Source: an uncultured candidatus Brocadiaceae bacterium | GTDB taxonomy: Bacteria > Planctomycetota > Brocadiia > SM23-32 | Reading direction: 5' to 3' | Assembly (NCBI GenBank): GCA_964572825.1 | Contig: CAZNGS010000020.1 | Location: 1 to 59,866 of the forward strand | Length of the DNA stretch: 59,866 bases | Part shown: positions 1 to 59,866 of the stretch, in pieces | Numbering within the stretch: the stretch's first letter is position 1 | How the letters are laid out: each line of letters opens with the position of its first letter | Made by a program: the position numbers and the translations under genes | The notes under the pieces: generated by a model | The model's database searches: none | What the model saw: only the letters and a program-made list of their open reading frames with translations | Told to the model about the DNA's origin: nothing

Positions 1-94
1 TTCCCCCTCGACAAAAGGCGGGGTCCTGTCGGCTGCTGGCGGGTGCGCCGGGCGGGGGAGAGACTGAGGTGCGGCTTGCGCGGGCGCGGGATCG

Positions 95-2698
95 TTATTC
101 GCTGCTGGGTTTGCCGCGTCTTTCTATCTCTGCAAAATCGAGCCGGTCCAGAAGGCCGCCTTTCTTCTTTTCTTCGGGGCGTTCCTCCGGGCGGCCATCG
201 TCCGACTCGGCTTCCGGCGGGGGCTCTTCTTCCGGGCTCTTCTTGAGGATTTGCTGCTGGGTCTTGGAAAGCCTCTCGCTCATGGCGGCCTTCTGCACCC
301 GCCGGCTCTCCCAGCCCACGGTGCTTTTGGGAGCCCGGACGCTGGTGGGGGTAGTGGAGGGCACCTCCCTGGCCACTTCCCTTTGCTTGTCGGCGCGCTC
401 TTCGCGCCGTTCCTGTCGGCCTCGCCTGCGGCGCCCGCGGCGTTCGGGTCGCTCGCTTTCCTCCCGCAGTGAAAGGGCGATGCGCGACCGCTCTTCGTCC
501 ACGCTGACCACCCGGACCCGGATATTGTCCCCCACGGACAGGACGTCGTAGGGCGTTTCCACGTAGCCGTCCGAAAGCTCGCTGATGTGGATCAGCCCGT
601 CTTCCCCCACGCCCACGTCCACAAAGGCGCCGAAATCGACGATGTTTCGGACGGTTCCCTCCAGCCACTGTCCGCTCTGCAGGTCTTCGAAGGACAGCCG
701 TTTTTCCCGCAGCAGGGGGGCGGGCTTTTCTTCCCGCGGGTCCGGCCAGGGGTTGATCATCTCCTCGATGATATCTTTCAGCAGCAGGTAATGGACGTCG
801 AACTCCTTCTCCAGGTCCGTCAACTGGACCTCGCTTCGGTGTTCCGTCAGCCTGTTGCGGCCTTCCTGGTCTGCGATGTCGGCCAGGTCCATGTCCAGTT
901 GCTCGCAGATGCGTTCGGCCACCGGATAGAAGCGCGGATGAACCCGGCTGACGTCCAGGGGATTCTCCGATCCGTTCACTTTGATGAAGCCGGCCGCGCG
1001 ATCGAAACTCTCCCGGTCGATCTTCGGCACCTCGCGCAGTTGGCGACGGCTCTCGATGCGGCCGTAACGGTCGCGGTAGGCGACCAGTTCCAGCGACTTG
1101 TCCGGGCCCAGCCCGGAGACGTAGCGCAGCAGGCTGTAGTGGGCGGTGCCGGCGTCCACCCCGACGCTGCAGACACATTCTTCGATCACCAGCTCCAGCA
1201 GCGTCTTGAGGGCGCCGCCGTTGACGTCCTCCGCGTAGGGGTCCGGGCAGAGCTGGCGGGGGTTGATCTTGACCAGCTCGGAGAGGGGCCTGATGAGCCT
1301 TCTGCCAATGGAGACCGCGCAGCGCTCAGCCGGCCCGGTGTCGGGCAGTTCGTTCCTGGCGCCCCGGCTGGTGGCGTAGGTATCCAGCCCCACCTCGGAG
1401 ATGACCGCGTAGCGCAGGTCGGGGGCCTTCTCGGCGATGATCTCGCTCATCAGCTCTTCGGTTTCCTCGGTGCCCGTGCCGTCTCCAATGGCGACCACTT
1501 GGAGTCCGTGCTCCTCGACCAGCCGGCAGATGGTCTCCACGGCCTCGCTGCGCTCTTTCTGCGGGGCATGGGGGAACACGGTGGTTGTGGCCAGGACCCT
1601 GCCTTCTGCGTCGAGGGCGGCCAGGTTGCAGCCGGTGCGGTAGCCGGGATGTATCGCCAGGGTTGGGTGGGGCACCGGCCGGACCATGAGCATGGATTTG
1701 ACGTTGCGGCGGACTATCTCCAGGGCCAGCTTCTCCGCCTCACGGGTCAGCTCTCTGTCCAGTTCGCGCCCCACGATGCTGGCCAGGATGTTGTGCAGGC
1801 TGTTTCGGATACAGGCCACCATGAATTCGACGCTGTTGAGCCTGCGCAGGTTCTCCCCGTCGCCGGTCAGCACCGACTCGCCCAATTCGGCCATGACCTG
1901 ATCGTACTGGCCGGCGCCGCCCGCCATGTAGAGCTCCGCGGCGGCGCGGTCCATCTCCTCCAGGGGGGGCTCGATGTGGTATTGCAGGGCCTTCAGGCGC
2001 TTGCCGCGGCGTATTACCAGCACGTGGTAGGGATGCAGCTCCGAGAGGGGGCGACGGAAGCTGAAATACTGCTTGAACTCCCTGACCAGGCGGCCGGGCA
2101 GTGAACGGTTAACGCTGGTGCAGACCAGCTCCCCCTTCTGGCGCAGCACCTCCCGCTGGCGGTCCCGGTGGCTCTTCTCCTCGGCCACCCAGTCGCTGAC
2201 GATGTAGAAGACCCCTTCCAGGACATCTTCGACATCCTCCAGCCCTTCCTCCGGGTTCACGTAGGGCCCGGCCGCGGCCGCCATGTCCGGGATGAAATCG
2301 GTCTGAGAAAGCACCTGCTCGGCCAGCGGCCGAAGGCCTCGCGAGAGGGCCAGGCGGGAGCGGGAACGCTTCCGGGGGCGGTAAGGCACGTAGTAGTCGA
2401 TCAACTCCCGGATATCGGAGGCCAGTTCGATGTTGGCCCGGAGCTCATCGGTCAGAACGTCGCGCTCCTGGAGCTTCTTCAGCACCTTGCGCCGGCGGCT
2501 TTCCAACTTGTCCAGGCGCTTTTTCTCTTCGACCAGTTCGTAGAAATCCTCTCCGTCCAGGTTGGCGGCGAGCTCTTTGTGGTAGCGCCGGATGTAGGGG
2601 ATGCTGTAGCCCTCATCTAGCAACTCGAGTATCCGGCGGACCTGGTCGACGGTGAGGTGGTACTTCGATGCGACGTTCTTCAGAGCCTTGTCAGGCAT
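95..2698 (-). CDS. tex: Transcription accessory protein Tex. It has the YqgF/RuvC-like, HhH and S1 domains plus a long KR/E-rich C-terminal tail.
   Basis: 867-aa ORF. The N-terminus carries Tex-like YRKE and PYRPRKRSRS motifs. A C-terminal S1 domain (GTVRNIVDFGAFVDVGVGEDGLIHISELS) is followed by a low-complexity R/E-rich tail. Confidence 0.85.
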   Translation of the reverse strand: MPDKALKNVASKYHLTVDQVRRILELLDEGYSIPYIRRYHKELAANLDGEDFYELVEEKKRLDKLESRRRKVLKKLQERDVLTDELRANIELASDIRELIDYYVPYRPRKRSRSRLALSRGLRPLAEQVLSQTDFIPDMAAAAGPYVNPEEGLEDVEDVLEGVFYIVSDWVAEEKSHRDRQREVLRQKGELVCTSVNRSLPGRLVREFKQYFSFRRPLSELHPYHVLVIRRGKRLKALQYHIEPPLEEMDRAAAELYMAGGAGQYDQVMAELGESVLTGDGENLRRLNSVEFMVACIRNSLHNILASIVGRELDRELTREAEKLALEIVRRNVKSMLMVRPVPHPTLAIHPGYRTGCNLAALDAEGRVLATTTVFPHAPQKERSEAVETICRLVEEHGLQVVAIGDGTGTEETEELMSEIIAEKAPDLRYAVISEVGLDTYATSRGARNELPDTGPAERCAVSIGRRLIRPLSELVKINPRQLCPDPYAEDVNGGALKTLLELVIEECVCSVGVDAGTAHYSLLRYVSGLGPDKSLELVAYRDRYGRIESRRQLREVPKIDRESFDRAAGFIKVNGSENPLDVSRVHPRFYPVAERICEQLDMDLADIADQEGRNRLTEHRSEVQLTDLEKEFDVHYLLLKDIIEEMINPWPDPREEKPAPLLREKRLSFEDLQSGQWLEGTVRNIVDFGAFVDVGVGEDGLIHISELSDGYVETPYDVLSVGDNIRVRVVSVDEERSRIALSLREESERPERRGRRRRGRQERREERADKQREVAREVPSTTPTSVRAPKSTVGWESRRVQKAAMSERLSKTQQQILKKSPEEEPPPEAESDDGRPEERPEEKKKGGLLDRLDFAEIERRGKPSSE

Positions 2699-2945
2699 GA
2701 CAGCCGGTCAACAGTCCTTCGCAAAGAAGAGATGGGCACAACGTAGAGTCAGGCAGGTTTGGGCACCAGATGCTCAAAGAACGAGATTGTAGGTGATTTC
2801 ATGGCGCTTGTCAAAAGGAATTTCGGGGACCTGGATTCAGAAGGGCCATCTGCCCGCCCTGGTGGGATCAGCGCCTTGCCCTTGACCCGGCCCGGAGAGG
2901 GTGATAATCTCGCATGCGCTGCCAGGTGCCGTCATGTTGGGAATT

Positions 2946-3022
2946 GGGCGGATAGCTCAGCCGGCCAGAGCGCTTGCCTTACAAGCAAGAGGTTCCGGGT
3001 TCGAATCCCGGTCCGCCCACCA
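2946..3022 (+). tRNA. tRNA-Val (anticodon TAC), with an encoded CCA end.
   Basis: Cloverleaf GGGCGGATAGCTCAGCCGG...TTCGAATCCCGGTCCGCCCACCA. The 7-bp acceptor stem pairs GGGCGGA with TCCGCCC. The anticodon loop is CTTACAA and a T-loop GGTTCGAATCC is present. Confidence 0.85.
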
Positions 3023-3149
3023 TGTTCAGCCGTCCGGGGTGGCAACCGGTACGCTCGTGGAGCCGGGTGCTCTTTCTGCTCGAGGTCCGGGGATTCGTGT
3101 GGGCACCGCGGTGTGATGCGTGTGTTGATCCGGCACTGGTGGAAGCGAG

Positions 3150-3452
3150 ATGGGGATGACAAAAGTAAAGGCACGTCTGCAGCCGATGGCCGCCACGGTC
3201 CGCGGCCTCTCCGACGAGCAGATCAAGATGATTCACCGCTGGGTGGCCGATCTGAGGAAGACACTGTCCACCTGTGCGACCATCGCGGAACCGGTGCTTC
3301 TGGGTGACCCCGAAGAGGCGGTTGGGGAGGTTGCCGACCGGTGGATGGAGATGACCGGACCGGATGCCCGACCCGAGAGTGAGGACCTTCTGGCCGTCTG
3401 CGGCGACCACGAGGGGCCCATGCGCACGCTGGCTGCCATGCTCGGCATATAG
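3150..3452 (+). CDS. Hypothetical small protein of about 100 aa.
   Basis: An ORF with protein-like composition downstream of the tRNA. No recognisable motif, and the start is uncertain. Confidence 0.3.
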   Translation: MGMTKVKARLQPMAATVRGLSDEQIKMIHRWVADLRKTLSTCATIAEPVLLGDPEEAVGEVADRWMEMTGPDARPESEDLLAVCGDHEGPMRTLAAMLGI

Positions 3453-3522
3453 GTGGTCTGAGCCCGGCAGCAGGCCGGTCCGGGCACGGAAAGGGTTGGG
3501 TTCACCGGGGAGGGAAACTGCG

Positions 3523-3870
3523 ATGTTCTTCACCAGCATTGACGACACCGAGCCCGTGCGCACCGGGCACGGGAATTCCCTGTGGGTGCTGCTGCCGGAG
3601 GAGGTCGGGGTACCGAACTTTGTGATGCGCTACTTCGAGGTGCCCGCCGGAGGCGCCACGGGCTACGGCAACCACCCCTACGAGCACGAGGTCTTCGTCG
3701 TGCATGGGGAAGGCGTCCTCAAGGGGAAGCACCTGAACGGACGGCCGGTGGAGCGCCGCCTGAGGCCGGGCGATGCTGTCTTCATTGCGCCCGACGAGGA
3801 ACATCAATTCTGCAACCGGACCGAAGAGCCGGTGGGCTTCATCTGCGTCCTGCCCGCGGGGTGCGAGTAG
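3523..3870 (+). CDS. Cupin-domain protein.
   Basis: An in-frame ATG at 3523 is preceded by GGGAGGGAA. The sequence HPYEHEVFVVHGEG...GDAVFIAPDEEHQF is typical of the two cupin motifs. Confidence 0.65.
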   Translation: MFFTSIDDTEPVRTGHGNSLWVLLPEEVGVPNFVMRYFEVPAGGATGYGNHPYEHEVFVVHGEGVLKGKHLNGRPVERRLRPGDAVFIAPDEEHQFCNRTEEPVGFICVLPAGCE

Positions 3871-4429
3871 ACCCCGGTCGGCACAGGGCGTTTTCGGGGG
3901 ACAACTCGATGGTCTGGCGGGGGGAGGTCGTCCTGCGGAGGGCGAACACGCCCTGACGCAGACGACCTGCCCTGAACGACACGGTGAGCAGAAGGGCCTG
4001 CTCGGGCCACCCGGCGGTTGACCCGCCCCTGCCGGGGCCGTATACTCGACTGCAGGAAGCCGGAAGGCGACATCTGACGGGGGGGCGAGGTCTTTTTCGT
4101 GGCGCCGGGGGCTGCATCCGGTGGCGTTGCGTGGGGCGGACCGGCTGATCGTAGCCGTTGGTAGCTGCCGCGACGAAGCAATCACCACGCCCGCGAATCT
4201 TGCCGAACTGATGGACCAGGGCGTTGCCCGCAGCGTGCGGGGGTATTCCGGCGAGAAGGGCGAATGGACCGTGGCTCGGACCGCCGGTGGGAAGGGTTCT
4301 GCGCCACATTGGGCCGCGCGTGCAGCCCCGGGGATTCCACCTGCTGGATATTCGTCGCCATTACCTTCCCGCGTCTGCGCGCGGCCGGGACGCTCAAGCG
4401 AGGCTTTTGATCGGGGACAAGCGCAGAGA

Positions 4430-6790
4430 ATGAGCCACACACGTCAGCAGGCGGGCAAGGGTCCGCCCGAGGAGTCGTCCACGGGGGCTTCTGGCCGGGG
4501 AGGCATGGTGCCGCGGTGGGCCTGGATGGTGGTGGGCGTGGCTGCCGGGGTGGGAGCGCTGTTCCTGCTGCAGTTCTGGCTCCCGATCGACGATTACCTG
4601 AAAGCCTTCCTGTTGTGGACGCAGGAGGTTGGCTTTCCGGGCGCCCTCGTCCTGGGGCTGGTGTACGTGGTGGGGGCACTGGTGCTCTTCCCCGGCTCCG
4701 TGCTCAGCATGGGAGCGGGGTTTCTCTTCGGGCTGTTGTGGGGCACGGTGCTGGTCTCGGTGGCCAGCACGACGGCGGCCTGCCTCGCCTTCCTGATGGG
4801 CAGGAGCATCGGGCGGGGCTGGATAGCCGACAAGATACGGGGCAATCCCCGGTTCCGGGCCGTGGACCAGGCCGTCGGCCGGCAGGGGTTCAAGATCGTT
4901 TTCCTGATCCGCCTCAGCCCCCTGTTTCCCTACACTGTGCAGAACTACGCCTTCGGGCTCACGGACATAAAGTTCTGGAAATACGCCCTGGCCTCCTGGA
5001 TCGGCATGATTCCGGGCACGATCATGTACGTGTATTTCGGCTACGCAGCCAAGAGTATCGCACAGATCATCGCGGGGCGGGCCACCATGTCTACCCCGCA
5101 GAAGGTATTCCTGTGGGTCGGCCTGGCCCTTACGGTGGCGGTGGTGCTGTTTGTCACCCGCCTGGCCCGGGACGCCATCCGGGATGCGGTGGGAGAGGTC
5201 GAATCCGGGGAAGCCACACATCACGAAGACACCGCGGGGCACCGTCGTTCGCCCCGGCGCGCGCTGCCCGAGCTGGAAAAGCCCGAACTGGAGCCGATGG
5301 ACCAGCACAACCAGGAACTGCTGGAAGCCGTGGGACCGCCGGGCTGGCGCAATCGCGAACCCGACGGACGCTATAACCTGGCGGTGATCGGCGGCGGCAC
5401 GGCCGGATTGGTCTCAGCAGTCGGGGCGGCAGGTCTCGGGGCGAAGGTGGCGCTGATAGAGCGTCACATGCTGGGCGGCGACTGTTTGAACGTCGGCTGC
5501 GTGCCCTCAAAGTGCATCATCCGGTCCGCCCGCGCCTGCGCCGACGTGCGGCGCGCGGGACAGTACGGCATCCGCGTTCCCGACAATGTTGAGGTGGACT
5601 TCGCGGCCGTGATGGAGCGCATGCGCCGCCTGAGGGCCCGAGTAGCGCGGCACGACTCCGCCGCGAGGTTCCGCGACATGGGGGTGGACGTCTACCTGGG
5701 TGAGGGCAGATTCGTGGCCCACGACGCGGTGGAAGTGGGAGGGAGGCGACTGCGCTTCGCGAGGGCCATCATCGCCACCGGCTCGCGGGCACGCCGGCCG
5801 GACATCGAAGGGATCGAAGAGGCGGGCTACTACACCAATGAGACGATCTTCAACCTGACGGAGCGACCGGAGCGGCTGGCCGTGGTGGGCGGAGGTCCTC
5901 TGGGCTGTGAACTGGCCCAGGCCTTCCAGCGGCTGGGCAGCCGGGTTGTCATCGTCGAGCGGGCACCGCAGTTCCTGCGCCGGGAGGACCGGGACGCGGC
6001 GGACATTCTGGCCGAAGCCTTTCGGAGGGATGGAATCTCGGTGCGCCTCAACACAACCGTCGCCCGCGTGGAGGTCTCGGCGGGTGAGAAGGTACTTCAC
6101 CTGAACACGGGGGACGGAGAAGAGACGGTCACGGTGGACGAGATACTGGTCGGACTGGGCCGACAACCGACCCTGGCGGGACTGGACCTGGATGCGGGGG
6201 GCATCCGGTATGACCCGCGACAGGGAGTGTGGGTGGACGACCATCTGCGCACCTCCAACCGCCGCGTCTACGCGGCCGGGGACGTCTGCCTGCGCTACAA
6301 GTTCACCCATACGGCCGACATGACGGCCCGCCTGGCCCTTCAGAACGCCCTTTTCTGGGGACGCAAGAAAAAGAGCGTGCTGACCATCCCCTGGTGCACC
6401 TACACCGACCCCGAGATCGCGCACGTGGGCATGTATGAGAAGGATGCCGGGGCGAGGGGTATCGAGGTGGATACTTTCTCCGTGGACATGTCGGAGGTGG
6501 ACCGCGCCGTGACCGACGGCGAGACGCGGGGCTTCCTGAAGGTGCACGTCAGGAAGGGCACGGACAGGATACTGGGGGCCACGCTGGTGGCCCGGCACGC
6601 GGGCGAGATGATCAGCGAGGTCACCACCGCCATCGTGGGCGAGGTGGGACTTACAACCATGGCCAACGTCATACACCCCTACCCTACGCGGGCAGAGATC
6701 ATCCGCAAAGCGGCAGACGCCTGCAACCGCACCAGGTTGACGCCGGCCCTGCAGCGGTGGCTGAAGAGGTTGATGGCCTGGCGGCGGTAG
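4430..6790 (+). CDS. Bifunctional protein: a TVP38/TMEM64 (DedA-family) membrane domain fused to an FAD-dependent pyridine-nucleotide-disulfide oxidoreductase (mercuric-reductase/dihydrolipoamide-dehydrogenase-like).
   Basis: The N-terminal half has multiple TM helices with DedA-like motifs (FPGSVLSMGAGFLFG, LIRLSPLFPYTVQNYAFG). The C-terminal half has GGGTAGLVSA, a GGDCLNVGCVPSK redox-active disulfide, an NADH-binding GGGPLGCE motif, and a dimerisation domain. The start was chosen at the MSHTRQQ ATG, so the long upstream ORF extension is probably non-coding. Confidence 0.75.
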   Translation: MSHTRQQAGKGPPEESSTGASGRGGMVPRWAWMVVGVAAGVGALFLLQFWLPIDDYLKAFLLWTQEVGFPGALVLGLVYVVGALVLFPGSVLSMGAGFLFGLLWGTVLVSVASTTAACLAFLMGRSIGRGWIADKIRGNPRFRAVDQAVGRQGFKIVFLIRLSPLFPYTVQNYAFGLTDIKFWKYALASWIGMIPGTIMYVYFGYAAKSIAQIIAGRATMSTPQKVFLWVGLALTVAVVLFVTRLARDAIRDAVGEVESGEATHHEDTAGHRRSPRRALPELEKPELEPMDQHNQELLEAVGPPGWRNREPDGRYNLAVIGGGTAGLVSAVGAAGLGAKVALIERHMLGGDCLNVGCVPSKCIIRSARACADVRRAGQYGIRVPDNVEVDFAAVMERMRRLRARVARHDSAARFRDMGVDVYLGEGRFVAHDAVEVGGRRLRFARAIIATGSRARRPDIEGIEEAGYYTNETIFNLTERPERLAVVGGGPLGCELAQAFQRLGSRVVIVERAPQFLRREDRDAADILAEAFRRDGISVRLNTTVARVEVSAGEKVLHLNTGDGEETVTVDEILVGLGRQPTLAGLDLDAGGIRYDPRQGVWVDDHLRTSNRRVYAAGDVCLRYKFTHTADMTARLALQNALFWGRKKKSVLTIPWCTYTDPEIAHVGMYEKDAGARGIEVDTFSVDMSEVDRAVTDGETRGFLKVHVRKGTDRILGATLVARHAGEMISEVTTAIVGEVGLTTMANVIHPYPTRAEIIRKAADACNRTRLTPALQRWLKRLMAWRR

Positions 6791-6802
6791 GCGGGCCGGG
6801 TT

Positions 6803-8377
6803 TCACTCCATGCGGGGCAGGCTGACGTGGCGGGTGCAATTGCGCCCTTCCGACTTGGCGACGTAGAGGCACTTGTCTGCCTCTTCCAGCAGGTCCTCGA
6901 CGTCCACCGCCTCCTGGTCGGCGTGCAGGTGGGCGACCCCGACGCTGACCGTGAAACCGGGGCAGTTCTCCGTCCAATGGCCCGACTCCCGCGCGACACC
7001 GTGACGGAGCCTCTCGGCGATGTGCAGGCCAGCCTCCAGGTCAGTCTCGGGCAGCAGAAGGGCAAACTCATCTCCCCCGTAGCGGCCTGCCACGTCGCTG
7101 CGGCGGATATGCTTGAGGGTGTACTTGCCGAAGGACTCCAGCATCCGGTCCCCCGTGCCGTGGCCGAACTGGTCGTTGATGCTCTTGAAGCGGTCGATGT
7201 CCAAAAAAAGCACGCTGAGCTGGAGGTCATGGCGGACGCTGCGAGCCAGTTCAGCCTCGCAACGCTTCCTGAACTCAGAGCGGCGCATCAGGGAAGTCAG
7301 GCTGTCGTAAGCAAGTTCCTTCTCCAGCCGGTCACGGTCGGCCTCCAGGGCATCCAGCTCCCGCCGTGCGTCCGCCGCTCTGGCGTGATACTTGCGGAAA
7401 TCGGGCTCCATTTCTGCGGCCAGCCTGCCCATCTGCCGCAGACTTGCCGCGCGTACCGTGGAATAGGAGGACAGCGTTTGGGGGTCGATGTCGAATGCTC
7501 GAGCGGTAGCGGCTACGCCCCGGTCGACCTCCTCCAGTATGTCGCGCATCATGGAACGTGCCAGTCCGAAAGCGTCCTCCGCCATGCGGAGGGCGATCTC
7601 GTGGTTCATGTTGCGGTCGGGTCCGTTGAACAGTGCGCCCACCGTATCCCCCAGCCGAAGAACGCGCGCCAGCCGCCTGGCCTTGTCGGGCAGGTCTTCC
7701 GGCAGCTCCTCTTCCGGGCACTGGTGGTAGGCTACGGGTCGGTAGATTTCGGGAGGCAATCCCCACTTGCGCAGCAGGTATCCTCCGAACATCGGGTGAG
7801 TCGTGCCAAGCTTCTGCTGCTCGACCGCCACCAGGGAGAGCGTGGGATCGGCCTGGCAGGTCTCCAGCACGGCCCCGTATTCATCGGGAAGCCCACTTTG
7901 CATGGCCAGGACCCCAATGTCCTGGAGAAGTCCCGCTGCGTAGGCATCTTCTGCGTCCACTGCGGGGATGCGCTCGGCAAGAGCGTGCGCTGCATGCGAC
8001 GTGGTGAGGGCGAAGCGCCAGTAATAATCCGGGTTGAATGCCGGGATGTGCTTCAGGTCCTGTGCGGCCAGAGCAAACGCCAGCGAAGTGGCATGCGTCA
8101 GCCGCAGTCCCAGCCGCACCAGAGCGGCCCGCAGCGACGTGATGCGGTGCCTGCCCCCGAAAATGCCCGAGTTGGCCATGGTCAGAAAACGTGCGGCGAG
8201 AGCCGGGTCGGCGGAGACCATGAAGGCAAGCTTGCCAAAATCGACATCCGGGTCTTTGCACTTCGTCATTATGGCCAGAGCCACGGCGGGCACGGTCGGC
8301 AACCGGTCGCTGTCGATCGCGCCTCCCAGGCTTTCGATGGCGGCGTCGCAGCCTGCCGTAGATTGGCCTTCGCTCAT
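6803..8377 (-). CDS. Diguanylate cyclase with HDOD and GGDEF domains.
   Basis: An N-terminal HDOD-like region is followed by a C-terminal GGDEF domain (RYGGDEFALLLPETD, DRFKSINDQFGH). The start was placed at MSEGQ, which has an AGGAGGGGG RBS. Confidence 0.8.
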   Translation of the reverse strand: MSEGQSTAGCDAAIESLGGAIDSDRLPTVPAVALAIMTKCKDPDVDFGKLAFMVSADPALAARFLTMANSGIFGGRHRITSLRAALVRLGLRLTHATSLAFALAAQDLKHIPAFNPDYYWRFALTTSHAAHALAERIPAVDAEDAYAAGLLQDIGVLAMQSGLPDEYGAVLETCQADPTLSLVAVEQQKLGTTHPMFGGYLLRKWGLPPEIYRPVAYHQCPEEELPEDLPDKARRLARVLRLGDTVGALFNGPDRNMNHEIALRMAEDAFGLARSMMRDILEEVDRGVAATARAFDIDPQTLSSYSTVRAASLRQMGRLAAEMEPDFRKYHARAADARRELDALEADRDRLEKELAYDSLTSLMRRSEFRKRCEAELARSVRHDLQLSVLFLDIDRFKSINDQFGHGTGDRMLESFGKYTLKHIRRSDVAGRYGGDEFALLLPETDLEAGLHIAERLRHGVARESGHWTENCPGFTVSVGVAHLHADQEAVDVEDLLEEADKCLYVAKSEGRNCTRHVSLPRME

Positions 8378-8626
8378 TAATCCCCCTCCTTTGCGTGCGC
8401 CGCAGCGGCAGTCCCTCTCGCCACTACCGACGCTTTCAGTATAGCAACCGGCGCAGTCCGAGTTCAAAAGGCACCCGTGGGCCCCGTGGATAAGGGCGTG
8501 TCTGGGATGCTAGATGCCTTTTTTGGGGGGGGAATAAGTCTTGCGCTCCCCTCTACTTACGCTTAAACTAAGCACCGAGTTTCGAGGCTGGTGTGTAAGA
8601 TTCCGAGCTTTGTGGACTAAATACTC

Positions 8627-9235
8627 ATGAACAAAAGAAGCACAGACGATTCCCCCTACAAGACGAGGCCGACGTTGCTGGAACGGGTCAAAGACTTCCG
8701 GGACGAACAGAGCTGGCAGGAGTTCAACCGGCTCTATCGACCCCTGATCCGGTGTTTCCTCTACAAGGTGGGCGTCCCGCGGGAACACGTCCCGGACCTC
8801 ACCCAGGAGGTCATGCAGATCGTGCTCAACCAGATCCCGGACTTCCAGTACGACCCGGAAAAGGGTTCTTTCCGGGGCTGGCTCTACGTGGTCACCGCCA
8901 ACCGCGCGCGCCGCTTCTACCGCCAGCACAGTCGCGGGGCCGACGGCCGGGGAGGGACCACCCACCAGGAACTGCTCCAGCAGTTGCCCGCCGAGGAACG
9001 CGTCAGCGAGATATGGGAGCAGGAATGGCAAAAACGCTGCCTGGAGGAGGCCATGAAAAAGGTGCGGGAACGCGTGAAAGAGTCCACCTGGGAGTCCTTC
9101 CGCCTCGCGACTTTGGAAGGTCTGCCGGCCGAAACCGTGGCACAGAAAACGAACCTGTCCGTCGGGCAGGTTTACGTCAATAAATCCCGCGTATTGAAAT
9201 GGCTGAGAGAAACTGTGGAGGCACTCAATGAATAG
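8627..9235 (+). CDS. ECF (sigma-70 family) RNA polymerase sigma factor.
   Basis: About 200 aa with sigma region 2 (LLERVKDFRDEQSWQEFNRLYRPLIRCFL) and region 4. Its stop overlaps the start of the downstream anti-sigma/kinase gene by 8 nt (ATGAATAG). Confidence 0.8.
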   Translation: MNKRSTDDSPYKTRPTLLERVKDFRDEQSWQEFNRLYRPLIRCFLYKVGVPREHVPDLTQEVMQIVLNQIPDFQYDPEKGSFRGWLYVVTANRARRFYRQHSRGADGRGGTTHQELLQQLPAEERVSEIWEQEWQKRCLEEAMKKVRERVKESTWESFRLATLEGLPAETVAQKTNLSVGQVYVNKSRVLKWLRETVEALNE

Positions 9236-11498
9236 CCAATCCAGCGGACCGGCCGGGGGATGTCCCCCGCCGGAGCTGATCCGGAGGGTGGCCGCCGGAT
9301 GCGCGGCGCCGGATGAAGAACAGCAGGTGGCCCGGCACCTCGATGCCTGCCGGTCCTGCCGGGAGGTGTTCGACGACGCGCTCCCCTTTCGTGAGCGCCT
9401 GGCGGAGCTGCAGGAAGCCGGCACGTCGGCCTTTGAATCGGCAGAGCAAGAAACTCCCCCTTGGGTGCGGCCGACCATCGTGCGGGATGCCGAGGGCCTG
9501 ACGCTGGCGGGCGGCCTGCGCCTGGGCAAGCCGCGGACGACGGATTACCTGGCCTCCCTGGGGGACTACGACATCGCCTCGGTGATCGGCCAGGGGGGGA
9601 TGGCGGTGGTGCTGAAGGCCTACGAGCCAAGCCTCGACCGCCACGTGGCCCTGAAGGTGATGAGTTCCGAATTGTGCGCCGACGAGGTGGCGCGCAAACG
9701 CTTCAAGCGCGAGGCCAGGTCCGCCGCGCGGCTTCACCACCCCAACATCGTCACCATACACACCGTCGGGGAGGATCGCGGCATACCGTTCATCTGCATG
9801 GAATACGTGCCCGGGCAGTCGCTGGCGCTGCTGATCAGCGAGCAGGCCCCCCTGGACGCCTCCACGGCCGCCAGATACGGCCTGGAGATGATCACTGCAC
9901 TGGGCCATGCGCACCGGCATGATATAGTCCACCGCGACGTGAAACCGGCCAACGTGCTGATCGAAAAGGAATCCGACCGCGCCAGACTGACCGATTTCGG
10001 CCTCACCCGGGGCGTGCAGGACGACGTGCGCTACACCCGGGAGGGCGCCGTGACCGGCACGCCCTGGTACATGTCCCCGGAACAGGCGATCGGCACGGCG
10101 AGCCTGGATGGCCGCAGCGACCTGTTCTCCGCGGGGGTGGTTCTGTTCGAGATGCTGGCCGGCGCCCTCCCCTTCCCGGGTCCGAACGGAAGGGAAGTGA
10201 TGGCAAAGATACGAAAGGCATCGGCGCCGGACCTCCGCGAGTTTGCTCCGGGCGTGCCGGCGCAGCTGGCCCGCGTGGTGGAAAAGGCCCTCCGCAAGCA
10301 GCCCGACCGCCGCTACCAGAAGGCCGAAGAATTCGCGGATGACCTGAGGGCTTTTCTGAAGGCATACTCCCCGACCATAGTCCTGGAAGACTCACCCGGT
10401 GTGAAAGGCAGTGCCTCGGGCTCCGCAGGGCGGAATGCCGGGGCCCGCGTGACGCGCTGCGCTGCCTGCTCGAAAAGTATCGCCAGCCGCCTGGGGGTGG
10501 CGGGCGAATGCGAGGTCTGCGGAGCGCCTATCTGCGCGCGGTGCTGGAGCGCCCGCGGCGTGCGTCGGTGCCGGGAACATCAGGACGCAGCGGAGGCCGG
10601 TGAACCGGCCGGACCCGCATCCGCACGCCAGGCCGAAGCCCCTGCCCCCGCCGGTGCGACGTCCCCCGATGATTCCCCCGAGGAGAGTGTCTCCGCGGAG
10701 GGGGCCCGGGTGGCGGAGGAAAGCTTTCTGCGCTGTTTCCGGAACGCTCTGGGCGAAATCTCCCAGGTGACCGATCCGATCAGCGGGCAGAAGATCGAAA
10801 TCAAAAGCTGGCAGGACATGCTGACCAGCTCCGACGATCTGGAAGATGTACAGTCTCTGCTCAAGCACCCCACGTCGGAGGAGGAAGTCCGTCGCCGCTA
10901 CCCCGTCCGGGCTCGGCTGGAGGCGCGGGCGGGGAGCAGGCGCCTCACCGGCCGGAAACCCCGCGTGGTCATCGTGGGCCGCTCCCTGTCGCGGATCGAG
11001 CAGTACTGTGGGCGCGGGCAAGACTCCCGGCCATTGACCCGGACCGAACTGGAGGCCGCCCTCAACGAGTCGGCCGCCCGGGCCCGCGAGCAGGAAACGT
11101 GGCGATTGCTGGTCCTGCACAGTCCCACCGGGTGGGAGCCCGATGCGCGGGCATACGTTACCGGAGACGGAGCAACGCCATTCCGCGATCGATACGTGAG
11201 TCCGGCCCTTTTCGACCGGGAAACGGAGGGATTCCTTTACAACCCCGGTGATGAGCGGCTGGCGGCCTACCGGGACGTTCTCTCGCCCCGCGTGGACCGC
11301 GCAGTGCTGGAACGGGCGCGACGGTTCGTCCTGGATTACGTGGACGTGCACGCGTCAGTGTCCCTGGACACCCTGTGCGCCGAGCTGTCCCTGGGGCGCA
11401 GGGCCGGCCTGCGCGTTCTGCGCGCGCTGGGTCAGGAACAGCGCCTGCGCCTCGAAGAGGTCCAGGGCGTGGGAACTGTCCTCTACAGGGCCTCCTGA
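9228..11498 (+). CDS. Anti-sigma-like zinc-finger protein fused to a Ser/Thr protein kinase, with a C-terminal extension of about 370 aa of unknown function that contains a Cys4 zinc ribbon.
   Basis: The N-terminus has HLDACRSCREVFDD, the anti-sigma zinc-finger motif. It carries a Hanks kinase domain (GQGGMAVVLKAY..ALKVM, HRDVKPANVLI, DFGL, GTPWYMSPEQ). The C-terminus has CAACSKS...CEVCGAPICARCW. Confidence 0.8.
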   Translation: MNSQSSGPAGGCPPPELIRRVAAGCAAPDEEQQVARHLDACRSCREVFDDALPFRERLAELQEAGTSAFESAEQETPPWVRPTIVRDAEGLTLAGGLRLGKPRTTDYLASLGDYDIASVIGQGGMAVVLKAYEPSLDRHVALKVMSSELCADEVARKRFKREARSAARLHHPNIVTIHTVGEDRGIPFICMEYVPGQSLALLISEQAPLDASTAARYGLEMITALGHAHRHDIVHRDVKPANVLIEKESDRARLTDFGLTRGVQDDVRYTREGAVTGTPWYMSPEQAIGTASLDGRSDLFSAGVVLFEMLAGALPFPGPNGREVMAKIRKASAPDLREFAPGVPAQLARVVEKALRKQPDRRYQKAEEFADDLRAFLKAYSPTIVLEDSPGVKGSASGSAGRNAGARVTRCAACSKSIASRLGVAGECEVCGAPICARCWSARGVRRCREHQDAAEAGEPAGPASARQAEAPAPAGATSPDDSPEESVSAEGARVAEESFLRCFRNALGEISQVTDPISGQKIEIKSWQDMLTSSDDLEDVQSLLKHPTSEEEVRRRYPVRARLEARAGSRRLTGRKPRVVIVGRSLSRIEQYCGRGQDSRPLTRTELEAALNESAARAREQETWRLLVLHSPTGWEPDARAYVTGDGATPFRDRYVSPALFDRETEGFLYNPGDERLAAYRDVLSPRVDRAVLERARRFVLDYVDVHASVSLDTLCAELSLGRRAGLRVLRALGQEQRLRLEEVQGVGTVLYRAS

Positions 11499-11526
11499 CA
11501 GTACATAGAGCGAAAGGAGACGAAGA

Positions 11527-12183
11527 ATGTCCTTGATCGAGAACATCAAGCAAGTCTTCCGGCGCGGCACGCGGCTGGAGGACGTGGACGTGGACGAGTT
11601 GACACGGGAGAAGGTGCGCGTCGAACAGATCGAGAGACGCATCTCCCGGGAATTCGACAGGACGGAGGGCCAGAAGGAGCAGTTGTTCCGGCGTGGCACG
11701 GACCGGACCGGCCGGCGATGGCGGACCATGCTGGCGCGCAAGATAAAGCAGCTCGATCGCCGCGCCCGCGCCAAAGAGCAACAGCTCGCCCTGCTGAGCA
11801 GGCATCTGCGCATCATCGACGGCCTGCTGCGTGTCAAGGAGAACCTGGCCACGCTCCGGCAGCTCGAGCTGGGGTCGGTCATCTCGGCCATGCCCCTCTC
11901 CGACCTGACCGAATACGTCGAGAAGGCCAGCGTGGAGGGACAGTTCGAGATGGAGAAATTCGCTCGACTGGTCGGCGTGCTTGACGGGACGCTGGATGCC
12001 GAAGACTATGAGGACGAAGCAGACGTCGAAGAGATCGTGGCGGCCATGGAGGAGGCACGGGCCGCCGAGGAAGACGGCCAGCCCGCGGAGCTTTCCTCCG
12101 CCTTCAACAGGGTCAACCGCGTGCTCCGCGAGCGACGCGTCCCCGAGGCCCGGGAAATGGAAACGGGAGCCCCCGTTAGCTGA
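11527..12183 (+). CDS. Coiled-coil Snf7/ESCRT-III-like protein.
   Basis: 218 aa, all helical, with a basic N-terminal half and an acidic C-terminal half (DAEDYEDEADVEEIV...). The core LARKIKQLDRRARAKEQQLALLSRHLRIIDGLLRVKENLATLRQLELGSVISAM resembles the Snf7 alpha2-alpha3 region ALQALKRKKRYEKQLAQIDGTLSTIEFQREALENA...AAKAM. Confidence 0.5.
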   Translation: MSLIENIKQVFRRGTRLEDVDVDELTREKVRVEQIERRISREFDRTEGQKEQLFRRGTDRTGRRWRTMLARKIKQLDRRARAKEQQLALLSRHLRIIDGLLRVKENLATLRQLELGSVISAMPLSDLTEYVEKASVEGQFEMEKFARLVGVLDGTLDAEDYEDEADVEEIVAAMEEARAAEEDGQPAELSSAFNRVNRVLRERRVPEAREMETGAPVS

Positions 12184-12191
12184 GGACGGCC

Positions 12192-13358
12192 ATGAGCGTG
12201 GATCTGACCGGCAGTTTGTATGCGGCCTATCGCGGCGCCGTGCGGCGCGGCCAACAGCTCCGTCGCGTGGGCGAGGATCGGCGGGCGGCCGCCGCCTTCC
12301 GCAGTGCCGCGCGGCTGGGCGCCCGCTATGGCGCCTCCGGCGCGGGAACGGCCGAAAGGGAGCGGAGGCTGCGCCAGAGCCGCCGGCTTGAATGGCTGGC
12401 CGACGAACTGGAGCGTGGCCCGTCCTCGACCTGCTCCCCCCCGGGGGAGCGCCGGCAACCCGAAAAGGAGGACGAACTGACGGCCCGGATCGAGGAGCTG
12501 ATCACACGGACCGAGCTCACCTGGGACGACGTCGGCGGCCTGGATGAGGCGAAGTCGCAGCTCCGCACCGCCTTCGCCCTGGCCGTGGCGCGCAAGCCCC
12601 GGGGCGTGCGGATTGACACGGCGCCCAACATCCTGCTCTACGGCCCTCCGGGCACCGGAAAGTCACTGCTGGCGGTGGCCGCCTCGAATTGCCTGGACAC
12701 CACGTTCTTCAGCGTGAAGCCCGGCGGCGTGCTGTCGAAATGGTTCGGCGAATCGCCCCGCCTGGTGACACGGCTCTACCAACTGGCCCGGCGAAGGGCG
12801 CCTTCGGTGGTGTTCATCGACGAACTGGAATCGCTCTTCCCGTCGCGAGACCGGGCGCAGTCCGGCGCCGAGTGCCGACTCCTTTCCGCCCTCCTCAGCG
12901 AGATCAGCGGGGTGCGCGCGGGAGGGAGCGAATCGCCGGTCTTCACCCTGGGCGCCACCAACGCCCCCTGGTTGATGGACGAGGCGGCCCTCAGTCGGTT
13001 CGGCAGGCGCATCTACGTGGGCCTGCCCGATGAAGGGGCGCGGCGTGCCATCCTCCAGATTCACCTGCACCGGAACGGGCACCGACTGGATTTCCCCCTG
13101 GGGCGGCTGGTGCGTGGCACCGCCGGATTCAGCGGCCGGCAGATCGCCGACCTCTGCACCCGGGCGGTGGAGAGCATGGTGGCCGCGCGCAACCCCGACA
13201 TCGAGCAAGCAGCCTCCGGGTGCCGGCGCGCGGTACCTTACCGGATCAGGACGCGGCCCCTGCAATGGCACGATTTCGAGAAGGCGCTGGACCGAATGCA
13301 ACCCGACACCTCGTCCGGCACGCTCCGCAGGTTCGAGAACTGGCAGAGACCCCGATAA
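12192..13358 (+). CDS. Vps4/CdvC-like (meiotic-clade) AAA+ ATPase with an N-terminal MIT-like helical domain.
   Basis: Walker A is LLYGPPGTGKS. LSKWFGESPRLVTRLYQLARRRAPSVVFIDELESL aligns with Vps4 [35 protein letters not shown]. The clade-specific motif LGATNAPWLMDEAALSRFGRRIYVGLPD aligns with Vps4 [28 protein letters not shown]. The N-terminal 75 aa are a basic/Ala-rich helical segment like a MIT domain. Confidence 0.75.
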   Translation: MSVDLTGSLYAAYRGAVRRGQQLRRVGEDRRAAAAFRSAARLGARYGASGAGTAERERRLRQSRRLEWLADELERGPSSTCSPPGERRQPEKEDELTARIEELITRTELTWDDVGGLDEAKSQLRTAFALAVARKPRGVRIDTAPNILLYGPPGTGKSLLAVAASNCLDTTFFSVKPGGVLSKWFGESPRLVTRLYQLARRRAPSVVFIDELESLFPSRDRAQSGAECRLLSALLSEISGVRAGGSESPVFTLGATNAPWLMDEAALSRFGRRIYVGLPDEGARRAILQIHLHRNGHRLDFPLGRLVRGTAGFSGRQIADLCTRAVESMVAARNPDIEQAASGCRRAVPYRIRTRPLQWHDFEKALDRMQPDTSSGTLRRFENWQRPR

Positions 13359-13370
13359 AAGGAAACAGAC

Positions 13371-13964
13371 ATGGGACTGTTCAAATCAAAGACGCAACGC
13401 AAGCTGGAAAGAGAGATCAAGGCCCGCCGGGGTAAAACCCGGATCAAGCGGTTCATCAAAAGCACCGAAAAGGTGCGCAAACGATACTGGGACCTGGCGC
13501 GGGATGCCCTGCGGCTCGGCGACCGGGAGCAGTTCCGCCCGCTCGCCGCGGCCTACGTGCGCGCCGACCAGCAGGTGAACCGCTGGCGGCGCTACCTGCT
13601 CCAGTTGGAAACGCTCCAGGTGCGCCAGCGCGAGGTCAGCGCCACCGGCGAGTTCCTGGAGAGCGTCTCCGCCATGACCAGTTCCATGCTGCGCGGCGCA
13701 GACGCCGAGCAGGTGGCCGCCATGCAGGCGAACCTGGAGGAAGCCCTGGCCCGGTCCCGCGCCGTCGAGGACATGCTGTCCGTCGCGCTGGACGCCAGCG
13801 CGGACTCTATCTTCGGCACGGAAGAGCTCGACGAAGGCCAGCTCGAAGAGCTCTCTCAGGTCATGCTGGCAGACGAGGAGGAACAGGACGAAGTGCGCGG
13901 AGAACAGCCCATCGCCGCCGGCCTGAGGGAGATCGAGCGCGAGATGAGGAGGGAGATGGAGTGA
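13371..13964 (+). CDS. Snf7/CHMP (ESCRT-III)-like protein.
   Basis: 197 aa with a basic N-terminal helix (MGLFKSKTQRKLEREIKARRGKTRIKRF), like the CHMP MGLFGK N-termini. The core DLARDALRLGDREQFRPLAAAYVRADQQVNRWRRYLLQLETLQVRQREVSATGEFLESVSAMTSSMLR parallels the CHMP2A segment MAKQGQMDAVRIMAKDLVRTRRYVRKFVLMRANIQAVSLKIQ...AMKGVTKAMGTMNR. The acidic C-terminus ends in a possible MIM-like helix (GLREIEREMRR). Confidence 0.55.
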   Translation: MGLFKSKTQRKLEREIKARRGKTRIKRFIKSTEKVRKRYWDLARDALRLGDREQFRPLAAAYVRADQQVNRWRRYLLQLETLQVRQREVSATGEFLESVSAMTSSMLRGADAEQVAAMQANLEEALARSRAVEDMLSVALDASADSIFGTEELDEGQLEELSQVMLADEEEQDEVRGEQPIAAGLREIEREMRREME

Positions 13965-15070
13965 GCGACCCCCTGCAGACAGCCCTGCGTCACCTGGACC
14001 TGGCCGTCGAGACGCGCCGCCGGGGGGAACGCTCCGCCGCACGCACGCACTACCTGCGGGCGGCCCGCTGCATGCTGCGGGCCGCCGCCGGCAGCACGGG
14101 TCAGGCGCGCGGCCCACGCCTGCGGAAAGCAGGGGAGCTGCTCGATCGGGCGCGACGGCTCAGCAGCGCGGCCCCCCGGGCCGGCGAGGATGCGGAGCAG
14201 AGCGCCCCCCGGCCGGTCCGGGAGCGCGGCGCCGTCCGGTTCGATGACGTGGTAGGGCTGGAGCGGGCGAAACAGGAGATAAGACTCCGCCTGATCTACC
14301 CGCTGCAGCATCCCGAGAAGGCGGCGCGCTACGGCATCCGCCGGGGTGGAGGGATTCTCCTTTACGGTCCCCCCGGCACGGGCAAAACCCTGCTGGCAAG
14401 GGCCGTGGCGGGGGAAATCGATGCCCCCTTTTTCACCGCCTCTCCTTCCACCATCATGTCCCGCTGGGTGGGTGAGGCAGAACAGAACGTCGCCCGGCTG
14501 TTTGCCCGTGCGCGGCGGCATGAACGGGCCGTGATCTTCCTGGACGAAGTGGAGGCGCTGCTGCCGGCGCGGGCGCTGAGCACTTCCGACGTGATGCGCC
14601 GGGTGGTGCCCCAGATGCTGGCTGAAATGCAGGGGTTCACCCGGGGCGAGGGCGCGCTGCTGTTCCTGGCCGCCACCAATGCCCCCTGGGCCCTGGACCC
14701 GGCCGCGTTGCGCCCGGGACGGCTCGACGTGCGGGTCCACGTGGGGCTGCCGGACCGCGATGCCCGGCGGGCCATGCTGCGGCTCAACCTGCAGAAGCGC
14801 CCGGTGGGGCCGGACGTGAACCTGGATGTGCTGGCGGAGAAAACCGGGAGATGCAGCGGCGCGGACCTGGCGGACCTCTGCGAGCGGGCCGCCGCCGCGG
14901 TGTTTATCGAGAGCATCCGCAGGGGCGTCACGCGACGCATCCGCATGGGCGACCTCCTGTCGATGCTCGCGGAAATGCGACCGTCCGTATCGGCCCGGAG
15001 CGCGGAGGCCTACGAGCGATGGAACCAAAAGGCAGGGAGTTGGTTCGAAAATGCTGCGGCTTCTCGGTAA
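13961..15070 (+). CDS. Second Vps4-like AAA+ ATPase with an MIT-like N-terminus.
   Basis: Walker A is LLYGPPGTGKT. IMSRWVGEAEQNVARLFARARRHERAVIFLDEVEAL and LAATNAPWALDPAALRPGRLD match the Vps4/spastin clade. The N-terminus LRHLDLAVETRRRGERSAARTHYLRAARCMLRAAA...KAGELLDRARRL is MIT-like. It overlaps the upstream gene by 4 nt (ATGA). Confidence 0.75.
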   Translation: MSDPLQTALRHLDLAVETRRRGERSAARTHYLRAARCMLRAAAGSTGQARGPRLRKAGELLDRARRLSSAAPRAGEDAEQSAPRPVRERGAVRFDDVVGLERAKQEIRLRLIYPLQHPEKAARYGIRRGGGILLYGPPGTGKTLLARAVAGEIDAPFFTASPSTIMSRWVGEAEQNVARLFARARRHERAVIFLDEVEALLPARALSTSDVMRRVVPQMLAEMQGFTRGEGALLFLAATNAPWALDPAALRPGRLDVRVHVGLPDRDARRAMLRLNLQKRPVGPDVNLDVLAEKTGRCSGADLADLCERAAAAVFIESIRRGVTRRIRMGDLLSMLAEMRPSVSARSAEAYERWNQKAGSWFENAAASR

Positions 15071-15503
15071 AGTATTGACGTCGCGGTTCACTGCCGCCGG
15101 GGTGATAGCGCTCCTGGCGTGGCAGGGCTGGACGGCGATGGGTCCCGCCGCCACGCCGAAGATGACCGCACGGCAGAGGCCGGCGCCGGCGGACCCCGCC
15201 TCGCGGGAGCAGACGGGCCCGGCGTTTGCGTGGCCGGCCCGGGCGCTCACGTGGCTGGCGGTGGTGGTGATGCTGCCCCTGGCGGTGGCGCCCCTGACGC
15301 GCAGAATGCTGGAGGCGGAGTCGAACGCCATGAACCTGGCCCTGCTGGCCGGGCTGACCGCCGCGGGCGGGTTGACGGCGTGGGCGCTGATGGAATTCCG
15401 GTTGGCCGGGTGGTGGGCCGCGCCCCTGCTGGCGCTGGCCGCGGGGGTGGCGGGTGTTTACAACTGGTTCGTGCTATCGAAACAGGAACAACTCAGGCAC
15501 TGA
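15051..15503 (+). CDS. Small integral membrane protein with 3-4 predicted TM helices.
   Basis: Strongly hydrophobic segments (VIALLAWQGW, WLAVVVMLPLAVAPL, LALLAGLTAAGGLTAWAL, WAAPLLALAAGVAGVYNWFVL). The start is uncertain and overlaps the upstream AAA gene by about 20 nt. Confidence 0.45.
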   Translation: MLRLLGKVLTSRFTAAGVIALLAWQGWTAMGPAATPKMTARQRPAPADPASREQTGPAFAWPARALTWLAVVVMLPLAVAPLTRRMLEAESNAMNLALLAGLTAAGGLTAWALMEFRLAGWWAAPLLALAAGVAGVYNWFVLSKQEQLRH

Positions 15504-15525
15504 GACGCACGGGAGGGAGTCCGTC

Positions 15526-17256
15526 ATGGCACTGTTCAGCAAGACATGTCCTTCATGCGGCGAGAAAGTCGGCCGGGCAGATTCGTTCTGCCCCCATTGC
15601 GGCACCCCGGTGCCGGGGACGAGGTTCGACTGCCCACACTGCGGTGCCACGGTGCCTGGAGAGGCGCAGTTCTGCCCGGAGTGCGGGAAGCCCGTGCGCG
15701 TGAGCCCGGAGGAATCCAGTTCCACGGACGCCTTCAACCGGTGGCGCCGGGAGGAGGGCGTGTTCGCCCGGCGCATAGATGCCACCGAACTTCGGGGCAA
15801 GGCGGGCAGGGGACTGGTCATCGAACCCGGCTCCCGCGCCCTCGTCTTCCAGGCCGGCAGACTGGTGGGAGGAGTCGAACCGGGCACCTACGACCTGACA
15901 AAGGAGGTCGAGGCAGAGGGCGGCCTGGCGGCGCGTGCGCTGCGGCTTCTCCGGCGCATCTTCCTGGGTGAAAGGGACGTCGCCCCGACCACCGCCGTGC
16001 TCATGGACGCAGGCGACGTGACCCTCACCGTGGGCTATACGGACCTGCGCACCAGCGAGGACGCCCGGGTCAACGCCACGTTCCAGATGGTGGTGCGCCT
16101 GGGGGAGCCGTCCGCGCTTTTCCAGAACCTGATGCACGGCCGACGGGAACTGAGCCACCAGGAGCTGGAGGAGCTGCTCTCCAGCGAGAGCGCCAACACG
16201 GTGCAGGCCCACGTGCGGGGTGTCTCCGTCAGGGAACTCTACGGCAACACGGAACTGGCCGATGCCCTGGAGCAGGACCTGCGTGAGAACGTCGGCAAGG
16301 CGCTGGAGGGCTACGGCCTCCAGCTCGTGCGCCTGAAATTCGTGCAGTTCTACGGCGATGCCTACGAGAAGGCGCGCGATGCCCACGAGCAGACGTTCAT
16401 GGCCGAGGAGATGGTCGCGGAAAGGGAGCGCCGCGCCGAGCTGAGGCGGCGCCTCCGGGATGTTCTGACCCAGAACAAAATGGATGAATTCGCCTCAAGC
16501 GCGGAGCTGGAGGAGTTCATCCGCCAGCAGGAGCACGAGCTGGGAATGAAGGACGTGTTGCGCCAGGAGGAGATGGAGGAGCTCAAACGAGCACACGACC
16601 AGAAAAGGCTCGAGGCCCGGCACGTGCTGGAGATGCTGGAGGTCAAGCAGAAGGGCGAGATCCTCCAGGAGAAACTCAAACAGCGTGAGGCCGTCTCCGA
16701 CGCAGAGCTGAGGGAAAAGGACAAAAAACTCGACTTTGCCCTGACTGCCCGGGGCAAAAAGGACGAACTCGACCTGCAACGCCAGCGCGAGGAGCAGGCC
16801 CTCGCCGAGGAGGCCAGGGAGGACGAAGCGCGCCGCGAAAGGGAGCGCCTCGAGACCATGCAGAACCTGAGCGAGGAGCAGATACTGGCCCTCGCCGCCA
16901 GGGAATCCCCCGAAGCGGCCAAAGCCATGGTCGAACGCTACAGGGCCCAGGCCTCCGGAAACGAGGAGGTCAAGGAGCTCTACGAGCGGATGGTGGACCG
17001 ACTGGAGAGGATGTCGCGCGAAAGCATGCGCGCCCAGGCCGACACCGCCGCCGGCCGCATCGGCGCCGAGCGTCAGAGGGCCGACCAGGCGAAGGAAATG
17101 TCCGAGAAGGCCATGGAGGGCATGGCCCACGTGGCCGGTGCCAGGGCCGGCGCCCAACCGGCCGAGGCCGTGGAAGCGCGCTGCCCCAACTGCAACAATC
17201 CCGTCGGGACGGATGACGCCTTCTGCGGCCATTGCGGCCACAAACTCAAGGAATAG
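15526..17256 (+). CDS. Double zinc-ribbon protein with an SPFH/band-7 (flotillin-like) domain and a long coiled coil.
   Basis: The N-terminus has CPSCG...FCPHCG...CPHCG...FCPECG. The SPFH-like core is GLVIEPGSRALVFQAGRLVGGVEPGTYDL ... VRLKFVQFY. A long E/R/K-rich coiled coil follows. The C-terminus has the zinc ribbon CPNCNN...FCGHCGH. An RBS GGGAGGGAG lies upstream. Confidence 0.7.
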   Translation: MALFSKTCPSCGEKVGRADSFCPHCGTPVPGTRFDCPHCGATVPGEAQFCPECGKPVRVSPEESSSTDAFNRWRREEGVFARRIDATELRGKAGRGLVIEPGSRALVFQAGRLVGGVEPGTYDLTKEVEAEGGLAARALRLLRRIFLGERDVAPTTAVLMDAGDVTLTVGYTDLRTSEDARVNATFQMVVRLGEPSALFQNLMHGRRELSHQELEELLSSESANTVQAHVRGVSVRELYGNTELADALEQDLRENVGKALEGYGLQLVRLKFVQFYGDAYEKARDAHEQTFMAEEMVAERERRAELRRRLRDVLTQNKMDEFASSAELEEFIRQQEHELGMKDVLRQEEMEELKRAHDQKRLEARHVLEMLEVKQKGEILQEKLKQREAVSDAELREKDKKLDFALTARGKKDELDLQRQREEQALAEEAREDEARRERERLETMQNLSEEQILALAARESPEAAKAMVERYRAQASGNEEVKELYERMVDRLERMSRESMRAQADTAAGRIGAERQRADQAKEMSEKAMEGMAHVAGARAGAQPAEAVEARCPNCNNPVGTDDAFCGHCGHKLKE

Positions 17257-17267
17257 CGGGGGATCGA

Positions 17268-18620
17268 ATGGTGGATCAGGAGGCACCCGAACACGCCGCA
17301 TCCCGCCCCTGCCATAACTGCGGCGAGACCGCGCCGGCGACCGCCACCTACTGCACTCGATGCGGAGCCGAGATTGAGCCCGAAATCCTCCTGGAGGTGG
17401 AGACCGGCCGGCAGCACGTGCGGGACCATGCCTCCCAGCTTCGGTTCCGGCTGAGCGGCAACGTGGAGCCGGGCTGCGGCGCGGCCCTGGAGGCCGTGCT
17501 CAGCGGAGGCCCCGGCGAGATCGAACAGCGGGCCCCGGAACGGCGGCAGACCGGTCGGCTGGACGGAAAGGGCGGGCAGGCCATCTTCGCATTCCGATTC
17601 CGCCCGCTGGTGGCGGGCGAGTTTCCCCTGGACCGCCTGCGCCTCAGCCTCCTCCGTGCGGACAAACCGGATGCGGCGCACCGCTACGACCTTCCCGATC
17701 GCAGCTTCTTCGTGCGCGTGGCCGACCCCGAACTGGAGGGCCGCCAGCAGGCCGGCATCCGCATCGAGGGCGGCATTCACGTAAACGTCCAGGACATCCT
17801 CGCCAGCGACATGGGCAGCCTGTTCGACATACGCACGGCAGACAAGGCACAGCAGGGCCGCGCCGACACCGGGTGGCAGCCCATCGAACTCCGCTTTACG
17901 GGGACAACGGATGCGGCCCCCTGCCAGGCGGAGGGGTGCGACGGCCCCGCAGCCGCCGATGAGGCATTCACCTGCGCGCACTGTTCACGCACGCTCTGCC
18001 CTTCCCACGCGGACCCCGCCCGGCCGGGCCACTGCACCGCGTGCGCCGAGCAGGCCCGGGAGGAGGAGTTCGCGGAGGCCATCTCTGCCGTCGGCGCGCA
18101 GCCACGGCCCGACCCGGCGTCGGCCGTGCTGGGTAAGACCACCCACGCGAAGCCGCCCTTCCGCGCCCGCATCTGGACCGAAGGGGGCGGCGGCCCCGCC
18201 CGGAGGGACCTGGCGGCCGTCCCCCGCCGGAGCAAAGGGGTGTTCCGGATCGGCGATTCGTTCGCCCTGAACGCCCAGTCGGAGAGAGACTGCTACCTGA
18301 CCCTTGTGGACGTCGGCACCAGCGGCAACGTTTACCTGCTGCTGCAGAATCATCCGCTCCGGGCCGGCGCGCCGGTCAGCCTCTCCGGCCCGGACAAAAG
18401 CAAGCGGTGGCTGGTGAACGGCCCGCCCGGCGTGGAGCGCATCAAGGCGTTCTTCACCCTCCGGCCGGTCTCTCTGGTTCCGGAGAAGCGATCTTTCGCG
18501 CAGCTCTCCCCGGAGGAGACGCGCGAGATCAGCCGACACGTTTCAGCGACTCGCGGCCGGCTCGGGGAACTGCCCGCCGAGGCATGGACCGACGCAACCT
18601 GCGAGTTCGTCATCAAGTAA
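17268..18620 (+). CDS. Zinc-ribbon protein with a conserved central domain of unknown function and a C-terminal DUF4384-like domain.
   Basis: The N-terminus has CHNCG...YCTRCG. The central ~190 aa are paralogous to the N-terminal half of the gene at 18828-20213. The C-terminus CYLTLVDVGTSGNVYLLLQNHP...KAFFTL matches the DUF4384 pattern. Confidence 0.6.
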   Translation: MVDQEAPEHAASRPCHNCGETAPATATYCTRCGAEIEPEILLEVETGRQHVRDHASQLRFRLSGNVEPGCGAALEAVLSGGPGEIEQRAPERRQTGRLDGKGGQAIFAFRFRPLVAGEFPLDRLRLSLLRADKPDAAHRYDLPDRSFFVRVADPELEGRQQAGIRIEGGIHVNVQDILASDMGSLFDIRTADKAQQGRADTGWQPIELRFTGTTDAAPCQAEGCDGPAAADEAFTCAHCSRTLCPSHADPARPGHCTACAEQAREEEFAEAISAVGAQPRPDPASAVLGKTTHAKPPFRARIWTEGGGGPARRDLAAVPRRSKGVFRIGDSFALNAQSERDCYLTLVDVGTSGNVYLLLQNHPLRAGAPVSLSGPDKSKRWLVNGPPGVERIKAFFTLRPVSLVPEKRSFAQLSPEETREISRHVSATRGRLGELPAEAWTDATCEFVIK

Positions 18621-18797
18621 GAGCCTCTAACATAATGCCGCCCGTCATGAGGTCGAGCGAGAAGCCCGAGGGCAAGGCGGCAGGCGCAAAACGCCCGGAG
18701 GCGTGGCCTGAGCCACGTCGAGGACGTTTTGCGCCGACAACGCAGCCATTGGGGCTTCGCAGCCGGCCGCAATAGGTCGTCATTCTGTTAGAGGGTC
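18621..18797. repeat. A 177-bp intergenic element flanked by imperfect 17-bp inverted repeats and containing a nested GC-rich hairpin.
   Basis: Left end GAGCCTCTAACATAATG and right end CATTCTGTTAGAGGGTC match as reverse complements at 15 of 17 positions. An internal hairpin runs GGCGCAAAACG...CGTTTTGCGCC (18683-18735) with an inner stem CGTGG/CCACG. Confidence 0.4.
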
Positions 18798-18827
18798 TAA
18801 GTCGCTCGGACAGACACGGAAGCAATC

Positions 18828-20213
18828 ATGGCACGGACATGCGACAGGTGCGGCCAACCGGCGAGGGAAGGAGACCGCTTCTGCCGGTCCTGCGGGGAGG
18901 AGCTGGCGCCGGCGGTGGTGCTGGAGGTGGAGACGGGCCGCACCCACGTGCAGGGCCACGCCTCGCAACTCCGCTTCCGGGCCACCAGCAACTGCAGCTT
19001 CCCCTGCGGCGTAACCCTGTCGGTCCTGCTGCACGGCCGGGGAGACCACGTGGAGCAGCCGGCGCAAGAGCGCGAGCAGTGCTGCCAGTTCCAGCGCCGC
19101 GGCGAGCAGTTCATCTTCAGCTTCCCGTTCCGCGGGCTCATCCCCGGCGAGTTCCCACTCGACAACCTGAGCATGACGGTCACCCGACCGGACCGGCCGG
19201 GGGAGGCGTTCATCTATGAACTGCCGGACCGCAGCCTGTTCGTGCAGGTGGCGGACCCCGAGCTGGAGCATTCGGGAAGCGGCATGTCCATCAGCGGCGG
19301 CATCCACCTGGACCTCTCGCACCTGCGGGAGATATACGGCAGCGACGTGACGGACCTGTTGAGGCTCAGCTCCGATGCCACGCCCGAACACCCGCAGCAG
19401 GAGCGGGGCTGGCAGCCCATACGCCTGCGGCTGGCCGAGCGGGTCGAGGGCGGCCTGATGCCCGGTGAGCTGGTGGTGCGCCTGCCCGGGGACGTGCCCC
19501 TGGAGCTGGTGCGGGTCGGGCCAGGCCGTTTCACCATGGGCAGTCCGCCGGACCGGGGTCGAGAGGACGAACGCCCCGCCCATCCCGTGAGCATCACCTG
19601 CGATTTCTACATCGGCAGGTTCCCCGTTACCCAGCAGCAGTACGAGGCCCTGGCGGGCGAGAATCCCTCCGCCAGACCGGGTCCCCGGCGGCCGGTGGAA
19701 CGCGTTTCCTGGCAGCAGGCCGTCGAGTACTGCCGGGCCCTCCGCGCGTATCTGGGCCGCAGCCCGGACGCCCTGGAGGAAGGGTCAGTTGAAGTGGAGG
19801 AGGTGGACCTGCCAACGGAGGCGGAGTGGGAATACGCCTGCCGCGCGGGCTCGGACACGGCCTACTGCTTCGGGGACGACCGCACACTGCTTCGCGACTA
19901 CGGCTGGTACGACAAGAACTCCGATCATGAAACCCATCCGGTGGGCGAGCTCAAGCCCAACGCCTGGGGCCTGCACGACGTGCACGGAAACGTGTGGGAA
20001 TGGTGCAGGGATTACTACGCCCCGGATTATTACACGACGGAGGCCGCCGAGGACCCGCAAGGGCCCGAGACCGGCGAGAGGCGCGTGCTGCGGGGCGGCT
20101 CGTGGAGCTATTATGCCCGCGACTGCCGCTCGGGCCGGCGTCACAGCGCGCTGCCGACGGACCGAACGCCGAACTACGGCTTCCGGGTCGTGGCGCGTGT
20201 TTTGCAGAGTTGA
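18828..20213 (+). CDS. Zinc-ribbon protein with the conserved paralogous domain fused to a C-terminal FGE-sulfatase (SUMF1/formylglycine-generating-enzyme-like) domain.
   Basis: The N-terminus has CDRCG...FCRSCG. The segment [21 protein letters not shown]...[12 protein letters not shown]...[16 protein letters not shown]...[10 protein letters not shown] is paralogous to the 17268-18620 gene. The FGE domain has RFTMGSP...[14 protein letters not shown]...[13 protein letters not shown]...[24 protein letters not shown]...VLRGGSW. Confidence 0.75.
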
Positions 20214-20226
20214 ACATGGAGACTGA

Positions 20227-21324
20227 TTGATGCGCTGTGAGCATTGTGGCGCAGAGGTGTCTTCGGAGGATCGGTTCTGCCCCCGGTGCGGTCGGCGGGT
20301 CGAGGCCGGCGGCGACATCCTGGATGAAGTTAACGGCGAACTGGCTGAAATGGAGGCGGAGCTGGATTCCTACCTGGAGCAGGCAGTCGGCCCGCTGGAC
20401 GTCGAGGTGGACCCGGATGCCCGGGAAGATCAGCCCCGGCGGGCGAAGCCCCGGGCCGCGCGGGCCGAGCTGGTCCATCAGCAGGAATGGCTGGCCCTGC
20501 TGGACGTGCCGCCCGAGCAGGTGAGGCAGTCGGCGAACTTTGTGTTCGACTCGCCCTCCATCCAGGGCAATTCCCAGTACGCGGAGCGCGTCGCGCGGAT
20601 CGACTTCGTCTACACGCCGGACCACGACGAGGTGAACGCCTTCGCCACGGACGATCCGGCCGCTCTGCCGCCGGACGTGTCGGCCACGGTGCCGGCGGTG
20701 GTCTACCGGGCAGGCCTGGCGCGGGCCATCCGGGTCGTCTCCCTGGCGCTGGCCGGCCACCTGCGGGCAAGCCGCGGGCAATCGTCCGATGCGGAGCCGG
20801 CGGTCCTCGTGCAGACCTTCCGCGAGGTGGGTGCAGAGATCGTCCGCCTGGAGGGCGGTTTCCCGCGGGAATCGGCCGGTCGGATCTGCCGGGACGTGGT
20901 GGCGCCGCTTCTGCCCGACGACGCGTCGGCCCACCTGTCCCGGGCCCGGTCGTGCTCGGCCGCCATGGACATGTACGTGGTCGCACACGAGGCGGGGCAC
21001 GTTGCCCTGGGACACACGCTCAGCGACGCGTTGAACTACGATATGTCACGCAACCAGGAGCGGGAGGCGGACAGCTTCGCCGCGACGGCGCTCTCCACGT
21101 GCCCCTTCAGCCAGTACATGTTCCTGGGTCACGCGCTGGTGGCCGCCGTTTTTGCCTGGACCGATCACGCCGCTGCACTGGCTGAGGAATCCACGCATCC
21201 GCTGGGACGGGAGCGATTTGCCAACGCCCTGACCTGCAACCGGGAGGCGGCCCGGGAAGCGGCGGAAGAGTTCGGCCTGACCCGAGAGCGTCTCCGGCGG
21301 ATGCTGCCGCCGGAGGAGAGGTGA
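20227..21324 (+). CDS. Zinc-ribbon protein with a C-terminal ImmA/IrrE-family-like (HEXXH...E) zinc metallopeptidase domain.
   Basis: The N-terminus has CEHCG...FCPRCG. The C-terminus VAHEAGHVALGH...NQEREADSFAATAL matches the HExxH plus downstream EAD motif of ImmA/IrrE (COG2856)-type peptidases. Confidence 0.55.
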   Translation: MMRCEHCGAEVSSEDRFCPRCGRRVEAGGDILDEVNGELAEMEAELDSYLEQAVGPLDVEVDPDAREDQPRRAKPRAARAELVHQQEWLALLDVPPEQVRQSANFVFDSPSIQGNSQYAERVARIDFVYTPDHDEVNAFATDDPAALPPDVSATVPAVVYRAGLARAIRVVSLALAGHLRASRGQSSDAEPAVLVQTFREVGAEIVRLEGGFPRESAGRICRDVVAPLLPDDASAHLSRARSCSAAMDMYVVAHEAGHVALGHTLSDALNYDMSRNQEREADSFAATALSTCPFSQYMFLGHALVAAVFAWTDHAAALAEESTHPLGRERFANALTCNREAAREAAEEFGLTRERLRRMLPPEER

Positions 21325-21388
21325 AAGACCTCCATCAATATCCGAAAGAGGCCCGGAGACTTACCGCAGGAACGGAAGGGCGCAGACC

Positions 21389-22768
21389 ATGAGTGTAGTG
21401 CTCGAGGTGACCAGAGGTCGGCACGCGGGCAGGGAGTTCAAGCTCGACGGCCACGAGACCTTCATGGTAGGGCGGGGGAACAAGGTGCAGTTTCGTATTC
21501 TGGGCGACCGCTTCTTCTCGCGCTATCACTTCATGATCGAGGCCAACCCCCCCGAGTGCTTCCTGCGCGACCTGGGCAGCACGAACGGGACCTTCGTCAA
21601 CGGCCGCCGGGTGCGCCAGGTCCACCTGAGCGACGGGGACCGGATAAGGGGCGGCAAGACGGAGCTGGTTGTCCACGTGCGTGAGGAACCGGCCGAGGCG
21701 GCCGCATCGGAACCAGCACCCGGGCCGGCGGCCGTCGGCGCGCCGGACATGGGCACCACTTTCTCGGCCCGGGCCCCCGACAGGGGCGCGGGCAAAGAAC
21801 TGCATTGCGCCATCTGCGGCAGGATCGCCGAGGAGACGCGCCTGGGCGACCTGGAGGACACGCGCTTGATCAGCTATGTGTGCGAGGACTGTCACCACGA
21901 GAACCGGGACGAGACGCATCCCATCCCCACCTTCGAGGTGCTCGACGAACTGGGAAGGGGCTCCCTGGGGCCCGTCTACAAGGCCAGACGCCTCAACACC
22001 GACAAGCTGGTGGCCCTGAAGGTCGTCCCGCCCCGCCTGGGCGTCAACCCCCGGGCCGTAAAGCTGTTCCTGCGCGTGATGCAGCTCAGCGGCGGCCTCG
22101 ACCATCCCAACATCGTGCCGCTGGTCGAGATGGGCGAGTCGGGCGGCGAGCTGTGGATCGCCACGGAGTATGTCGACGGCGTGGACGCGGGGGAACTCAC
22201 CGCTCGCCGGGGTGGCACGCTTCCCCCGGCGGAGGCGGTGGACATCACCTGTCAGGTTCTGGACGCGCTGCACTACGCCCACCGGCTCAATCTGGTCCAC
22301 CGCGACGTGAAACCCACCAACGTCCTGGTCACCGGCGAGCCGGGGGACTACGACGCCAGGCTGGGCGATTTCGCCCTGATGAAAAACATCGACGAGGCCG
22401 GCCTCAGCGGCATCACGCGCAGCGGTGAGGTGCGGGGCACCGTGCCTTTCATGCCGCCGGAGCAGATCATCGACTGCCGCTTCGTCAAACCCGCCGGTGA
22501 CATCTACCAGGTCGGCGCCACGCTCTACTGGCTGCTGACGGGCGAGTATGCGCACGACTTCGAGGCCCGGGACAAACGCGGGGAGGTCAAGGACCCCTTC
22601 CTGGTCATTCTGGAGGACCCGGTGGTGCCCGTTGGCGAGCGGGAACCATCGGTCCCGCAAGCTCTGGCGCGGGTGGTCGAGACGGCGCTGGCGCGCGCGC
22701 CCGAGGATCGGTTCGAATCCGCCGGCGAGATGAAAGCCACGCTGCGGAAGGCCCTCGGCTCAGGGTGA
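21389..22768 (+). CDS. FHA-domain Ser/Thr protein kinase.
   Basis: An N-terminal FHA domain (FMVGRGNKVQFRILGDRFFSRYHFMIE...GSTNGTFVNGRRV) precedes a Cys-rich segment CAICG...CEDCHHE. A Hanks kinase follows (LGRGSLGPVYKA, ALKVV, HRDVKPTNVLV, DFAL). Confidence 0.8.
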   Translation: MSVVLEVTRGRHAGREFKLDGHETFMVGRGNKVQFRILGDRFFSRYHFMIEANPPECFLRDLGSTNGTFVNGRRVRQVHLSDGDRIRGGKTELVVHVREEPAEAAASEPAPGPAAVGAPDMGTTFSARAPDRGAGKELHCAICGRIAEETRLGDLEDTRLISYVCEDCHHENRDETHPIPTFEVLDELGRGSLGPVYKARRLNTDKLVALKVVPPRLGVNPRAVKLFLRVMQLSGGLDHPNIVPLVEMGESGGELWIATEYVDGVDAGELTARRGGTLPPAEAVDITCQVLDALHYAHRLNLVHRDVKPTNVLVTGEPGDYDARLGDFALMKNIDEAGLSGITRSGEVRGTVPFMPPEQIIDCRFVKPAGDIYQVGATLYWLLTGEYAHDFEARDKRGEVKDPFLVILEDPVVPVGEREPSVPQALARVVETALARAPEDRFESAGEMKATLRKALGSG

Positions 22769-24460
22769 GAGCTGGACCGCCCCCAAGCTGTCCACCTCCG
22801 ACCGCTTGCCGGGGTCCATCTGAATGGCCTGCGCGAACTCGGCCTGCGCCTCCTGCGCCAATCCCAGCGCGTGGCACAGCAGGCCCAGGTCCAGGTGGTC
22901 GTCGGCAGAAAGATCGCTCAGGCATGCCAGATAGATGTTGTACACGTCCTGGGCCGCAAAGCTGTCCCAGGAGCGCCTGTGATCCGTGCCCGTCACGTCG
23001 GCGATGGTCACTGAATCCCGTTCGATCGAGACCAGCGTCGGCTGCTGGCCGCTCTGCAGGGCGACCGGCCGCCATGCTCCCTCTTTGAGGCCCTGGGCGG
23101 CGCGGTTGCGCAGGTCGAGCAGCCGCTGTGCCATCTCCTGACGGGCCGCCCCCGCGCCTGCGGACTGATAGCTGGCCGCCGCCTCCTCGAAACAGCACGC
23201 GGCCAGGAACCGGTCCCCCTCGGCCACCGTTGCTCCATCGTCGGGCTCATCGGGGGGCGGCTCAGACGGCTCCTCCTCGCCGGCCGCCCGCGACTCGGCG
23301 ATACTCGTCAGCCTCTGCTCCAAAGCTTCCTTCCAACGGGTGGGCGGGGGCGGGTTCTGCGCCAACACTTCCCGGCAGCGATCCTCGGCCCGGTCCAGCC
23401 GCTGGTCGGCGATCAACTGGTCGATTTCCGCCAGGACATCCGAAAACTCCGGTCCCGGCGGTGGCTCCACTGGCGGTTCCACCGGCGGAGGAGGGTTAGG
23501 CCGATCCGGGGGCTCCTCCCGGGGGAAAGACGCCCAGAGGGTTGCGGCGACCACTATGAGCATGCCGAAGAGTCCCGCGGCCAGCAGCGGTTTGCGACGG
23601 CGCACCGCGCTGAAGGCCCGGGTGATGCGGCTCTCGCGCCGGGCCGTTACCGGCTCCCCCGCCAGAAACGCCTCCAGGTCCGCCGCCATTGCCGCTGCAG
23701 TGGGGTATCTGTCCTCGGGCGCCTTCCGCATGGCCTGCCGGCAGGTGGCCTGCAGGTCCGCCGGCGCCTCGGGGGTGAGCTCGGCCAGGGGTGGTGGCTC
23801 GCGGTGGCGGACCTTGAACATCACCACGGTGGCTGACCCCTTGAACGGGGCCCGCCCGGCCAGGAGGGCGTAGAGGATACCTCCCAGCGCAAAGATGTCG
23901 CTCCTGGCGTCCAGCGCCCTGCCCTCCACTTGTTCGGGTGACATGTAGCTGGGCGTGCCGATGATCTCCTCCCCCATGGTCAGCCGGATGTCGGCCACCA
24001 CGTCCTTGGCCAGGCCGAAGTCCATCACCACCGGCTGGCCGTCGGGATCCATGATCACGTTGGAGGGCTTCAGGTCCCGGTGGATGATGCCGTGTTCGTG
24101 GGCGTGCTCGACGGCGCGGGCGATGCCGATCAGCCAGCGTGCCGCCACCTGGGGATCAGGGGTGCCCTCGCGGATGATCTCCTGCAGCGTCCGGCCCTGC
24201 AGGTAATCCATGGCCAGGAAGGGCACTCCCCTGACCTCGCCGACCTCGTGGACGCTGACGATATTGCGGTGGCGCAGCCGGGCCATGGAGCGGGCCTCCA
24301 CCATGAAGCGCTGCCGGGCCGCTTTGGAGGTAACGCCGCTGGCCGTGAGCATCTTCAGGGCGGCGATCTGGCCGGACTCGAGGTGGCGGGCCTTATAGAC
24401 GGCCCCCATACCGCCGCGGCCCAGCCGGTCGAGTATCTCGTAGTCTCCGAACTCCGCCAT
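22760..24460 (-). CDS. Ser/Thr protein kinase with a TM segment, a Pro-rich linker and a C-terminal domain.
   Basis: The N-terminus has YEILDRLGRGGMGAVYKA, ALKML, HRDLKPSNVIMD, DFGLAK and a predicted TM helix (LLAAGLFGMLIVVAATLW). A proline-rich region and a helical C-terminal domain follow. Confidence 0.8.
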   Translation of the reverse strand: MAEFGDYEILDRLGRGGMGAVYKARHLESGQIAALKMLTASGVTSKAARQRFMVEARSMARLRHRNIVSVHEVGEVRGVPFLAMDYLQGRTLQEIIREGTPDPQVAARWLIGIARAVEHAHEHGIIHRDLKPSNVIMDPDGQPVVMDFGLAKDVVADIRLTMGEEIIGTPSYMSPEQVEGRALDARSDIFALGGILYALLAGRAPFKGSATVVMFKVRHREPPPLAELTPEAPADLQATCRQAMRKAPEDRYPTAAAMAADLEAFLAGEPVTARRESRITRAFSAVRRRKPLLAAGLFGMLIVVAATLWASFPREEPPDRPNPPPPVEPPVEPPPGPEFSDVLAEIDQLIADQRLDRAEDRCREVLAQNPPPPTRWKEALEQRLTSIAESRAAGEEEPSEPPPDEPDDGATVAEGDRFLAACCFEEAAASYQSAGAGAARQEMAQRLLDLRNRAAQGLKEGAWRPVALQSGQQPTLVSIERDSVTIADVTGTDHRRSWDSFAAQDVYNIYLACLSDLSADDHLDLGLLCHALGLAQEAQAEFAQAIQMDPGKRSEVDSLGAVQLSP

Positions 24461-24463
24461 GGG

Positions 24464-26968
24464 CTATCGCCCCTCCTTCAGCACGATACGCGAGACACCG
24501 GCGTCTGTTCCAACCCAGAGGCTCCCGTCCAGATCGACGGCGATGGAGGCGATGTCCGCCTTGCCGGCGAGGAAATCCGTGGTGGTCCAGTTTCGCCAGA
24601 CCTCTCCGTCGAAGCAGCTCAGCCCGCCTCCGACGCAGCCTGCCCAGACGCGTGCGGCCCGGTCAACTGCCAGCCCGGTCACGACATTGGACGCCAGTCC
24701 ATCCGTGGCCGTGTAGTGTCGCCATGTTCCCTCCCGGCGGCAGTACAGCCCGCCACTCCACAGTCCCGCCCACAACTCCCCGTCTGGACCGAAAGTTACC
24801 TCCAGAACGCTCTTGCCCCGCGTGGGCTCCGGTAGCTGGAAAGTCTCTCCGTTCAGCACGCAAAGACCGCTCGGGGTGGCAAGCCAGCAGCGGTCGCGCG
24901 AGTCGATGGCGATGAGTTCCACAACGGGGTCCGGCAGGCCGTCCCTGGTGGTGTAGCTTCGCCAGAGCCGCCCGTCGTAGCGAAACAGACCCTGGCGCGT
25001 GCCGACCCACAGCACGTCATCGCCGTCGACTGCCAGGGACTCCACCGTTTTCAGACCGGGGTGCTCGGCCGGCGTGAGTTTTTGCCACTTCGTGCCGTCG
25101 AAGCGAGCTAGACCGCCTTCCTCGGGGGGCCAGTCATGACCGCCGCACCAGACCCCTCCCCGGCGGTCGAAGGCGATGGAGTTGATCACCTCACAGGGCA
25201 GGCCGTCCTGCCGTGTATAGTGTTCCCAACTGCGGCCGTCGAACTTTACGAGCCCTTTGTTCGTGCCGAACCATTTCATACCGTCCCGGCTGACCGCCAC
25301 GAACTGCATGGCACTGCACGGCATACCGGCTTCTTCGCGGTAGCTTTTCCAGCGATCGTTCTCGAAACAGCAGACCCCGCGGGCGGTGGCCAGCCAGACG
25401 CTGCCCCGGGGATCGGCCGCCATGTCCCTGACGGTACCGCCCGGAAAGTCCTCACCCGCCACGAAGGTGCGCGTGCGCGAACCTTCCCGCACGACGAGCC
25501 CTTTTTCGTCCGCGCTCCACGCCCGGCCCCTGGCATCCCGCATTTGCAGCTCCTTCTCCAGGCCCCGGGGGGAACTGCTGACCGGCAGTTCCTGCCAACC
25601 GGTCCCGTCGAAGCGCAGAAGAACGTTGCCTGAACGCGCCATGCGGTCCTCCGGTCCAGCTTCCGTTTCGAGTAACTGGAAGTACCACGCCCCGTCTTGC
25701 CCCGGAGCCACCGCCTCAACCTGTGCCTCCAATGGATGGAAGGATTTCTGGCCCGAAGCCAGCCGCAGGCGATATGCTCCTCCATGAATTCCCCACCAGA
25801 CCTCCTGCTCGGAAGCCGCGATGCAAAGCACATCGTTCGGATCGTGATAGCTGGTTATCCGGGCGCGGGCCGTGGCCAGATCAACCCGAACCACGCCACC
25901 GCGGTCGCCACCTTGCTGCTGCCGGTCGGACTCATCCAGCTTCGGAGGCTCTTCCAAGACCGTCTGGACCTTTGCCTCTCTGTCAGTATGCTCGTCAGTC
26001 GCGGGCTCCCTCAGGCTACCTGGCTCCGGGGAAGACTCCTGGGTCGCCAGCAGTACGCCGACAAGGCCGGCGAACAGGATAAATATCACGGCCGCTCCCG
26101 CCATGATCGCCCACCTCGCGCCTTGCCCTCCGCGCTTCGCGGCGACGCGCTCGCCCCGCAGCCAGCTTTCCAGGTCCCGGGATAGGGCTTCCGCCGTCGC
26201 GTAGCGGTTGTCGGGCGCTTTGTGCAGGCATTTCAGGCAGACGGTTTCCAGACCCCGGGGGATGCTGCGATCGAGCTCCCGGGGCGGGGTCACCTGCTCG
26301 CTGCAGACAGCGTTCAGCACCGCTGCTGCGTTGTCTCCTTCGAACGGCGGGCGGCCGGTCAGGACTTCGTAGAGCATCGCCCCCAGGCCGTAGACGTCGC
26401 TTCTCGGGCCGATCTTATCGCTGTCGCCCTCGGCCTGCTCCGGGCTGATGTAGGCGGCCGTGCCCACTGCCCTGCCCGGCATGGTCAGGGTAAACTGGGC
26501 GTCCACCTCCCGTGCCAGGTCGAAGTCGGTGATGTACGGCGTGCCGTCCTCGGCCACCATCACGTTGGAGGGCTTCAGGTCGCGGTGCATCACCCCCTGC
26601 TCGTGGGCGTAGTGCACCGCACAGGCGACCTGCGTCACGATACGCACCAGCCGCTCCCGGTCTTCCGGGCCTTCGGCCTCCCGGATGAGTTCCTCCAGGG
26701 AGCGGCCCTCGACGTAGTCCATGGTAAAGTAGGTGCGGTTCCCCACCCGGCCCATGGTGAACAGGCGCACGATATTCGGGTGGCGAAGCCGGTCCAGGAT
26801 GGCCGCCTCGCGGCTGAAGCGCCCGAACGCCTGGCGGGAGGAGACCTCGGGGTTGAGGATCTTAAGGGCAACGGTGCGCTCCAGCTCCGGCTGCCGGACC
26901 TTGTACACACGCCCCATACCCCCCTCGCCGAGCTTGCCCAGTATCTCATATTGCCCGAACTTCGCCAT
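24464..26968 (-). CDS. Ser/Thr protein kinase with a C-terminal beta-propeller repeat domain (two-component-regulator propeller / Y_Y_Y-like).
   Basis: Kinase motifs GKLGEGGMGRVYK, ALKIL, HRDLKPSNVMV, DFDLAR, then a TM helix. The C-terminal half carries repeated W..GT..GL..YDG / GLP motifs. The start was placed at MAKFGQYEIL (26968) with a [11 protein letters not shown]. Confidence 0.75.
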   Translation of the reverse strand: MAKFGQYEILGKLGEGGMGRVYKVRQPELERTVALKILNPEVSSRQAFGRFSREAAILDRLRHPNIVRLFTMGRVGNRTYFTMDYVEGRSLEELIREAEGPEDRERLVRIVTQVACAVHYAHEQGVMHRDLKPSNVMVAEDGTPYITDFDLAREVDAQFTLTMPGRAVGTAAYISPEQAEGDSDKIGPRSDVYGLGAMLYEVLTGRPPFEGDNAAAVLNAVCSEQVTPPRELDRSIPRGLETVCLKCLHKAPDNRYATAEALSRDLESWLRGERVAAKRGGQGARWAIMAGAAVIFILFAGLVGVLLATQESSPEPGSLREPATDEHTDREAKVQTVLEEPPKLDESDRQQQGGDRGGVVRVDLATARARITSYHDPNDVLCIAASEQEVWWGIHGGAYRLRLASGQKSFHPLEAQVEAVAPGQDGAWYFQLLETEAGPEDRMARSGNVLLRFDGTGWQELPVSSSPRGLEKELQMRDARGRAWSADEKGLVVREGSRTRTFVAGEDFPGGTVRDMAADPRGSVWLATARGVCCFENDRWKSYREEAGMPCSAMQFVAVSRDGMKWFGTNKGLVKFDGRSWEHYTRQDGLPCEVINSIAFDRRGGVWCGGHDWPPEEGGLARFDGTKWQKLTPAEHPGLKTVESLAVDGDDVLWVGTRQGLFRYDGRLWRSYTTRDGLPDPVVELIAIDSRDRCWLATPSGLCVLNGETFQLPEPTRGKSVLEVTFGPDGELWAGLWSGGLYCRREGTWRHYTATDGLASNVVTGLAVDRAARVWAGCVGGGLSCFDGEVWRNWTTTDFLAGKADIASIAVDLDGSLWVGTDAGVSRIVLKEGR

Positions 26969-27190
26969 ATGCACCCTCTCCGTGCCGTTGCCCCATGCGG
27001 CAAGCCGCCCGGCGACGTGGTTTCTTGTGATTTCCACCTCCACCGTGCAGCCGCAGGCGATTCACCGACTTCGTCTCCTCGCCTGTACAACAGCGCGCAT
27101 GTTCCACGGTCCTTCTGAATGATATACGCCCTCGGGGGAAATCTTACACCAAAGTGCCTCCTTTGTCATCCTTTTATTTTCTTCGGCGCT

Positions 27191-27757
27191 CTACCCGCCC
27201 GCCAGCACGTGCCGCAGCAGGATCTCCAGCCCGATGCCGCAGAGCATAGCCCCCCCGAACATCTCCGCCCACCGTTCGAGGCGCTTCCCGACCCGGTCAC
27301 CCAGGTGGAGGCCGGCGGCGCTCAGGGCGCCGGTCACCAGGCCTATCCAGAGCACGGCCCACCAGACGTTGACCCTGAGCATGGCCAGAGAGACACCTAC
27401 GGCCAGGGCATCGATGCTGGTGGCGATGGAGAGGCCCAGCAGCCTGAATCCCCTGGCGGGGCCCCGAGGGACCTCGGTCTCGAATCCCCACACAGCGTCG
27501 GCGATCATCTTGCCACCGATAAGCGTCAGGAGCCCGAATGCCACCCAGTGGTCGTACGCCTGCACGTAGCCGCTGAGAGCGCGGCCGGCCAGCCAGCCCA
27601 CCACGGGCATACCCGCCTGGAATCCCCCGAAATACAGTGCCAGGCGCAGAGCATGGCGGTGAGTGATACGGTGCAGGACGATGCCCTCGGCCACGGACAC
27701 CGCAAAGGCGTCCATGGCCAGCCCCACGGCCAGCGCCAGCAGTGCGAGAAAGGACAT
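27191..27757 (-). CDS. mntP: Manganese efflux pump MntP (DUF204 family).
   Basis: 188 aa and 6 TM helices. The N-terminal motif LAVGLAMDAFAVS and its internal repeat ATSIDALAVGVS are typical of MntP. Confidence 0.8.
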   Translation of the reverse strand: MSFLALLALAVGLAMDAFAVSVAEGIVLHRITHRHALRLALYFGGFQAGMPVVGWLAGRALSGYVQAYDHWVAFGLLTLIGGKMIADAVWGFETEVPRGPARGFRLLGLSIATSIDALAVGVSLAMLRVNVWWAVLWIGLVTGALSAAGLHLGDRVGKRLERWAEMFGGAMLCGIGLEILLRHVLAGG

Positions 27758-27860
27758 AACCGTTTATCGTCTCGGCGACATTGTTTGTCCTGGACAAGAC
27801 GCCGGCCGGGAAGACGGATATCCCCCGGCCGGCGACCTCGTGTCCTTCCGATGCGTCCGG

Positions 27861-28850
27861 TCAGTCGTCGAACGCGGCATCGAAGGCGATCTGGCTGGGA
27901 GGGAAGTCAACGGACCGCACGAAGGCACAGGCCTCCTCGGCGCCGTGCTCGCGGTCCATGCCGCTGTCCTCCCACTCCACCGAGAGCGGCCCTTCGTAGC
28001 CGATCCGGTTCAGCGCGCGGATGACGGCCTCAAAGTCGACGTCTCCGTGCCCCAGGCTGCGGAAGTCCCAGCCCCGACCGGGCTGTCCGAAGTCCAGGTG
28101 AGAACCCAGAATGCCGCTGCGCCCGTCCAGCGTCACGGCGCAGTCCTTCATGTGGACGTGGTAGATGCGGTCGGGGAATGCCTTTATGAATTCGTCCGGC
28201 TCCATGCCCTGCCACAGCAGGTGGCTGGGGTCGAAGTTGAAGCCGAACTCCTCCCGCCCGTCGAGGGCCTCCAGGGCCCGCCGCGCCGTTACGATGTCGA
28301 AAGCTATCTCGGTCGGATGGACCTCCAGGCCGAACCGGACGCCGCACTCCCGATAGACGTCGAGGATGGGGTTCCAGCGTTCGGCCAGCAGGCCGTAGCC
28401 CTCTTCGATCATCGCGGGGGGCACCGGGGGGAAACTGTAGAGCAGGTGCCAGATGGAGCTGCCCGTGAAACCGTTGACGACTTCGATTCCCATGTTCTTC
28501 GCCGCGCGGGCGCAGTCCTTGAGGTTCTCGATGGCCCAGGCGCGCATCTTCTCGTGGTCGCCGGCGATCTCTTCCGGGACGAACGCATCGTGCCGTTCGT
28601 CCAGGTTGTCCAGGACGAGCTGGCCGGCCAGGTGGGTGCTGATAGCCCAGCATTGCAGGCCGTGCTCTTCCAGCAGAGCCCTGCGCTCGTTGCAGTAGTC
28701 CACGCTCTCGGCGCCCTGCGCGGGGTCGAAATGGTCGCCCCAGCAGGCCAGCTCCAGGCCATCGTAGCCCCACGCGCTGGCCTTCTCCGCCAGTTCCCGC
28801 AGGGGCATGTCCGCCCACTGTCCGGTAAACAACGTGACCGGTCTTGCCAT
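27861..28850 (-). CDS. Sugar phosphate isomerase/epimerase (xylose-isomerase-like TIM barrel).
   Basis: 329 aa containing GYDGLEL, EVHPTE, HVHMKD and a C-terminal acidic residue, the typical metal-binding pattern of AP-endonuclease-2/xylose-isomerase-fold proteins. Confidence 0.75.
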   Translation of the reverse strand: MARPVTLFTGQWADMPLRELAEKASAWGYDGLELACWGDHFDPAQGAESVDYCNERRALLEEHGLQCWAISTHLAGQLVLDNLDERHDAFVPEEIAGDHEKMRAWAIENLKDCARAAKNMGIEVVNGFTGSSIWHLLYSFPPVPPAMIEEGYGLLAERWNPILDVYRECGVRFGLEVHPTEIAFDIVTARRALEALDGREEFGFNFDPSHLLWQGMEPDEFIKAFPDRIYHVHMKDCAVTLDGRSGILGSHLDFGQPGRGWDFRSLGHGDVDFEAVIRALNRIGYEGPLSVEWEDSGMDREHGAEEACAFVRSVDFPPSQIAFDAAFDD

Positions 28851-28950
28851 TGCGTCTCTCCCTCCAAAAGAAGCAAACCGAGCTGTGCAATGCCGTTGGG
28901 CTCCTTTTAGCGGACCCTGCCGGCGAATGCAAGTCCACCGGCGGCGCGCC

Positions 28951-30417
28951 TCATATGTAACTGCGTTCGGCGCACTCGGCGGTGAATCGCTGGTATTTCG
29001 CCTCGTAGACCTCTCTCAGTTCGGTCCGGGGAAGCACCTCTTTGTCCACCTTGACCATGGCGCGGGCGGCTTCCAGCAGATCGGCGTGACATTCGTAGGA
29101 GGCGGCCACAATGGCCGCGCCCATCGCCGCTCCCGTCAGGGCCGGCCGCACGATGCGGCAGTTGAGCGTGTCGGCCCGTATCTGAAGCCAGGCGTCGCTG
29201 GCCGCCCCGCCCCCCGCTGAGTAGATCGTGCCGCCGACTCGAGCGCCCAGGTCGGCCAGTGTCTCGTAGGCCAGCCGCTCCAGGCAGGCCACCCCCTCCA
29301 GGCAGCCTGCGAACAATTCCGCGCGCGACTGCGGCGTCCCCACGATGAACCCCTCCGCCCCCGGCCGGCGGAAGGGGAAGCGCTCGCCCCGTCCCACCAG
29401 AGGGTAGACCACCAGGTCCGTGGGGCTGTGGTCCAGGGCGACCGCGCTGAGGGCCTCGGTGTCCTCGGCTCCAAAGCCGGTCTCGCGGCCGGCCACCCGG
29501 CCCGCGGCCAGACACTCCGCCCCCGTATTGCTGGCTCCCCCGGGCAGCCACCAGCCGGCGGGGTGGCGGTGGCAGTAGATGCGACCGGCGGGGTCCAGCA
29601 GGAGCTTCTCGCTGACCCCCTTGATCACCAGGGTTGTGCCGATGGTCGCGTTGTACTGGCCGCGGTCGACGGCGCCGCTGGAGAGCTGGGAGGCGCAACC
29701 GTCCGTCATGCCGGCCACCACGGGGGTGCCGCGCCGGAGCCCCGTCTGCTCGGCCCGCTGTCGGGTGACCCTGCCGGCCAGTTCCCCCGGCCTCTGAACC
29801 CCGGGAAGGCGGGATGCGTCCAGGCCGAGTGCGTTCTCGATGAATGGGGGCCAGCGGTCCTCCAGCAGGTCGTAGCCGAACTTGAGCATGTTCGTCTGAT
29901 CGGAGCGGTCCCAGCAGCCCGTCAGCCAGCCGATGAGGTAGTCCGTGGGCGCGGTGAACGTGGCCGCCCGGCTGTACACTTCCGGTCTGTGCCGCTTCAA
30001 CCACAGGATCTTGGGCAGACCGAACGAAGAGCTGAACCGGTAGCCGAGCCGGTTCGTCAGGTCGATGCCCGCGCGCTGGAGATCCTGCGCCTCCCGCTCG
30101 CTGCGCGAATCGTTATACATGATGGCCGGCATCAGGGGCCGGTGCTCCGAGTCCAGCACGCACAGCGTTCCGCTGGTGCCGGTGACCCCCACGGCCGCGA
30201 TGCGGTCCGCTTTCACTTCCCCCAGCGCCTGTCCCACGGCTCGGCGAGCGGCGGATACCCAACCGCCCGGTTCCTGCTCGCGCCATCCGTCCGGCAGCGA
30301 GGTTTCTCCCAGGGCGAACGCCACCTGGCCCCGGCCCACCGGCCGGCCACCGGCGTCCACCACCACACACCGCACCCCCTGAGTGCCCAGGTCAATGCCC
30401 GCAAAAAGTGACGCCAT
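28951..30417 (-). CDS. FGGY-family carbohydrate kinase (xylulokinase/ribulokinase-like).
   Basis: The N-terminus GIDLGTQGVRCVVVD and the C-terminus GGGAASDAWLQIRADTL are the FGGY N-terminal and C-terminal signatures. Confidence 0.8.
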   Translation of the reverse strand: MASLFAGIDLGTQGVRCVVVDAGGRPVGRGQVAFALGETSLPDGWREQEPGGWVSAARRAVGQALGEVKADRIAAVGVTGTSGTLCVLDSEHRPLMPAIMYNDSRSEREAQDLQRAGIDLTNRLGYRFSSSFGLPKILWLKRHRPEVYSRAATFTAPTDYLIGWLTGCWDRSDQTNMLKFGYDLLEDRWPPFIENALGLDASRLPGVQRPGELAGRVTRQRAEQTGLRRGTPVVAGMTDGCASQLSSGAVDRGQYNATIGTTLVIKGVSEKLLLDPAGRIYCHRHPAGWWLPGGASNTGAECLAAGRVAGRETGFGAEDTEALSAVALDHSPTDLVVYPLVGRGERFPFRRPGAEGFIVGTPQSRAELFAGCLEGVACLERLAYETLADLGARVGGTIYSAGGGAASDAWLQIRADTLNCRIVRPALTGAAMGAAIVAASYECHADLLEAARAMVKVDKEVLPRTELREVYEAKYQRFTAECAERSYI

Positions 30418-30445
30418 TCTGCCGCATCCCTCAACACAAAGTCTG

Positions 30446-33400
30446 TCAGCGCATCTCCCGCGCCGTGGCGTAGAGGCTGCTTCGGGAGCAGAGACCCCTC
30501 ACGATCATGTGCAACTGCCCCTCACCGCGGAACGCGACCAGAACCGTCCCGCCCGGCTGCTGCATGACCACAGGCGGCCGGTCCGCCCCGTGCACCGAAC
30601 CGGGCGGAAAGGGCTCGGGCAACGGGGACGGACCGGGGGGCGCGCTGACGATGACCAGCCGGGCCGCCCCGTCGCCCGGCTCGGCGGGCAGGCTGCGCTG
30701 CGCCTCCAGGGCGAGGCCCGTGCGTTCCTCGATCTGCTGCCGGAGCCGCCTGGCCGCCTTCCAGGCAGTCTCGCCCTCCAGGGCCACCAGCATCCACTGC
30801 GGCCGGCCGTCCCGGAGCAGGGGAATGCCCTGCCAGTAGAGGTTGGCGGCTTCCTCGCGCCGGGGGTAGCCCGACAACTCTTTCAGCACGTCCAGAACCG
30901 TCCGGCGGGCCGTCGTGAACCGTTCCAAAAGGGGATCGTCGTCTCCGGCGGCGGGACAGACCCGGTAAACGGAACGGAAGGGCCGCCGCTCCGGACGCAC
31001 GCACAGTGTGCAGTGTTCTGCGGGGCCCACCACGCTGGTGAGCTTTTCCCGCAGAAGCAGTTGCGGGCGGCTCGGTTCCCCTTCGCTCAGCCGCAGCCCG
31101 GCTTCCCGCCGGGCCTCCCGCCACAGGGCCACCTCCTGCCGCGCATCGCGCAGCACGTGCCAGATGGCGAGCTGGCGATCCACGGCCGGCTGCGGCGGGT
31201 CGCACGTCACCGTCGCCCCGGCCAGTCCCTGCCAGGCGGCCGCCCAGAAGGCACTTCTGACCTCCAGGGCCGCCCGCCGCCAGTCCGCCTCACGGAGGTC
31301 CAGGTGAATCCAAACCGGCTCTTCCCCCGAGAGCCCTCCCGACTCTACCAGCTCCCGGACGTCATCACCCCCGCACCCCTGCCGGACGGCCACGAACACG
31401 GGTCCACCGAGCCGGGAGAGAAACTGCGACGGCGGCAGGCTCGCGCCCAGCAACGCGGGCGTCCAACCGTTCTCGCGCGCCGCGGCCGCAACGGTCGGCC
31501 CGGCGGCGTCCGTCCGGACCACCCAGACCGGGTGGGGATACGGCAGCGCCGTCCGAGAGCCGGGACCTGGTGGCGGCAGCGTGCCGCCTCCCGCCTGAAA
31601 CGCCAGGAAGCTAAACGCCGACCTTCGCGCCTCCCGCCGCAGCGCATCAGGGGACCTGGCCGGCAGGGTCAGCGCATCGACGCCGTAGCCGCGTAGCTTG
31701 GCCAGCACGGGCCCCGGCGGGTCGCCCTCATCCCACGGACCTTCGTACCACAGGGCGAAGGAACGCGGTCCGGGTGCGGCATGCTCCCGCACGACGAGCT
31801 TGAAGGGGACGCGCAGGACACCCGGGCCGCTGAACATCAGGTCACCGGCGTAGATGCCCGGGCGCAGACCGGAACCGTCCGCCGTCAGTGCGACCCACGC
31901 CGTCTCTCCCTGGCCGAGGGCGAGCGCTGTCCGGGGGACCAAACGGGCGGGTTCGCCCGGCGGTTGCTCAACGGTCCACAGATCGACCGCCGCCGCGGGC
32001 ACCGACGCCGGCCCGTCCCCCTCCGAAGCGTCACCGGCCAGGTTGAAGCGCAGATGCTCCACGTCCCGCAAGGCCCGCACCCCGAAGAACAGGGTCCTCT
32101 GCTCCCCCGCCGCCAGGACCACCTCGGCCACCCCGGGCTCTGCCCGCGGGCCGCCCCCGTCGAAGTGCCAGGCCACAAATCCTCGCTCGCGCTGCTGTTC
32201 CGTAAGCGGCATCGCCCCCTCTTCTGTCCGTGCCCCGCCCGCCAGGGAAACCGTCGCAGGAGGCTCGACTGAACCCCTCTGCGGCGGACCCGAGGAAACC
32301 GTTGCCGCTGCGGGGACTGCGAAACGGGATACAAGCTGCCCTCTGCTGTAGACCTCGTGCAGGAGCCACGCCGGCGGTTCCGTGCTCGCCGCCGACCGCG
32401 TGTCCCCGACGTTCGTGTTCAAAGGCTCCAGGCTCTCGAACAGCACCGGGTCACAGGGCTCCAGCTCGACTCCGGACTCGTCGTAGGTCCGCGTGATGAC
32501 CGAGACTTCCGGCAGGGACTCGCCCAGGGGACGCATCCGCAGGTGAACGTGCAGCCGATCGGCCCGCCACCGGGTCACGCTGTCGGCTGCGAACCGCGGG
32601 TTGAGCTCGCTGAGCGTCGAAAACCCCTGCAGGGCGGCGACGGTCACCGTGACCGTGAAGGCGCTTCGCGGCGGCAACGCCGGGTAGGACCAGCCCACCA
32701 CGGCGGCGCCACCGGACGAGCGCAACGGTCGCAGGCAACGACCTGCGCCCTCGTGGAGCGCGAATCCCAGCACGCGCCTGGTGACCGGGTCGCCGACGGC
32801 CACCCAGCGAAGCCCGCGGCCGCCGGGGTCCGCGTTGAGACGGTGCAGGAAGGGCCCGCGGGAGAGCATCTCGGCCCCGCGGCCCCGGTTCAGGCAGTAC
32901 ACCTGCCGGTCCGCGGCCAGCGTGCCGGCGGGAAGGGCCAGGCCGCGCAGCGCCGGAGCACCCGCGCCCGAAAGGGCGTAAGCCGAATGGTTCTCGAAGG
33001 TCAGGCGGACCTGGAAAGAGGGCCGGTCCGCTCGGAACACATACTCCTTGACCACCCGCAGGTCTGCGGCGGTGGCTTCCATCGTCAGGCGCAGCCGGCC
33101 GTCGCTCCATCTTTGCTCGGTGACCGAGAAGGGGAAATCGGCCGTGTGGACCTCTTCGATGAGCCCGCCGTGTCCGCTGGAATCCAGCGCGGTCATCTCC
33201 GTGCCGTCGAACAGGAGCGACACGACCCTTCCGCCGTTCTCGGGGGAGATGAGGAGGCTGAGAAACTCCGACTCCACACGCAGGAGCCGGCCTTCGCGAC
33301 GCAGGGACAGCCCGTCGGAGGCCAGCGCCTCGGCGCCCAGAACCAGCGCCAGCAGAGACACCGAAAGCGCCAGCACGCACTGTATTCTGAGATGCCGCAT
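30446..33400 (-). CDS. Large secreted protein of about 984 aa, function unknown, possibly carbohydrate-active.
   Basis: The start was placed at MRHLRIQCVLALSVSLLALVLGAEALA, a signal peptide. The ORF is long and uninterrupted with protein-like composition. No motif I can name. Confidence 0.5.
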   Translation of the reverse strand: MRHLRIQCVLALSVSLLALVLGAEALASDGLSLRREGRLLRVESEFLSLLISPENGGRVVSLLFDGTEMTALDSSGHGGLIEEVHTADFPFSVTEQRWSDGRLRLTMEATAADLRVVKEYVFRADRPSFQVRLTFENHSAYALSGAGAPALRGLALPAGTLAADRQVYCLNRGRGAEMLSRGPFLHRLNADPGGRGLRWVAVGDPVTRRVLGFALHEGAGRCLRPLRSSGGAAVVGWSYPALPPRSAFTVTVTVAALQGFSTLSELNPRFAADSVTRWRADRLHVHLRMRPLGESLPEVSVITRTYDESGVELEPCDPVLFESLEPLNTNVGDTRSAASTEPPAWLLHEVYSRGQLVSRFAVPAAATVSSGPPQRGSVEPPATVSLAGGARTEEGAMPLTEQQRERGFVAWHFDGGGPRAEPGVAEVVLAAGEQRTLFFGVRALRDVEHLRFNLAGDASEGDGPASVPAAAVDLWTVEQPPGEPARLVPRTALALGQGETAWVALTADGSGLRPGIYAGDLMFSGPGVLRVPFKLVVREHAAPGPRSFALWYEGPWDEGDPPGPVLAKLRGYGVDALTLPARSPDALRREARRSAFSFLAFQAGGGTLPPPGPGSRTALPYPHPVWVVRTDAAGPTVAAAARENGWTPALLGASLPPSQFLSRLGGPVFVAVRQGCGGDDVRELVESGGLSGEEPVWIHLDLREADWRRAALEVRSAFWAAAWQGLAGATVTCDPPQPAVDRQLAIWHVLRDARQEVALWREARREAGLRLSEGEPSRPQLLLREKLTSVVGPAEHCTLCVRPERRPFRSVYRVCPAAGDDDPLLERFTTARRTVLDVLKELSGYPRREEAANLYWQGIPLLRDGRPQWMLVALEGETAWKAARRLRQQIEERTGLALEAQRSLPAEPGDGAARLVIVSAPPGPSPLPEPFPPGSVHGADRPPVVMQQPGGTVLVAFRGEGQLHMIVRGLCSRSSLYATAREMR

Positions 33401-33752
33401 TCCCGCTTTAACCAATCTCACAGGCGCCACCGTCCCCCCGCTCGGGCAGTCGATTATGATAACGGCCGGCGGCCACCCGGGCAAGCGCTGGACGTTCGTC
33501 CGAAGGGCCTGCGCGGCGCGCAGTCTGGAGGGCGGCACGATGCAACACAGCACGCCGTTCCTGTCCCGGTAACCCGGCAGGAAAGCGGCCACGGCCACGG
33601 CGCCGGCAGACCTGAATGCACTCCACAAAGACGGAGCCGGCCCCCGAGATTTGAATGGTAATGTGAAAAGGGCGGGCATCCTGACGCTGGCATTGGCTAA
33701 GTTGGTTTGCCAACACAAAGAGTCTTCAACCAACGATAAGGAGACCCGCACA

Positions 33753-34772
33753 ATGTATCATATCGGCCTGGACGCGCACAGCGCAACGTTTACCATCGCT
33801 GTGCTGAACCAGAAGGGGAAGCTCGTGCTCAACCGGCGAATGCCGACCTCGGAGGAGAACCTTATCAAGCAGGTCAGCTCCCTGGTCGGACCGCTACGGC
33901 TTGTGGTCGAAGAGTGCCCCCGGCACAGTGGGTCAAGACGGTGCTGGAGCCGCACGTGGAGGAGCTGGTGGTCTGCGACCCGAGGAGGAACCGCTGGATC
34001 GCCGTGGAGGAGTTCAACGATGACCGCACCGGCGCAATCAACCTTGCCCAGTTGATGCACGGCAGCTACATCAAGCCGATCGTCCACCTGGGCCACGAGC
34101 CCTACCAGTTGTGCAGGGTCTTCTACCACTACTTCGATCTGATCGGACAGGTCTGCCGCTTCAAAAACAAGCTGAAGGCAACGTTCCGCCTGGTGGGTCA
34201 CCGGCCGGTGGGAGGTGGCGGCTATACGCAGCAGGAGCGAGAGGACTGGCTCAGGCTGCTGGCAGGGCGCGGTGGGCTTCTGCACCGGGTCCGTCAACTC
34301 TACCAGGTGGTTGATCTGCTGGAGGAACTGAAGGGCAAGAGCCTCGGGCGGTCCGGTCCGCAGCATCGATGCCGACTCCTACGAGCTGCTCACCATGGTG
34401 CCGGGCGTCAGACCGGTGATCGCATCGGGCTACATGGCGATCATCGTGCGAGCGGAGCGCTGCAGCAGGGAGAACAAGCTCTGGCGCTATGCGGGACTGG
34501 GCAACGTGTAGCGCATCTCGGACGGTGTGGTCAGCAAGGACTGTCCCGGCAGCTCGAGCAACCCGGTGCTGAAAAGGCTGGTGCGGGAGCACTTCCAGGG
34601 GGTGGTGCTTCGGGCGATGGGCTTTGGGGAGAGCAACCGCTTCACACGGCAGTATGCGAAGCTGCCGGCCGGGGGGCAGAGCGAGCAGGCGGCCCGGCGC
34701 AGCGTGAGCCGCAAGCTTCTGAGTGTGGTCCGAGCGATCTGGATCAAAGCAGAGCCCTATCGAGAGGATTAG
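33753..34772 (+). pseudogene. IS110-family transposase, disrupted. The reading is split over three frames.
   Basis: Frame 1 (33753-~33930) is MYHIGLDAHSATFTIAVLNQKGK, an IS110 DEDD N-terminus with a TAAGGAG RBS. Frame 2 (33914-34400) continues. Frame 3 (34527-34772) is ...VREHFQGVVLRAMGFGES...RSVSRKLLSVVRAIW, the IS110 C-terminal domain. No single intact ORF remains. Confidence 0.55.
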
Positions 34773-35347
34773 AGCAGAGAATTAGCGGATGTCGGTCTCA
34801 GGAGAGTCCGGCTGTCGAACGCACCGCTTGCGCAGGGGCATCCGTTCGACCGCGTAAGGTGGCTATCGGAAGAAGTCTCTTGCAGGGTCTGGCCCTCGAG
34901 GCCCCATGAATGGTTAGACCTTCCGATACCCCAAGCCCGAACATCGAAATCGCGCAGCCGTGTGCGCGTGAGTCTCTGAGAGATGACTGGCCCAGCCGCC
35001 TGCCTGGAGGCCCGGAGAATAGCCAGGGCTGATGTGAGAATTGCGGCGAACGCCCCATCCCAGTAGGACGGTGGTCTGGCTGCCAGGCAAGTGACACCGC
35101 TCGTGGTCGTAGACACATGCCCTCCGAGACGAAGCGCGGAGGACCGTCAGGGAGATTGTCGCTTGACTTCGTCTTTTAGAGATGACCCTGCGTCTCCATC
35201 CGCGAGGAACGGTCCGTGGCGCTTCTTGCGGGCAAGCGCGATTGCCCGGCGTTTCCCGACCGTCCGGGCACTGATACAATGAAAAACGGGCCGATCACGG
35301 CGGGTCGGCGGGCGGCCTGTGGGGCGGAGATTCGGCGAGGTGTGGAC

Positions 35348-36658
35348 ATGGAGATCAGCCTGCGATACGGGCGCCGGCGCGTCACCGTGCACGTGCGCGA
35401 AGATGCGACCGTCTATGAATCGGAGTATCCTGAGCCGGCCGACGAGCCTGCGCAAACGGTCCTGCAGGCGGTGCGGGCGCCGATACAGCCCCCCTCGCTG
35501 AAAGAGGCACTGCGCGCCCGCAGGGCCGGTCCGGTCGTGGTCATCTGCTCGGATGTCACGCGGCCGATTCCCTACCATGCCTTCCTGGCCGATTTGCTGG
35601 CCGAGGTGGTCGAGGCGGGCGTTCGGCGAGACGACATCCTGATCCTCATTGCGACGGGCATGCACCGGCCCTGTACCCCCGAGGAGCAGCGGCAGATGCT
35701 GGGGCCCGCGGCCGACGGGTACCGGGTTCTGAACCACGACGTCGGGGACGAGTCCCAACTGGTCGAACTCCCCGTGCGCAGCGGGGCGGGTTCGCCGGTG
35801 CGTCTGAACCGCCATTACGTTGAGGCCGGTTTCCGGCTCATCACGGGCCTGGTGGAGGCGCACTTCATGGCCGGTTTCTCGGGCGGGCGGAAGGCCGTCT
35901 GCCCCGGCCTGACCTCCCTGGATACCATCCGGCAGTTCCACGGGTATGAGTTTCTGAACCATCCCCTGGCGCGCAACGCCACGCTGGAAGGCAATCCGCT
36001 CCACGAGGAGGCGCTCTCCGTGGCGCGGGCGGCACCGGCCGAGTTCAGCGTCAACGTGGTGATGGACCAGCGCCGCTGGCTGGTGCGGGCCTTCGCGGGG
36101 GACATGGAGGCGGCCCACGAGGCGGCGTGTCGATTCGTCGCCCGGTGCGCCTGCCCGCGGGTGGAGCGCCCGGTGGACGTGGTGCTGACCTCCAGCGGCG
36201 GCTACCCGCTGGATGCCACCTTCTACCAGTGCGTGAAGGGATTCGTCTCCTGCCTGCCCGCCGTGCGCGAAGGGGGCTCCATAATCGCCCTCGGCGGATG
36301 CAGCGAGGGGATCGGCAGTCCGGAGTACTCCCGCACCATGAAGCGCTACGACGGCCGGTGGCGCAGATTCCTGGAAGACATTCGGACAGGCCGGTCCTTC
36401 GTCAGAGACCAGTGGCAGTACCAGATGCATGCCAGGGCGCTTGAGAAAGTGGGGCGGAAGAATCTCCACTTTGTGACCGATGGGCTGCCCCCGTCCGAGC
36501 TGGCCCGACTCTCGGTATCTCCCCACTGCGTGCGGGCGGAGGGTGTGCAGGATACCGTGCAGGCCCTTCTGGACCGGATGACCCGGTCGGGCGCGTCCGT
36601 TGCGGTCTTGCCCGAAGGACCCTACTGCGCCCCCGTGGGCCGGGAGACCGGTCCGTGA
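35348..36658 (+). CDS. LarA-like protein (nickel-pincer-dependent lactate racemase family, DUF2088).
   Basis: 436 aa. The N-terminal domain VICSDVTRPIPYHAFLADLLAEV...ILIATGMHRP and the segment HFMAGFSGGRKAVCPGL match the LarA family. Confidence 0.7.
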   Translation: MEISLRYGRRRVTVHVREDATVYESEYPEPADEPAQTVLQAVRAPIQPPSLKEALRARRAGPVVVICSDVTRPIPYHAFLADLLAEVVEAGVRRDDILILIATGMHRPCTPEEQRQMLGPAADGYRVLNHDVGDESQLVELPVRSGAGSPVRLNRHYVEAGFRLITGLVEAHFMAGFSGGRKAVCPGLTSLDTIRQFHGYEFLNHPLARNATLEGNPLHEEALSVARAAPAEFSVNVVMDQRRWLVRAFAGDMEAAHEAACRFVARCACPRVERPVDVVLTSSGGYPLDATFYQCVKGFVSCLPAVREGGSIIALGGCSEGIGSPEYSRTMKRYDGRWRRFLEDIRTGRSFVRDQWQYQMHARALEKVGRKNLHFVTDGLPPSELARLSVSPHCVRAEGVQDTVQALLDRMTRSGASVAVLPEGPYCAPVGRETGP

Positions 36659-36792
36659 TCCGGCTGCGCGGGGAGAGGGAGCGTAACAGCCGGAACGGCC
36701 GCCTTGCGCGTGGAAAATGGCCCGCGCAGGCGGTATGCTAGACTAAAGAGGTGGCCCGCACATCACTCACCCCGAGCCCAGGGAAATAAAAG

Positions 36793-39174
36793 ATGCATGA
36801 CCGCAGCGGGAAACTGAAACGTTACGTGCACGCGCTGTGCGACGCGGGCGTGCGGCGCACGGCGTTCTTCAAGCTGGTCGGCGAATCGCTCCGGCAGACG
36901 CAGGGCGAGTCGGTCCCCATGCGGCGGGCAAAGGCCCTGGCTCACCTGCTGGACAACGTTGACCAGGTGGTGCTGCCCTACGAGCTGGTGGCGGGCTCCA
37001 TCCTCGGCCGATGGCCGCTGGCCGAGCAGCAGCCCGAGGGGGAGGGGTCCCTGGAGGAGGCGCGCCGCGTCGTTGCCGAGCACCTGCACAACCGGGACGA
37101 GGAGGCGGCCCACCGTGTCGTCTCCCGCTGGGCGCTGATGGACCGGGACCATTACGATTCCAGCATACCTTTCGACGAGCTTCAGAACATCTCGCGGCAG
37201 GTCTACGAGGAGGTGTCGGAGGAGCACGACGTGCCGTTCGCCGAGGTGTATCGGGTGCTGGAGCTCTACTTTACGTTCCATTACGGCGAGGACCGCCGTC
37301 TGACGGACCGGCTCTGGTTCTCCTCGAATCACCTGCACCTGAACTACAAGCGGCCGCTGCAGTGGGGGCTGGGCGGCCTTCGGGACCGCATCATCGAAAA
37401 GCGGGATTCGGCGCCCGAGGAAAAGAGGGAGTTCTACGAGACCACACTGATCGCCGTCGAGGCCTGCATCCGCTTCATCGAGCGCTACACGGAGACGCTG
37501 GACGCGGAGGCGGATCGGCTGGAAGCGAAAGACCCCGAGCGGGCGCGGGAGCTGCGCGGCATGGCGGAGGTCAGCCGCCGCGTGGCGGAGGACGCGCCGC
37601 AGACATTCCGCGAGGCCATCCAGCTCGTCTGGTACGTCCACATCATCAGCAACATCGCGGGCGGCTCCGCCATGTCCTTCGCCCGGTTCGACCAGTACAT
37701 GTTCCCGTTCTACCGGCGTGACGTCCAGGAGGGGCGCATCACCCGGGACCAGGCCAAAGAGCTCATCGAGAGCATCTGGCTGAAGGTCAACGAGCCCAAG
37801 ATGCGGACCGTGCAGAGCATCTGTCTGGGCGGAGTGACCCCGGAGGGAGAGGACGGCACGAACGAGCTGACCTACGTCTGCCTGGAGGTGGCGGGCGAGG
37901 CGGGCGAGCCCTATCCCAACACCCACCTGCGATTGCACAAGGGCGCGCCTGAAGATCTGTGGGACAAGGCCGTCGAGACGTTGCTGAAGGGCGTGGGGCA
38001 TCCCGCGCTGTGGAATGACGAGTCCATGGTCACCGGCATGGTCCGGCAGGGCATTCCCCCTGAGGATGCCCGGCAGTACTATCCCATGGGCTGCATCGAG
38101 GTGATGCTGGAGGGCATGCAGCCCACCTACCAGGGCGGCACGGGCCTGATGTTCGCCGGCACCCTGGAACTGGTCTTCAAGAACGGCGGCCCCAACTACG
38201 CCGGCCAGACCGGCCTGGAGACCGGCGAGCTGTCCAGTTTCGAGACGTTCGAGGATTTCCTCGAGGCCTACCTGGCCCAGATCCGTCACCACATCAGCTC
38301 CGGCATTCGCGGCACGGAGGAGAGCTTTTTCGACCGGGGGGAGAGGTACGATCCCCTCGCCTCAGCGCTGATCGAAGGGTCCCTGGAGAGCGGCGTGGAC
38401 CCCTGCCAGGGCGGGGCGAAGTACGACCGGCTGTTCTGCAACAACGGGCAGGGCTTCGGGACCGCCGTGGATTCCCTGGTTGCGGTGAAGAGGTTCGTCT
38501 ACGACGAGGGCGAGTTGACGCTGGAGGAGATGAAGGAGCTGCTGGACGAGGACTTCGCCGGGCACGAGGCCCTGCGCCAGCGCCTGAGCAACCGGGCCCC
38601 CACCTTCGGCAACGACATCGACGAGGTGGACGAGATCGCGGTGAAGGTCTTCGACGCATTCGCCGACACCTCCATCGAGTACGACTCTCAGATCGGCGCC
38701 ACCTACTTTCCGCAGATGTTCAGCTATCACAGTCACGTGTGGCGGGGCGAGATAACCGACGCCACGCCGAACGGCCGCCCCCGCGGCGCCACCTACAGCG
38801 ACGGCATGGGACCGTCCCAGGGCAAGGACGCGCTGGGCCCCACCGCCCTCATAAACTCGGTGACCCGGCTGGACCACACAAAGCTCACCGGCGGCGCCGC
38901 CTTCAACATAAAGCTGGAGCCCGGCTTCGTGGGCGGCCCCGAGGGACGCCGGGTCTTCAAAACCCTCCTGAAGACCTACCAGGAGCGTGGGGGCATGCAG
39001 ATCCAGGTCAACCTGGTGGACCAGAAGACGCTCGAGCACGCGCAGGAACACCCCGAGGAGCACCGCAACCTCATCGTGCGCGTGGCCGGGTTCTGCGAGT
39101 ACTTCACCAGCCTGGACCGGAAGGTGCAGGACGAGATCATTCAGCGCACCGCCCAGGAGCAGGCGACGCGCTGA
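36793..39174 (+). CDS. Glycyl radical enzyme (PFL2 / glycerol-dehydratase / 4-hydroxyproline-dehydratase-like family).
   Basis: 793 aa. The C-terminus NLIVRVAGFCEYFTSLDRKVQDEIIQRT aligns with the PFL glycyl-radical motif [27 protein letters not shown]. The preceding TPNGRPRGATYSDGMGPSQG matches TPDGRRAGAPFGPGANP. The active-site Cys sits in YYPMGCIEVMLEG. Confidence 0.8.
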   Translation: MHDRSGKLKRYVHALCDAGVRRTAFFKLVGESLRQTQGESVPMRRAKALAHLLDNVDQVVLPYELVAGSILGRWPLAEQQPEGEGSLEEARRVVAEHLHNRDEEAAHRVVSRWALMDRDHYDSSIPFDELQNISRQVYEEVSEEHDVPFAEVYRVLELYFTFHYGEDRRLTDRLWFSSNHLHLNYKRPLQWGLGGLRDRIIEKRDSAPEEKREFYETTLIAVEACIRFIERYTETLDAEADRLEAKDPERARELRGMAEVSRRVAEDAPQTFREAIQLVWYVHIISNIAGGSAMSFARFDQYMFPFYRRDVQEGRITRDQAKELIESIWLKVNEPKMRTVQSICLGGVTPEGEDGTNELTYVCLEVAGEAGEPYPNTHLRLHKGAPEDLWDKAVETLLKGVGHPALWNDESMVTGMVRQGIPPEDARQYYPMGCIEVMLEGMQPTYQGGTGLMFAGTLELVFKNGGPNYAGQTGLETGELSSFETFEDFLEAYLAQIRHHISSGIRGTEESFFDRGERYDPLASALIEGSLESGVDPCQGGAKYDRLFCNNGQGFGTAVDSLVAVKRFVYDEGELTLEEMKELLDEDFAGHEALRQRLSNRAPTFGNDIDEVDEIAVKVFDAFADTSIEYDSQIGATYFPQMFSYHSHVWRGEITDATPNGRPRGATYSDGMGPSQGKDALGPTALINSVTRLDHTKLTGGAAFNIKLEPGFVGGPEGRRVFKTLLKTYQERGGMQIQVNLVDQKTLEHAQEHPEEHRNLIVRVAGFCEYFTSLDRKVQDEIIQRTAQEQATR

Positions 39175-39210
39175 CCCGGGCCCAATTCTTCTTCGGCGAG
39201 AGGGCGCTTC

Positions 39211-40143
39211 GTGAACAAACCCTCCGGTAGGCCTGCCATCTGCGTGGTGGGGGCCTGCAACATCGACCTGGTCAGCTACGTCCCTCGCCTGCCCGAGATG
39301 GGCGAGACACTCCATGGCAGCGACTTCCAGATGGGTTTCGGCGGCAAGGGGGCCAACCAGGCCGTCATGGCGGCCAAACTCGGCGCCCACGTCTCCATGA
39401 TCGCCAAGCTGGGGGAGGATACTTTCGGCCAGGACACGCTGGAAAACTTCCAATCTCTCGGGATCGACACCGCCCACGTGCATTCCACCGCGGACGCGTC
39501 TTCGGGTGTGGCCCCTATAGCCGTCGACCCGGAGGGGCAGAACTCGATCATCATCGTGATGGGGGCCAACGACCTGCTGACCGAAGAGGAGATCGAGGCC
39601 GCCCGCCCGGCCATCGCCGCCGCCGACGTGCTGGTATGCCAGTTCGAGATCCCACTGGACCTTAACCTGAAGGCCCTCCGAGTCGCCCGGGAAGAGGGGG
39701 TGGCCACCATCTTCAATCCCGCCCCGGCCAGGGCGGACCTGCCGGAGGAGTTCTACGGCCTCAGTTCCGTCTTCTGCCCCAACGAGAGCGAGACGGAGCT
39801 GCTGACCGACATGCCCGTGGGAACCCCGGCCGAGGACGAGGCGGCCGCGCGGGCCCTCATCGAGCGCGGCGCCGGGAAGGTCATCCTGACCCTGGGTGAG
39901 CGGGGCAGCCTTATCGTCACACCCGACTCCGCCCGGCGCGTTCCGACCGAGAACGTGCGGGCGGTGGACTCGACCGGGGCGGGTGACGCCTTCGTGGGCA
40001 GCCTGGCCTACTTTATGGCCGTTGACAGGCCCCTGGAGGAAGCGGTCCGGCGGGCGAACGCCATCGCCGCGCGCTCCGTGACGAAGTCCGGCACCCAGAC
40101 CTCCTTTCCCGACCGGGAGGAAGTCGCCGACTTGCTCGATTGA
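39211..40143 (+). CDS. rbsK: Ribokinase (PfkB family).
   Basis: The N-terminus has ICVVGACNIDLV...GGKGANQAV. The C-terminus has DSTGAGDAFVGSLAY, the PfkB signature 2. Confidence 0.75.
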   Translation: MNKPSGRPAICVVGACNIDLVSYVPRLPEMGETLHGSDFQMGFGGKGANQAVMAAKLGAHVSMIAKLGEDTFGQDTLENFQSLGIDTAHVHSTADASSGVAPIAVDPEGQNSIIIVMGANDLLTEEEIEAARPAIAAADVLVCQFEIPLDLNLKALRVAREEGVATIFNPAPARADLPEEFYGLSSVFCPNESETELLTDMPVGTPAEDEAAARALIERGAGKVILTLGERGSLIVTPDSARRVPTENVRAVDSTGAGDAFVGSLAYFMAVDRPLEEAVRRANAIAARSVTKSGTQTSFPDREEVADLLD

Positions 40144-40146
40144 GCG

Positions 40147-40812
40147 GTGCGAGACACCACAAACGCAGACAAGGGGAGATGGAACGAAGTGATAAAGCGC
40201 TGGGACGTTGTCTACATCGGACACCCCTCGCGGAACCGCTACTGGGGCGAGAGCGACGATCGGCCCGTCCGCACGCCGGTCTGCACATGCACGCTGGTGA
40301 CCGGGGGCGACTTCCGCCTGCTGGTGGACCCCTCTTTCCCCGACGCCGACAGGATGGCCTCGGAGCTGCACCGCCGCAGCGGTCTATCTTTCGAGGATAT
40401 TGGCCTCGTCTTCGTCACCCACGGCCACGGGGACCACACCGCCGGGCTGGCCAACTTCCCCGACGCCACGTGGCTCGCGGGTCAGTCGGTCGCGCGGGAC
40501 CTGAATGCCTCGGGTCGGCTCGGGAAGGAAGTCCTGGACGCCGCGGAGCATCTGCCTCCGGGCGTGGAGCTGGTGCCCACCCCGGGACATGCGGCGGGCC
40601 ACTGCAGCCTGCGGTTCGACTGCGACGGGCAGAGCGTGGCGATCGCCGGCGACGCCACCATCACGCGGGATTTCTGCCTGGACGGCCTCAGCTCCTTCGG
40701 CAGCCCCACCAAACAGGAACGGGAGACGGTGCGCAAGATCCGGCAGATGGCGGATGCCATCGTCCCGGGCCACGACAACTGGTTCCTGTCCACGGACAGG
40801 GGCGAGAAATGA
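40147..40812 (+). CDS. MBL-fold metallo-hydrolase.
   Basis: VFVTHGHGDHTAGL (HxHxDH), a later PTPGHAAGHCS, and a terminal PGHD. The start is ambiguous: GTG at 40147, or a downstream GTG preceded by AAGGGGAGA. Confidence 0.65.
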   Translation: MRDTTNADKGRWNEVIKRWDVVYIGHPSRNRYWGESDDRPVRTPVCTCTLVTGGDFRLLVDPSFPDADRMASELHRRSGLSFEDIGLVFVTHGHGDHTAGLANFPDATWLAGQSVARDLNASGRLGKEVLDAAEHLPPGVELVPTPGHAAGHCSLRFDCDGQSVAIAGDATITRDFCLDGLSSFGSPTKQERETVRKIRQMADAIVPGHDNWFLSTDRGEK

Positions 40813-40860
40813 AAGCGGGCTCCGGGAGATTTCCGCTAACGGGCAGTGCGGTCGTTCTGC

Positions 40861-41701
40861 TCAGAAAAACTCCGCTCCCGCGCAGCGCGCGCAGATGAAA
40901 TCGCCTCCGGGCATCATGTAACCCCCCTGCGCCAGCCGGATGACCCTTCCACATTCGGCGCAGTGCGTGGGCTCATAGTCCGGCGGGTTCTCCAGCTTCT
41001 CGAAGTTCCACTCGTTGGTCCGGCGTGCACGTGCTGCTCGGTGGTGACGTAGAAATCGCGGCATTCCTCACACTCTTTCCAATCGCCCCCATGCCCCTCC
41101 GCGTGGTGTACGCCGCAGACGGTGTAGCGCCTGTGGTTTCGATGGCAACTGTTCCGGGCGTAGGAGAAGAACCTGTAAGTCCATTCATCATCGCAGATCC
41201 AGTTATCGCAGCACTCCGTGCGGGTCAGGTTGATCGTGTTGCCGCACAACCCGCATTTGGGGCGACCCTGTCCCGTGGCTGCCGCGTCTTCTTCCAGTTC
41301 GGCCAGTTGCCGGGCCCATCCGTCCAGGTTCGCCTCTTCCTCCGGCATGTAGCCCGTCTGCTGCAGAGCGTCGGCCAGAGTGTCCCGGCGAATTGGGCCT
41401 TCAAGCCCCCCTGCGAGGCCGCCAAATCCCTGGCCGCATTTGCCCGGGCCTGCCGGTCGCTCTCAGAACGTCGTTCAGGGTTGACGAAGAGGGTCTGCCG
41501 GGATTGCTCCCGGCCCGACCCCCGGCGACGGAGGCGGATGGCCGGCGCATAGCCGCCCTGCGGGTCCCGGCAACTCTCCGGTTCCACCGGCCGATTCCCC
41601 GAGCGAGCGGGCCGCACCTTCAAGAGGCAGCAATGCTTATACTTCTTGCCGCTGCGGCACGGGCACGGGTCATTCCGGCGGACTTTCTTCTCCATCTGCA
41701 T
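40861..41701 (-). pseudogene. Cys-rich protein with an N-terminal SEC-C metal-binding motif. It is split across three frames, by frameshift or assembly indels.
   Basis: Piece 1 is MQMEKKVRRNDPCPCRSGKKYKHCC (SEC-C motif). Piece 2 is MPEEEANL...CGLCGNT...CCDNWICDDEW...CGVHHAEGHGGDWKECEECRDFY. Piece 3 is ...THCAECGRVIRLAQGGYMMPGGDFICARCAGAEFF. The piece-1 to piece-2 junction coincides with a C6 homopolymer (~41407-41412). Confidence 0.3.
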
Positions 41702-41851
41702 TTCGCCAAACAGATGAAGTAAATCCTGCCTTCCGCACCGTCACGTGAATCATAAGACACGCGTCGCGCGCTGCCAAATCCATGTGCGTTGGCGGGGCCC
41801 CTCTGCCCGGAGAGACTGCCCCGGCATCGAGGGATGAGCCTGCCCGGTGCT

Positions 41852-42000
41852 CTGGACCCATGCACGTCCGGGCGGGAAGTTGGAGGGACCCGCTCTGTCG
41901 CGTCCGAGCCCCCTGGACCAATGCACGCCGGGGCGGGAAGTTGGAGGGACGCGCTCTGTCGCGTCCGAGCCCCCTGGACCAATGCACGCCGGGGCGGGAA
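41852..42000. repeat. Tandem direct repeat of about 61 bp (~2.4 copies). Each copy has a perfect hairpin GGACGCG-CTCTGT-CGCGTCC.
   Basis: Units span 41852-41912, 41913-41973 and a partial 41974-~42000. Copies are >90% identical (CTGGACCAATGCACGCCGGGGCGGGAAGTTGGAGGGACGCGCTCTGTCGCGTCCGAGCCCC). Confidence 0.6.
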
Positions 42001-42034
42001 ACCCGACAGCGCCCAGGGGCCGCCGGCGATTGGC

Positions 42035-42063
42035 TTGACAGTCCGGCGGGGGGGCTGTATATT
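42035..42063 (+). promoter_or_regulatory. Sigma70-type promoter upstream of gap: TTGACA, a 17-nt spacer, then TATATT.
   Basis: The -35 TTGACA (42035-42040) and the -10 TATATT (42058-42063) are exact consensus with ideal spacing, about 125 nt upstream of the gap ATG. An AAAGGAG RBS sits at 42171-42177. Confidence 0.5.
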
Positions 42064-42187
42064 CAATCTTCTGACGGGGGCATTGCGCCGGGTTGCTGCC
42101 TCTCCCCGAGGTTTGCCCCGGACCGTGCATTCTCAAGTGCCCTGGCTGTCTACTCAATTCTTGAATCGCTGAAAGGAGCCGCACAGC

Positions 42188-43201
42188 ATGGCTATCAGGG
42201 TCGGCATTAACGGTTTTGGAAGGATCGGACGGCTGGTCTTCCGCGTGCTGATGGAGCGCGACAATTTCGAGGTCGTGGCGGTCAACGACCTGGCCGACGC
42301 GGAGACGCTGGCCTACCTGTTGGAGTATGACAGCGTCCACGGCCGGTATCCCGGCACGGTGGAAGTGGACGGCGAGAACCTGGTGGTGGACGGCACGAGC
42401 GTGCCCGTGCTCACCGTGATGAACCCCAAGGAGCTGCCCTGGGAGGAGGAAGACGTTTACTTCGCCGTCGAGGCCACGGGGGTGTTTCGCACGCGCACCG
42501 GCGAGAAGGGCGGCTACGGCGACCACCTGGAGGCCGGCGCCCAGAAGGTGCTGCTCACCGTGCCCGCCAAGGACGAGGTGGACGCCACCATCGTGCTGGG
42601 CGTAAATGACGACCTGCTGACCCCCGACGACCGCTGCATCTCGAACGCCTCCTGCACCACCAACTGCCTGGGTCCCGTGGCCAAGGTGCTGAACGACAAC
42701 TTCGGCATCGTCCACGGCCTGATGACCACCTGTCACGGCTACACCAACGACCAGGTGACCTGCGACCAGATTCACAGCAAGCTGGCCCGTGGCCGGGCCG
42801 CGGCCATCAACATCATCCCCACCACCACCGGCGCCGCCAAGGCCATCGGCAAGGCCATCCCCGAGTTGGAGGGAAACCTGGACGGCATGGCCATGCGGGT
42901 GCCCGTGCCCGACGGTTCCGTGGTGGACCTGGTGGCGGAGTGCAAGAAAGAGGTCAGCGTGGAGGCCGTCAACGCCGCCGCGAAGGAAGCCGCCGAGGGC
43001 CCGATGAAGGGGATTTTGAAATACACCGAGGACCCCGTGGTCAGCACCGACTGCATCCACGACCCGCACAGCGCCATATTCTGCGCTGAAAACACGATGG
43101 TCGTGGCCGACAGGATGGTCAAGGCGGTGGCCTTCTACGACAACGAGTGGGGCTACTCCAACCGCGTCGTGGACCTGATGGACATGGCGGCCAACATGTG
43201 A
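42188..43201 (+). CDS. gap: Glyceraldehyde-3-phosphate dehydrogenase.
   Basis: The N-terminus is VGINGFGRIGR. The active site is ASCTTNCL. A GAPDH length of 337 aa. Confidence 0.9.
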   Translation: MAIRVGINGFGRIGRLVFRVLMERDNFEVVAVNDLADAETLAYLLEYDSVHGRYPGTVEVDGENLVVDGTSVPVLTVMNPKELPWEEEDVYFAVEATGVFRTRTGEKGGYGDHLEAGAQKVLLTVPAKDEVDATIVLGVNDDLLTPDDRCISNASCTTNCLGPVAKVLNDNFGIVHGLMTTCHGYTNDQVTCDQIHSKLARGRAAAINIIPTTTGAAKAIGKAIPELEGNLDGMAMRVPVPDGSVVDLVAECKKEVSVEAVNAAAKEAAEGPMKGILKYTEDPVVSTDCIHDPHSAIFCAENTMVVADRMVKAVAFYDNEWGYSNRVVDLMDMAANM

Positions 43202-43288
43202 GCCGCGCGCTGTGCGAGCAGCAGGCGAGCGGGGTGCGGGCCGATCGGGCCGCACCCCGTTTCTCCAGAACATCCGCGGAGTGAAGCC

Positions 43289-44458
43289 ATGAAGACAATC
43301 CGAGACTTCGAAGACCGATTGAGCGGCAGCCGGCTGCTGATGCGGGTGGACTTCAACGTGCCGCTCGATAAGGAGACCGGCCAGATCACCAATGATCTGC
43401 GCATCCGCCGCGCCCTGCCCACCATCGAGTTCGCCCGGGATCGCGGCGCCCGCGTGGTCCTTATGAGCCACCTGGGCCGCCCCGGCGGCGAGCGCGATGA
43501 AGACCTTAGCCTCCGCCCCGTAGCGGAGCGATTGGGCGAACTGCTCGGCTCGAAAGTCGCCTTCGCCCCGGACTGCGTCGGGGCCGTCGCCCGGGAGGCC
43601 GTGGCCGCCCTGCGGGACGGCGACGTCCTGATGCTGGAGAACACCCGTTTCCACGACGGAGAGAAGGCAAACGACCCCGAGTTTGCCCGGCGGCTCGCCT
43701 CCCTGGCGGACACGTACGTCAACGACGCTTTCGGCACCGTGCACAGGGCCCACGCCTCGACGGCGGGTGTGGCGGAGCACCTGCCCGCGGCGGCGGGGTT
43801 CCTGATCGAGAAGGAGGTGCAGTACCTGTCCCGCGCCACGCAGAACCCCGAGCACCCCTACGTGGCCGTCATGGGCGGCGCCAAGGTGTCCGACAAGATC
43901 CAGGTCATCCGCAACCTGCTGGACAAGGTGGACGCCATGTTGGTCGGCGGGGCGATGGCGTACACGTTCCTGAAGCAGCAGGGCGTCGGGGTCGGCAACT
44001 CCCTGGTGGAAGGCGACAGGCTGGAGGTGGCGGCGGCGCTGCTGGAGGAGGCCGGCGACAAGATCGTGCTGCCGTGCGACCACGTCTGCGCGCGCGACAT
44101 CGATGCCGATGCCGAAGCCGGGACCTTCGACGTCGAAGTCCCCGACGGCTGGATCGGCCTGGACATCGGTCCGAAGACCGCGCAGGCGTTCACTGACCGA
44201 ATTGCCGGTGCTGCGCTGGTCACCTGGAACGGCCCGCTGGGATACTTCGAGATCGACAGGTTCAGCGAAGGCACGCGCGCCGTGGCGCAGGCCCTGGCCG
44301 ACTCGGGCGCGGTGAGCATCGTGGGGGGCGGGGAGACCGCCGAGGCCGTCGAGGAGCTCGGCCTGCAGGACCGGATCAGCCACGTCTCCACCGGCGGCGG
44401 GGCCTCGCTGGCATTCCTGGGCGGCGAGGAGCTGCCCGGCATCGCGGCCCTCCAGTGA
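43289..44458 (+). CDS. pgk: Phosphoglycerate kinase.
   Basis: RVDFNVPLD, MSHLGRPGG and the C-terminal GGGASLAFL motifs in 389 aa. Confidence 0.9.
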   Translation: MKTIRDFEDRLSGSRLLMRVDFNVPLDKETGQITNDLRIRRALPTIEFARDRGARVVLMSHLGRPGGERDEDLSLRPVAERLGELLGSKVAFAPDCVGAVAREAVAALRDGDVLMLENTRFHDGEKANDPEFARRLASLADTYVNDAFGTVHRAHASTAGVAEHLPAAAGFLIEKEVQYLSRATQNPEHPYVAVMGGAKVSDKIQVIRNLLDKVDAMLVGGAMAYTFLKQQGVGVGNSLVEGDRLEVAAALLEEAGDKIVLPCDHVCARDIDADAEAGTFDVEVPDGWIGLDIGPKTAQAFTDRIAGAALVTWNGPLGYFEIDRFSEGTRAVAQALADSGAVSIVGGGETAEAVEELGLQDRISHVSTGGGASLAFLGGEELPGIAALQ

Positions 44459-45138
44459 GCACACCCATGCAGATAAAGATCGCTCCATCCATCCTCGATT
44501 GTGATCTGACCAGGCTGCGCGAGTCCATCGCCGAGGTGGAGGAAGCCGGCGTGGACCTGCTGCACGTGGACGTGGCGGACGGCCATTTCGTGCCCAACAT
44601 CATGTCCGGCGCCCGCCTGACGGCGGCGGTGGCGCGGTGCGCGACCGTGCCCGTGGACGTGCACCTGATGATCAGCGACCCCGTCAAGTATGCACCGCGC
44701 TTCATCGAGGCCGGGGCGGAGATCGTGCTGTTCCACGCCGAGGCCGTAGCCGACGTCTCTGCCGTGGCCCGCATCATCCGCGACCTGGGCGCGCGGGTCG
44801 GTGTCGCGCTGAAGCCGGATACCCCGGCGGAAGCCGTGGAATCAGCGGTGGGCGAGCTGGACTGCCTGATGGCCATGACGGTCCGGCCCGGCTTCAGCGG
44901 GCAGAGCTTTATGGAAGAAGGCTGCCGAAAGGTCCCCGCGTTGCGCGATATGTTCGGATCCGATATAGATATCTACGTCGATGGCGGGATAAGCGCCGAT
45001 ACGGCCGGCATCACCGTAAGCTACGGGGCCAACGTCATGGCGGCGGCCTCGGCCATCTTCGACACGGATGTTCCCCCGGGCGAGGCGGTGGTGCGGCTCA
45101 GAGAGGCGGCGCGACGGGCGCTGGAAGACACCGCGTAA
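44455..45138 (+). CDS. rpe: Ribulose-phosphate 3-epimerase.
   Basis: APSILDCDLTRL, HVDVADGHFVPNI, DVHLMI, RPGFSGQSF, VDGGI and AASAIF align with the E. coli Rpe motifs. Confidence 0.85.
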   Translation: MSTPMQIKIAPSILDCDLTRLRESIAEVEEAGVDLLHVDVADGHFVPNIMSGARLTAAVARCATVPVDVHLMISDPVKYAPRFIEAGAEIVLFHAEAVADVSAVARIIRDLGARVGVALKPDTPAEAVESAVGELDCLMAMTVRPGFSGQSFMEEGCRKVPALRDMFGSDIDIYVDGGISADTAGITVSYGANVMAAASAIFDTDVPPGEAVVRLREAARRALEDTA

Positions 45139-45207
45139 GTTCCCGCCCATTCCTGCAGCCAGCAGAGAAGGTTTTACATGCTCCGTCCCGGCCGACAGAG
45201 GAAAGAG

Positions 45208-45990
45208 ATGCCCGACGGCCTGTTCGTCAGGTGCGACGGCTGCGGGGAGATGGTCTATCGCAAGAGCGTGCGCGAGCGGCTCCACGTCTGTCCCGAATGC
45301 GGTTACCACTTCCGCATCGGCGCCTGGGAGCGGGTCCGCCTCCACACCGACGAGGGAAGCTTCCGGGAGTTCGCCGCCGACATCATTCCCTGCGACCCTC
45401 TCAACTTCGTCGCCGCCAAGGCCTACGCTGACCAGCTCAAGTCCGACACCGAGAGGACGGGCCTGCGCGAGGCGATCATCTGCGGCACCTGCCGCATCGA
45501 GGACCGGCCCGCCGTTTTCACCGCCATGGACTTCCGGTTCCGGGGTGCCAGCATGGGCAGCGTGGTGGGGGAGAAGCTGACCCGGGCCGTCGAACTGGCC
45601 ATGGAGCGGGAACTGCCCCTGGTCACCATCGCCGCATCGGGCGGCGCGCGCATGCAGGAGAGCGCGCTGTCCCTGATGCAGATGGCCAAGACCTGCGCGG
45701 CCCTGCAGCGGCTGGACCGGGCCGACGGCACCCACATCAGCGTCTTGACCGATCCCACAACCGGCGGCGTCACGGCAAGCTGGGCCTCCATGGGCGACGT
45801 CATTGTAGCCGAGCCGGGCGCGCTGATTGGGTTTGCCGGTCGGCGCGTCATCGAGCAGACCATCAACCAGGAGCTGCCTCCCGACTTCCAGACCGCCGAG
45901 TTCCTTATGGAGCACGGCTTCCTCGACGTGATCGTCGCACGCAGGGACATGAAGGCCACCCTCGCCAAACTGCTCAGTTACCTGGCGTGA
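45208..45990 (+). CDS. accD: Acetyl-CoA carboxylase carboxyltransferase beta subunit.
   Basis: The N-terminal zinc ribbon is CDGCGE...CPECGYH. The CoA-carboxylase motifs are FRFRGASMGSVVGEK and IAASGGARMQES. The start was placed at MPDGLFVRC (45208), which has a GAGGAAAGAG RBS. Confidence 0.85.
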   Translation: MPDGLFVRCDGCGEMVYRKSVRERLHVCPECGYHFRIGAWERVRLHTDEGSFREFAADIIPCDPLNFVAAKAYADQLKSDTERTGLREAIICGTCRIEDRPAVFTAMDFRFRGASMGSVVGEKLTRAVELAMERELPLVTIAASGGARMQESALSLMQMAKTCAALQRLDRADGTHISVLTDPTTGGVTASWASMGDVIVAEPGALIGFAGRRVIEQTINQELPPDFQTAEFLMEHGFLDVIVARRDMKATLAKLLSYLA

Positions 45991-46020
45991 GCGGTCCCGG
46001 CGCCACTGTGCGGGAGCGAG

Positions 46021-46824
46021 ATGATCGACCGATCGATCCGAGTGACAAAAGACGACATCGTCGCCGGCCTGCGTGACGTCGGGCTCCGGCTCGCCGACGT
46101 CGTCCTCGTGCACAGCTCCCTGAGCGCGTTCGGGCACGTGGTCGGCGGCGCCGAAACCGTCGTCGACGCCCTCCTCGAAACCGTCGGACCAGGGGGCACC
46201 GTCGCCGTGCCCACGCACACATGGGACCGCATCGGCCCCGACAGGCCCGTCTTCGACTTCCGCACCACCCCCTGTTGCGTGGGGACCATCCCTGAAACCT
46301 TCCGCCGCCGGGACGAGGTCCTTCGGGGCCTCCATCCCACCCATTCGTGCGCCGCCATCGGTCCACTCGCCTGGGAGCTGCTACGCGACCACCAGACCCA
46401 GATCACGCCCTGCGGCAGCAAGTCCCCCTACCAGCGCCTCATGGACGTCGGCGGCAAAATCGCGTTCCTCGGCGTCACACTCGAGGTCAACACCAGCTTC
46501 CATGCCCTCGAGGAGATGGCCTGCGTCCCCTACGTGCTGGATGAATTTCAGATGTTGTTCACGATCGATCGTGAGGGGAAAAAGGAACCCGTCCCCTCGC
46601 GGCGACACGGGGGCGGCGTTACCCGCCGCTTCGAGGAGATGGAACCCGTGCTGCTCAGGAGCGGAGCCCTGCGCCGGGGCACCATCGGCCGGGCCGCCGT
46701 CCGGCTCCTGCACGCCGGCAAGATGCGCGATCTGTTCATGCCCATGTTCGCCGAGGACCCCTTCTGCCTCCTCACGCCGGAGTCGGCCGAGCGGGAACGC
46801 TCCCGCCACAGGCGGCCACGCTGA
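46021..46824 (+). CDS. AAC(3)-family aminoglycoside N-acetyltransferase-like protein.
   Basis: VLVHSSLSAFGHVVGGAETVVDALLETVGPGGTVAVPTHTW and the later GVTLEVNTSFHALEEM match the Antibiotic_NAT/AAC(3) fold signature. Confidence 0.7.
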   Translation: MIDRSIRVTKDDIVAGLRDVGLRLADVVLVHSSLSAFGHVVGGAETVVDALLETVGPGGTVAVPTHTWDRIGPDRPVFDFRTTPCCVGTIPETFRRRDEVLRGLHPTHSCAAIGPLAWELLRDHQTQITPCGSKSPYQRLMDVGGKIAFLGVTLEVNTSFHALEEMACVPYVLDEFQMLFTIDREGKKEPVPSRRHGGGVTRRFEEMEPVLLRSGALRRGTIGRAAVRLLHAGKMRDLFMPMFAEDPFCLLTPESAERERSRHRRPR

Positions 46825-46844
46825 GTCCTCGGCTCCCCCACAGT

Positions 46845-48110
46845 TCACACCGGCCGGGACATCGGCGTCAGTTCGTCACCGTCCCACACCCGCGCGATCG
46901 GTCGGATTACCTCCAGTCGTTCGCGCCGGTCGGCGTCCCGCAGTGCGGCCTGCGACAGGACCATATACTCCAGGTCCAGCGTACTGCGTATGCGGGCGAA
47001 CTTCAGCTCCTCCAGCGGTATAGGTCCCAGCGAGCGGATTGCGAACCGCAGCATGGCGGCGTCCGACCCCAGGCAGATGGGCATGTTCACCCGGGCCAGG
47101 AACGTGCTGGTCCGGGCGTTCTCGTAGGTGGCCTGCCAGTCGATGGCGTCCCGCAGCCGCTCGTGAATGAAGTCTGCCAGTCCCATCCCGATGGCATTTC
47201 CGTGCGAGGCGGCCGTCAACGAGCGCACCGCGATCCGCCCGATCTCCGGCCGTTTCGGCTCGGGCTCGCCCTCGATCCTCAGCCGACCCACGATGTTCGG
47301 ATCCAGGCCCACCCCGCTGATGTCCTTCCCCATCTCGTCCACCACCAGCAGGTCCATCTCGTCCAGCGGCAGGCCGGGCATGCGCTTCCTGGCGACGGCC
47401 AACAGGTCCGGCTCGCGCTCCGGTATCCGGTCGGCGGGGATCGCCTCCAGCACGCAGGTGCGGTCATACTCGTTTTTGACGATCCCCACGCCCAGGATCA
47501 GGTTGGAGTGCCGGATGATCTGCCGGGCGGCGGCGGGCATGTAGTCCCGCAGCCCACGCACGCCGTGACTGTGGATCGCCAGCGCCTGCGCATGCTTGCC
47601 CAGCCCGATCACCAGCATCTTCATCAGGCCGCTCTCGTAGGGCCCGTGGAAGTCGGTGTGGACCTTCACCCGGTTGATCGCGATCGTGGCGTCGGCCTCC
47701 GCCGCGTTGCGGTCGAAGTAGACCGGCACGGGGCAGTCCTCCTGCGGCAGGTGCACCACCTCCATCGAAGAGCGTATCGGAGCCCCCACGGCGTCCGCCG
47801 TCAGGCCGTATTCTTCCAGCACGGCACGCTGCCCCTCGGCCGTAGCGGCGCCGTGGCTTCCCATGGCCGGCACCAGGAAGGGCTCAGCCCCCTGCGCGTG
47901 GACCCACTGGACCACCCCGCCGACCACCGTCCGCAGGTCGTGAATCCCGCGGCTTCCCACCGCGACAGCCACCCGCGCACCGCCCGGCACGTCCACCCCG
48001 CAGTCGGCGAGTTCGCCCCGAAGGTGGTCTTCCAGGTCCTCGATGCGGCTGTCGTCGAACTTCTGCCGCACCAGGCAAAGCGGCGGCAGTTCGGGCCGGG
48101 ACTCTGCCAT
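46845..48110 (-). CDS. Second LarA-like (DUF2088) protein.
   Basis: The start was placed at MAESRPELPP (48110) with an AGGAGAGGAG RBS. The domain runs VAVAVGSRGIH...PAMGSHGAAT...KVHTDFHGPYESGLMKMLVIGLGKH, LarA-like. Confidence 0.65.
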   Translation of the reverse strand: MAESRPELPPLCLVRQKFDDSRIEDLEDHLRGELADCGVDVPGGARVAVAVGSRGIHDLRTVVGGVVQWVHAQGAEPFLVPAMGSHGAATAEGQRAVLEEYGLTADAVGAPIRSSMEVVHLPQEDCPVPVYFDRNAAEADATIAINRVKVHTDFHGPYESGLMKMLVIGLGKHAQALAIHSHGVRGLRDYMPAAARQIIRHSNLILGVGIVKNEYDRTCVLEAIPADRIPEREPDLLAVARKRMPGLPLDEMDLLVVDEMGKDISGVGLDPNIVGRLRIEGEPEPKRPEIGRIAVRSLTAASHGNAIGMGLADFIHERLRDAIDWQATYENARTSTFLARVNMPICLGSDAAMLRFAIRSLGPIPLEELKFARIRSTLDLEYMVLSQAALRDADRRERLEVIRPIARVWDGDELTPMSRPV

Positions 48111-48299
48111 GCGCCCGCTCCTCTCCTTCTGATCTTCGCTCCAAAGCCTCGTCCGCACCCCATTCTCGCAGGCTCCGCCGGCCGGTGCAACGCGCTCACT
48201 GCACCACGGAGCCCGTCCGGTCGGGTCTGATGGAAGAGCAAGCCCTTCGCGCTCGGTTCGTTCCATCGCCGGACCGATGTCAGGGCTCTATGGGGTCCC

Positions 48300-49082
48300 T
48301 CACCGGTGGCCCCGGGAGACGGACACGGACGGACACGGACGTGCGGCGTTCCTGCCGCGCAGGAAGTCGCGGTACTCCGCATAGCCGGTCATCTCCATCT
48401 CGTCCAGGCACAGCCTCTGCCCCGGTTGCTGCAAGTGCACCACCAGCCGTGCCTCGCTCCACCGCAGGTAGGCGTGAGATACTCCGCCCGCCAGCAGCAG
48501 CGCGGAGGCCAGTATGGGGACGAGGCTGCGGACGAACGTGCGCCGGAAGTGCGCGCCCGCCTGCCTGCGCATCCGCACGAACTGGCCGATCAGGTACGCG
48601 CACAAGAACACCAGAATCAGGCCCGCCAGTCCCCCCCGGAAAGGGTTGAAGAACTCCCGGTCCGGCACCTCGATGCCGGCGTCGTTGGCCCGCTGCCGAA
48701 TGGCGCGATAGGAAAGGCAGAACAACCCGATGAGAACTGCGCCGCAGAGCCGATGCCACCTCGTCCGCGTAAAGCCCCGGAGCGGCGGGCGCCAGGAGGC
48801 CGAACAGCAGGCCATAACGTTTCTGCACCTCTTCGCGGGATGGTCCGCCGCCCGACTGCCACAGTTGGACCCATTTCTCATCCAGCATGCGCAACTTGCG
48901 GCGGGCACGAGCATCAGGCGGACGGCCCACTTCACGATCGCACGTAGTCTCATGCGCCTCCGGTTGGCCCGCCAGATGCCCTCGGCCACCTTTTCGGAGT
49001 CGCCGAACTCCTTCAGCGCTTCCTCGACGCTTTCCCCTTCGCCGAGCCCCCGCCGGCGGGCCGGCCGCCTCGGGGTGGTCAC
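48300..49082 (-). CDS. Membrane protein with an N-terminal 'permease prefix'-like helix. An apparent compensating frameshift pair affects the middle of the gene.
   Basis: The N-terminus MTTPRRPARRRGLGEGESVEEALKEFGDSEKVAEGIW and the C-terminal TM region (AVLIGLFCL...GLAGLILVFLCAYLIGQF...LVPILASALLLAGGV) lie in one frame. The protein-like middle segment (KLRMLDEKWVQLWQSGGGPSREEVQKRYGLLFGLLAPAAPG) lies in another. One junction sits at a C7 homopolymer (~48631-48637). Confidence 0.3.
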   Translation of the reverse strand: MTTPRRPARRRGLGEGESVEEALKEFGDSEKVAEGIWRANRRRMRLRAIVKWAVRLMLVPAASCACWMRNGSNCGSRAADHPAKRCRNVMACCSASWRPPLRGFTRTRWHRLCGAVLIGLFCLSYRAIRQRANDAGIEVPDREFFNPFRGGLAGLILVFLCAYLIGQFVRMRRQAGAHFRRTFVRSLVPILASALLLAGGVSHAYLRWSEARLVVHLQQPGQRLCLDEMEMTGYAEYRDFLRGRNAARPCPSVSVSRGHR

Positions 49083-49249
49083 CTGCGGACCGCGCGCCGT
49101 TTTGTGCGGTTGACAGCCGCTCGCAACGCCGTATCCTCTTGGTGGAGCGTGCTTGCAGACGCAAGGAGAGAATCGGACTGCCGTGGGGAGACATCGGCGT
49201 CCGCCGGGGCGGCAGGATGGACTGCGTTGCTCTGTCAGGGAGCAGGGGG

Positions 49250-52150
49250 ATGAATGCCTGTTTCGGCCGGGGAAGAAGGTTGGCGAGGTGGATGTGTGTG
49301 CTCCTGTCAGGCGGTCTGCTGGGTGCGGCGCCCGGTCCCGCGGATGCAGCCGGTAAACCTCCCTGGCGGCTGCTGGTGCAGCCGTCGGGACGGGCCAAAC
49401 TCTTGCACACCGGGCGGGAGGTGGCTGAGATCGAGCCGGGGCTGTTTGAGACGGGCTGGCGGGGCGGCAGTTTCTCGCCGGCCGGGGAAGCGGGCGAGGG
49501 CGGATTGCTGAAAGGCCACATCAACGCCCCAAGCGGGGCCGTCGTGGATACCGAGCTCCGGGTCCGGCCCGTCCGGGGTGGCGCGCGGCTGGCCTACCGG
49601 CTCACTCCCCGCTCGGCGTTGGAGCTCAATTCGCTCTACGTCGCGATGGACTTCCCCATCGACCTGGCGGCGGGGCAGCCCTTCTCCGTGGAGGACGAAA
49701 CCTTCAGCGTGCCGGCCGACTTCCAGCAGACGGGACTCTTCAGCGGCGAGGCCCGAAGCCTTGCGCTGCACCTTCGCGGCGGTCGCACGTTGCAGTTGGC
49801 CGTCGATCCGCCCCGGCGGGTGCTGGTGCAGGACAACCGCCGATGGGGGCCGACAATGTCAGTGCGCATCGGTCCGGCATGGACCGGGGGCACGCGGTGG
49901 CCCGCGGACAGGGCCCTGGATATCGCGTTCATACTGACCGCCCCGGAGGGTGTAGAAGTGGAATTCGACCATCCCGTGACGATGGAAGCCAACGAGGACT
50001 GGATACCGCTGGACCTGGAGATGGACATCCGGCCGGGGTCGGCCCTGGATTTCTCCGAGATGGGCCAGCTCGACCCACCGGCAGGTCGCCACGGCCGCAT
50101 CATCGCCCGTCCGGACGGTGCGTTCGCCTTTCGGGAACGCCCCGATGAGCCCCGGCGCTTCTACGGTGTCAATCTCTGCTTCAGTGCCCACTACCTGCAG
50201 CACGGCGAGGCCGACCGCCTGGCCGAGCGCCTCATGCGGCTCGGCTACAACACGGTCCGTTTCCATCACTACGAGCGCGAACTGGTGGACCGCTCCGGGG
50301 GCAGCTCCACCGAGCTGAAGGAGCGTGAGCTCGACCAGCTCGATTACCTCTTCGCTGCCCTGAAAAAACGGGGCCTCTACGTGACGACGGACCTGTTTAT
50401 CTCCCGCCCCGTCTTCGCACGTGAAGTCTGGCCCGGCGCGGAGGGGACGATGGAGATGAACGATTACAAGATGGCCGTTCTGGTCAACGAGCGGGCGCGT
50501 GGGGAGCTGCAGACGTTTGCGCGAGAACTGCTCACCCACCGCAACCCCTACACCGGGATGACCTACGGGGAGGATCCGGCCCTGGCGTGGATCAGCCTTA
50601 TCAACGAGGGGAACGCGGCCAGCTTCATCGGCAGGATCGACGGGCGGCTGGCGGAGGACTGGCGGAGTGCGTGGAACCGGTACCTGGCCGAGAGGTACGG
50701 AAGCCGCGAGAACTTGCGACAGGCATGGCACGACGACCCCGGCGGCGACCCGCGGGCGGACAACGTCCCCCTTTACCGCAACCCCGCCGAGGACTCCCCG
50801 CGTGGACGCGACATGGCCATGTTCCTGGCCGGCACGGAGCTTCGCTTTTTCCAACACATGAAACGCTTCCTGCGCGTGGAGCTCGGCTGCGGGGCACTGC
50901 TGACCAACATGAACGGCTGGAGCTGTCCGCTCTCCATGCAGGCGGCGCGGACGCAGTTCGACTACGTGGACGAGCACTTCTACGTGGACCACCCGCGGTT
51001 CATCGAGCGGCGGTGGCGTCTGCCCGCCCGCTGCGGCAACACGAATCCGGTGGCGACCGGCGCCGTCGGGGGGCTGAGCGACTCTTTCAGCAATCCCCTG
51101 GACCGGCCCTTCACCGTCAGCGAATACAACTACTCGTTCCCCGGCAAATACCGTGCGGCGGGCGGACTGCTGACCGGTGCAGTGGCCGCGCTCCAGGGGT
51201 GGGACACGGTCTGGCGCTTCACCTACAGCCACAGCCGGGAGGCCGTGACGGGGCCCGTCCGGGCGGCGTATTTCAACCTCTCTTCCGACGCTGTGAATCA
51301 GGCCTCCGATCGCGCCGCCCTCTGTCTGTACCTGCGCGGCGACATGCGGCCCGCGCCGCACACCGTGGCCGTCGCCGCCACGCGGGAGGAGCTGCTGGAG
51401 TCACTCCAGACCAATCCCGACATCGTCCCGCCCTGGTCGCAGCTTGCGCTGGTAACCGGACTCGGCACATTTGTGGCGGACAGGCCCGGCCGCGTCCCGG
51501 CGGCGCTGATTCTGCCCTTCGGCAGCGCCGAGGGGTGGCGGGGCGGGGAGGGGCTGCCGCTGCCGCCGTACGAAGACGAGACGGGACCAAAACTGCTGGA
51601 GGTCATGCGCGGCCGGGGCTGGCTGGCCGGAAATCGCACCGATCTGGAGGCCGGACGATTCGAAAGCGAGACCGGTGAGCTGCTCATTGACGGCGAGGCG
51701 GGCCTGATGGCAGTCCGCACGCCCCGCACGGCGGGCGGCTATGCCGCGCCGGGGCGAATCATCCAGGCCGGACCCGTGCGCGCCCGGGTGCGGGGCACGC
51801 ACGCCGCCGTCTGGGTCTCCAGCCTGGACGGTGAGCCCATCCCCCGGAGCGAGCGCCTGCTGCTGACGCACCTCACCGACCTGCAGAACACGGGATCGCG
51901 GTTCGGCGAGAAGGCCCGCGACACGCTGCTGGACTGGGGCGACCTGCCGCACCTGGTCCGGGCCGGCTCCGCCACGGTGACGCTGGAGTTGCACGGTGCC
52001 CGGAACGTTCAGGTATGGGCCCTCTCCACGGGAGGCCGCCGGGTGGCGCGCGTGGAAGTGGAGTTCGAGGGCGACACGCTCACCGTGCCCGTTGCCACCG
52101 CCGGCCCGGAGGGCGCCCGCATGCTCTACGAGGTGGAAGTGGCGCGCTGA
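49250..52150 (+). CDS. Large secreted TIM-barrel glycoside-hydrolase-like protein (GH5/cellulase-like core), about 966 aa.
   Basis: Signal peptide MNACFGRGRRLARWMCVLLSGGLLGAAPGPADAAG. The core RFYGVNLCFSAHY...GYNTVRFHHYE...DYLFAALKKRGLYVTTDLF...WISLINEGN resembles a GH5-type (beta/alpha)8 barrel with the conserved NEG motif. The long C-terminal region is uncharacterised. Confidence 0.55.
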   Translation: MNACFGRGRRLARWMCVLLSGGLLGAAPGPADAAGKPPWRLLVQPSGRAKLLHTGREVAEIEPGLFETGWRGGSFSPAGEAGEGGLLKGHINAPSGAVVDTELRVRPVRGGARLAYRLTPRSALELNSLYVAMDFPIDLAAGQPFSVEDETFSVPADFQQTGLFSGEARSLALHLRGGRTLQLAVDPPRRVLVQDNRRWGPTMSVRIGPAWTGGTRWPADRALDIAFILTAPEGVEVEFDHPVTMEANEDWIPLDLEMDIRPGSALDFSEMGQLDPPAGRHGRIIARPDGAFAFRERPDEPRRFYGVNLCFSAHYLQHGEADRLAERLMRLGYNTVRFHHYERELVDRSGGSSTELKERELDQLDYLFAALKKRGLYVTTDLFISRPVFAREVWPGAEGTMEMNDYKMAVLVNERARGELQTFARELLTHRNPYTGMTYGEDPALAWISLINEGNAASFIGRIDGRLAEDWRSAWNRYLAERYGSRENLRQAWHDDPGGDPRADNVPLYRNPAEDSPRGRDMAMFLAGTELRFFQHMKRFLRVELGCGALLTNMNGWSCPLSMQAARTQFDYVDEHFYVDHPRFIERRWRLPARCGNTNPVATGAVGGLSDSFSNPLDRPFTVSEYNYSFPGKYRAAGGLLTGAVAALQGWDTVWRFTYSHSREAVTGPVRAAYFNLSSDAVNQASDRAALCLYLRGDMRPAPHTVAVAATREELLESLQTNPDIVPPWSQLALVTGLGTFVADRPGRVPAALILPFGSAEGWRGGEGLPLPPYEDETGPKLLEVMRGRGWLAGNRTDLEAGRFESETGELLIDGEAGLMAVRTPRTAGGYAAPGRIIQAGPVRARVRGTHAAVWVSSLDGEPIPRSERLLLTHLTDLQNTGSRFGEKARDTLLDWGDLPHLVRAGSATVTLELHGARNVQVWALSTGGRRVARVEVEFEGDTLTVPVATAGPEGARMLYEVEVAR

Positions 52151-52177
52151 CCGAACTCTGAAAGAGGGGGAGGTCGC

Positions 52178-53378
52178 ATGAAATGGGAGGACCGGGCGGA
52201 ACTGGCCTTCCGCATCGCGGGCGTCTACCTTCTGACCCTGGGCCTTGTACGAGGGGAATCTCTTGTGTCCCGCCTGGAGGCGCTCTTGACCCCGGGCGGG
52301 CCTCATGATGTGCTGGCCTGGAGTGGCGTAGCTGTATTTGTGGCCGTTCCGGTGCTCGGATTCCTATTAATGACGTGGGGCAAAGCACCGGCGCGGTGGT
52401 TAATCACCCGACATCCCCGTCCGGTGACACGGTTTCAAGAGGACCTATCTATGGGATTCGTGCTGTTGGGGTGCCTGCTGGTCGGGGTGGCCGTTGCCTC
52501 GGCCCGTGGGTTTTCCGAAAGCCGCTCCCTGCTGTCGGAGTTGCCTACGTGCTGATCTGCGCTCTCCCCGGCGTCCTGCTTGTCGCCCTGAACAGGCGGT
52601 TGGCACTGCACGTGGCGAAGTGGTTGAGGGAGACGACGGCCCCCGGGACGTCGCGTTTCGCACCGGTGCTCGCCATCGAGGTTCTGCTGCTGGGGGTATA
52701 CTATGGGGTTCACTTCACCGTACGTGTAGTGGGCGGCGTCCGGCAGTTGATCTCGGTGCGGTCCCAAAGCCTGACGCCGGAGGTGCAGGAGCAGGTGTGG
52801 CTGGTGGCCCACGCGGCTCTTTCCTTTCTGCGGGCTGCGGTGGCTATTCTCATCGCTCTCTGCGCCGGGAAACTGGCCGTCCTGATGACGGGCAAGCCGG
52901 AGCGCGTTCGCGGGGGCGCCTGCTTCTGGAGGTCGGCATCACCCTGGTTGCGGTGCGCTGGATGCTGCGCCTTCCCGCGCGATGGGCGATCGGGGTGGCC
53001 GGCGGCGGCCTTTTCGTCCGTTGGTTGGTCGGTGTCCTCGTCGCCGCCGTCCTGCTGGTCCTGGCCGGTGACCTGGCAAGATGGCTCCTACCAGGGAATG
53101 GAGGTCCTGATGCCCCCGATCGGGCACGGCGCAGAAGGGTGCTGCAACCGTGGCTGGTGTTCCTGGGCTTCCTGGTTCTGTTTGGCAGCCCTCACGTGTT
53201 GCCACTGGCGATGTCGGTTTCAAGACGCCTCCAGGGTCTCGAAGTAGCTACGTGGCCCCTGATTGCCCGTTTCGTGCCGTGGGTGGGCGGCCTCACGCTG
53301 ATCCTGGCCGCCGGACCGCTTTCGAGGCTGTTGTCGTTTGGGCCGCTGTTAGGTCGGCGGAAAGAACCGAACGGTTGA
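52178..53378 (+). CDS. Polytopic membrane protein whose reading switches frame twice. The second switch is at a G5 run, consistent with indel errors.
   Basis: Three successive hydrophobic ORF segments lie in frames A (52178-~52530), B (~52530-~52920) and C (~52920-53378). Each is TM-rich (LAFRIAGVYLLTLGL..., VAYVLICALPGVLLVAL..., LLEVGITLVAVRWML...LVGVLVAAVLLVLAG...). The B to C junction sits at the GCGGGGGCGCC run. Confidence 0.35.
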
Positions 53379-53424
53379 GTGGACGGCGGACGCGACGGAG
53401 CGCGTCCCTCCAACGGCAACGGCC

Positions 53425-54741
53425 TCAGCCCGAGGTCACGCCGTAGAGGTTCCGGGCGGTGCGGATGAACAGGCGGCCGCCGCTGACGGAGATGGTGGCC
53501 TGGCAGGGGCCTTCGCCGGTCTCCAGCCGGGAGAGCTCCCGGAATTCATCCCCCGCCGCGAGCACGAAGACCGTGCCCCGTTTGTCGATCAGGTATATCT
53601 TCCCGTCGGCGCCGGTGGGCGAGGCGCGGAACGGTCCCCTGCCCTCCAGCTTGTGGTGCCAGATGACGCGGCCGGTCTTAGGCTCCGCGCAGGCCATCTC
53701 GCGCTTGCCGTCGTGCAGAAAGTAGATGCGCCCCCGGTAGAGCAGCGGCGTGGTGACGTCCGGGGTGAACTCCCCGTGCTGCCAGGCCAGCCAATCGTTT
53801 GACAGTTCGCCTTTGCCTCCCGTCTTCAGGGCGAAGAGGGGCCGGTGCCGGGGCCGAACCACGAAGATCAGCCCGTGCCCCACCACGGGGGAGGTCACGA
53901 TGCGCTGCCATATCTTGCGGTCCGGCGGGGTGAACCACCACCGCCACAGCTCGGCGCCGGTGGCGGCGTCATGGCCCGTCACGCACTCCCCGGCCGCCAG
54001 GATGATCTCTTTGCGCCCCGCCTCCTCGCAGGGCATGGGGGTGATGTAGGCCTCCAGCGACTCGTCCTCGGCGTCGGTGGGCCGCGCCTGTCGCCACAGC
54101 GTCTTGCCGGTCTCCGGGTCGAGCGCCAGCAGGAAGGATTCCAGCGGACCCTCGCGCGCGTCCTCGCGCTTGTAGCGGCCGGGTGTCTCGTTCTGGAGCA
54201 CCGGTATGTAGAGCCGTCCCTCGTAGAGCAGCGGGCTGGAGCTGTAGCCGAATTTGATCACGAAATTGCCGTAGTCCTCCTCCAGGTCCCGGCGCCAGAG
54301 CTGGTTACCCTCCAGATCGAAGGTCACCAGCACTCCCGTGCCGAAAAAGAAGTGCACCCTTTGCCCGTCCGTGACCGCCGGGGGCGTGGATGCGTTGTTA
54401 CCGCCCATCATTTTGCGGTTTTTGCCGCAGACTTTCTGCCACCGCACCTCGCCGGCCGAGGCATCCACGCAGAACGCCAGCAGCTCGTCCGTCTCGCTGT
54501 CCAGGGAGGTCACAAAGACGCGGTTCTCCCATATGACGGGCGTGGAGTACGCCGGGCCCGGCATGGGGGTGTTCCAGACGTTGCGGCCGTCCATGTTCCA
54601 TGATTCGGGCAGGCCGGACTGGCCGGTGGACCCGTTGAGGCGCGGCCCGCGCCACTGCGGCCAGTTCTCCCCGAACGCTGCTCCGCCCGCCAGGACGAAA
54701 CAGACGCAGGTTGCGACGGTCAACAACCTTCCCATCTTCAC
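53425..54741 (-). CDS. Secreted PQQ-like beta-propeller repeat protein (BamB-like fold).
   Basis: Signal peptide MKMGRLLTVATCVCFVLAGGAAFG. Repeated W..G....STP..........G.L.A.D..TG..W motifs (NWPQWRGPRLNGST..., GEVRWQ, GNQLWRR, GKTLWRQ, GAELWRW, GRVIWHH). Confidence 0.75.
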   Translation of the reverse strand: MKMGRLLTVATCVCFVLAGGAAFGENWPQWRGPRLNGSTGQSGLPESWNMDGRNVWNTPMPGPAYSTPVIWENRVFVTSLDSETDELLAFCVDASAGEVRWQKVCGKNRKMMGGNNASTPPAVTDGQRVHFFFGTGVLVTFDLEGNQLWRRDLEEDYGNFVIKFGYSSSPLLYEGRLYIPVLQNETPGRYKREDAREGPLESFLLALDPETGKTLWRQARPTDAEDESLEAYITPMPCEEAGRKEIILAAGECVTGHDAATGAELWRWWFTPPDRKIWQRIVTSPVVGHGLIFVVRPRHRPLFALKTGGKGELSNDWLAWQHGEFTPDVTTPLLYRGRIYFLHDGKREMACAEPKTGRVIWHHKLEGRGPFRASPTGADGKIYLIDKRGTVFVLAAGDEFRELSRLETGEGPCQATISVSGGRLFIRTARNLYGVTSG

Positions 54742-54804
54742 CTCCTCGAATCGCTACTTTGTCGTGCCGCGCCTGGGCAGGTTTCGTTCCGTCTCCCCCG
54801 GCGG

Positions 54805-55386
54805 TCAGGATTCGGATTTCTCTTCCCGGCTCGCCTCTGACAGCTTTCTCAGGAACTCCATCACCTGCGGGGAATCCCACTCCACAGACCCCACGTGTTT
54901 GACGACCACCATGCCGTCCGGGCGCACGATGTAGGTGGTGGGAATGGCGCGCGGGCGCAGCTTGCGGGGGATCGAGTCGGGGGCAACGTAGACGGGGAAG
55001 GTGTAATCGTTCTCCTCCACGAACCGCCGCACTGCGTCCGCCTCCTCGCTGGAGACCGCTGCGAACGCCACTTCCCCGCCCTGGAGTTCTTCGTAGAGCC
55101 GCTGAATGGAGGGCATCTCCGCGACGCACGGCGGGCACCAGGTGGCCCAGAAGTTGAGGAACAGCACCTTTCCGCGCGTCTCGGCCAGGTCAAAGGGCCG
55201 GTCCTGCAGGTCCTGCACCGTCCAGTCGTAGTGCATTTTCGTCCCCGTGGGCTCGGGCGGCCAGCTCAGGTCGAGCCCCTGCGATCCGCCCCCCATCCGG
55301 GCTACGTAAAGGAGCGCGCCCAGAACCAGGAGCACCAGCACGACGATGCCCACGGGTCCCAGGCCGCACTGCTTTTGCTCAGCCAT
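54805..55386 (-). CDS. TlpA-family thiol-disulfide oxidoreductase (membrane-anchored thioredoxin-like).
   Basis: An N-terminal TM anchor (GIVVLVLLVLGALLYV) and an FLNFWATWCPPCVAEMP active-site CxxC in a redoxin fold. Confidence 0.75.
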   Translation of the reverse strand: MAEQKQCGLGPVGIVVLVLLVLGALLYVARMGGGSQGLDLSWPPEPTGTKMHYDWTVQDLQDRPFDLAETRGKVLFLNFWATWCPPCVAEMPSIQRLYEELQGGEVAFAAVSSEEADAVRRFVEENDYTFPVYVAPDSIPRKLRPRAIPTTYIVRPDGMVVVKHVGSVEWDSPQVMEFLRKLSEASREEKSES

Positions 55387-55425
55387 GGTTTCTCCACCTC
55401 AATACTGGAGCTGTGAGCGACCTCG

Positions 55426-56220
55426 CTACCACGCCTCCCGTTCCAGTCGATGTGCTTTCAGGATGAGGCGCGGGGAGTCCGGCGTGTATTCGCTTCCGTC
55501 GTAGTCGCCGAGAGCCTCCACTTCCGGGAAACCGGCCGCGCGGAGCAGCTCGATGCCTTCTTCCTTCTCCAGCCAGCGGCAGCTCTCCAGGAAAGAGTAT
55601 TCCCTCTCTTCGTCGCCGTTTGCCTCCACGAACACGTGCTCCATCCGCACGGTGCGGGTGTCCCAGGCAACGCCGCTCTGGCGCCGGTACTCGCGGGTGA
55701 GCAGCCCCGTCTCGGGATTGACCTCCTCCCGGACCTTGACGCGCTTGTCGAAGCGGGGATTGGCCATGACCTCCGGCGCGACAACGTCGCACACGGCCAG
55801 GCCACCGGGCCGGGTGTGGCGGTAGAGGGTCTGGAAGGTCTGCTTCAGCGCCAGCCGACCGGAAAGGTGAAAGAGCGAATCCCCCGGCACGATGACCAGC
55901 GGAAAGGCCGGTCCCAGGTCGAACTCACGCATGTCTCCCTCCACAAAGGAGACCCTGTCTGCCACTTCCGGCGGTTCCCGGAGAAGCCTTTCCCGCGCTG
56001 CCGCCAGCATGGCCGGCGAGATGTCCAGTCCCACCACCTCGTGGCCGTCCCGGGCGAGCGCGAAGCTGATCCGGCCGTCGCCACACGCAACGTCGAGCAC
56101 GGGTTCTCCCCTCTCCGCCGCAAGGCGCCGGTAGAAAAGAAGCCCTTCCTCATCATCGCGCCGCGACCAGCGGTAGAACCGGACGTATTCGGGATCGAGA
56201 TAGATGCCCTCTCCGGCCAT
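55426..56220 (-). CDS. Class I SAM-dependent methyltransferase.
   Basis: VLDVACGDGRISFALA (motif I GxGxG), VVGLDISPAML (motif II) and FPLVIVPGDSLFHL (motif III). Confidence 0.7.
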   Translation of the reverse strand: MAGEGIYLDPEYVRFYRWSRRDDEEGLLFYRRLAAERGEPVLDVACGDGRISFALARDGHEVVGLDISPAMLAAARERLLREPPEVADRVSFVEGDMREFDLGPAFPLVIVPGDSLFHLSGRLALKQTFQTLYRHTRPGGLAVCDVVAPEVMANPRFDKRVKVREEVNPETGLLTREYRRQSGVAWDTRTVRMEHVFVEANGDEEREYSFLESCRWLEKEEGIELLRAAGFPEVEALGDYDGSEYTPDSPRLILKAHRLEREAW

Positions 56221-56389
56221 GCATCACTCCTGTGGCCATCGTCACTGACACACTACATGGTAGCCGCATCGTCTGCTCAGGGCCAACGTCGGCGTGTATC
56301 TGTTTGACAGAGCTTTGCGCGGGCTGAAAAATGGAAGGTCAACCTGGCAAGCGGCAAACGCTGATTTAACTGCATAAGGAGGGACTGCC

Positions 56390-57448
56390 ATGGCCGAACC
56401 AAAAGCAGCCGTAATCGGCTACGGCTACGCAGGCCGGAGTTTTCACAGCTACCTGATCAGCATCACCGAGGGGCTGGAGCTGCGCGGCGTCTCGTCCCGC
56501 AACGCCGAGACGCGGGAGAGGATTCACCGGGAGCGGGGCTGCCGCGCCTATGAAGGGTTCGACGAGGTGATAGACGACCCCGAGGTGGACCTGGTGGTCC
56601 TGGCCACGCCCAACCATCTGCACGCCGAGCAGGCCGTGCGGGCCGCCAATGCGGGCAAGCACGTGGTGACGGACAAGCCCATGTGCTGTTCGCTGGAGGA
56701 GTGCGACCGTATGATCGAGGCCGCCCGCCGCAACGACGTCCTGCTCACCGTCTTCCAGAACCGGCGCTGGGACGGCGACTACCTGACGCTGCGCAAGCTC
56801 ATGGACGTGGGCGAGCTGGGCGAGCTGCGCTGGCTGGAGATGGCCTGGAACAGCTCCGGACCGCCGGGCAGTGGGTGGCGTCGCCATGCACGATTTGGCG
56901 GCGGGCGACTGTTCGACCTGGGAGCCCACATGATCGACCAGGTGATGATCATCTTCCCCCAGGCCGTCGAAACCGTGTACTGCCGCATGCACCGGGACTT
57001 CGAGGAGACGGACGTGGACAGCCACGCCATGGTGGTCATCGGCTTCGAGGGCGGAAACACGGCCGTCGTGGACGCCGGCAGCATGCACGCCATCGAAAAA
57101 CCACGCATCCACGCTCTCGGCATGAGGGCCTCCTACATCAAGTACGGCCGCGACCCCCAGGAGGACGCCATGAACCGCGGCGACATCGACGCCGCCGAGG
57201 AGCCGGAGGAGATGTACGGGCGCTTCCGCACGCTGGACGGAGAGGAAAGGCGGGTGCCCACGGTCAACGGCCGCTGGCGCTCCTTCTACGAAAACGTGGC
57301 CGCCGTGCTGGCCGGTGAGGCGGAGCCGGCGGTGAAGACTCCCGAGATGCGCCGGGTGATGGCCATCTTCGACGCCGCCTTCGAATCCGGGGAGACGGCG
57401 AAGGTCGTCCGTCCCGACATCCCGGCGCTCAGTGACGCGACCGATTGA
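56390..57448 (+). CDS. Gfo/Idh/MocA-family NAD(P)-dependent oxidoreductase.
   Basis: The N-terminal Rossmann fold is AAVIGYGYAGRSFH. The segment LATPNHLHAEQAVRAANAGKHVVTDKP is the family EKP-like signature. An AAGGAGGGA RBS lies upstream. Confidence 0.8.
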   Translation: MAEPKAAVIGYGYAGRSFHSYLISITEGLELRGVSSRNAETRERIHRERGCRAYEGFDEVIDDPEVDLVVLATPNHLHAEQAVRAANAGKHVVTDKPMCCSLEECDRMIEAARRNDVLLTVFQNRRWDGDYLTLRKLMDVGELGELRWLEMAWNSSGPPGSGWRRHARFGGGRLFDLGAHMIDQVMIIFPQAVETVYCRMHRDFEETDVDSHAMVVIGFEGGNTAVVDAGSMHAIEKPRIHALGMRASYIKYGRDPQEDAMNRGDIDAAEEPEEMYGRFRTLDGEERRVPTVNGRWRSFYENVAAVLAGEAEPAVKTPEMRRVMAIFDAAFESGETAKVVRPDIPALSDATD

Positions 57449-57466
57449 CCGCTGCGGTCCCGATTG

Positions 57467-58621
57467 CTACAGCTTGCGGAAAGCGGCGCAGCGGTCCCGC
57501 AGCGCGCCCGTGTCCACCTCCAGGCCGAAGCCCGGGCGGAGCTTTTCCAGGCCGAAGCGCCCGTCCGGCAACTGGGTGGTGGCCCGGGTGGTGATGCACC
57601 GCAGGAAGTCGTCGCTCTCCTGGGGCTTCTCCAGCGCCTCCACCCAGGCGGCGCCCAGCCCGATGGCGATCTGCTGCCACGCCGTGCAGGCCGGCCCCAC
57701 CAGGCTGTGATCGCCGACCATGACCTCCGCGCCGAATTCGTGGATGCGGCGGGCGAGAGGCACCATGTCGATGATGGTCCCCATACAGGCCGGGTGCATG
57801 TTGTAGACCCGCCCCATGCCGGGCAGCAGCGTGGAGACGGACTCGCGTGCCGGGCGGGTGGGGTAGTCCGGGATCAGGTCCAGGTCGTCCACCATTTCCT
57901 GGAGCCGCACCCAGTGCTCGTTAGGCATGCGGGCGGGGTCCTCGCAGGCGCTCAGGCCGTTCTCGTGGAGCCTCAGCAGATCAGTGGCCAGCGGCTGGAG
58001 GTCTTCTTCCCTCTCACAGGTGTAGCCGCTGTTGGCGTCGGCCGTGACGTATGCCTCCGGACCCATCACGTCCCGCACGGCCTTGACGATGCGGATGTCC
58101 AGCGGGTTGTCGCCGAATATCTTCACCTTGATGTGGGTTTTCAGGTTCTGCTCAATGGACAGCCGCGCCTTTTCGGCGGCCCGGGCGGGTTCGGATTCCA
58201 GGACGCAGAAAAGGCCCGGCACGGGGTCCCTGCCGGTGAGGCCCAGGAGCCTGACGGCCGGCGTGTCGAGGAGCCGGCCGACCAGGTCAAGAAGGGCCAT
58301 CTCCCCGCATTCGCACCGCGCGCGGCCCCACCGCTCCGGCTCCTCCATGACGTAATGCACCGCTTCGGGCACGCTCATTCCCTTCAGGTCGGCGCAGCAG
58401 CCGCCCCGCTCGGCGGGGTCGAGATCGGGCTCGTTGGCCACCGCCAGCATCTCCGACCAGGCGGATCGCCCCTCGGCTTGGAGGCGCAGAATCACGTGCT
58501 GGCGGTTCTGCCAGGGTCCGAAGCTGAAGTTCCGTTGCGCGTGCACGTTGATCAGGTAGAGCTCCACCGCGTCGACGGTTGCCTGAATGTCGGCAATTCG
58601 GTCTTCCAGGGACATGCCCAT
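57467..58621 (-). CDS. Enolase-superfamily protein (mandelate racemase / muconate lactonizing enzyme-like).
   Basis: KVKIFGDNPLDIRIVKAVRDVMGPEAYVTADANSGYT (the capping and metal-binding region) and a later ENGLSACEDP match the MR/MLE barrel domain. Confidence 0.7.
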   Translation of the reverse strand: MGMSLEDRIADIQATVDAVELYLINVHAQRNFSFGPWQNRQHVILRLQAEGRSAWSEMLAVANEPDLDPAERGGCCADLKGMSVPEAVHYVMEEPERWGRARCECGEMALLDLVGRLLDTPAVRLLGLTGRDPVPGLFCVLESEPARAAEKARLSIEQNLKTHIKVKIFGDNPLDIRIVKAVRDVMGPEAYVTADANSGYTCEREEDLQPLATDLLRLHENGLSACEDPARMPNEHWVRLQEMVDDLDLIPDYPTRPARESVSTLLPGMGRVYNMHPACMGTIIDMVPLARRIHEFGAEVMVGDHSLVGPACTAWQQIAIGLGAAWVEALEKPQESDDFLRCITTRATTQLPDGRFGLEKLRPGFGLEVDTGALRDRCAAFRKL

Positions 58622-58642
58622 CTTTCGTCCTCCCCGGCCGGA

Positions 58643-59473
58643 TTATCTTTCGTCGGTTTGGGTGCCTCCCCCGGCCGCCACGTCTACCACCACGGCGCGA
58701 TGGTCCGACAGCCTGGTGCTCACCAGTCCGCACCTGCCGGGGTCCAGGTCCGGGCTGAGCCAGACCTGGTCGGTCGCGATCAGGGGCACCGGAACGGGCC
58801 AGGTGGCGTGACAGCCCCGGCCGGCCTCTTCGAAGGCATTAACCAGGTGATTCCGCAGGGCAAAGCCCACGGTTCCCGCATCGCGCAACAGAGTGGAATC
58901 GGGTGGGGTGTTGAAGTCGCCGATCACAACAAGCCGCTCTACGGGTTGGCACTCGAGCAGATCGCCCAGCGCGCTGAGCGGCCCCTTGCGCCGCACAAAC
59001 AGGCTGCTGGTGATGTCCAGCAGGATAACGCGCAGTCGCAGGTCCGCAACGCGGAGTTTAAAAACGCCCGCATCCACGTCGTCCGTCAGGCGGATGGAAC
59101 TGGTCTCCAGAAACTGCCCCCGGCACAGGAGCGCCATATCGTTGCGCGGGCCGAAGACTGAATAGTCCGGGAACTCTCGCCGCCAGAACTCTCGCCGGGC
59201 GTCCGCCCCGTGCACCGCCTCCATCAGACCCACCACGTCGCCGTCCATTGCGCGTATGGTGCTGGCGATGCCCGGCCAGCCCATGTCGCCGTCGGCGACG
59301 TTCCAGAAAAGGATCCGCACGCCTTCCTCCTGTGCCTCACCCCGGCCCCGCACGTAGGTCGTCTCGTGCCACCAGATGAACAGACAAAACGTCAGGACGC
59401 CGCACGCCACCGCCTGCCGGGTCTTCCGGAGCCCCAGCCAGCAGGCTCCGGCGACCAGGGCGAGGAGTGCCAT
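58643..59473 (-). CDS. Endonuclease/exonuclease/phosphatase (EEP) family protein with an N-terminal TM anchor.
   Basis: The N-terminal TM segment is ALLALVAGACWLGL...VLTFCLFIWW. EEP motifs are RILFWNV, VVGLMEAV, VVIGDFNTPPDS and the C-terminal LSDHRAVVVDV. Confidence 0.65.
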   Translation of the reverse strand: MALLALVAGACWLGLRKTRQAVACGVLTFCLFIWWHETTYVRGRGEAQEEGVRILFWNVADGDMGWPGIASTIRAMDGDVVGLMEAVHGADARREFWRREFPDYSVFGPRNDMALLCRGQFLETSSIRLTDDVDAGVFKLRVADLRLRVILLDITSSLFVRRKGPLSALGDLLECQPVERLVVIGDFNTPPDSTLLRDAGTVGFALRNHLVNAFEEAGRGCHATWPVPVPLIATDQVWLSPDLDPGRCGLVSTRLSDHRAVVVDVAAGGGTQTDER

Positions 59474-59517
59474 CGCGGCCGGCGGTGTCCCGTAGGTGAC
59501 CGTTCACGGATTTCGTA

Positions 59518-59866
59518 TCAGGCGGCCAGCAGGGAAGGGGTGGGATGAGCTTTGAAGTGGGCCTCCAGCGTGCGGCAGAGGAATTCGTAGAGCGATTCGC
59601 CCCGCTGTCGGCACGTGGCTGCGGCCGTCCATATCCGCGCACACCACTGGCGCCCGGCTTTGCCCCGCGTGCCTTGCGCCAGCCGACGGTCTATCACCAC
59701 GAATCTGAGCGCCTGCTCCGCCACGTTGTTGGTCGGCTCCACACCCGGGGTCGTTATGAACCGGAAGTAACTCTCGCCATGCTTGCGAAACCGTTCGGCC
59801 ATGTTCCGCGTCTCCCGCGTCCACGGCGGGTGACGCGCCGCGCGGATGATGTTCTTGCGCTCCCGC
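59518..59866 (-). mobile_element. C-terminal fragment of an IS66-family transposase. The gene continues past the window end.
   Basis: MAERFRKHGESYFRFITTPGVEPTNNVAEQALRFVVIDRRLAQGTRG...PTPSLL matches the IS66 transposase C-terminal domain (the ...TNN.AE..LR... motif). The reading frame stays open upstream to position 59866. Confidence 0.6.

Follow-up and report, generated by a model that had tools for sequence, protein, structure and literature searches.

A 177-bp element with IS5-family termini, very probably a MITE, separates two partially paralogous genes at a TAA stop codon

The window (the whole stretch of DNA that was analysed, 59,866 nt) contains a 177-bp element that is very probably a non-autonomous MITE of the IS5 family (IS427/IS402-like; IS5_3 in NCBIfam), bearing only the terminal inverted repeats and moved in trans; we put the probability of this reading at about 0.9. 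The sequence-only reading had named a MITE-like insertion as one of several possible identities, and this identity is now favored by a duplication of TAA at the ends of the element, by termini of the IS5-family type, and by a second copy at an unrelated locus.

Structure of the element and its insertion site

The sequence of 18300-19100 bears out the earlier description in every base. The element occupies a 207-nt gap in an array of plus-strand genes extending from 9228 to 22768. As had been proposed from the sequence, this is the sole large gap of the array, the others ranging from -250 to 64 nt. The proposal that the element lies between two paralogs also stands, in a narrower form: the flanking genes are partial paralogs whose similarity is limited to the N-terminal 200 aa (45% identity, E = 2e-47). 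The coordinates of the element, its parts, and its neighbors are given in Table 1.

The 17-bp terminal inverted repeats, described earlier as near-perfect, are complementary at 15 of 17 positions, with 2 mismatches in the window sequence. When up to 3 mismatches are allowed, the window has no other matches to this terminus (0.00 expected from shuffles), and the inverted repeat can be extended to 24 nt at 83% (18620-18643 and 18775-18798). The element as a whole is an imperfect palindrome, and an alignment of 182 nt with its reverse complement shows 67% identity.

Table 1. Positions of the element, its parts, and the adjoining genes in the window
Feature	Position	Strand	Remarks
Upstream host gene, Zn-ribbon + DUF4384	17232-18620	+	outside the element; target of the insertion at its TAA stop
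Left target-site duplication, TAA	18618-18620	+	also the stop codon of the upstream gene
Whole element (probable MITE)	18621-18797	.	177 bp; non-coding; near-palindromic long hairpin
Left terminal inverted repeat, GAGCCTCTAACATAATG	18621-18637	+	same 17-mer, with 2 free positions, found elsewhere
Central 53-nt hairpin, arms GGCGCAAAACG / CGTTTTGCGCC	18683-18735	.	family-specific core; motif kept in the second copy
Apical 8-bp stem-loop, GGCGTGGC-CTGA-GCCACGTC	18700-18719	.	from the MFE structure
Right terminal inverted repeat, CATTCTGTTAGAGGGTC as written	18781-18797	-	reads GACCCTCTAACAGAATG inward
Right target-site duplication, TAA	18798-18800	+	27 nt ahead of the downstream ATG
Downstream host gene, Zn-ribbon + FGE-sulfatase domain	18828-20213	+	outside the element

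A direct repeat of TAA, missing from the sequence-only reading, brackets the element, and its length and sequence agree with those of the duplications found at other elements, full-length or short, that have these termini (see below). Excision in silico of the 177 bp together with one TAA restores the sequence ...AAG TAA GTCGCTCGGACAGACACGGAAGCAATC ATG, leaving a spacer of 27 nt that is typical of the gaps in the array; the predicted junction of the empty site reads ...ATCAAGTAAGTCGCTCGG.... The insertion increased the stop-to-start distance from 27 to 207 nt. Both flanking proteins are unchanged because the duplication regenerated the stop codon, and the insertion left the ribosome-binding region and start codon of the downstream gene intact; any coupling of translation over the initial 27-nt spacer is lost. 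The search for an orthologous empty site was unsuccessful, as the genes most closely related to the downstream one (L121 and L122 in our numbering of loci; 63% and 57% identity) have other upstream neighbors and are not syntenic upstream.

BLASTN and pattern searches detected no further copy of the element within the 59.9-kb window, and no other MITE-like inverted repeats were found there. The BLASTN count of copies thus covers the window, with 1 copy, to which the metagenome contig described below adds 1. A tblastn search for an IS5-type transposase found none in either the element or the window; a match at 54034-54225 (E = 0.02) is antisense to a PQQ beta-propeller gene and was rejected.

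Gene content of the array

Several parts of the plus-strand array could be recognized by their domains. A Ser/Thr kinase gene (9228-11498) lies ahead of genes encoding AAA ATPases (12192-13358 and 13961-15070) and a Snf7/ESCRT-III-like protein (13371-13964; Pfam Snf7, 27.2 bits at a cut-off of 27.3, E = 3.6e-6), an arrangement in 12192-15070 that resembles ESCRT-III/Vps4 genes. The window comprises a complete NCBI MAG contig, and the names of homologues weakly suggest that this MAG belongs to the Planctomycetota. The region from 15454 to 22768 encodes successive proteins that each combine an N-terminal zinc ribbon with a differing module (SPFH/Band7, DUF4384, FGE-sulfatase, or M78-like peptidase), and an FHA and Ser/Thr kinase protein comes after this run. 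The DUF4384 and FGE proteins have the 200-aa N-terminal module in common, to which no function is assigned. The sole RNA gene detected in the window at the Rfam gathering level is that for tRNA-Val (anticodon TAC), at 2946-3022.

Full-length IS5-family elements with the same termini

The 17-mer GANCCTCTAACANAATG, written out as the pattern GA(G/C)CCTCTAACA(T/G)AATG, was scanned in 185,579 species represented by one genome each and was found at at least 119 loci; by our own estimate, about 1000 chance matches of the 15-base pattern are expected in the 596 Gb covered, and single matches therefore mean little. The matches listed nonetheless depart strongly from a random set: 68 are directly preceded by TAA or TTA, approximately 35 have an inverted partner terminus, and several MAGs hold three to five matches apiece. 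Thirteen of the listed matches are located within about 110 nt of the ends of MAG contigs (e.g., L002, L010, L053, L055, L061, L102, and L105), which points to a multi-copy repeat that breaks assemblies. A literature search on the terminal sequence returned nothing relevant.

Four of the listed terminus pairs (L074, L075, L029, and L118) enclose 879-892 bp. Identical TAA or TTA flanks were found on three of these four full-length elements, and each of the four has a pair of ORFs that overlap, one in the 0 and the other in the -1 frame. L074 was the one full-length element that was translated and scanned, with its ORFs joined at the overlap. The fused product matched the NCBIfam model NF033580 'IS5 family transposase' (IS5_3) at 227.5 bits (cut-off 110, E = 1.9e-67), as well as the Pfam domains DUF4096 and DDE_Tnp_1, and its TAG stop codon lies within the right terminus. 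[quoted passage not shown]

Among plasmids, the closest named relative of the L074 transposase was that of Burkholderia IS402 (approximately 64% amino acid identity), which we take to be a member of the IS427 group of ISfinder. The IS402 copy is 914 bp long, has the termini GAGACGGTTTCAAAAAG, and is flanked by a TTA duplication; it shares with the window element 11 of 17 terminal bases, the GAG start, and the 3-bp duplication of TTA/TAA. IS1237, an IS5-family element of the IS427 group, is 899 bp long, has ends starting with GAGGTGGTTTCAG... (GAG...), and duplicates TTA (TAA) (PMC2516522). Elements of the IS427 group have two ORFs that are joined by a programmed frameshift (PMC3281130). IS402 and IS1237 are full-length insertion sequences, whereas the window element has 177 bp, no transposase, and a palindromic, unrelated interior. 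Rather than an insertion sequence in its own right, it is a non-autonomous derivative of the IS402/IS1237-type family or a parasite on it. Its interior showed no similarity to any of the loci listed (at least 119), including the full-length elements, and no matches were detected in plasmids or viral contigs.

Short elements with the same termini

Approximately 30 further terminus pairs among the matches listed enclose 51-456 bp. The interiors of these short elements show no relationship among themselves or with that of the window element. Perfect TWA duplications were found on at least 12 of them, i.e., L019, L021, L024, L046, L056, L064, L076, L104, L106, L110, L119, and the window element. 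Among the matches listed, most hosts of short elements belong to the Planctomycetota, with the remainder in Actinomycetota, Zixibacteria, Bdellovibrionales, Beta- and Gammaproteobacteria, and Verrucomicrobia. The same 17-bp terminus is thus common to IS5-family elements and to many unrelated MITE interiors in at least five phyla.

Two of the short elements have unusual structures. In a Zixibacteria MAG (JACQFV010000139.1; L056, 5884-6149), two elements of about 131-132 bp lie end to end with one TTA between them, either as a tandem or through insertion of one element into the target duplication of its neighbor. The 51-bp element at 1095-1145 of L115 consists of hardly more than both termini and might either represent a minimal derivative or have arisen by deletion.

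A second copy of the family

We scanned metagenome contigs for the terminus followed, after 35-60 nt, by GGCGCAAAACG and found one contig, Ga0180434_10160023. The copy on this contig (L120, 1369-1546, minus strand) is 178 bp long and is collinear with the window element, with approximately 85% identity over the full length and unrelated flanks. It is located directly 3' of the TAA stop of another gene (...VRLESAD*) and is followed by TAG, i.e., by the duplication with one change. The two genes on either side of it are convergent and do not form an operon. Since a collinear copy occurs at an unrelated site, the short form has moved as such. The termini have 2 mismatches in the window copy and 1 in the second copy; because of this drift, it is doubtful that the element is currently mobile.

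Fold of the element and evidence for an RNA function

The whole element folds as a single long hairpin with an RNA MFE of -103.2 kcal/mol, compared with -72.0 +/- 4.4 kcal/mol for shuffled sequences (z = -7.15; 0 of 200 shuffles were equally stable). The minus strand folds at -97.0 kcal/mol (z = -6.5). The 53-nt hairpin with an inner stem-loop that had been read from the sequence was recovered at the center of this structure, with 14-nt arms that are 93% complementary. In the window copy and the second copy, the MFEs were -103 and -109 kcal/mol for the sense strand and -97 and -95 kcal/mol for the opposite strand, respectively.

Inspection of the sequence revealed no T-run after 18735 or 18797, and the earlier statement that the structure is not a simple intrinsic terminator agrees with this result for both the central hairpin and the element as a whole. 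The sole candidate from a terminator scan, a stem of 5 bp at 18764-18779 followed by the tail TCATTCTGTT, was weak and lies within the right arm; the combination of hairpin and U-tract that characterizes an intrinsic (Rho-independent) terminator was absent from the element. A search of Rfam 15 over 18300-19100 at E<=10 gave no meaningful match, so that of the two checks that had been suggested for an RNA, the fold proved stable while no Rfam family was identified. A sub-threshold match to Hammerhead_HH9 at 18977-19047 (19.2 bits; gathering score, 52; E = 0.067) lies inside the downstream coding sequence and is most likely due to chance; two miRNA models that appeared in the same search were dismissed as noise.

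The two copies differ at 12 predicted pairs when the MFE structure of each copy is projected onto the other: 7 pairs are broken and 5 are kept, 3 of the latter with a one-sided and 2 with a double change. RNAalifold reported 2 compensatory pairs for the two copies; its consensus retains compatible pairs only, and the projection of each copy's own MFE structure is the unbiased count. On this count, we do not regard structural selection on the hairpin as supported.

A sigma-70-like sequence (TCGTCA-18 nt-CATAAT) was found at 18607-18636, with 1 occurrence at 0.0 expected in shuffles. Its -35 hexamer is in the flank, its -10 hexamer is in the left terminus, and its orientation is toward the interior of the element and the downstream gene; it is a consensus match, and the promoter type used by the host may differ.

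The sequence-only reading had further suggested a processed small RNA or an attenuator-type structure separating the expression of the two halves of the cluster. Neither received positive support: no Rfam match was obtained at E<=10, the genes around the second copy are convergent, and broken pairs outnumber those kept between the copies. An evolved or dedicated regulatory RNA function of the hairpin is unsupported because there is neither an Rfam match nor a U-tract and because stem pairs are broken between the copies. The long hairpin would instead be a by-product of the palindromic build of the element. It is presumably co-transcribed in the operon mRNA, where it could incidentally alter processing, stability, or translational coupling, and such co-transcription probably has side effects.

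Association with TAA stop codons

Of the 36 TAA-flanked ends in the loci recovered for the matches listed, 15 directly adjoin an ORF of 100 or more codons whose stop is this TAA. For comparison, the corresponding value is 3.7% for all TAA trinucleotides of the same loci and approximately 6% for TWA sites outside long ORFs, the latter figure coming from a greedy and rather rough prediction of genes. Among the matches listed, 40 of 71 flanks have C at position -4, which suggests a CTWAG-like target, and a target of this type is reminiscent of IS5 and PIF.

These values would fit a scheme in which insertion sequences and MITEs ending in GANCCTCTAACANAATG prefer TAA stops, maybe within a CTWAG-like target, and in which the hairpin has been co-opted at the present site to uncouple the expression of the paralogs, but we consider this combined scheme unlikely. 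The enrichment at stop codons probably results for the most part from selection against disruptive TWA insertions, which is the simpler explanation. If the scheme were true, a duplication that regenerates the stop codon would make such sites a 'safe harbor' in gene-dense, GC-rich genomes, and the insertion described here would split two paralogous genes of one operon. Whether the occurrence of the elements at stop codons reflects target choice or selection is a modest question that can be tested.

Identity and origin of the element

The element resembles MITEs in its size (177 bp, within the range of 50-500 bp), in its lack of coding capacity and of a transposase gene, in its terminal inverted repeats, and in its direct target-site duplication of the TWA type. 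Its ends match those of autonomous elements of 879-892 bp in other genomes, for one of which (L074) an IS5-family transposase was identified, and the family occupies a second insertion site. We consider the element to be selfish DNA and the representative of a MITE family that is new and unnamed and belongs to a well-known kind.

From what is known of the family, the transposase would bind the 17-bp ends, and a DDE transposase acting in trans would then excise or copy the element and integrate it at TWA by means of a 3-bp staggered cut. We infer that such binding and cleavage took place and that the partner transposase may be present in the source genome. At the present site, the TAA stop of the upstream gene served as the target, with the duplication restoring the stop.

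Three other explanations were weighed against this MITE reading. The MITE might have been co-opted by its host, with the 180-nt hairpin acting as an RNase III/E site, an mRNA stabilizer, or a barrier that uncouples the genes, or with CATAAT providing a new internal promoter. Such a role would be in keeping with the stability of the sense hairpin (-103 kcal/mol, z = -7.2), with the better folding of the sense strand in both copies (-103 and -109 vs. -97 and -95), with the position of the element inside a co-directional array, and with the sigma-70-like match, which joins flank and terminus where 0.0 are expected; Correia and ERIC elements have effects of this kind in other bacteria. However, the host context is not conserved, as the second copy lies between convergent genes, and 7/12 of the differing pairs are broken compared with 5/12 kept. 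Together with the lack of an Rfam family and a U-tract, and with a weak consensus match in a host whose promoter type may differ, these observations make co-option unlikely, and an effect of the hairpin or promoter, if there is one, would be incidental to the insertion and not a sign of selection.

A solo relic, left when the interior of a full-length IS5-family element was deleted in place, would also carry the termini of a full-length insertion sequence and would occur once in the window, as observed. The collinear 178-bp copy elsewhere, which is approximately 85% identical and has its own flanking TAA, nevertheless indicates that the short form spread, and the interior is palindromic, as is typical of MITEs, and unlike that of any full-length element recovered; we therefore regard deletion at the site as very improbable. 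We see hardly any prospect that the sequence is a stand-alone structured RNA or palindromic repeat unrelated to transposition, such as an sRNA, a riboswitch-like leader, a retron msr-msd, or a REP/BIME, given that the termini and the 3-bp duplication match the insertion sequence family exactly and that no Rfam match was obtained at E<=10, even though the stable nested hairpin and its flanking inverted repeats would be expected of such a sequence. Neither a reverse transcriptase nor a RAYT adjoins the element, its neighbors encoding Zn-ribbon/DUF4384 and Zn-ribbon/FGE proteins; the retron candidate in particular was rejected in view of the lack of an RT domain in these neighboring genes (Zn-ribbon/DUF4384 and Zn-ribbon/FGE-sulfatase).

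The MITE from the window can be compared with several known groups. The Correia elements of Neisseria and the ERIC/IRU elements of enterobacteria are MITEs of 100-200 bp with inverted termini and a long hairpin that lie between the genes of operons; for Correia elements, both processing by RNase III and promoter effects have been demonstrated. The window element is similar to both groups in size, inverted termini, co-transcribed hairpin, and operon position, but differs from them in its termini, its target duplication (TA for Correia), and its presumed transposase. Tourist-type MITEs and PIF/Harbinger elements are eukaryotic and depend on a transposase superfamily related to IS5. They resemble the window element in the 3-bp TWA duplication and the extended CTWAG-like target, whereas their termini are different and PIF/Harbinger elements require a Myb-like second protein.

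Implications

For annotation of this region, the 207-nt gap is to be read as a transposon scar and not as a regulatory leader, the flanking genes as having originally been 27 nt apart in one operon, and the stop codon of the upstream gene as one half of the target duplication. More generally, the 17-bp terminus could serve as a probe for cataloguing such elements in metagenome-assembled genomes, where assemblies break.

Follow-up and report, generated by a model that had tools for sequence, protein, structure and literature searches.

A glycyl radical enzyme of a distinct clade in a conserved four-gene module with a predicted LarA-type racemase and a predicted ribokinase

Whole clades of glycyl radical enzymes (GREs) are still without an experimental function, according to a 2026 review (PMC13450708). 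[quoted passage not shown] The described enzymes with which we compare the GRE presented below fall into two groups. Glycerol dehydratase (GD) of C. butyricum (1R8W) and 1,2-propanediol dehydratase (PD) of R. inulinivorans (5I2G) are its best sequence and fold matches and occur in the context of microcompartment or dha/pdu genes. YbiW and PflD of E. coli (8ID7 / 8YJO / 8ID0) are isomerases of 1,5-anhydroglucitol-6-phosphate and 1,5-anhydromannitol-6-phosphate that carry the CxE motif and act in sugar catabolism, through a reaction described in PMC13450708.

GREs and their activases form canonical pairs, such as pflBA, cutCD and hypD-AE, and E. coli PflA, which activates TdcE, provides a precedent for a GRE with an unlinked activase (PMC13450708). 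Among solved structures, the product of the gene next to the GRE comes closest to the broad-spectrum LarA of Isosphaera pallida (LarAIp, formerly LarAH2 or SAR; 9EID), likewise a planctomycete enzyme, which racemises lactate, 2-hydroxybutyrate, glycerate and 2,4-dihydroxybutyrate (PMC11851776). Our literature search found no paper on the GRE clade described here, on a link between a GRE and LarA, or on a LarA encoded directly upstream of a GRE.

The four-gene module

The window, meaning the whole stretch of DNA that was analysed, is one entire MAG contig of 59,866 bp from an uncultured PVC-type bacterium. Based on the listing of open reading frames and on codon-position GC, four same-strand genes were delineated between 35348 and 40812 in the order LarA-type racemase, GRE, ribokinase and MBL hydrolase (Table 1). 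A sequence-only reading of this DNA had placed LarA-like, ribokinase and MBL hydrolase genes around the GRE, and Pfam and NCBIfam domain matches identified all three. The intergenic gaps measure 134, 36 and 3 bp in gene order, and the next gene, gap, is preceded by a promoter-like site of its own at 42035-42063. Judging from spacing and synteny, which are the whole basis of this assignment, the region probably constitutes a four-gene operon. Rfam, promoter and terminator scans returned nothing that bears on the regulation of the module.

Table 1. Positions of the features in the window
Feature	Position	Strand	Remark
LarA-type racemase (predicted)	35348-36658	+	436 aa; first gene of the module
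Glycyl radical enzyme (GRE)	36793-39174	+	793 aa; GC3 0.91
Cys loop G433-C434-I435-E436 (GCIE)	38089-38100	+	predicted thiyl-radical Cys and general-base Glu
Glycyl radical loop R763-V-A-G766-F (RVAGF)	39079-39093	+	residues 763-767; followed by clade-specific C-E-Y-F
Ribokinase (predicted)	39211-40143	+	310 aa
MBL-fold hydrolase	40147-40812	+	221 aa
Second LarA-superfamily gene, group 22	46845-48266	-	outside the putative operon

The arrangement is kept in a second species. All four genes recur in identical order in the sister species (loci L084 and L086) at 75-85% identity, with flanks unrelated to those of the window, and a further locus (L007) holds the last three genes, GRE, ribokinase and MBL hydrolase, in matching order. 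Between the window and the sister species, dN/dS amounts to 0.15 for the GRE (84.5% identity), 0.23 for LarA (74.8% identity), 0.13 for the ribokinase and 0.25 for the MBL hydrolase (79% identity). Recurrence within unrelated flanks, together with dN/dS values of 0.13-0.25, indicates that the module is a real, selected unit.

We also examined an FGGY kinase and a xylose-isomerase-like gene at 27861-30417 as candidate members of the module but dropped them, since the kinase is a distant relative of the clade-associated kinases (XylB match of 243 bits vs 363-400 bits), lies in divergent orientation 6.4 kb from the module, and is absent within 10 kb of the L086 module.

Placement of the glycyl radical enzyme

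The GRE carries a PFL-like domain (1.4e-128) and a Gly_radical domain (4.3e-27) in Pfam, and the glycyl radical and active-site Cys motifs that had been read from the sequence are present at confirmed positions. Its AlphaFold model is confident (pLDDT 91.8, pTM 0.92), and the enzyme shows the features of the superfamily, namely an RVxG[FYW] loop, a finger-loop Cys at the barrel centre and a ten-stranded barrel fold. Across 40 clade members, G433, C434 and E436 are invariant, and R763 and G766 show no variation. Its domains, motifs and confident fold model, together with a dN/dS of 0.15, show an intact GRE that is held under purifying selection. It departs from the clade consensus (at least 80%) at only 9 positions, which suggests that its active site is the same as across the clade. 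The Cys-x-Glu sequence on the Cys loop assigns it to the CxE (1,2-eliminase/isomerase) type. Superposition of the model on solved GREs of the eliminase and isomerase classes gave TM-scores of about 0.8 at sequence identities of 24-29%.

The enzyme lies outside every characterised clade. It misses every NCBIfam equivalog cut-off: HypD (425 bits vs 1100), HpsG (410 vs 1000), HpfG (379 vs 1000), CutC (362 vs 1050), IAD (292 vs 1100) and HPAD (274 vs 1150). It likewise stays below the cut-off of TIGR01774 (505.9 vs 678.2 bits). An assignment as PFL proper was rejected, with 100 bits against the 994.2-bit cut-off of TIGR01255 and a Gly-Cys followed by x-Glu instead of a Cys-Cys pair. No solved GRE is more than 29% identical to it. 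In searches with the window GRE, members of the clade reach 550-1600 bits and no PDB chain exceeds 381 bits. In a neighbor-joining tree the clade forms a branch of its own, with YbiW and PflD outside it, together with L078, L080 and L083. The glycyl radical loops differ as well, with a clade signature of VR[VI][AG]G[YF]CE[YF]F and a tail of GYCEYF vs GYSAFF in YbiW/PflD. Further signature motifs of the clade are NHLxLNY, GGSA[LM]S and MGC[VI]E. Taken together, these comparisons place the GRE in a clade that is distinct from all characterised GREs and stands at much the same distance from each known class.

As the closest solved structures are GD and PD, we considered whether the enzyme is itself a glycerol or 1,2-propanediol dehydratase, a reading that we regard as extremely unlikely. 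The ten-stranded barrel (TM ~0.81), the Cys-x-Glu loop and the RVAG[FY] loop are common to all three enzymes, and His180 of the window GRE aligns with GD His164. However, identity is only 28-29%, a 12-residue deletion shortens the loop ahead of strand 342-346, and residues 76-177 find no alignment with GD or PD in HMMER. Furthermore, His281, Ser282 and Asp447 of GD, which we take to be diol-binding residues, are replaced by Ser292, Ala293 and Gly448, as counted by hand from the alignment. Thus, only the equivalent of His164 (H180) is kept from the diol-binding set of GD His164, His281, Ser282 and Asp447, a list drawn in part from PMC13450708. The genomic context also differs, as the annotated neighbour families of the clade include no shell-protein, aldehyde-dehydrogenase or Fe-ADH partner and consist of sugar kinases, isomerases and Zn-dependent alcohol dehydrogenases (Zn-ADH) instead of microcompartment or dha/pdu genes.

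Activase linkage and neighbourhoods of the clade

No activase gene is found in the window. The CxxxCxxC motif occurs in no coding-like frame of the whole 59.9 kb, its only three matches lying in spurious frames, and the Pfam and NCBIfam scans of the genes called across the window returned no radical-SAM gene. In the sister species, no activase lies within 10 kb of the GRE. A PflX/COG1313-like radical-SAM gene does lie 7.8 kb upstream of the GRE in L086, and another radical-SAM gene lies near the GRE in L003. Both were rejected as activases, with 43 bits (L003) and 21 bits (L086) against the activase profile, where true activases score above 200 bits in the seed search. By their N-terminal motifs, the L003 gene looks AmmeMemoRadiSam-like and the L086 gene PflX/COG1313-like.

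Comparison across loci places this absence in context. An activase lies nearby in 3 of the 14 loci of the window's branch, vs 43/45 in the other branches of the clade (p = 9e-8), where the canonical pairing with a TIGR02494-type activase is the rule; among loci of other GRE clades, which served as a metagenome control set (80 loci, 1.0 Mb, nearly all of other clades), the count is 62. The split pair is therefore normal for the lineage of the window and no sign of a true orphan. The sequence-only reading had called the GRE an orphan and its missing neighbour unusual. The absence from the window is confirmed; the label is overstated, given that the activase of this branch is as a rule unlinked, and the window, as one entire MAG contig, says nothing about the rest of the genome. 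The absence is not unusual here. For genome scanning, the lesson is that a missing neighbour activase can reflect the habit of a lineage and need not mark an anomaly.

A true orphan, either in a lineage without a dedicated activase that uses an unconventional activator or with a GRE that no longer uses its glycyl radical, is very unlikely. It would agree with the absence of an activase from the 59.9-kb window, from the 10 kb around the GRE of the sister species and from the surroundings of the GRE in 11 of the 14 loci of the branch. Against it stand L005, L009 and L016, members of this very branch, in which a canonical TIGR02494 activase is encoded at a distance of 1.4-2.6 kb from the GRE. The strong purifying selection on the GRE and the invariance of its Gly and Cys loops also speak against it. 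The window contains no PflX-like gene either, and the E. coli pair of PflA and TdcE shows that activation by an unlinked activase has a precedent. The GRE is most likely activated in trans. It is also conceivable that the PVC-type branch, with its activase hardly ever linked, depends on an activase that is shared or unconventional.

The clade itself is found in PVC, Bacillota and spirochaete genomes, and its hosts include environmental polysaccharide-degrading PVC bacteria as well as gut genera such as Christensenella and Anaerostipes. Christensenella minuta and Laedolimicola ammoniilytica are members in culture. A metagenome scan with the window GRE returned no relative above 52% identity. 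In a census of 81 non-redundant GRE loci, the most constant partner is a Zn-ADH (53 loci), followed by the activase family (42), an FGGY kinase (23) and a FucI/AraA-like isomerase (19). Other neighbours are D-lyxose isomerase, aldose 1-epimerase and a PMI-type cupin, with transporters of the ribose-type ABC or mannose-type PTS and regulators of the DeoR, ROK or LacI kind. The usual partners are a canonical activase, sugar isomerases and transporters, and a Zn-dependent alcohol/polyol dehydrogenase; to these comes a xylulokinase-like kinase of the FGGY family, for which a PfkB kinase or a PTS can stand in. Kinases adjoin the GRE in most loci. This is clearly a sugar-metabolism context, in line with the sugar or hydroxy-acid pathway that the earlier reading had suggested. 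In the window's branch the neighbourhoods are highly variable, and the gene directly upstream of the GRE can be an isomerase, an SDR, a GH4, a lactonase or a LarA-superfamily gene. The module of the window holds neither a Zn-ADH nor a sugar isomerase, which counts against the explanation preferred below.

One described route with this kind of context is 'anhydroglycolysis', in which the GRE would be an anhydro-sugar phosphate isomerase like YbiW/PflD. A kinase would produce an anhydro-alditol 6- or 5-phosphate, the GRE would open the ether of the ring, yielding a 1-deoxy-ketose phosphate, and an aldolase encoded elsewhere would release glyceraldehyde-3-phosphate and a small ketone. This ketone would be reduced by the Zn-ADH in other clusters or, in the lineage of the window, become lactate that LarA racemises. 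The CxE motif, the kinases next to the GRE in most loci and a Ser at the GD His281 position, as in PflD, are in line with such a role. Some distant clade members even share the layout of YbiW/PflD: an FSA-like aldolase follows the GRE-activase pair in L026, where a mannose-type PTS also stands beside that pair, and L061 likewise has both an FSA-like aldolase and such a PTS, matching fsaA-ybiY-ybiW and gldA-fsaB-ptsA-frw-pflDC of E. coli. Nevertheless, we consider this explanation unlikely. YbiW and PflD lie outside the clade in the tree, share 26-29% identity with the window GRE and score 320-346 bits against it, no better than GD at 381 bits. The window has no aldolase, and most clusters of the clade hold aldose-ketose isomerases and a mutarotase (aldose 1-epimerase), which imply a reducing sugar; anhydro-alditols are non-reducing and would not need these enzymes.

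The explanation we prefer, at about an even chance, is that the GRE acts in sugar catabolism as a radical C-O-cleaving enzyme of the CxE type and is encoded in a four-gene catabolic operon, the module being this lineage's own version of a sugar-metabolism GRE cluster that is widespread but uncharacterised.

Partner enzymes and the proposed pathway

Under the preferred explanation of a radical C-O-cleaving enzyme in sugar catabolism, a radical-SAM activase whose gene lies outside the window would place the radical on Gly766, from where it would be transferred to Cys434. The Cys434 thiyl radical would then take a hydrogen from the hydroxyl-bearing carbon of a sugar-derived substrate, which could be a polyol, an anhydro-sugar or a sugar phosphate. 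Glu436 would deprotonate that hydroxyl, and breakage of the neighbouring C-O bond would yield a deoxy-keto product, in the same kind of chemistry as in glycerol/diol dehydratases and YbiW/PflD. The ribokinase would link the pathway to pentose phosphates, LarA would invert a short 2-hydroxy acid (lactate- or glycerate-like) made or consumed by it, and the MBL enzyme would hydrolyse a lactone or ester.

The LarA gene of the module encodes Lar_N (9.5e-50) and LarA_C (6e-19) domains and reaches 354.6 bits against NCBIfam NF033504, below the 460-bit cut-off for lactate racemase sensu stricto; it resembles the broad-spectrum LarAIp type more closely. With LarAIp (300 bits) it shares all catalytic, NPN-binding and carboxylate-binding residues, their roles being taken from PMC11851776: an Arg (in DVTRP), the catalytic His (in GMHRP and EAHF), the NPN-tethering Lys (GGRK), the Ni-ligand His (FHGY) and the carboxylate-binding Tyr-Gln-x-x-Lys (FYQCVKG). 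After the catalytic His, the two differ in Phe-Met (window) vs Leu-Met (LarAIp). These features are those expected of a LarA-type, NPN-dependent racemase or epimerase of short-chain 2-hydroxy acids. The carboxylate site suits a hydroxy-acid substrate. It does not suit the neutral sugars that the FucI-like and lyxose isomerases of other clusters imply, a point against the preferred explanation. LarB, LarC and LarE are not found among the called genes of the window by Pfam and NCBIfam scans, as had been noted earlier, and this observation is uninformative on a single MAG contig.

The MBL hydrolase (Lactamase_B, 9.3e-20) has an intact HGHGDH motif and weak matches to the AiiA and AttM lactonase models and to the MBLAC1 and AiiA structures, which point to a lactonase-like or MBLAC1-like enzyme. 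The third gene of the module belongs to the PfkB family and appears to encode a canonical ribokinase, with 354.5 bits against TIGR02152 (cut-off 299.65) and ribokinases as its best solved relatives (5BYC, 304 bits; 1GQT, which we take to be the E. coli ribokinase, 200 bits). Its NxD, GGKGANQAV, QFE and GAGD motifs presumably supply the ribose and catalytic residues.

Since the ribokinase looks like an ordinary housekeeping gene, part of the module could be adjacent without a common pathway. At its fullest, this would be mere co-location: the true partners of the GRE (activase, ADH, isomerase and kinase) would lie elsewhere, LarA would be a general racemase of lactate or other short hydroxy acids, and the ribokinase would serve housekeeping. 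The canonical nature of the ribokinase is in keeping with this, as are the variable GRE neighbourhoods of the branch and the nearest LarA homologues outside the sister species (63-64% identity), which sit beside secA, mreC and purH with no GRE and make the LarA-GRE link a lineage-specific one. We still judge co-location to be rather improbable, given that the four genes stay together in the sister species, in the same order and with tight spacing, while the flanks are all different.

A second line of evidence against co-location comes from group 22 of the LarA superfamily. The second LarA paralog noted earlier in the window is real and, more exactly, matches NCBIfam NF052515, 'nickel pincer cofactor-dependent isomerase, group 22', with 489 bits (cut-off 400). 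In L008 (500 bits) and L019 (a partial gene, 201 bits), a group-22 gene immediately precedes an orthologous GRE, the hosts being one Verrucomicrobiota MAG and one Bacillota MAG, and none occurs in the 1.0 Mb around the 80 metagenome loci of GRE relatives, nearly all of other clades.

Going beyond the preferred explanation, we tentatively propose, as a possible but doubtful extension, that the clade performs a so-far-undescribed GRE reaction. By radical chemistry, the enzyme would cleave a C-O bond in a substrate derived from a pentose or hexose and thereby funnel several sugars into central metabolism, with nickel-pincer isomerases recruited more than once, the LarA type here and group 22 in the Verrucomicrobiota and Bacillota MAGs. 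If true, this would be the first functional coupling of a GRE with a nickel-pincer enzyme in one pathway, and the window may be a place where two unusual cofactor systems meet. Widespread, consistently accompanied by sugar kinases, isomerases and dehydrogenases, and about equally far from the known classes, the clade is a good target, and solving its reaction would probably add a new radical route of anaerobic sugar breakdown alongside the recently found 'anhydroglycolysis'. The cluster has a compact form in the window, where the usual partners give way to a nickel-pincer racemase and a ribokinase, and this narrows the experiments.

Two other substrate routes were considered and rejected. A deoxyribose-5-phosphate route, from a pentitol phosphate to dR5P followed by DeoC cleavage, found no DeoC-like gene in any locus. 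A sulfonate substrate of the isethionate/DHPS lyase type was dismissed on the residues Asn179-His180 and Phe-Ser-Tyr-x-x-His of the GRE, which occupy the regions where we assume the sulfonate-binding Arg/Gln/Arg of IslA would be expected. The sulfonate idea originated from the FucI-like isomerase, which weakly resembles the sulfoquinovose isomerase SftI (113 bits vs a cut-off of 700).

Architecture and conservation of the four-gene module

The window, which makes up a complete MAG contig of 59,866 bp, has a GC content of ~67%, and real genes were told from shadow frames by codon-position GC. A LarA-type gene, the glycyl radical enzyme (GRE), a ribokinase and a metallo-beta-lactamase fold (MBL) gene follow one another on the forward strand with intergenic gaps of 134, 36 and 3 bp. 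The MBL gene is separated from the gene gap by ~1.4 kb in which neither an ORF with the codon bias of a gene nor an Rfam match was seen, and a strong promoter-like site precedes gap, pgk and rpe; we therefore place the end of the module at 40812. The GRE carries a Cys loop (GCIE, residues 433-436) and a Gly loop (RVAGF, residues 763-767). The motif CxxxCxxC is absent from every coding-like frame of the entire window, and Pfam and NCBIfam scans of its genes found no radical-SAM, LarB, LarC or LarE proteins. The sequence-only reading was thus correct in describing both GRE motifs and no activase or larBCE genes in the window.

Coordinates of features in the window and at related loci
Feature	Location	Strand	Basis or detail
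VTT/DedA membrane domain fused to pyridine nucleotide-disulphide oxidoreductase, 922 aa	4022-6790	+	
Four Ser/Thr protein kinase genes	9207-11498 and 21281-27061		one with FHA domain, one with Reg_prop repeats
Gene run including zinc-ribbon proteins	11509-21324	+	
AAA ATPase	12180-13358	+	
Snf7/ESCRT-III-like protein	13359-13964	+	PF03357, 27.1 bits, just under cut-off 27.3
SPFH/Band-7 protein with several zinc ribbons	15391-17256	+	
Zinc-ribbon protein fused to FGE-sulfatase domain	18801-20213	+	
LarA-type (Lar_N + LarA_C), 436 aa	35348-36658	+	domain match
GRE (PFL-like + Gly_radical), 793 aa	36793-39174	+	domain match
Ribokinase (PfkB), 310 aa	39211-40143	+	TIGR02152, above cut-off
MBL fold protein, 221 aa	40147-40812	+	domain match; HGHGDH motif
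Gene-poor stretch	40813-42187		
Promoter-like site	42035-42063		
Aminoglycoside 3-N-acetyltransferase family	46021-46824	+	PF02522, 4.8e-57
Group-22 gene	46845-48266		
Redoxin and methyltransferase families	54805-58642		
IS66-family transposase fragment	59518-59865	-	
Beta-propeller lactonase, 6-phosphogluconolactonase-like	L001 8875-9924		PF10282
Radical-SAM gene	L003 4863-5978		43 bits to GRE-activase profile
Redoxin and methyltransferase families	L005 1-3701		
Cluster of second GRE, 763 aa	L005 3710-7798		261 bits to window GRE
Radical-SAM gene	L086 1317-2186		21 bits to GRE-activase profile

The identical four-gene order was found in a sister species, on two ENA contigs (L084, 6.7 kb; L086, 85.8 kb), and a 4-kb MAG contig labelled Brocadiaceae (L007), which starts at the GRE, carries the last three genes. 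Identity between sister species and window is 74.8% for LarA (dN/dS 0.23), 84.5% for the GRE (0.15), 81.9% for the ribokinase (0.13) and 78.8% for the MBL protein (0.25). In L086 the module is flanked by MFS transporters on one side and by PsiE and a heparinase-like gene on the other, and none of these flanking genes is shared with the window. Our main argument for a functional unit is that the four genes were kept together in the sister species while all of their surroundings changed. The association of these neighbours, first proposed from the window alone, therefore recurs in a second species, and the module is a real, conserved operon around an intact GRE, whose four genes are presumably co-transcribed.

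The GRE clade and its gene neighbours

The GRE falls far below all NCBIfam equivalog cut-offs (HypD, HpsG, HpfG, CutC, IAD, HPAD, PFL) and scores 506 bits against the cut-off of 678 for the PFL2/glycerol-dehydratase subfamily model. Its best solved relatives, glycerol dehydratase (381 bits), propanediol dehydratase, PflD, CutC and HypD, all share 24-29% identity, and a confident AlphaFold model computed with 40 clade sequences as input (pLDDT 91.8, pTM 0.92) resembles the solved GREs of the eliminase and isomerase classes to a similar degree (TM-scores near 0.8). At E <= 1e-20, 292 database proteins match the GRE, the best 120 of them with 606-1575 bits and 40-85% identity. Named sources among the matches are Planctomycetota, Kiritimatiellae, Lentisphaerae, Sumerlaeia, Oscillospiraceae, Christensenella and Treponema, and a genome scan added Verrucomicrobiota, Anaerostipes and Enterococcus.

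When 72 full-length members were placed in a neighbour-joining tree with E. coli YbiW, PflD and PflB, the group formed one clade, with YbiW and PflD outside it. Its signatures are NHLxLNY, GGSA[LM]S, a short NEPKMRTVQS loop, MGC[VI]E, FSYxxH and a Gly loop followed by CE[YF]F. The CxE motif, which marks 1,2-eliminases and isomerases among GREs (PMC13450708), places the window GRE with these enzymes. A PFL identity is ruled out by the lack of a Cys-Cys pair, and by the missed cut-offs and its separate branch the enzyme falls in no characterised clade. A glycerol or propanediol dehydratase is unlikely, as the alignment retains His164 of glycerol dehydratase but not its His281, Ser282 or Asp447.

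Gene neighbours in 77 genome loci and in several contigs from protein look-ups were compared by gene calling, all-against-all BLASTP clustering and annotation of cluster representatives, and partners were counted over 81 non-redundant loci. A Zn-dependent medium-chain dehydrogenase lies near the GRE in 53 of the 81 loci, usually as the immediate next gene, and the radical-SAM activase family is among the neighbours in 42. A xylulokinase-like FGGY kinase (23/81; one member above the XylB cut-off) and a FucI/AraA-like isomerase of 460-535 aa (19/81) also recur. Subsets of the loci contain D-lyxose isomerase, PMI-type cupin, aldose 1-epimerase, PfkB kinase, ribose-type ABC transporters or mannose-type PTS, DeoR/ROK/LacI/SorC regulators, and PdxA with a DUF1537 kinase. 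All of these neighbours, with the FSA-like aldolases described below, point to sugar catabolism, which agrees with the sugar side of the sugar or hydroxy-acid pathway suggested from the window alone. The clade is uncharacterised, widespread and sugar-linked.

Only nine positions separate the window GRE from the >=80% consensus of the clade, and within the compared motif regions the sole departure is a conservative Val-to-Ile change in the Cys loop. From these alignments we infer that the GRE reaction is probably common to the whole clade while the surrounding enzymes vary. The strongest specific alternative is a YbiW-like anhydro-sugar route. In two loci (L026, where it follows the GRE-activase pair, and L061) an FSA-like aldolase occurs with a PTS, a setting that recalls how ybiW/fsaA and pflD/fsaB are laid out in E. 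coli. No DeoC-like gene in the loci supported a deoxyribose-5-phosphate route.

Several loci showed further features. A beta-propeller lactonase gene immediately precedes the GRE in L001 and follows the ADH in L013; with the MBL protein of the window, two unrelated lactonase types thus stand by clade GREs, which may reflect a lactone intermediate. L005 holds a second, different GRE adjoining a PfkB kinase, a KDPG-type aldolase and an enolase-superfamily gene, which looks like a further uncharacterised sugar-acid-linked cluster. Redoxin and methyltransferase families keep one order in the window and near the GRE of L005, a Planctomycetota MAG; in both, an enolase-superfamily (MR_MLE-like) gene lies beyond them at a distance of a few genes, hinting at distant synteny.

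Nickel-pincer neighbour and probably unlinked activase

The window LarA aligns over its full length (300 bits) with 9EID, a broad-spectrum LarA from the planctomycete Isosphaera pallida that racemises lactate, 2-hydroxybutyrate, glycerate and 2,4-dihydroxybutyrate (PMC11851776). The window protein retains the two catalytic His, the cofactor-tethering Lys and the Ni-ligand His, as well as the substrate-carboxylate Arg, Tyr-Gln and Lys, and by these residues is a genuine 2-hydroxy-acid enzyme dependent on the nickel-pincer cofactor (NPN). The four selectivity positions (PMC11770544) read as Phe, Met, Trp and Gln and appear nearest to the lactate-racemase group, in which Gln is tied to glycerate preference (PMC11770544).

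At 63-64% identity, the next-closest LarA homologues have secA, mreC and purH, or else glycosidases, as neighbours and no GRE, indicating that the LarA-GRE adjacency arose in the lineage of the window. Such an adjacency could be noise, but this is unlikely, since the NCBIfam family 'NPN-dependent isomerase, group 22', a LarA-superfamily branch other than that of the module's LarA, is the immediate upstream neighbour of orthologous GREs in a Verrucomicrobiota MAG (L008, 500 bits) and a Bacillota MAG (L019, 201 bits, the gene being cut by the contig end), while no LarA-superfamily gene was found in 1.0 Mb around 80 control GRE loci. The order in L019 is group 22, GRE, ADH, cupin, PdxA, DUF1537. 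The window has a group-22 gene of its own, which lies 7.7 kb downstream of the GRE and is convergent with the acetyltransferase-family gene. Our literature search found no paper tying GREs to LarA or nickel-pincer enzymes; as far as it reached, the connection is new, and it is partly lineage-specific.

Activases were detected by a profile-quality seed search, and loci were counted if one was present (>=100 bits) or if at least 3 kb of sequence lay on each side of the GRE. In the window's branch, mostly PVC MAGs, an activase is nearby in 3 of 14 loci, compared with 43 of 45 in the other branches of the clade (Fisher p = 9e-8); a simple count over metagenomic loci with GRE relatives, nearly all of other clades, gave 62/80. 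The three positives (L005, L009, L016) have canonical TIGR02494 activases, which argues that the branch uses ordinary activases, rarely placed beside the GRE. The label 'orphan' given to the window GRE is thus not justified. This linkage pattern, combined with the strong purifying selection that acts on the GRE, makes activation in trans by an activase on another contig the simplest reading; E. coli PflA, which activates TdcE, is a precedent (PMC13450708). Radical-SAM genes also lie a few kb from the GRE in L086 and L003; their N-terminal motifs read as PflX/COG1313-like and AmmeMemoRadiSam-like, respectively.

Proposed reaction and other genes of the window

The analysis establishes which parts make up the module, that they are conserved and that the clade has a sugar context; the mechanism that follows is inferred. 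An unlinked activase would generate the radical on Gly766, and Cys434, as a thiyl radical, would take hydrogen from a carbinol carbon, with Glu436 accepting the hydroxyl proton. Cleavage of the neighbouring C-O bond (hydroxyl, ring ether or other O-substituent) would then yield a deoxy-keto product. In most clusters, the Zn-ADH may reduce a carbonyl or prepare the polyol, and the FGGY kinase would tie the pathway to pentose phosphates. In the window, the ribokinase would take the kinase role, and a hydroxy-acid racemase and a lactonase-like hydrolase stand where the dehydrogenase and isomerase usually do, which suggests a different entry or exit route (a lactone or short hydroxy acid, e.g. lactate or glycerate) for an unchanged radical step. 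The module is a good experimental target of moderate interest and no surprise in kind.

The remaining gene content is PVC-typical, with many Ser/Thr kinases, among them the four tabulated, an FGE-sulfatase domain protein and large exported proteins in which no Pfam domain is recognised. The zinc-ribbon gene run looks like a membrane-remodelling or stress module, and a VTT/DedA-oxidoreductase fusion lies near the start of the window. The IS66 fragment at the contig end probably explains the assembly break.

Follow-up and report, generated by a model that had tools for sequence, protein, structure and literature searches.

REP elements, which occur as inverted dimers and are accompanied by a cognate RAYT transposase, are defined as stem-loops that carry a 5′ GT[AG]G tag (PMC3733652, PMC6006769). 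The best-described systems are the REP/BIME elements of E. coli with their RAYT (TnpA_REP, YafM) and the REPIN-RAYT systems of Pseudomonas, the latter being described as lineage-specific and vertically inherited. The REP/BIME elements of E. coli are bound by IHF, DNA polymerase I, and gyrase (PMC6006769). Two further groups are among the closest known systems. Among the tagged stem-loops of the GTAG and CGTC super-families, the families GTAG-17 to GTAG-22 are the REPs of Opitutus terrae and Rhodopirellula baltica, and the tag variants listed in that study are GYAG, GYRG, GTRG, GTMG, and GTGG, with GGAG not among them (Di Nocera et al. 2013, PMC3733652). The class 3 TnpA_Y1 enzymes of Planctomycetes and Acidobacteria, in turn, are associated with "atypical secondary structures" whose foot is CnGA, and they carry a Y----Q motif (Quentin et al. 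2018, PMC6006769).

Here, a single contig of 59,866 bp from a metagenome-type assembly, referred to as the window, was analyzed with respect to a tandem hairpin repeat located upstream of the genes gap, pgk, and rpe, and the repeat was compared with the systems outlined above.

Structure of the 61-bp tandem array

Tandem Repeats Finder detected a single strong tandem array across the window, located at positions 41852-42000 and characterized by a period of 61, 2.4 copies, 95% matches, and a score of 270. An independent repeat search returned the 61-bp array in the identical register, and the number of such matches expected by chance, as determined with shuffled sequences, was 0; the 61-bp unit and the number of about 2.4 copies given in a preliminary description of the locus were thus confirmed by both programs. 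The array consists of copy 1 (41852..41912, plus strand, 61 bp), copy 2 (41913..41973, plus strand, 61 bp), and a partial copy 3 (41974..42000, plus strand). Of the 61 positions, 4 distinguish copy 1 from copy 2; over its 27 nt, copy 3 agrees fully with copy 2. Each complete unit is composed of a locus-specific segment of 27 nt (X), the dinucleotide GT, a hairpin that is termed REP in the following, and the sequence GAGCCCC. The partial copy 3 comprises the locus-specific 27 nt without a hairpin, resulting in the overall order X-REP-X-REP-X.

The intact REP of copy 2 (41942..41966, plus strand) is made up of the T-GGAG tag, GGACGCG, the loop CTCTGT, and CGCGTCC, and it is identical to the A-type sequence that recurs in assemblies assigned to different phyla (see below). 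It has a perfect 7-bp stem and a 6-nt loop and folds with -8.5 kcal/mol as DNA (z = -2.55). The REP of copy 1 (41881..41905, plus strand) possesses the same tag, loop, and 3′ arm, but reads GGACCCG in the 5′ arm; it therefore contains one C·C mismatch in the stem, and its hairpin, at -3.0 kcal/mol, is no better than shuffled sequences. Consequently, the perfect 7-bp stem that had been ascribed to every copy is present in copy 2, whereas it is disrupted in copy 1 and copy 3 lacks a hairpin altogether, leaving only two hairpins in the array. Both are of the A type and are arranged head to tail, without an inverted B-type partner. A 195-nt region covering the array was no more stable than shuffles when folded as single-stranded DNA (z = +1.56). 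An Rfam search of the whole window at gathering thresholds yielded only the tRNA at 2946-3019, and a search of 41700-42200 with permissive E-values yielded two chance-level matches to eukaryotic families and no known RNA family. A CRISPR-like array was considered as well and rejected, since the "spacers" between the hairpins are themselves repeated.

The gap promoter and its surroundings

A promoter of the sigma70 type had been proposed for gap-pgk-rpe. The corresponding site, TTGACA-N17-TATATT at 42035..42063 (plus strand), matches the consensus at 11 of 12 positions, and the proposal was supported by the finding that the block and its 17-nt spacer are kept in every related gap locus fetched (see below). 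The distance between the end of the repeat and the -35 hexamer is 34 nt, which confirms the adjacency of the two elements. Another 124 nt separate the promoter from the ATG of gap, which encodes GAPDH (42188-43201, plus strand; Pfam Gp_dh_N/C) and is followed by pgk (43289-44458, plus strand; Pfam PGK), rpe, encoding ribulose-phosphate 3-epimerase (44455-45138, plus strand; Pfam Ribul_P_3_epim), and an accD-like gene. On the other side of the array, a divergent gene (41225..41701, minus strand) encodes a 158-aa protein with a SEC-C motif according to Pfam, and the promoter-like site of this gene, TTGGCA-N17-TATGAT (41749..41777, minus strand), matches the consensus at 10 of 12 positions. The array is thus flanked by two divergent promoter-like sites, and this position suggests that it is probably outside any transcript.

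The expectation that a consensus promoter would be uncommon at a G+C content of approximately 70% has to be qualified on two counts: the G+C content of the window is 67.1%, and sigma70-type sites with at most two mismatches are enriched within it (5 versus 0.21 expected). The gap promoter is one of two sites in the window with a single mismatch. The other one, TTGACA-17-TACAAT at 2786-2814 (minus strand), is oriented away from the tRNA gene at 2946-3019, from which it is separated by about 130 nt. UP elements are A/T-rich tracts located at about -40 to -60. The 34 nt that precede the -35 hexamer (42001-42034) contain 7 A/T (79% G+C), and the repeat behind this gap is itself G+C-rich; the suggestion that the repeat might serve as an UP-like element was for these reasons not supported.

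Comparison with related gap loci

For comparison, gap loci were used whose GAPDH is 83-89% identical to that of the window (L120-L122, L123, L124-L126, and L134). Where source names were given, the nearest GAPDH relatives were designated Pirellulaceae, Brocadiia, or Planctomycetes. L120-L124 and L134 all keep the promoter block GCTTGACAG-N-GTATA(T/G)T including the 17-nt spacer, the block reading GC-TTGACAG-N-GTATA(T/G)T in the relatives, and in the four aligned loci and L134 the hexamers and the spacer length are invariant or nearly so. The 61-bp repeat, in contrast, is absent upstream of gap in all five related loci, and none of them has a GGAG hairpin at this place. Retention of the promoter in relatives that lack the repeat argues that the gap promoter is ancestral and, as judged from the loci compared, the 61-bp repeat is specific to this lineage.

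The gene located upstream of the gap promoter differs wherever the sequence of the relatives reaches it, L123 starting too near gap. It is the SEC-C-motif gene in the window, an FAD-dependent oxidoreductase gene in L120, DprA in L124, and in L134 an ORF of the same orientation, the end of which falls within GATTAG immediately ahead of the -35 hexamer. When window positions 41702-42034 were compared with L120 2718-3000, L124 2550-3000, and L134 1-700, similarity was found to begin abruptly at GCGATTAGCTTGACA. This abrupt start, together with the exchange of the upstream genes, points to recurrent rearrangement, i.e., in these alignments the upstream edge of the gap promoter is a recurrent synteny breakpoint.

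Downstream of the promoter, much of the gap leader is retained in the closest relatives. The leader of about 117 nt (window 42064-42187; L120 2877-3000) has remained well conserved in the relative with 89% identity, e.g., in the pieces TCTGACGGGGGC, CCGAGGTTT, and CTCTACTCAAT; it gave no Rfam match, the alignment comprising close relatives only. In L123, whose GAPDH is 88% identical, a 125-aa gene of the PDDEXK_3 family is inserted between pgk and rpe (2595-2972).

Architecture of the GGAG hairpin family

The 24-nt core of the hairpin is T-GGAG-GGACGCG-CTCTGT-CGCGTCC, with a T preceding the tag. A strict scan yielded 250 instances, in which GGAG is followed by a 7-bp stem that starts with GG and ends with CC, the loop being CTCYGT or a close variant. 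GGAG was fixed by the search patterns, and its invariance is no independent result; the T before the tag, a base outside the search pattern, was found in 232 of the 250 strict instances. Compensated variation occurs at stem positions 3, 5, and 6, where ACGCG/CGCGT, CCACG/CGTGG, TCACG/CGTGA, ACGTG/CACGT, and other combinations were observed. To avoid circularity, 150 further instances were anchored on GGAGGG and the loop only, with the 3′ arm left free. In these, all seven stem pairs were formed in 132 cases and six of seven in 12, with the stem starting directly after GGAG. For 52 distinct sequences, 90.9% of the cells were paired (73.5% after shuffling), and the covariation score was 0.444 (0.141 after shuffling), a value reached by 0 of 500 shuffles; for slid registers, the score was at most 0.22. 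An interpretation as a MITE with terminal inverted repeats was discarded, because the compensatory changes lie within each hairpin and thus indicate selection on single stem-loops rather than on end pairing.

With respect to the arrangement of neighboring hairpins, 68 of 110 pairs were inverted with the tags facing outward and separated by gaps of 0-50 nt. These inverted pairs are nearly always heterodimers, in which one partner has the A stem (ACGCG) and the other the B stem (CCACG). Neighbors in the same orientation, the arrangement seen in the gap array, form a minority of 20 of the 110 pairs. By the measure of its sequences, the architecture of the hairpin family is that of REP/BIME/REPIN elements.

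In several genomes, the doublets are embedded in larger structures. In Desulfobacterales (L018, L026, L031-L033, L045, L069, L088, L097, and others; JAIPEL01, CAYPFH01), the A/B doublet is found within longer repeats of two types, namely ...GTTTGATCAA-N-TGAAACTT...GGT-[A]-GTGTTGCCAGCAATGACCCAATACC-[B]-AACCTCCAAAA and ...ATTGATGGGGCGCCGGTCGTATCGACCGTT-[A]-GACCGCGGGC-[B]-ATTTTTGGACTTTGACGGGACC, many of which are situated at contig ends, so that the assemblies are broken there. In L002, L041, L083, L085, L099, and L103 (OW818680.1, ELA183, bin-0330), the A and B hairpins abut with a 0-nt gap and form the center of a longer palindrome made of GGAATGTTGGAATA-type repeats, a situation reminiscent of Anabaena, in which REP dimers have been described as insertions in long palindromes (PMC3733652). 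Finally, L068 of Planctomycetaceae contains at 1322-1740 a tandem array with a unit of about 129 bp, consisting of A/B doublets plus spacer and interrupted by a run of N, which is another case of local amplification of GGAG hairpins.

Distribution of the hairpin family

An exact-pattern scan for GGAGGGACNCGCTCTGTCGCGTCC, with one genome per species, revealed matches in at least 119 loci, and about 53 assemblies are represented among the matches listed. The main labels among these listed matches are Planctomycetota (Planctomycetaceae, Pirellulales, Brocadiia), Verrucomicrobiota, Lentisphaerae, Kiritimatiellae, and Desulfobacterales/Syntrophales, supplemented by single assemblies labeled Ignavibacteriae, Eisenbacteria, Fermentibacteria, and Alistipes; all labels were taken over from the deposited metagenome-assembled genomes, in which contamination by mis-binning is possible. 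Several assemblies among the matches listed, e.g., JAIPEL01, CAYPFH01, OW818680.1, and SKYG40, contain multiple loci, and numerous matches to GGAGGGACNCGCTCTGTCGCGTCC are located at contig ends. The remaining 36-37 nt of the 61-bp unit, i.e., the part outside the REP, had no match in the 119 loci or in the metagenome collection. The whole unit was consequently rejected as a dispersed element, as only the hairpin core of 24-25 nt recurs.

Within the window, the degenerate family motif GGAGGGNCNYGYTYYRTCRNGNCC has a chance expectation of 0.15 matches, even with up to three mismatches allowed. A third REP copy, T-GGAGGGACGCGCTCCGTCGCGTCC, was found at 53388..53412 on the minus strand (24-nt core 53388-53411). 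It is a singleton and sits in the 46-nt spacer between two convergent ORFs (52494-53378, plus strand; 53425-54741, minus strand), bringing the total to three hairpin copies at two intergenic sites in 59.9 kb. The search for further copies of the 61-bp unit recommended in the preliminary description had therefore a divided outcome: the whole unit recurs neither in the 119 loci nor in the metagenome collection, and the hairpin core has a third copy in the window. This copy has the loop CTCCGT, nearly fills the spacer, and is not followed by a T-run. Spacers between convergent genes are a classical site of REPs, where a REP could act as a hairpin at the mRNA end or as a bidirectional terminator.

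Regarding the position of the family relative to genes, open frames with a length of 600 nt or more contained 44% of the instances versus 81% of random positions, so that the extragenic bias of the family, as deduced from these frames, is apparent in relative terms only. At the four additional loci with RAYT homologues described below, all copies adjoining called genes are intergenic. Some proteins or called genes (P0138, P0165, L130 1814-2326) are extended into, or made up entirely of, REP arrays, from which it follows that automated annotation is led by the hairpins to call spurious ORFs and to extend N termini.

Association with RAYT genes

In L047, which derives from a Verrucomicrobiota assembly, an ORF of 169 aa (4510-5019) is accompanied by arrays of A/B doublets on both sides. 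The encoded protein matched NCBIfam NF047646, REP-associated tyrosine transposase, with 83.4 bits (cut-off 80; E = 1.4e-23), gave a weak match to Pfam Y1_Tnp, and matched PDB entry 4ER8, the TnpA_REP protein of E. coli, with E = 8.7e-5, the HUH, WQ, and Y..NP motifs being aligned. At least 878 homologues were obtained at E <= 1e-5, many of which are called RayT by JGI. In an alignment of 14 homologues, no variation was seen in the HUH histidines, WQ, or Y...NP.

Four more loci with homologues (L127/L128, L129, L130/L131, and L132/L133) carry GGAG hairpins within about 100 nt of both gene ends, L129 featuring a variant with a longer stem. The REPtron layout, i.e., a small HUH/Y1 gene with hairpins on both sides, was thus present in all five RAYT loci examined, L047 included, and at all RAYT-flanking sites GGAG abuts the foot of the hairpin. 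The hairpin family (TGGAGGGACGCGCTCTGTCGCGTCC) is presumed to be the single-strand DNA substrate of RAYT (TnpA_REP, HUH/Y1), and the GGAG hairpins would be mobilized by this enzyme. Within the 59.9-kb window itself, no RAYT homologue was found.

A 177-aa Y1/RAYT-like gene with the motifs VVMPDHVHMI and YICRNPV was also observed in a Brocadiaceae locus (L074 2276-2809), its product being about 28% identical to the L047 enzyme. It was set aside as evidence, as the hairpins do not flank it in the sequence at hand. Positions 800-2300 of the same locus contain a different repeated G+C-rich sequence, ...GCATHQPRASHEPRVAQAPSPE..., in spurious ORFs.

Relationship to described systems

The GGAG family has several properties in common with the systems of E. 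coli and Pseudomonas, namely a short stem-loop rich in G+C, at whose 5′ foot a conserved tetranucleotide stays unpaired, the clustering of copies, and the REPtron; numerous dispersed copies situated mostly between genes may be a further shared trait. The A/B inverted heterodimers resemble the Y and Z REPs of the E. coli BIMEs. In contrast to these systems, the tag is GGAG preceded by T, which departs from the canonical GT[AG]G tetranucleotide, and, unlike in E. coli and Pseudomonas, the copies at the gap locus are arranged head to tail, with a duplicated unique flank and without an inverted partner. The GTAG- and CGTC-tagged super-families (PMC3733652) likewise comprise tagged stem-loops with stems of 6-9 bp, occur in PVC bacteria, prefer head-to-head heterodimers, and rarely form head-to-tail dimers. 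No match was obtained when the translated hairpin was compared with the REP-encoded peptides of O. terrae and R. baltica listed in that paper.

A hairpin with a 5′ guide tetranucleotide that is recognized by an HUH enzyme of the Y1 type is also common to IS200/IS605, with their subterminal hairpins, and the class 3 TnpA_Y1 systems, such systems being present in Planctomycetes (PMC6006769). By their HUH, WQ, and Y...NP motifs, the enzymes found here are similar to class 2 TnpA_REP and unlike class 3 with its Y----Q motif. Unlike in IS200/IS605, no IS-like cargo is located between the hairpins. Literature searches with the motif as a string returned no paper, and searches joining RAYT to PVC taxa returned nothing relevant. 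In these searches and in the sources compared, no published description of a GGAG-tagged REP family with A and B stems and a cognate RAYT was found.

Discussion

We consider it likely that the array upstream of gap is a RAYT-associated REP with the non-canonical GGAG tag that was tandemly duplicated in situ together with its flank, and that it is most probably a passenger at the gap promoter. The REP is dispersed, and X is local and unique, which argues for tandem duplication of one inserted REP plus flank; repeated transposition is the less fitting alternative, given that the copies run head to tail, a B partner is missing, and copy 1 has decayed. The following course of events would account for the present structure. 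The REP family would have spread through bacteria of the PVC group, Desulfobacterota, and some other phyla, and one A-type REP would have settled immediately ahead of the conserved gap promoter, in a place where the gene order has repeatedly been broken. Together with about 36 nt of unique local flank, this REP would then have been amplified in tandem, presumably by slippage or unequal recombination between the 27-nt flanking X repeats, giving rise to X-REP-X-REP-X, and the older copy, copy 1, would have begun to decay. Since the relatives are able to drive the operon from the gap promoter without the array, the latter is considered a passenger with presumably little or no specific role for gap, i.e., its presence may be neutral for gap expression.

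Four other explanations were weighed. The array could be a contingency-type variable-number repeat, in which slippage tunes gap or the divergent promoter, and the 2.4 near-identical units, the identity of copies 2 and 3 over 27 nt, which suggests recent duplication, and the promoter-proximal location between two divergent promoters are in line with such a role. We nevertheless regard it as unlikely, because hexamers and spacer lie outside the repeat, so that changes in copy number shift distal upstream DNA only, and because relatives function without the repeat. A search of metagenome contigs with a repeat-specific or a promoter-specific pattern retrieved no conspecific contigs. It is rather improbable that the REP array has acquired a function as DNA, e.g., as a binding or cruciform site by which supercoiling between the divergent promoters is buffered. 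Although E. coli BIMEs bind gyrase and IHF (PMC6006769), and although the array is positioned exactly between the two promoter-like sites, the folding of the 195-nt region does not exceed that of shuffles, one of the two hairpins is disrupted, the inverted partner typical of BIMEs is missing, and the repeat is absent in relatives.

The preliminary description had proposed, among other options, iterated operator sites for a transcription factor controlling glycolytic genes. The short distance between repeat and -35 hexamer is compatible with operators, as is the motif GGGAC-N6-TGTC in each hairpin, which resembles a CggR operator half-site of Bacillus subtilis; this likeness was dismissed, as the motif is neither locus-specific nor kept at gap promoters. 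Such a function is very improbable in view of the five relatives that have the promoter without the repeats, the disrupted stem of copy 1, and the presence of the same hairpin core between unrelated convergent genes of the window, in at least 119 unrelated loci from many phyla, and next to transposase genes. Least probable of all is an artefact of collapse or expansion during assembly, which a single metagenome-derived contig and the many REP-type repeats that break assemblies elsewhere and end up at contig ends might suggest, but against which stand the 4 differences between copies 1 and 2, indicating that at least two distinct copies were read, and the length of the array, which spans only 149 bp within a contig that continues into unique sequence on both sides.

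For the gap locus, the duplicated REP means that the tempting reading as a glycolytic operator is removed and that the promoter alone is the conserved element. For annotators, it is a warning that such hairpins in PVC-group bacteria and Desulfobacterota are REP-type mobile DNA, which breaks assemblies, seeds spurious ORFs, and mimics regulatory sites.

For the family as a whole, the near-identical 24-nt sequences in assemblies labeled as several phyla contrast with REPIN-RAYT systems, which are described as lineage-specific, and if the taxon labels of the metagenome-assembled genomes hold, this cross-phylum distribution is unusual for REP-RAYT systems. Tentatively, and with considerable doubt, we propose that the GGAG hairpin and RAYT might constitute one REP/RAYT system, the 24-nt substrate of which is maintained nearly letter for letter across Planctomycetota, Verrucomicrobiota, Lentisphaerota, Kiritimatiellota, Desulfobacterota, and a few others. 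If true, this would imply either that REP-RAYT spread horizontally between phyla or that enzyme and substrate have been conserved together to an extreme degree over long times, and either route would argue against the lineage-specific and strictly vertical view of REPIN-RAYT. The family would then also offer a natural switch in specificity, GGAG versus GTAG, for studies of guide-sequence recognition by HUH enzymes.
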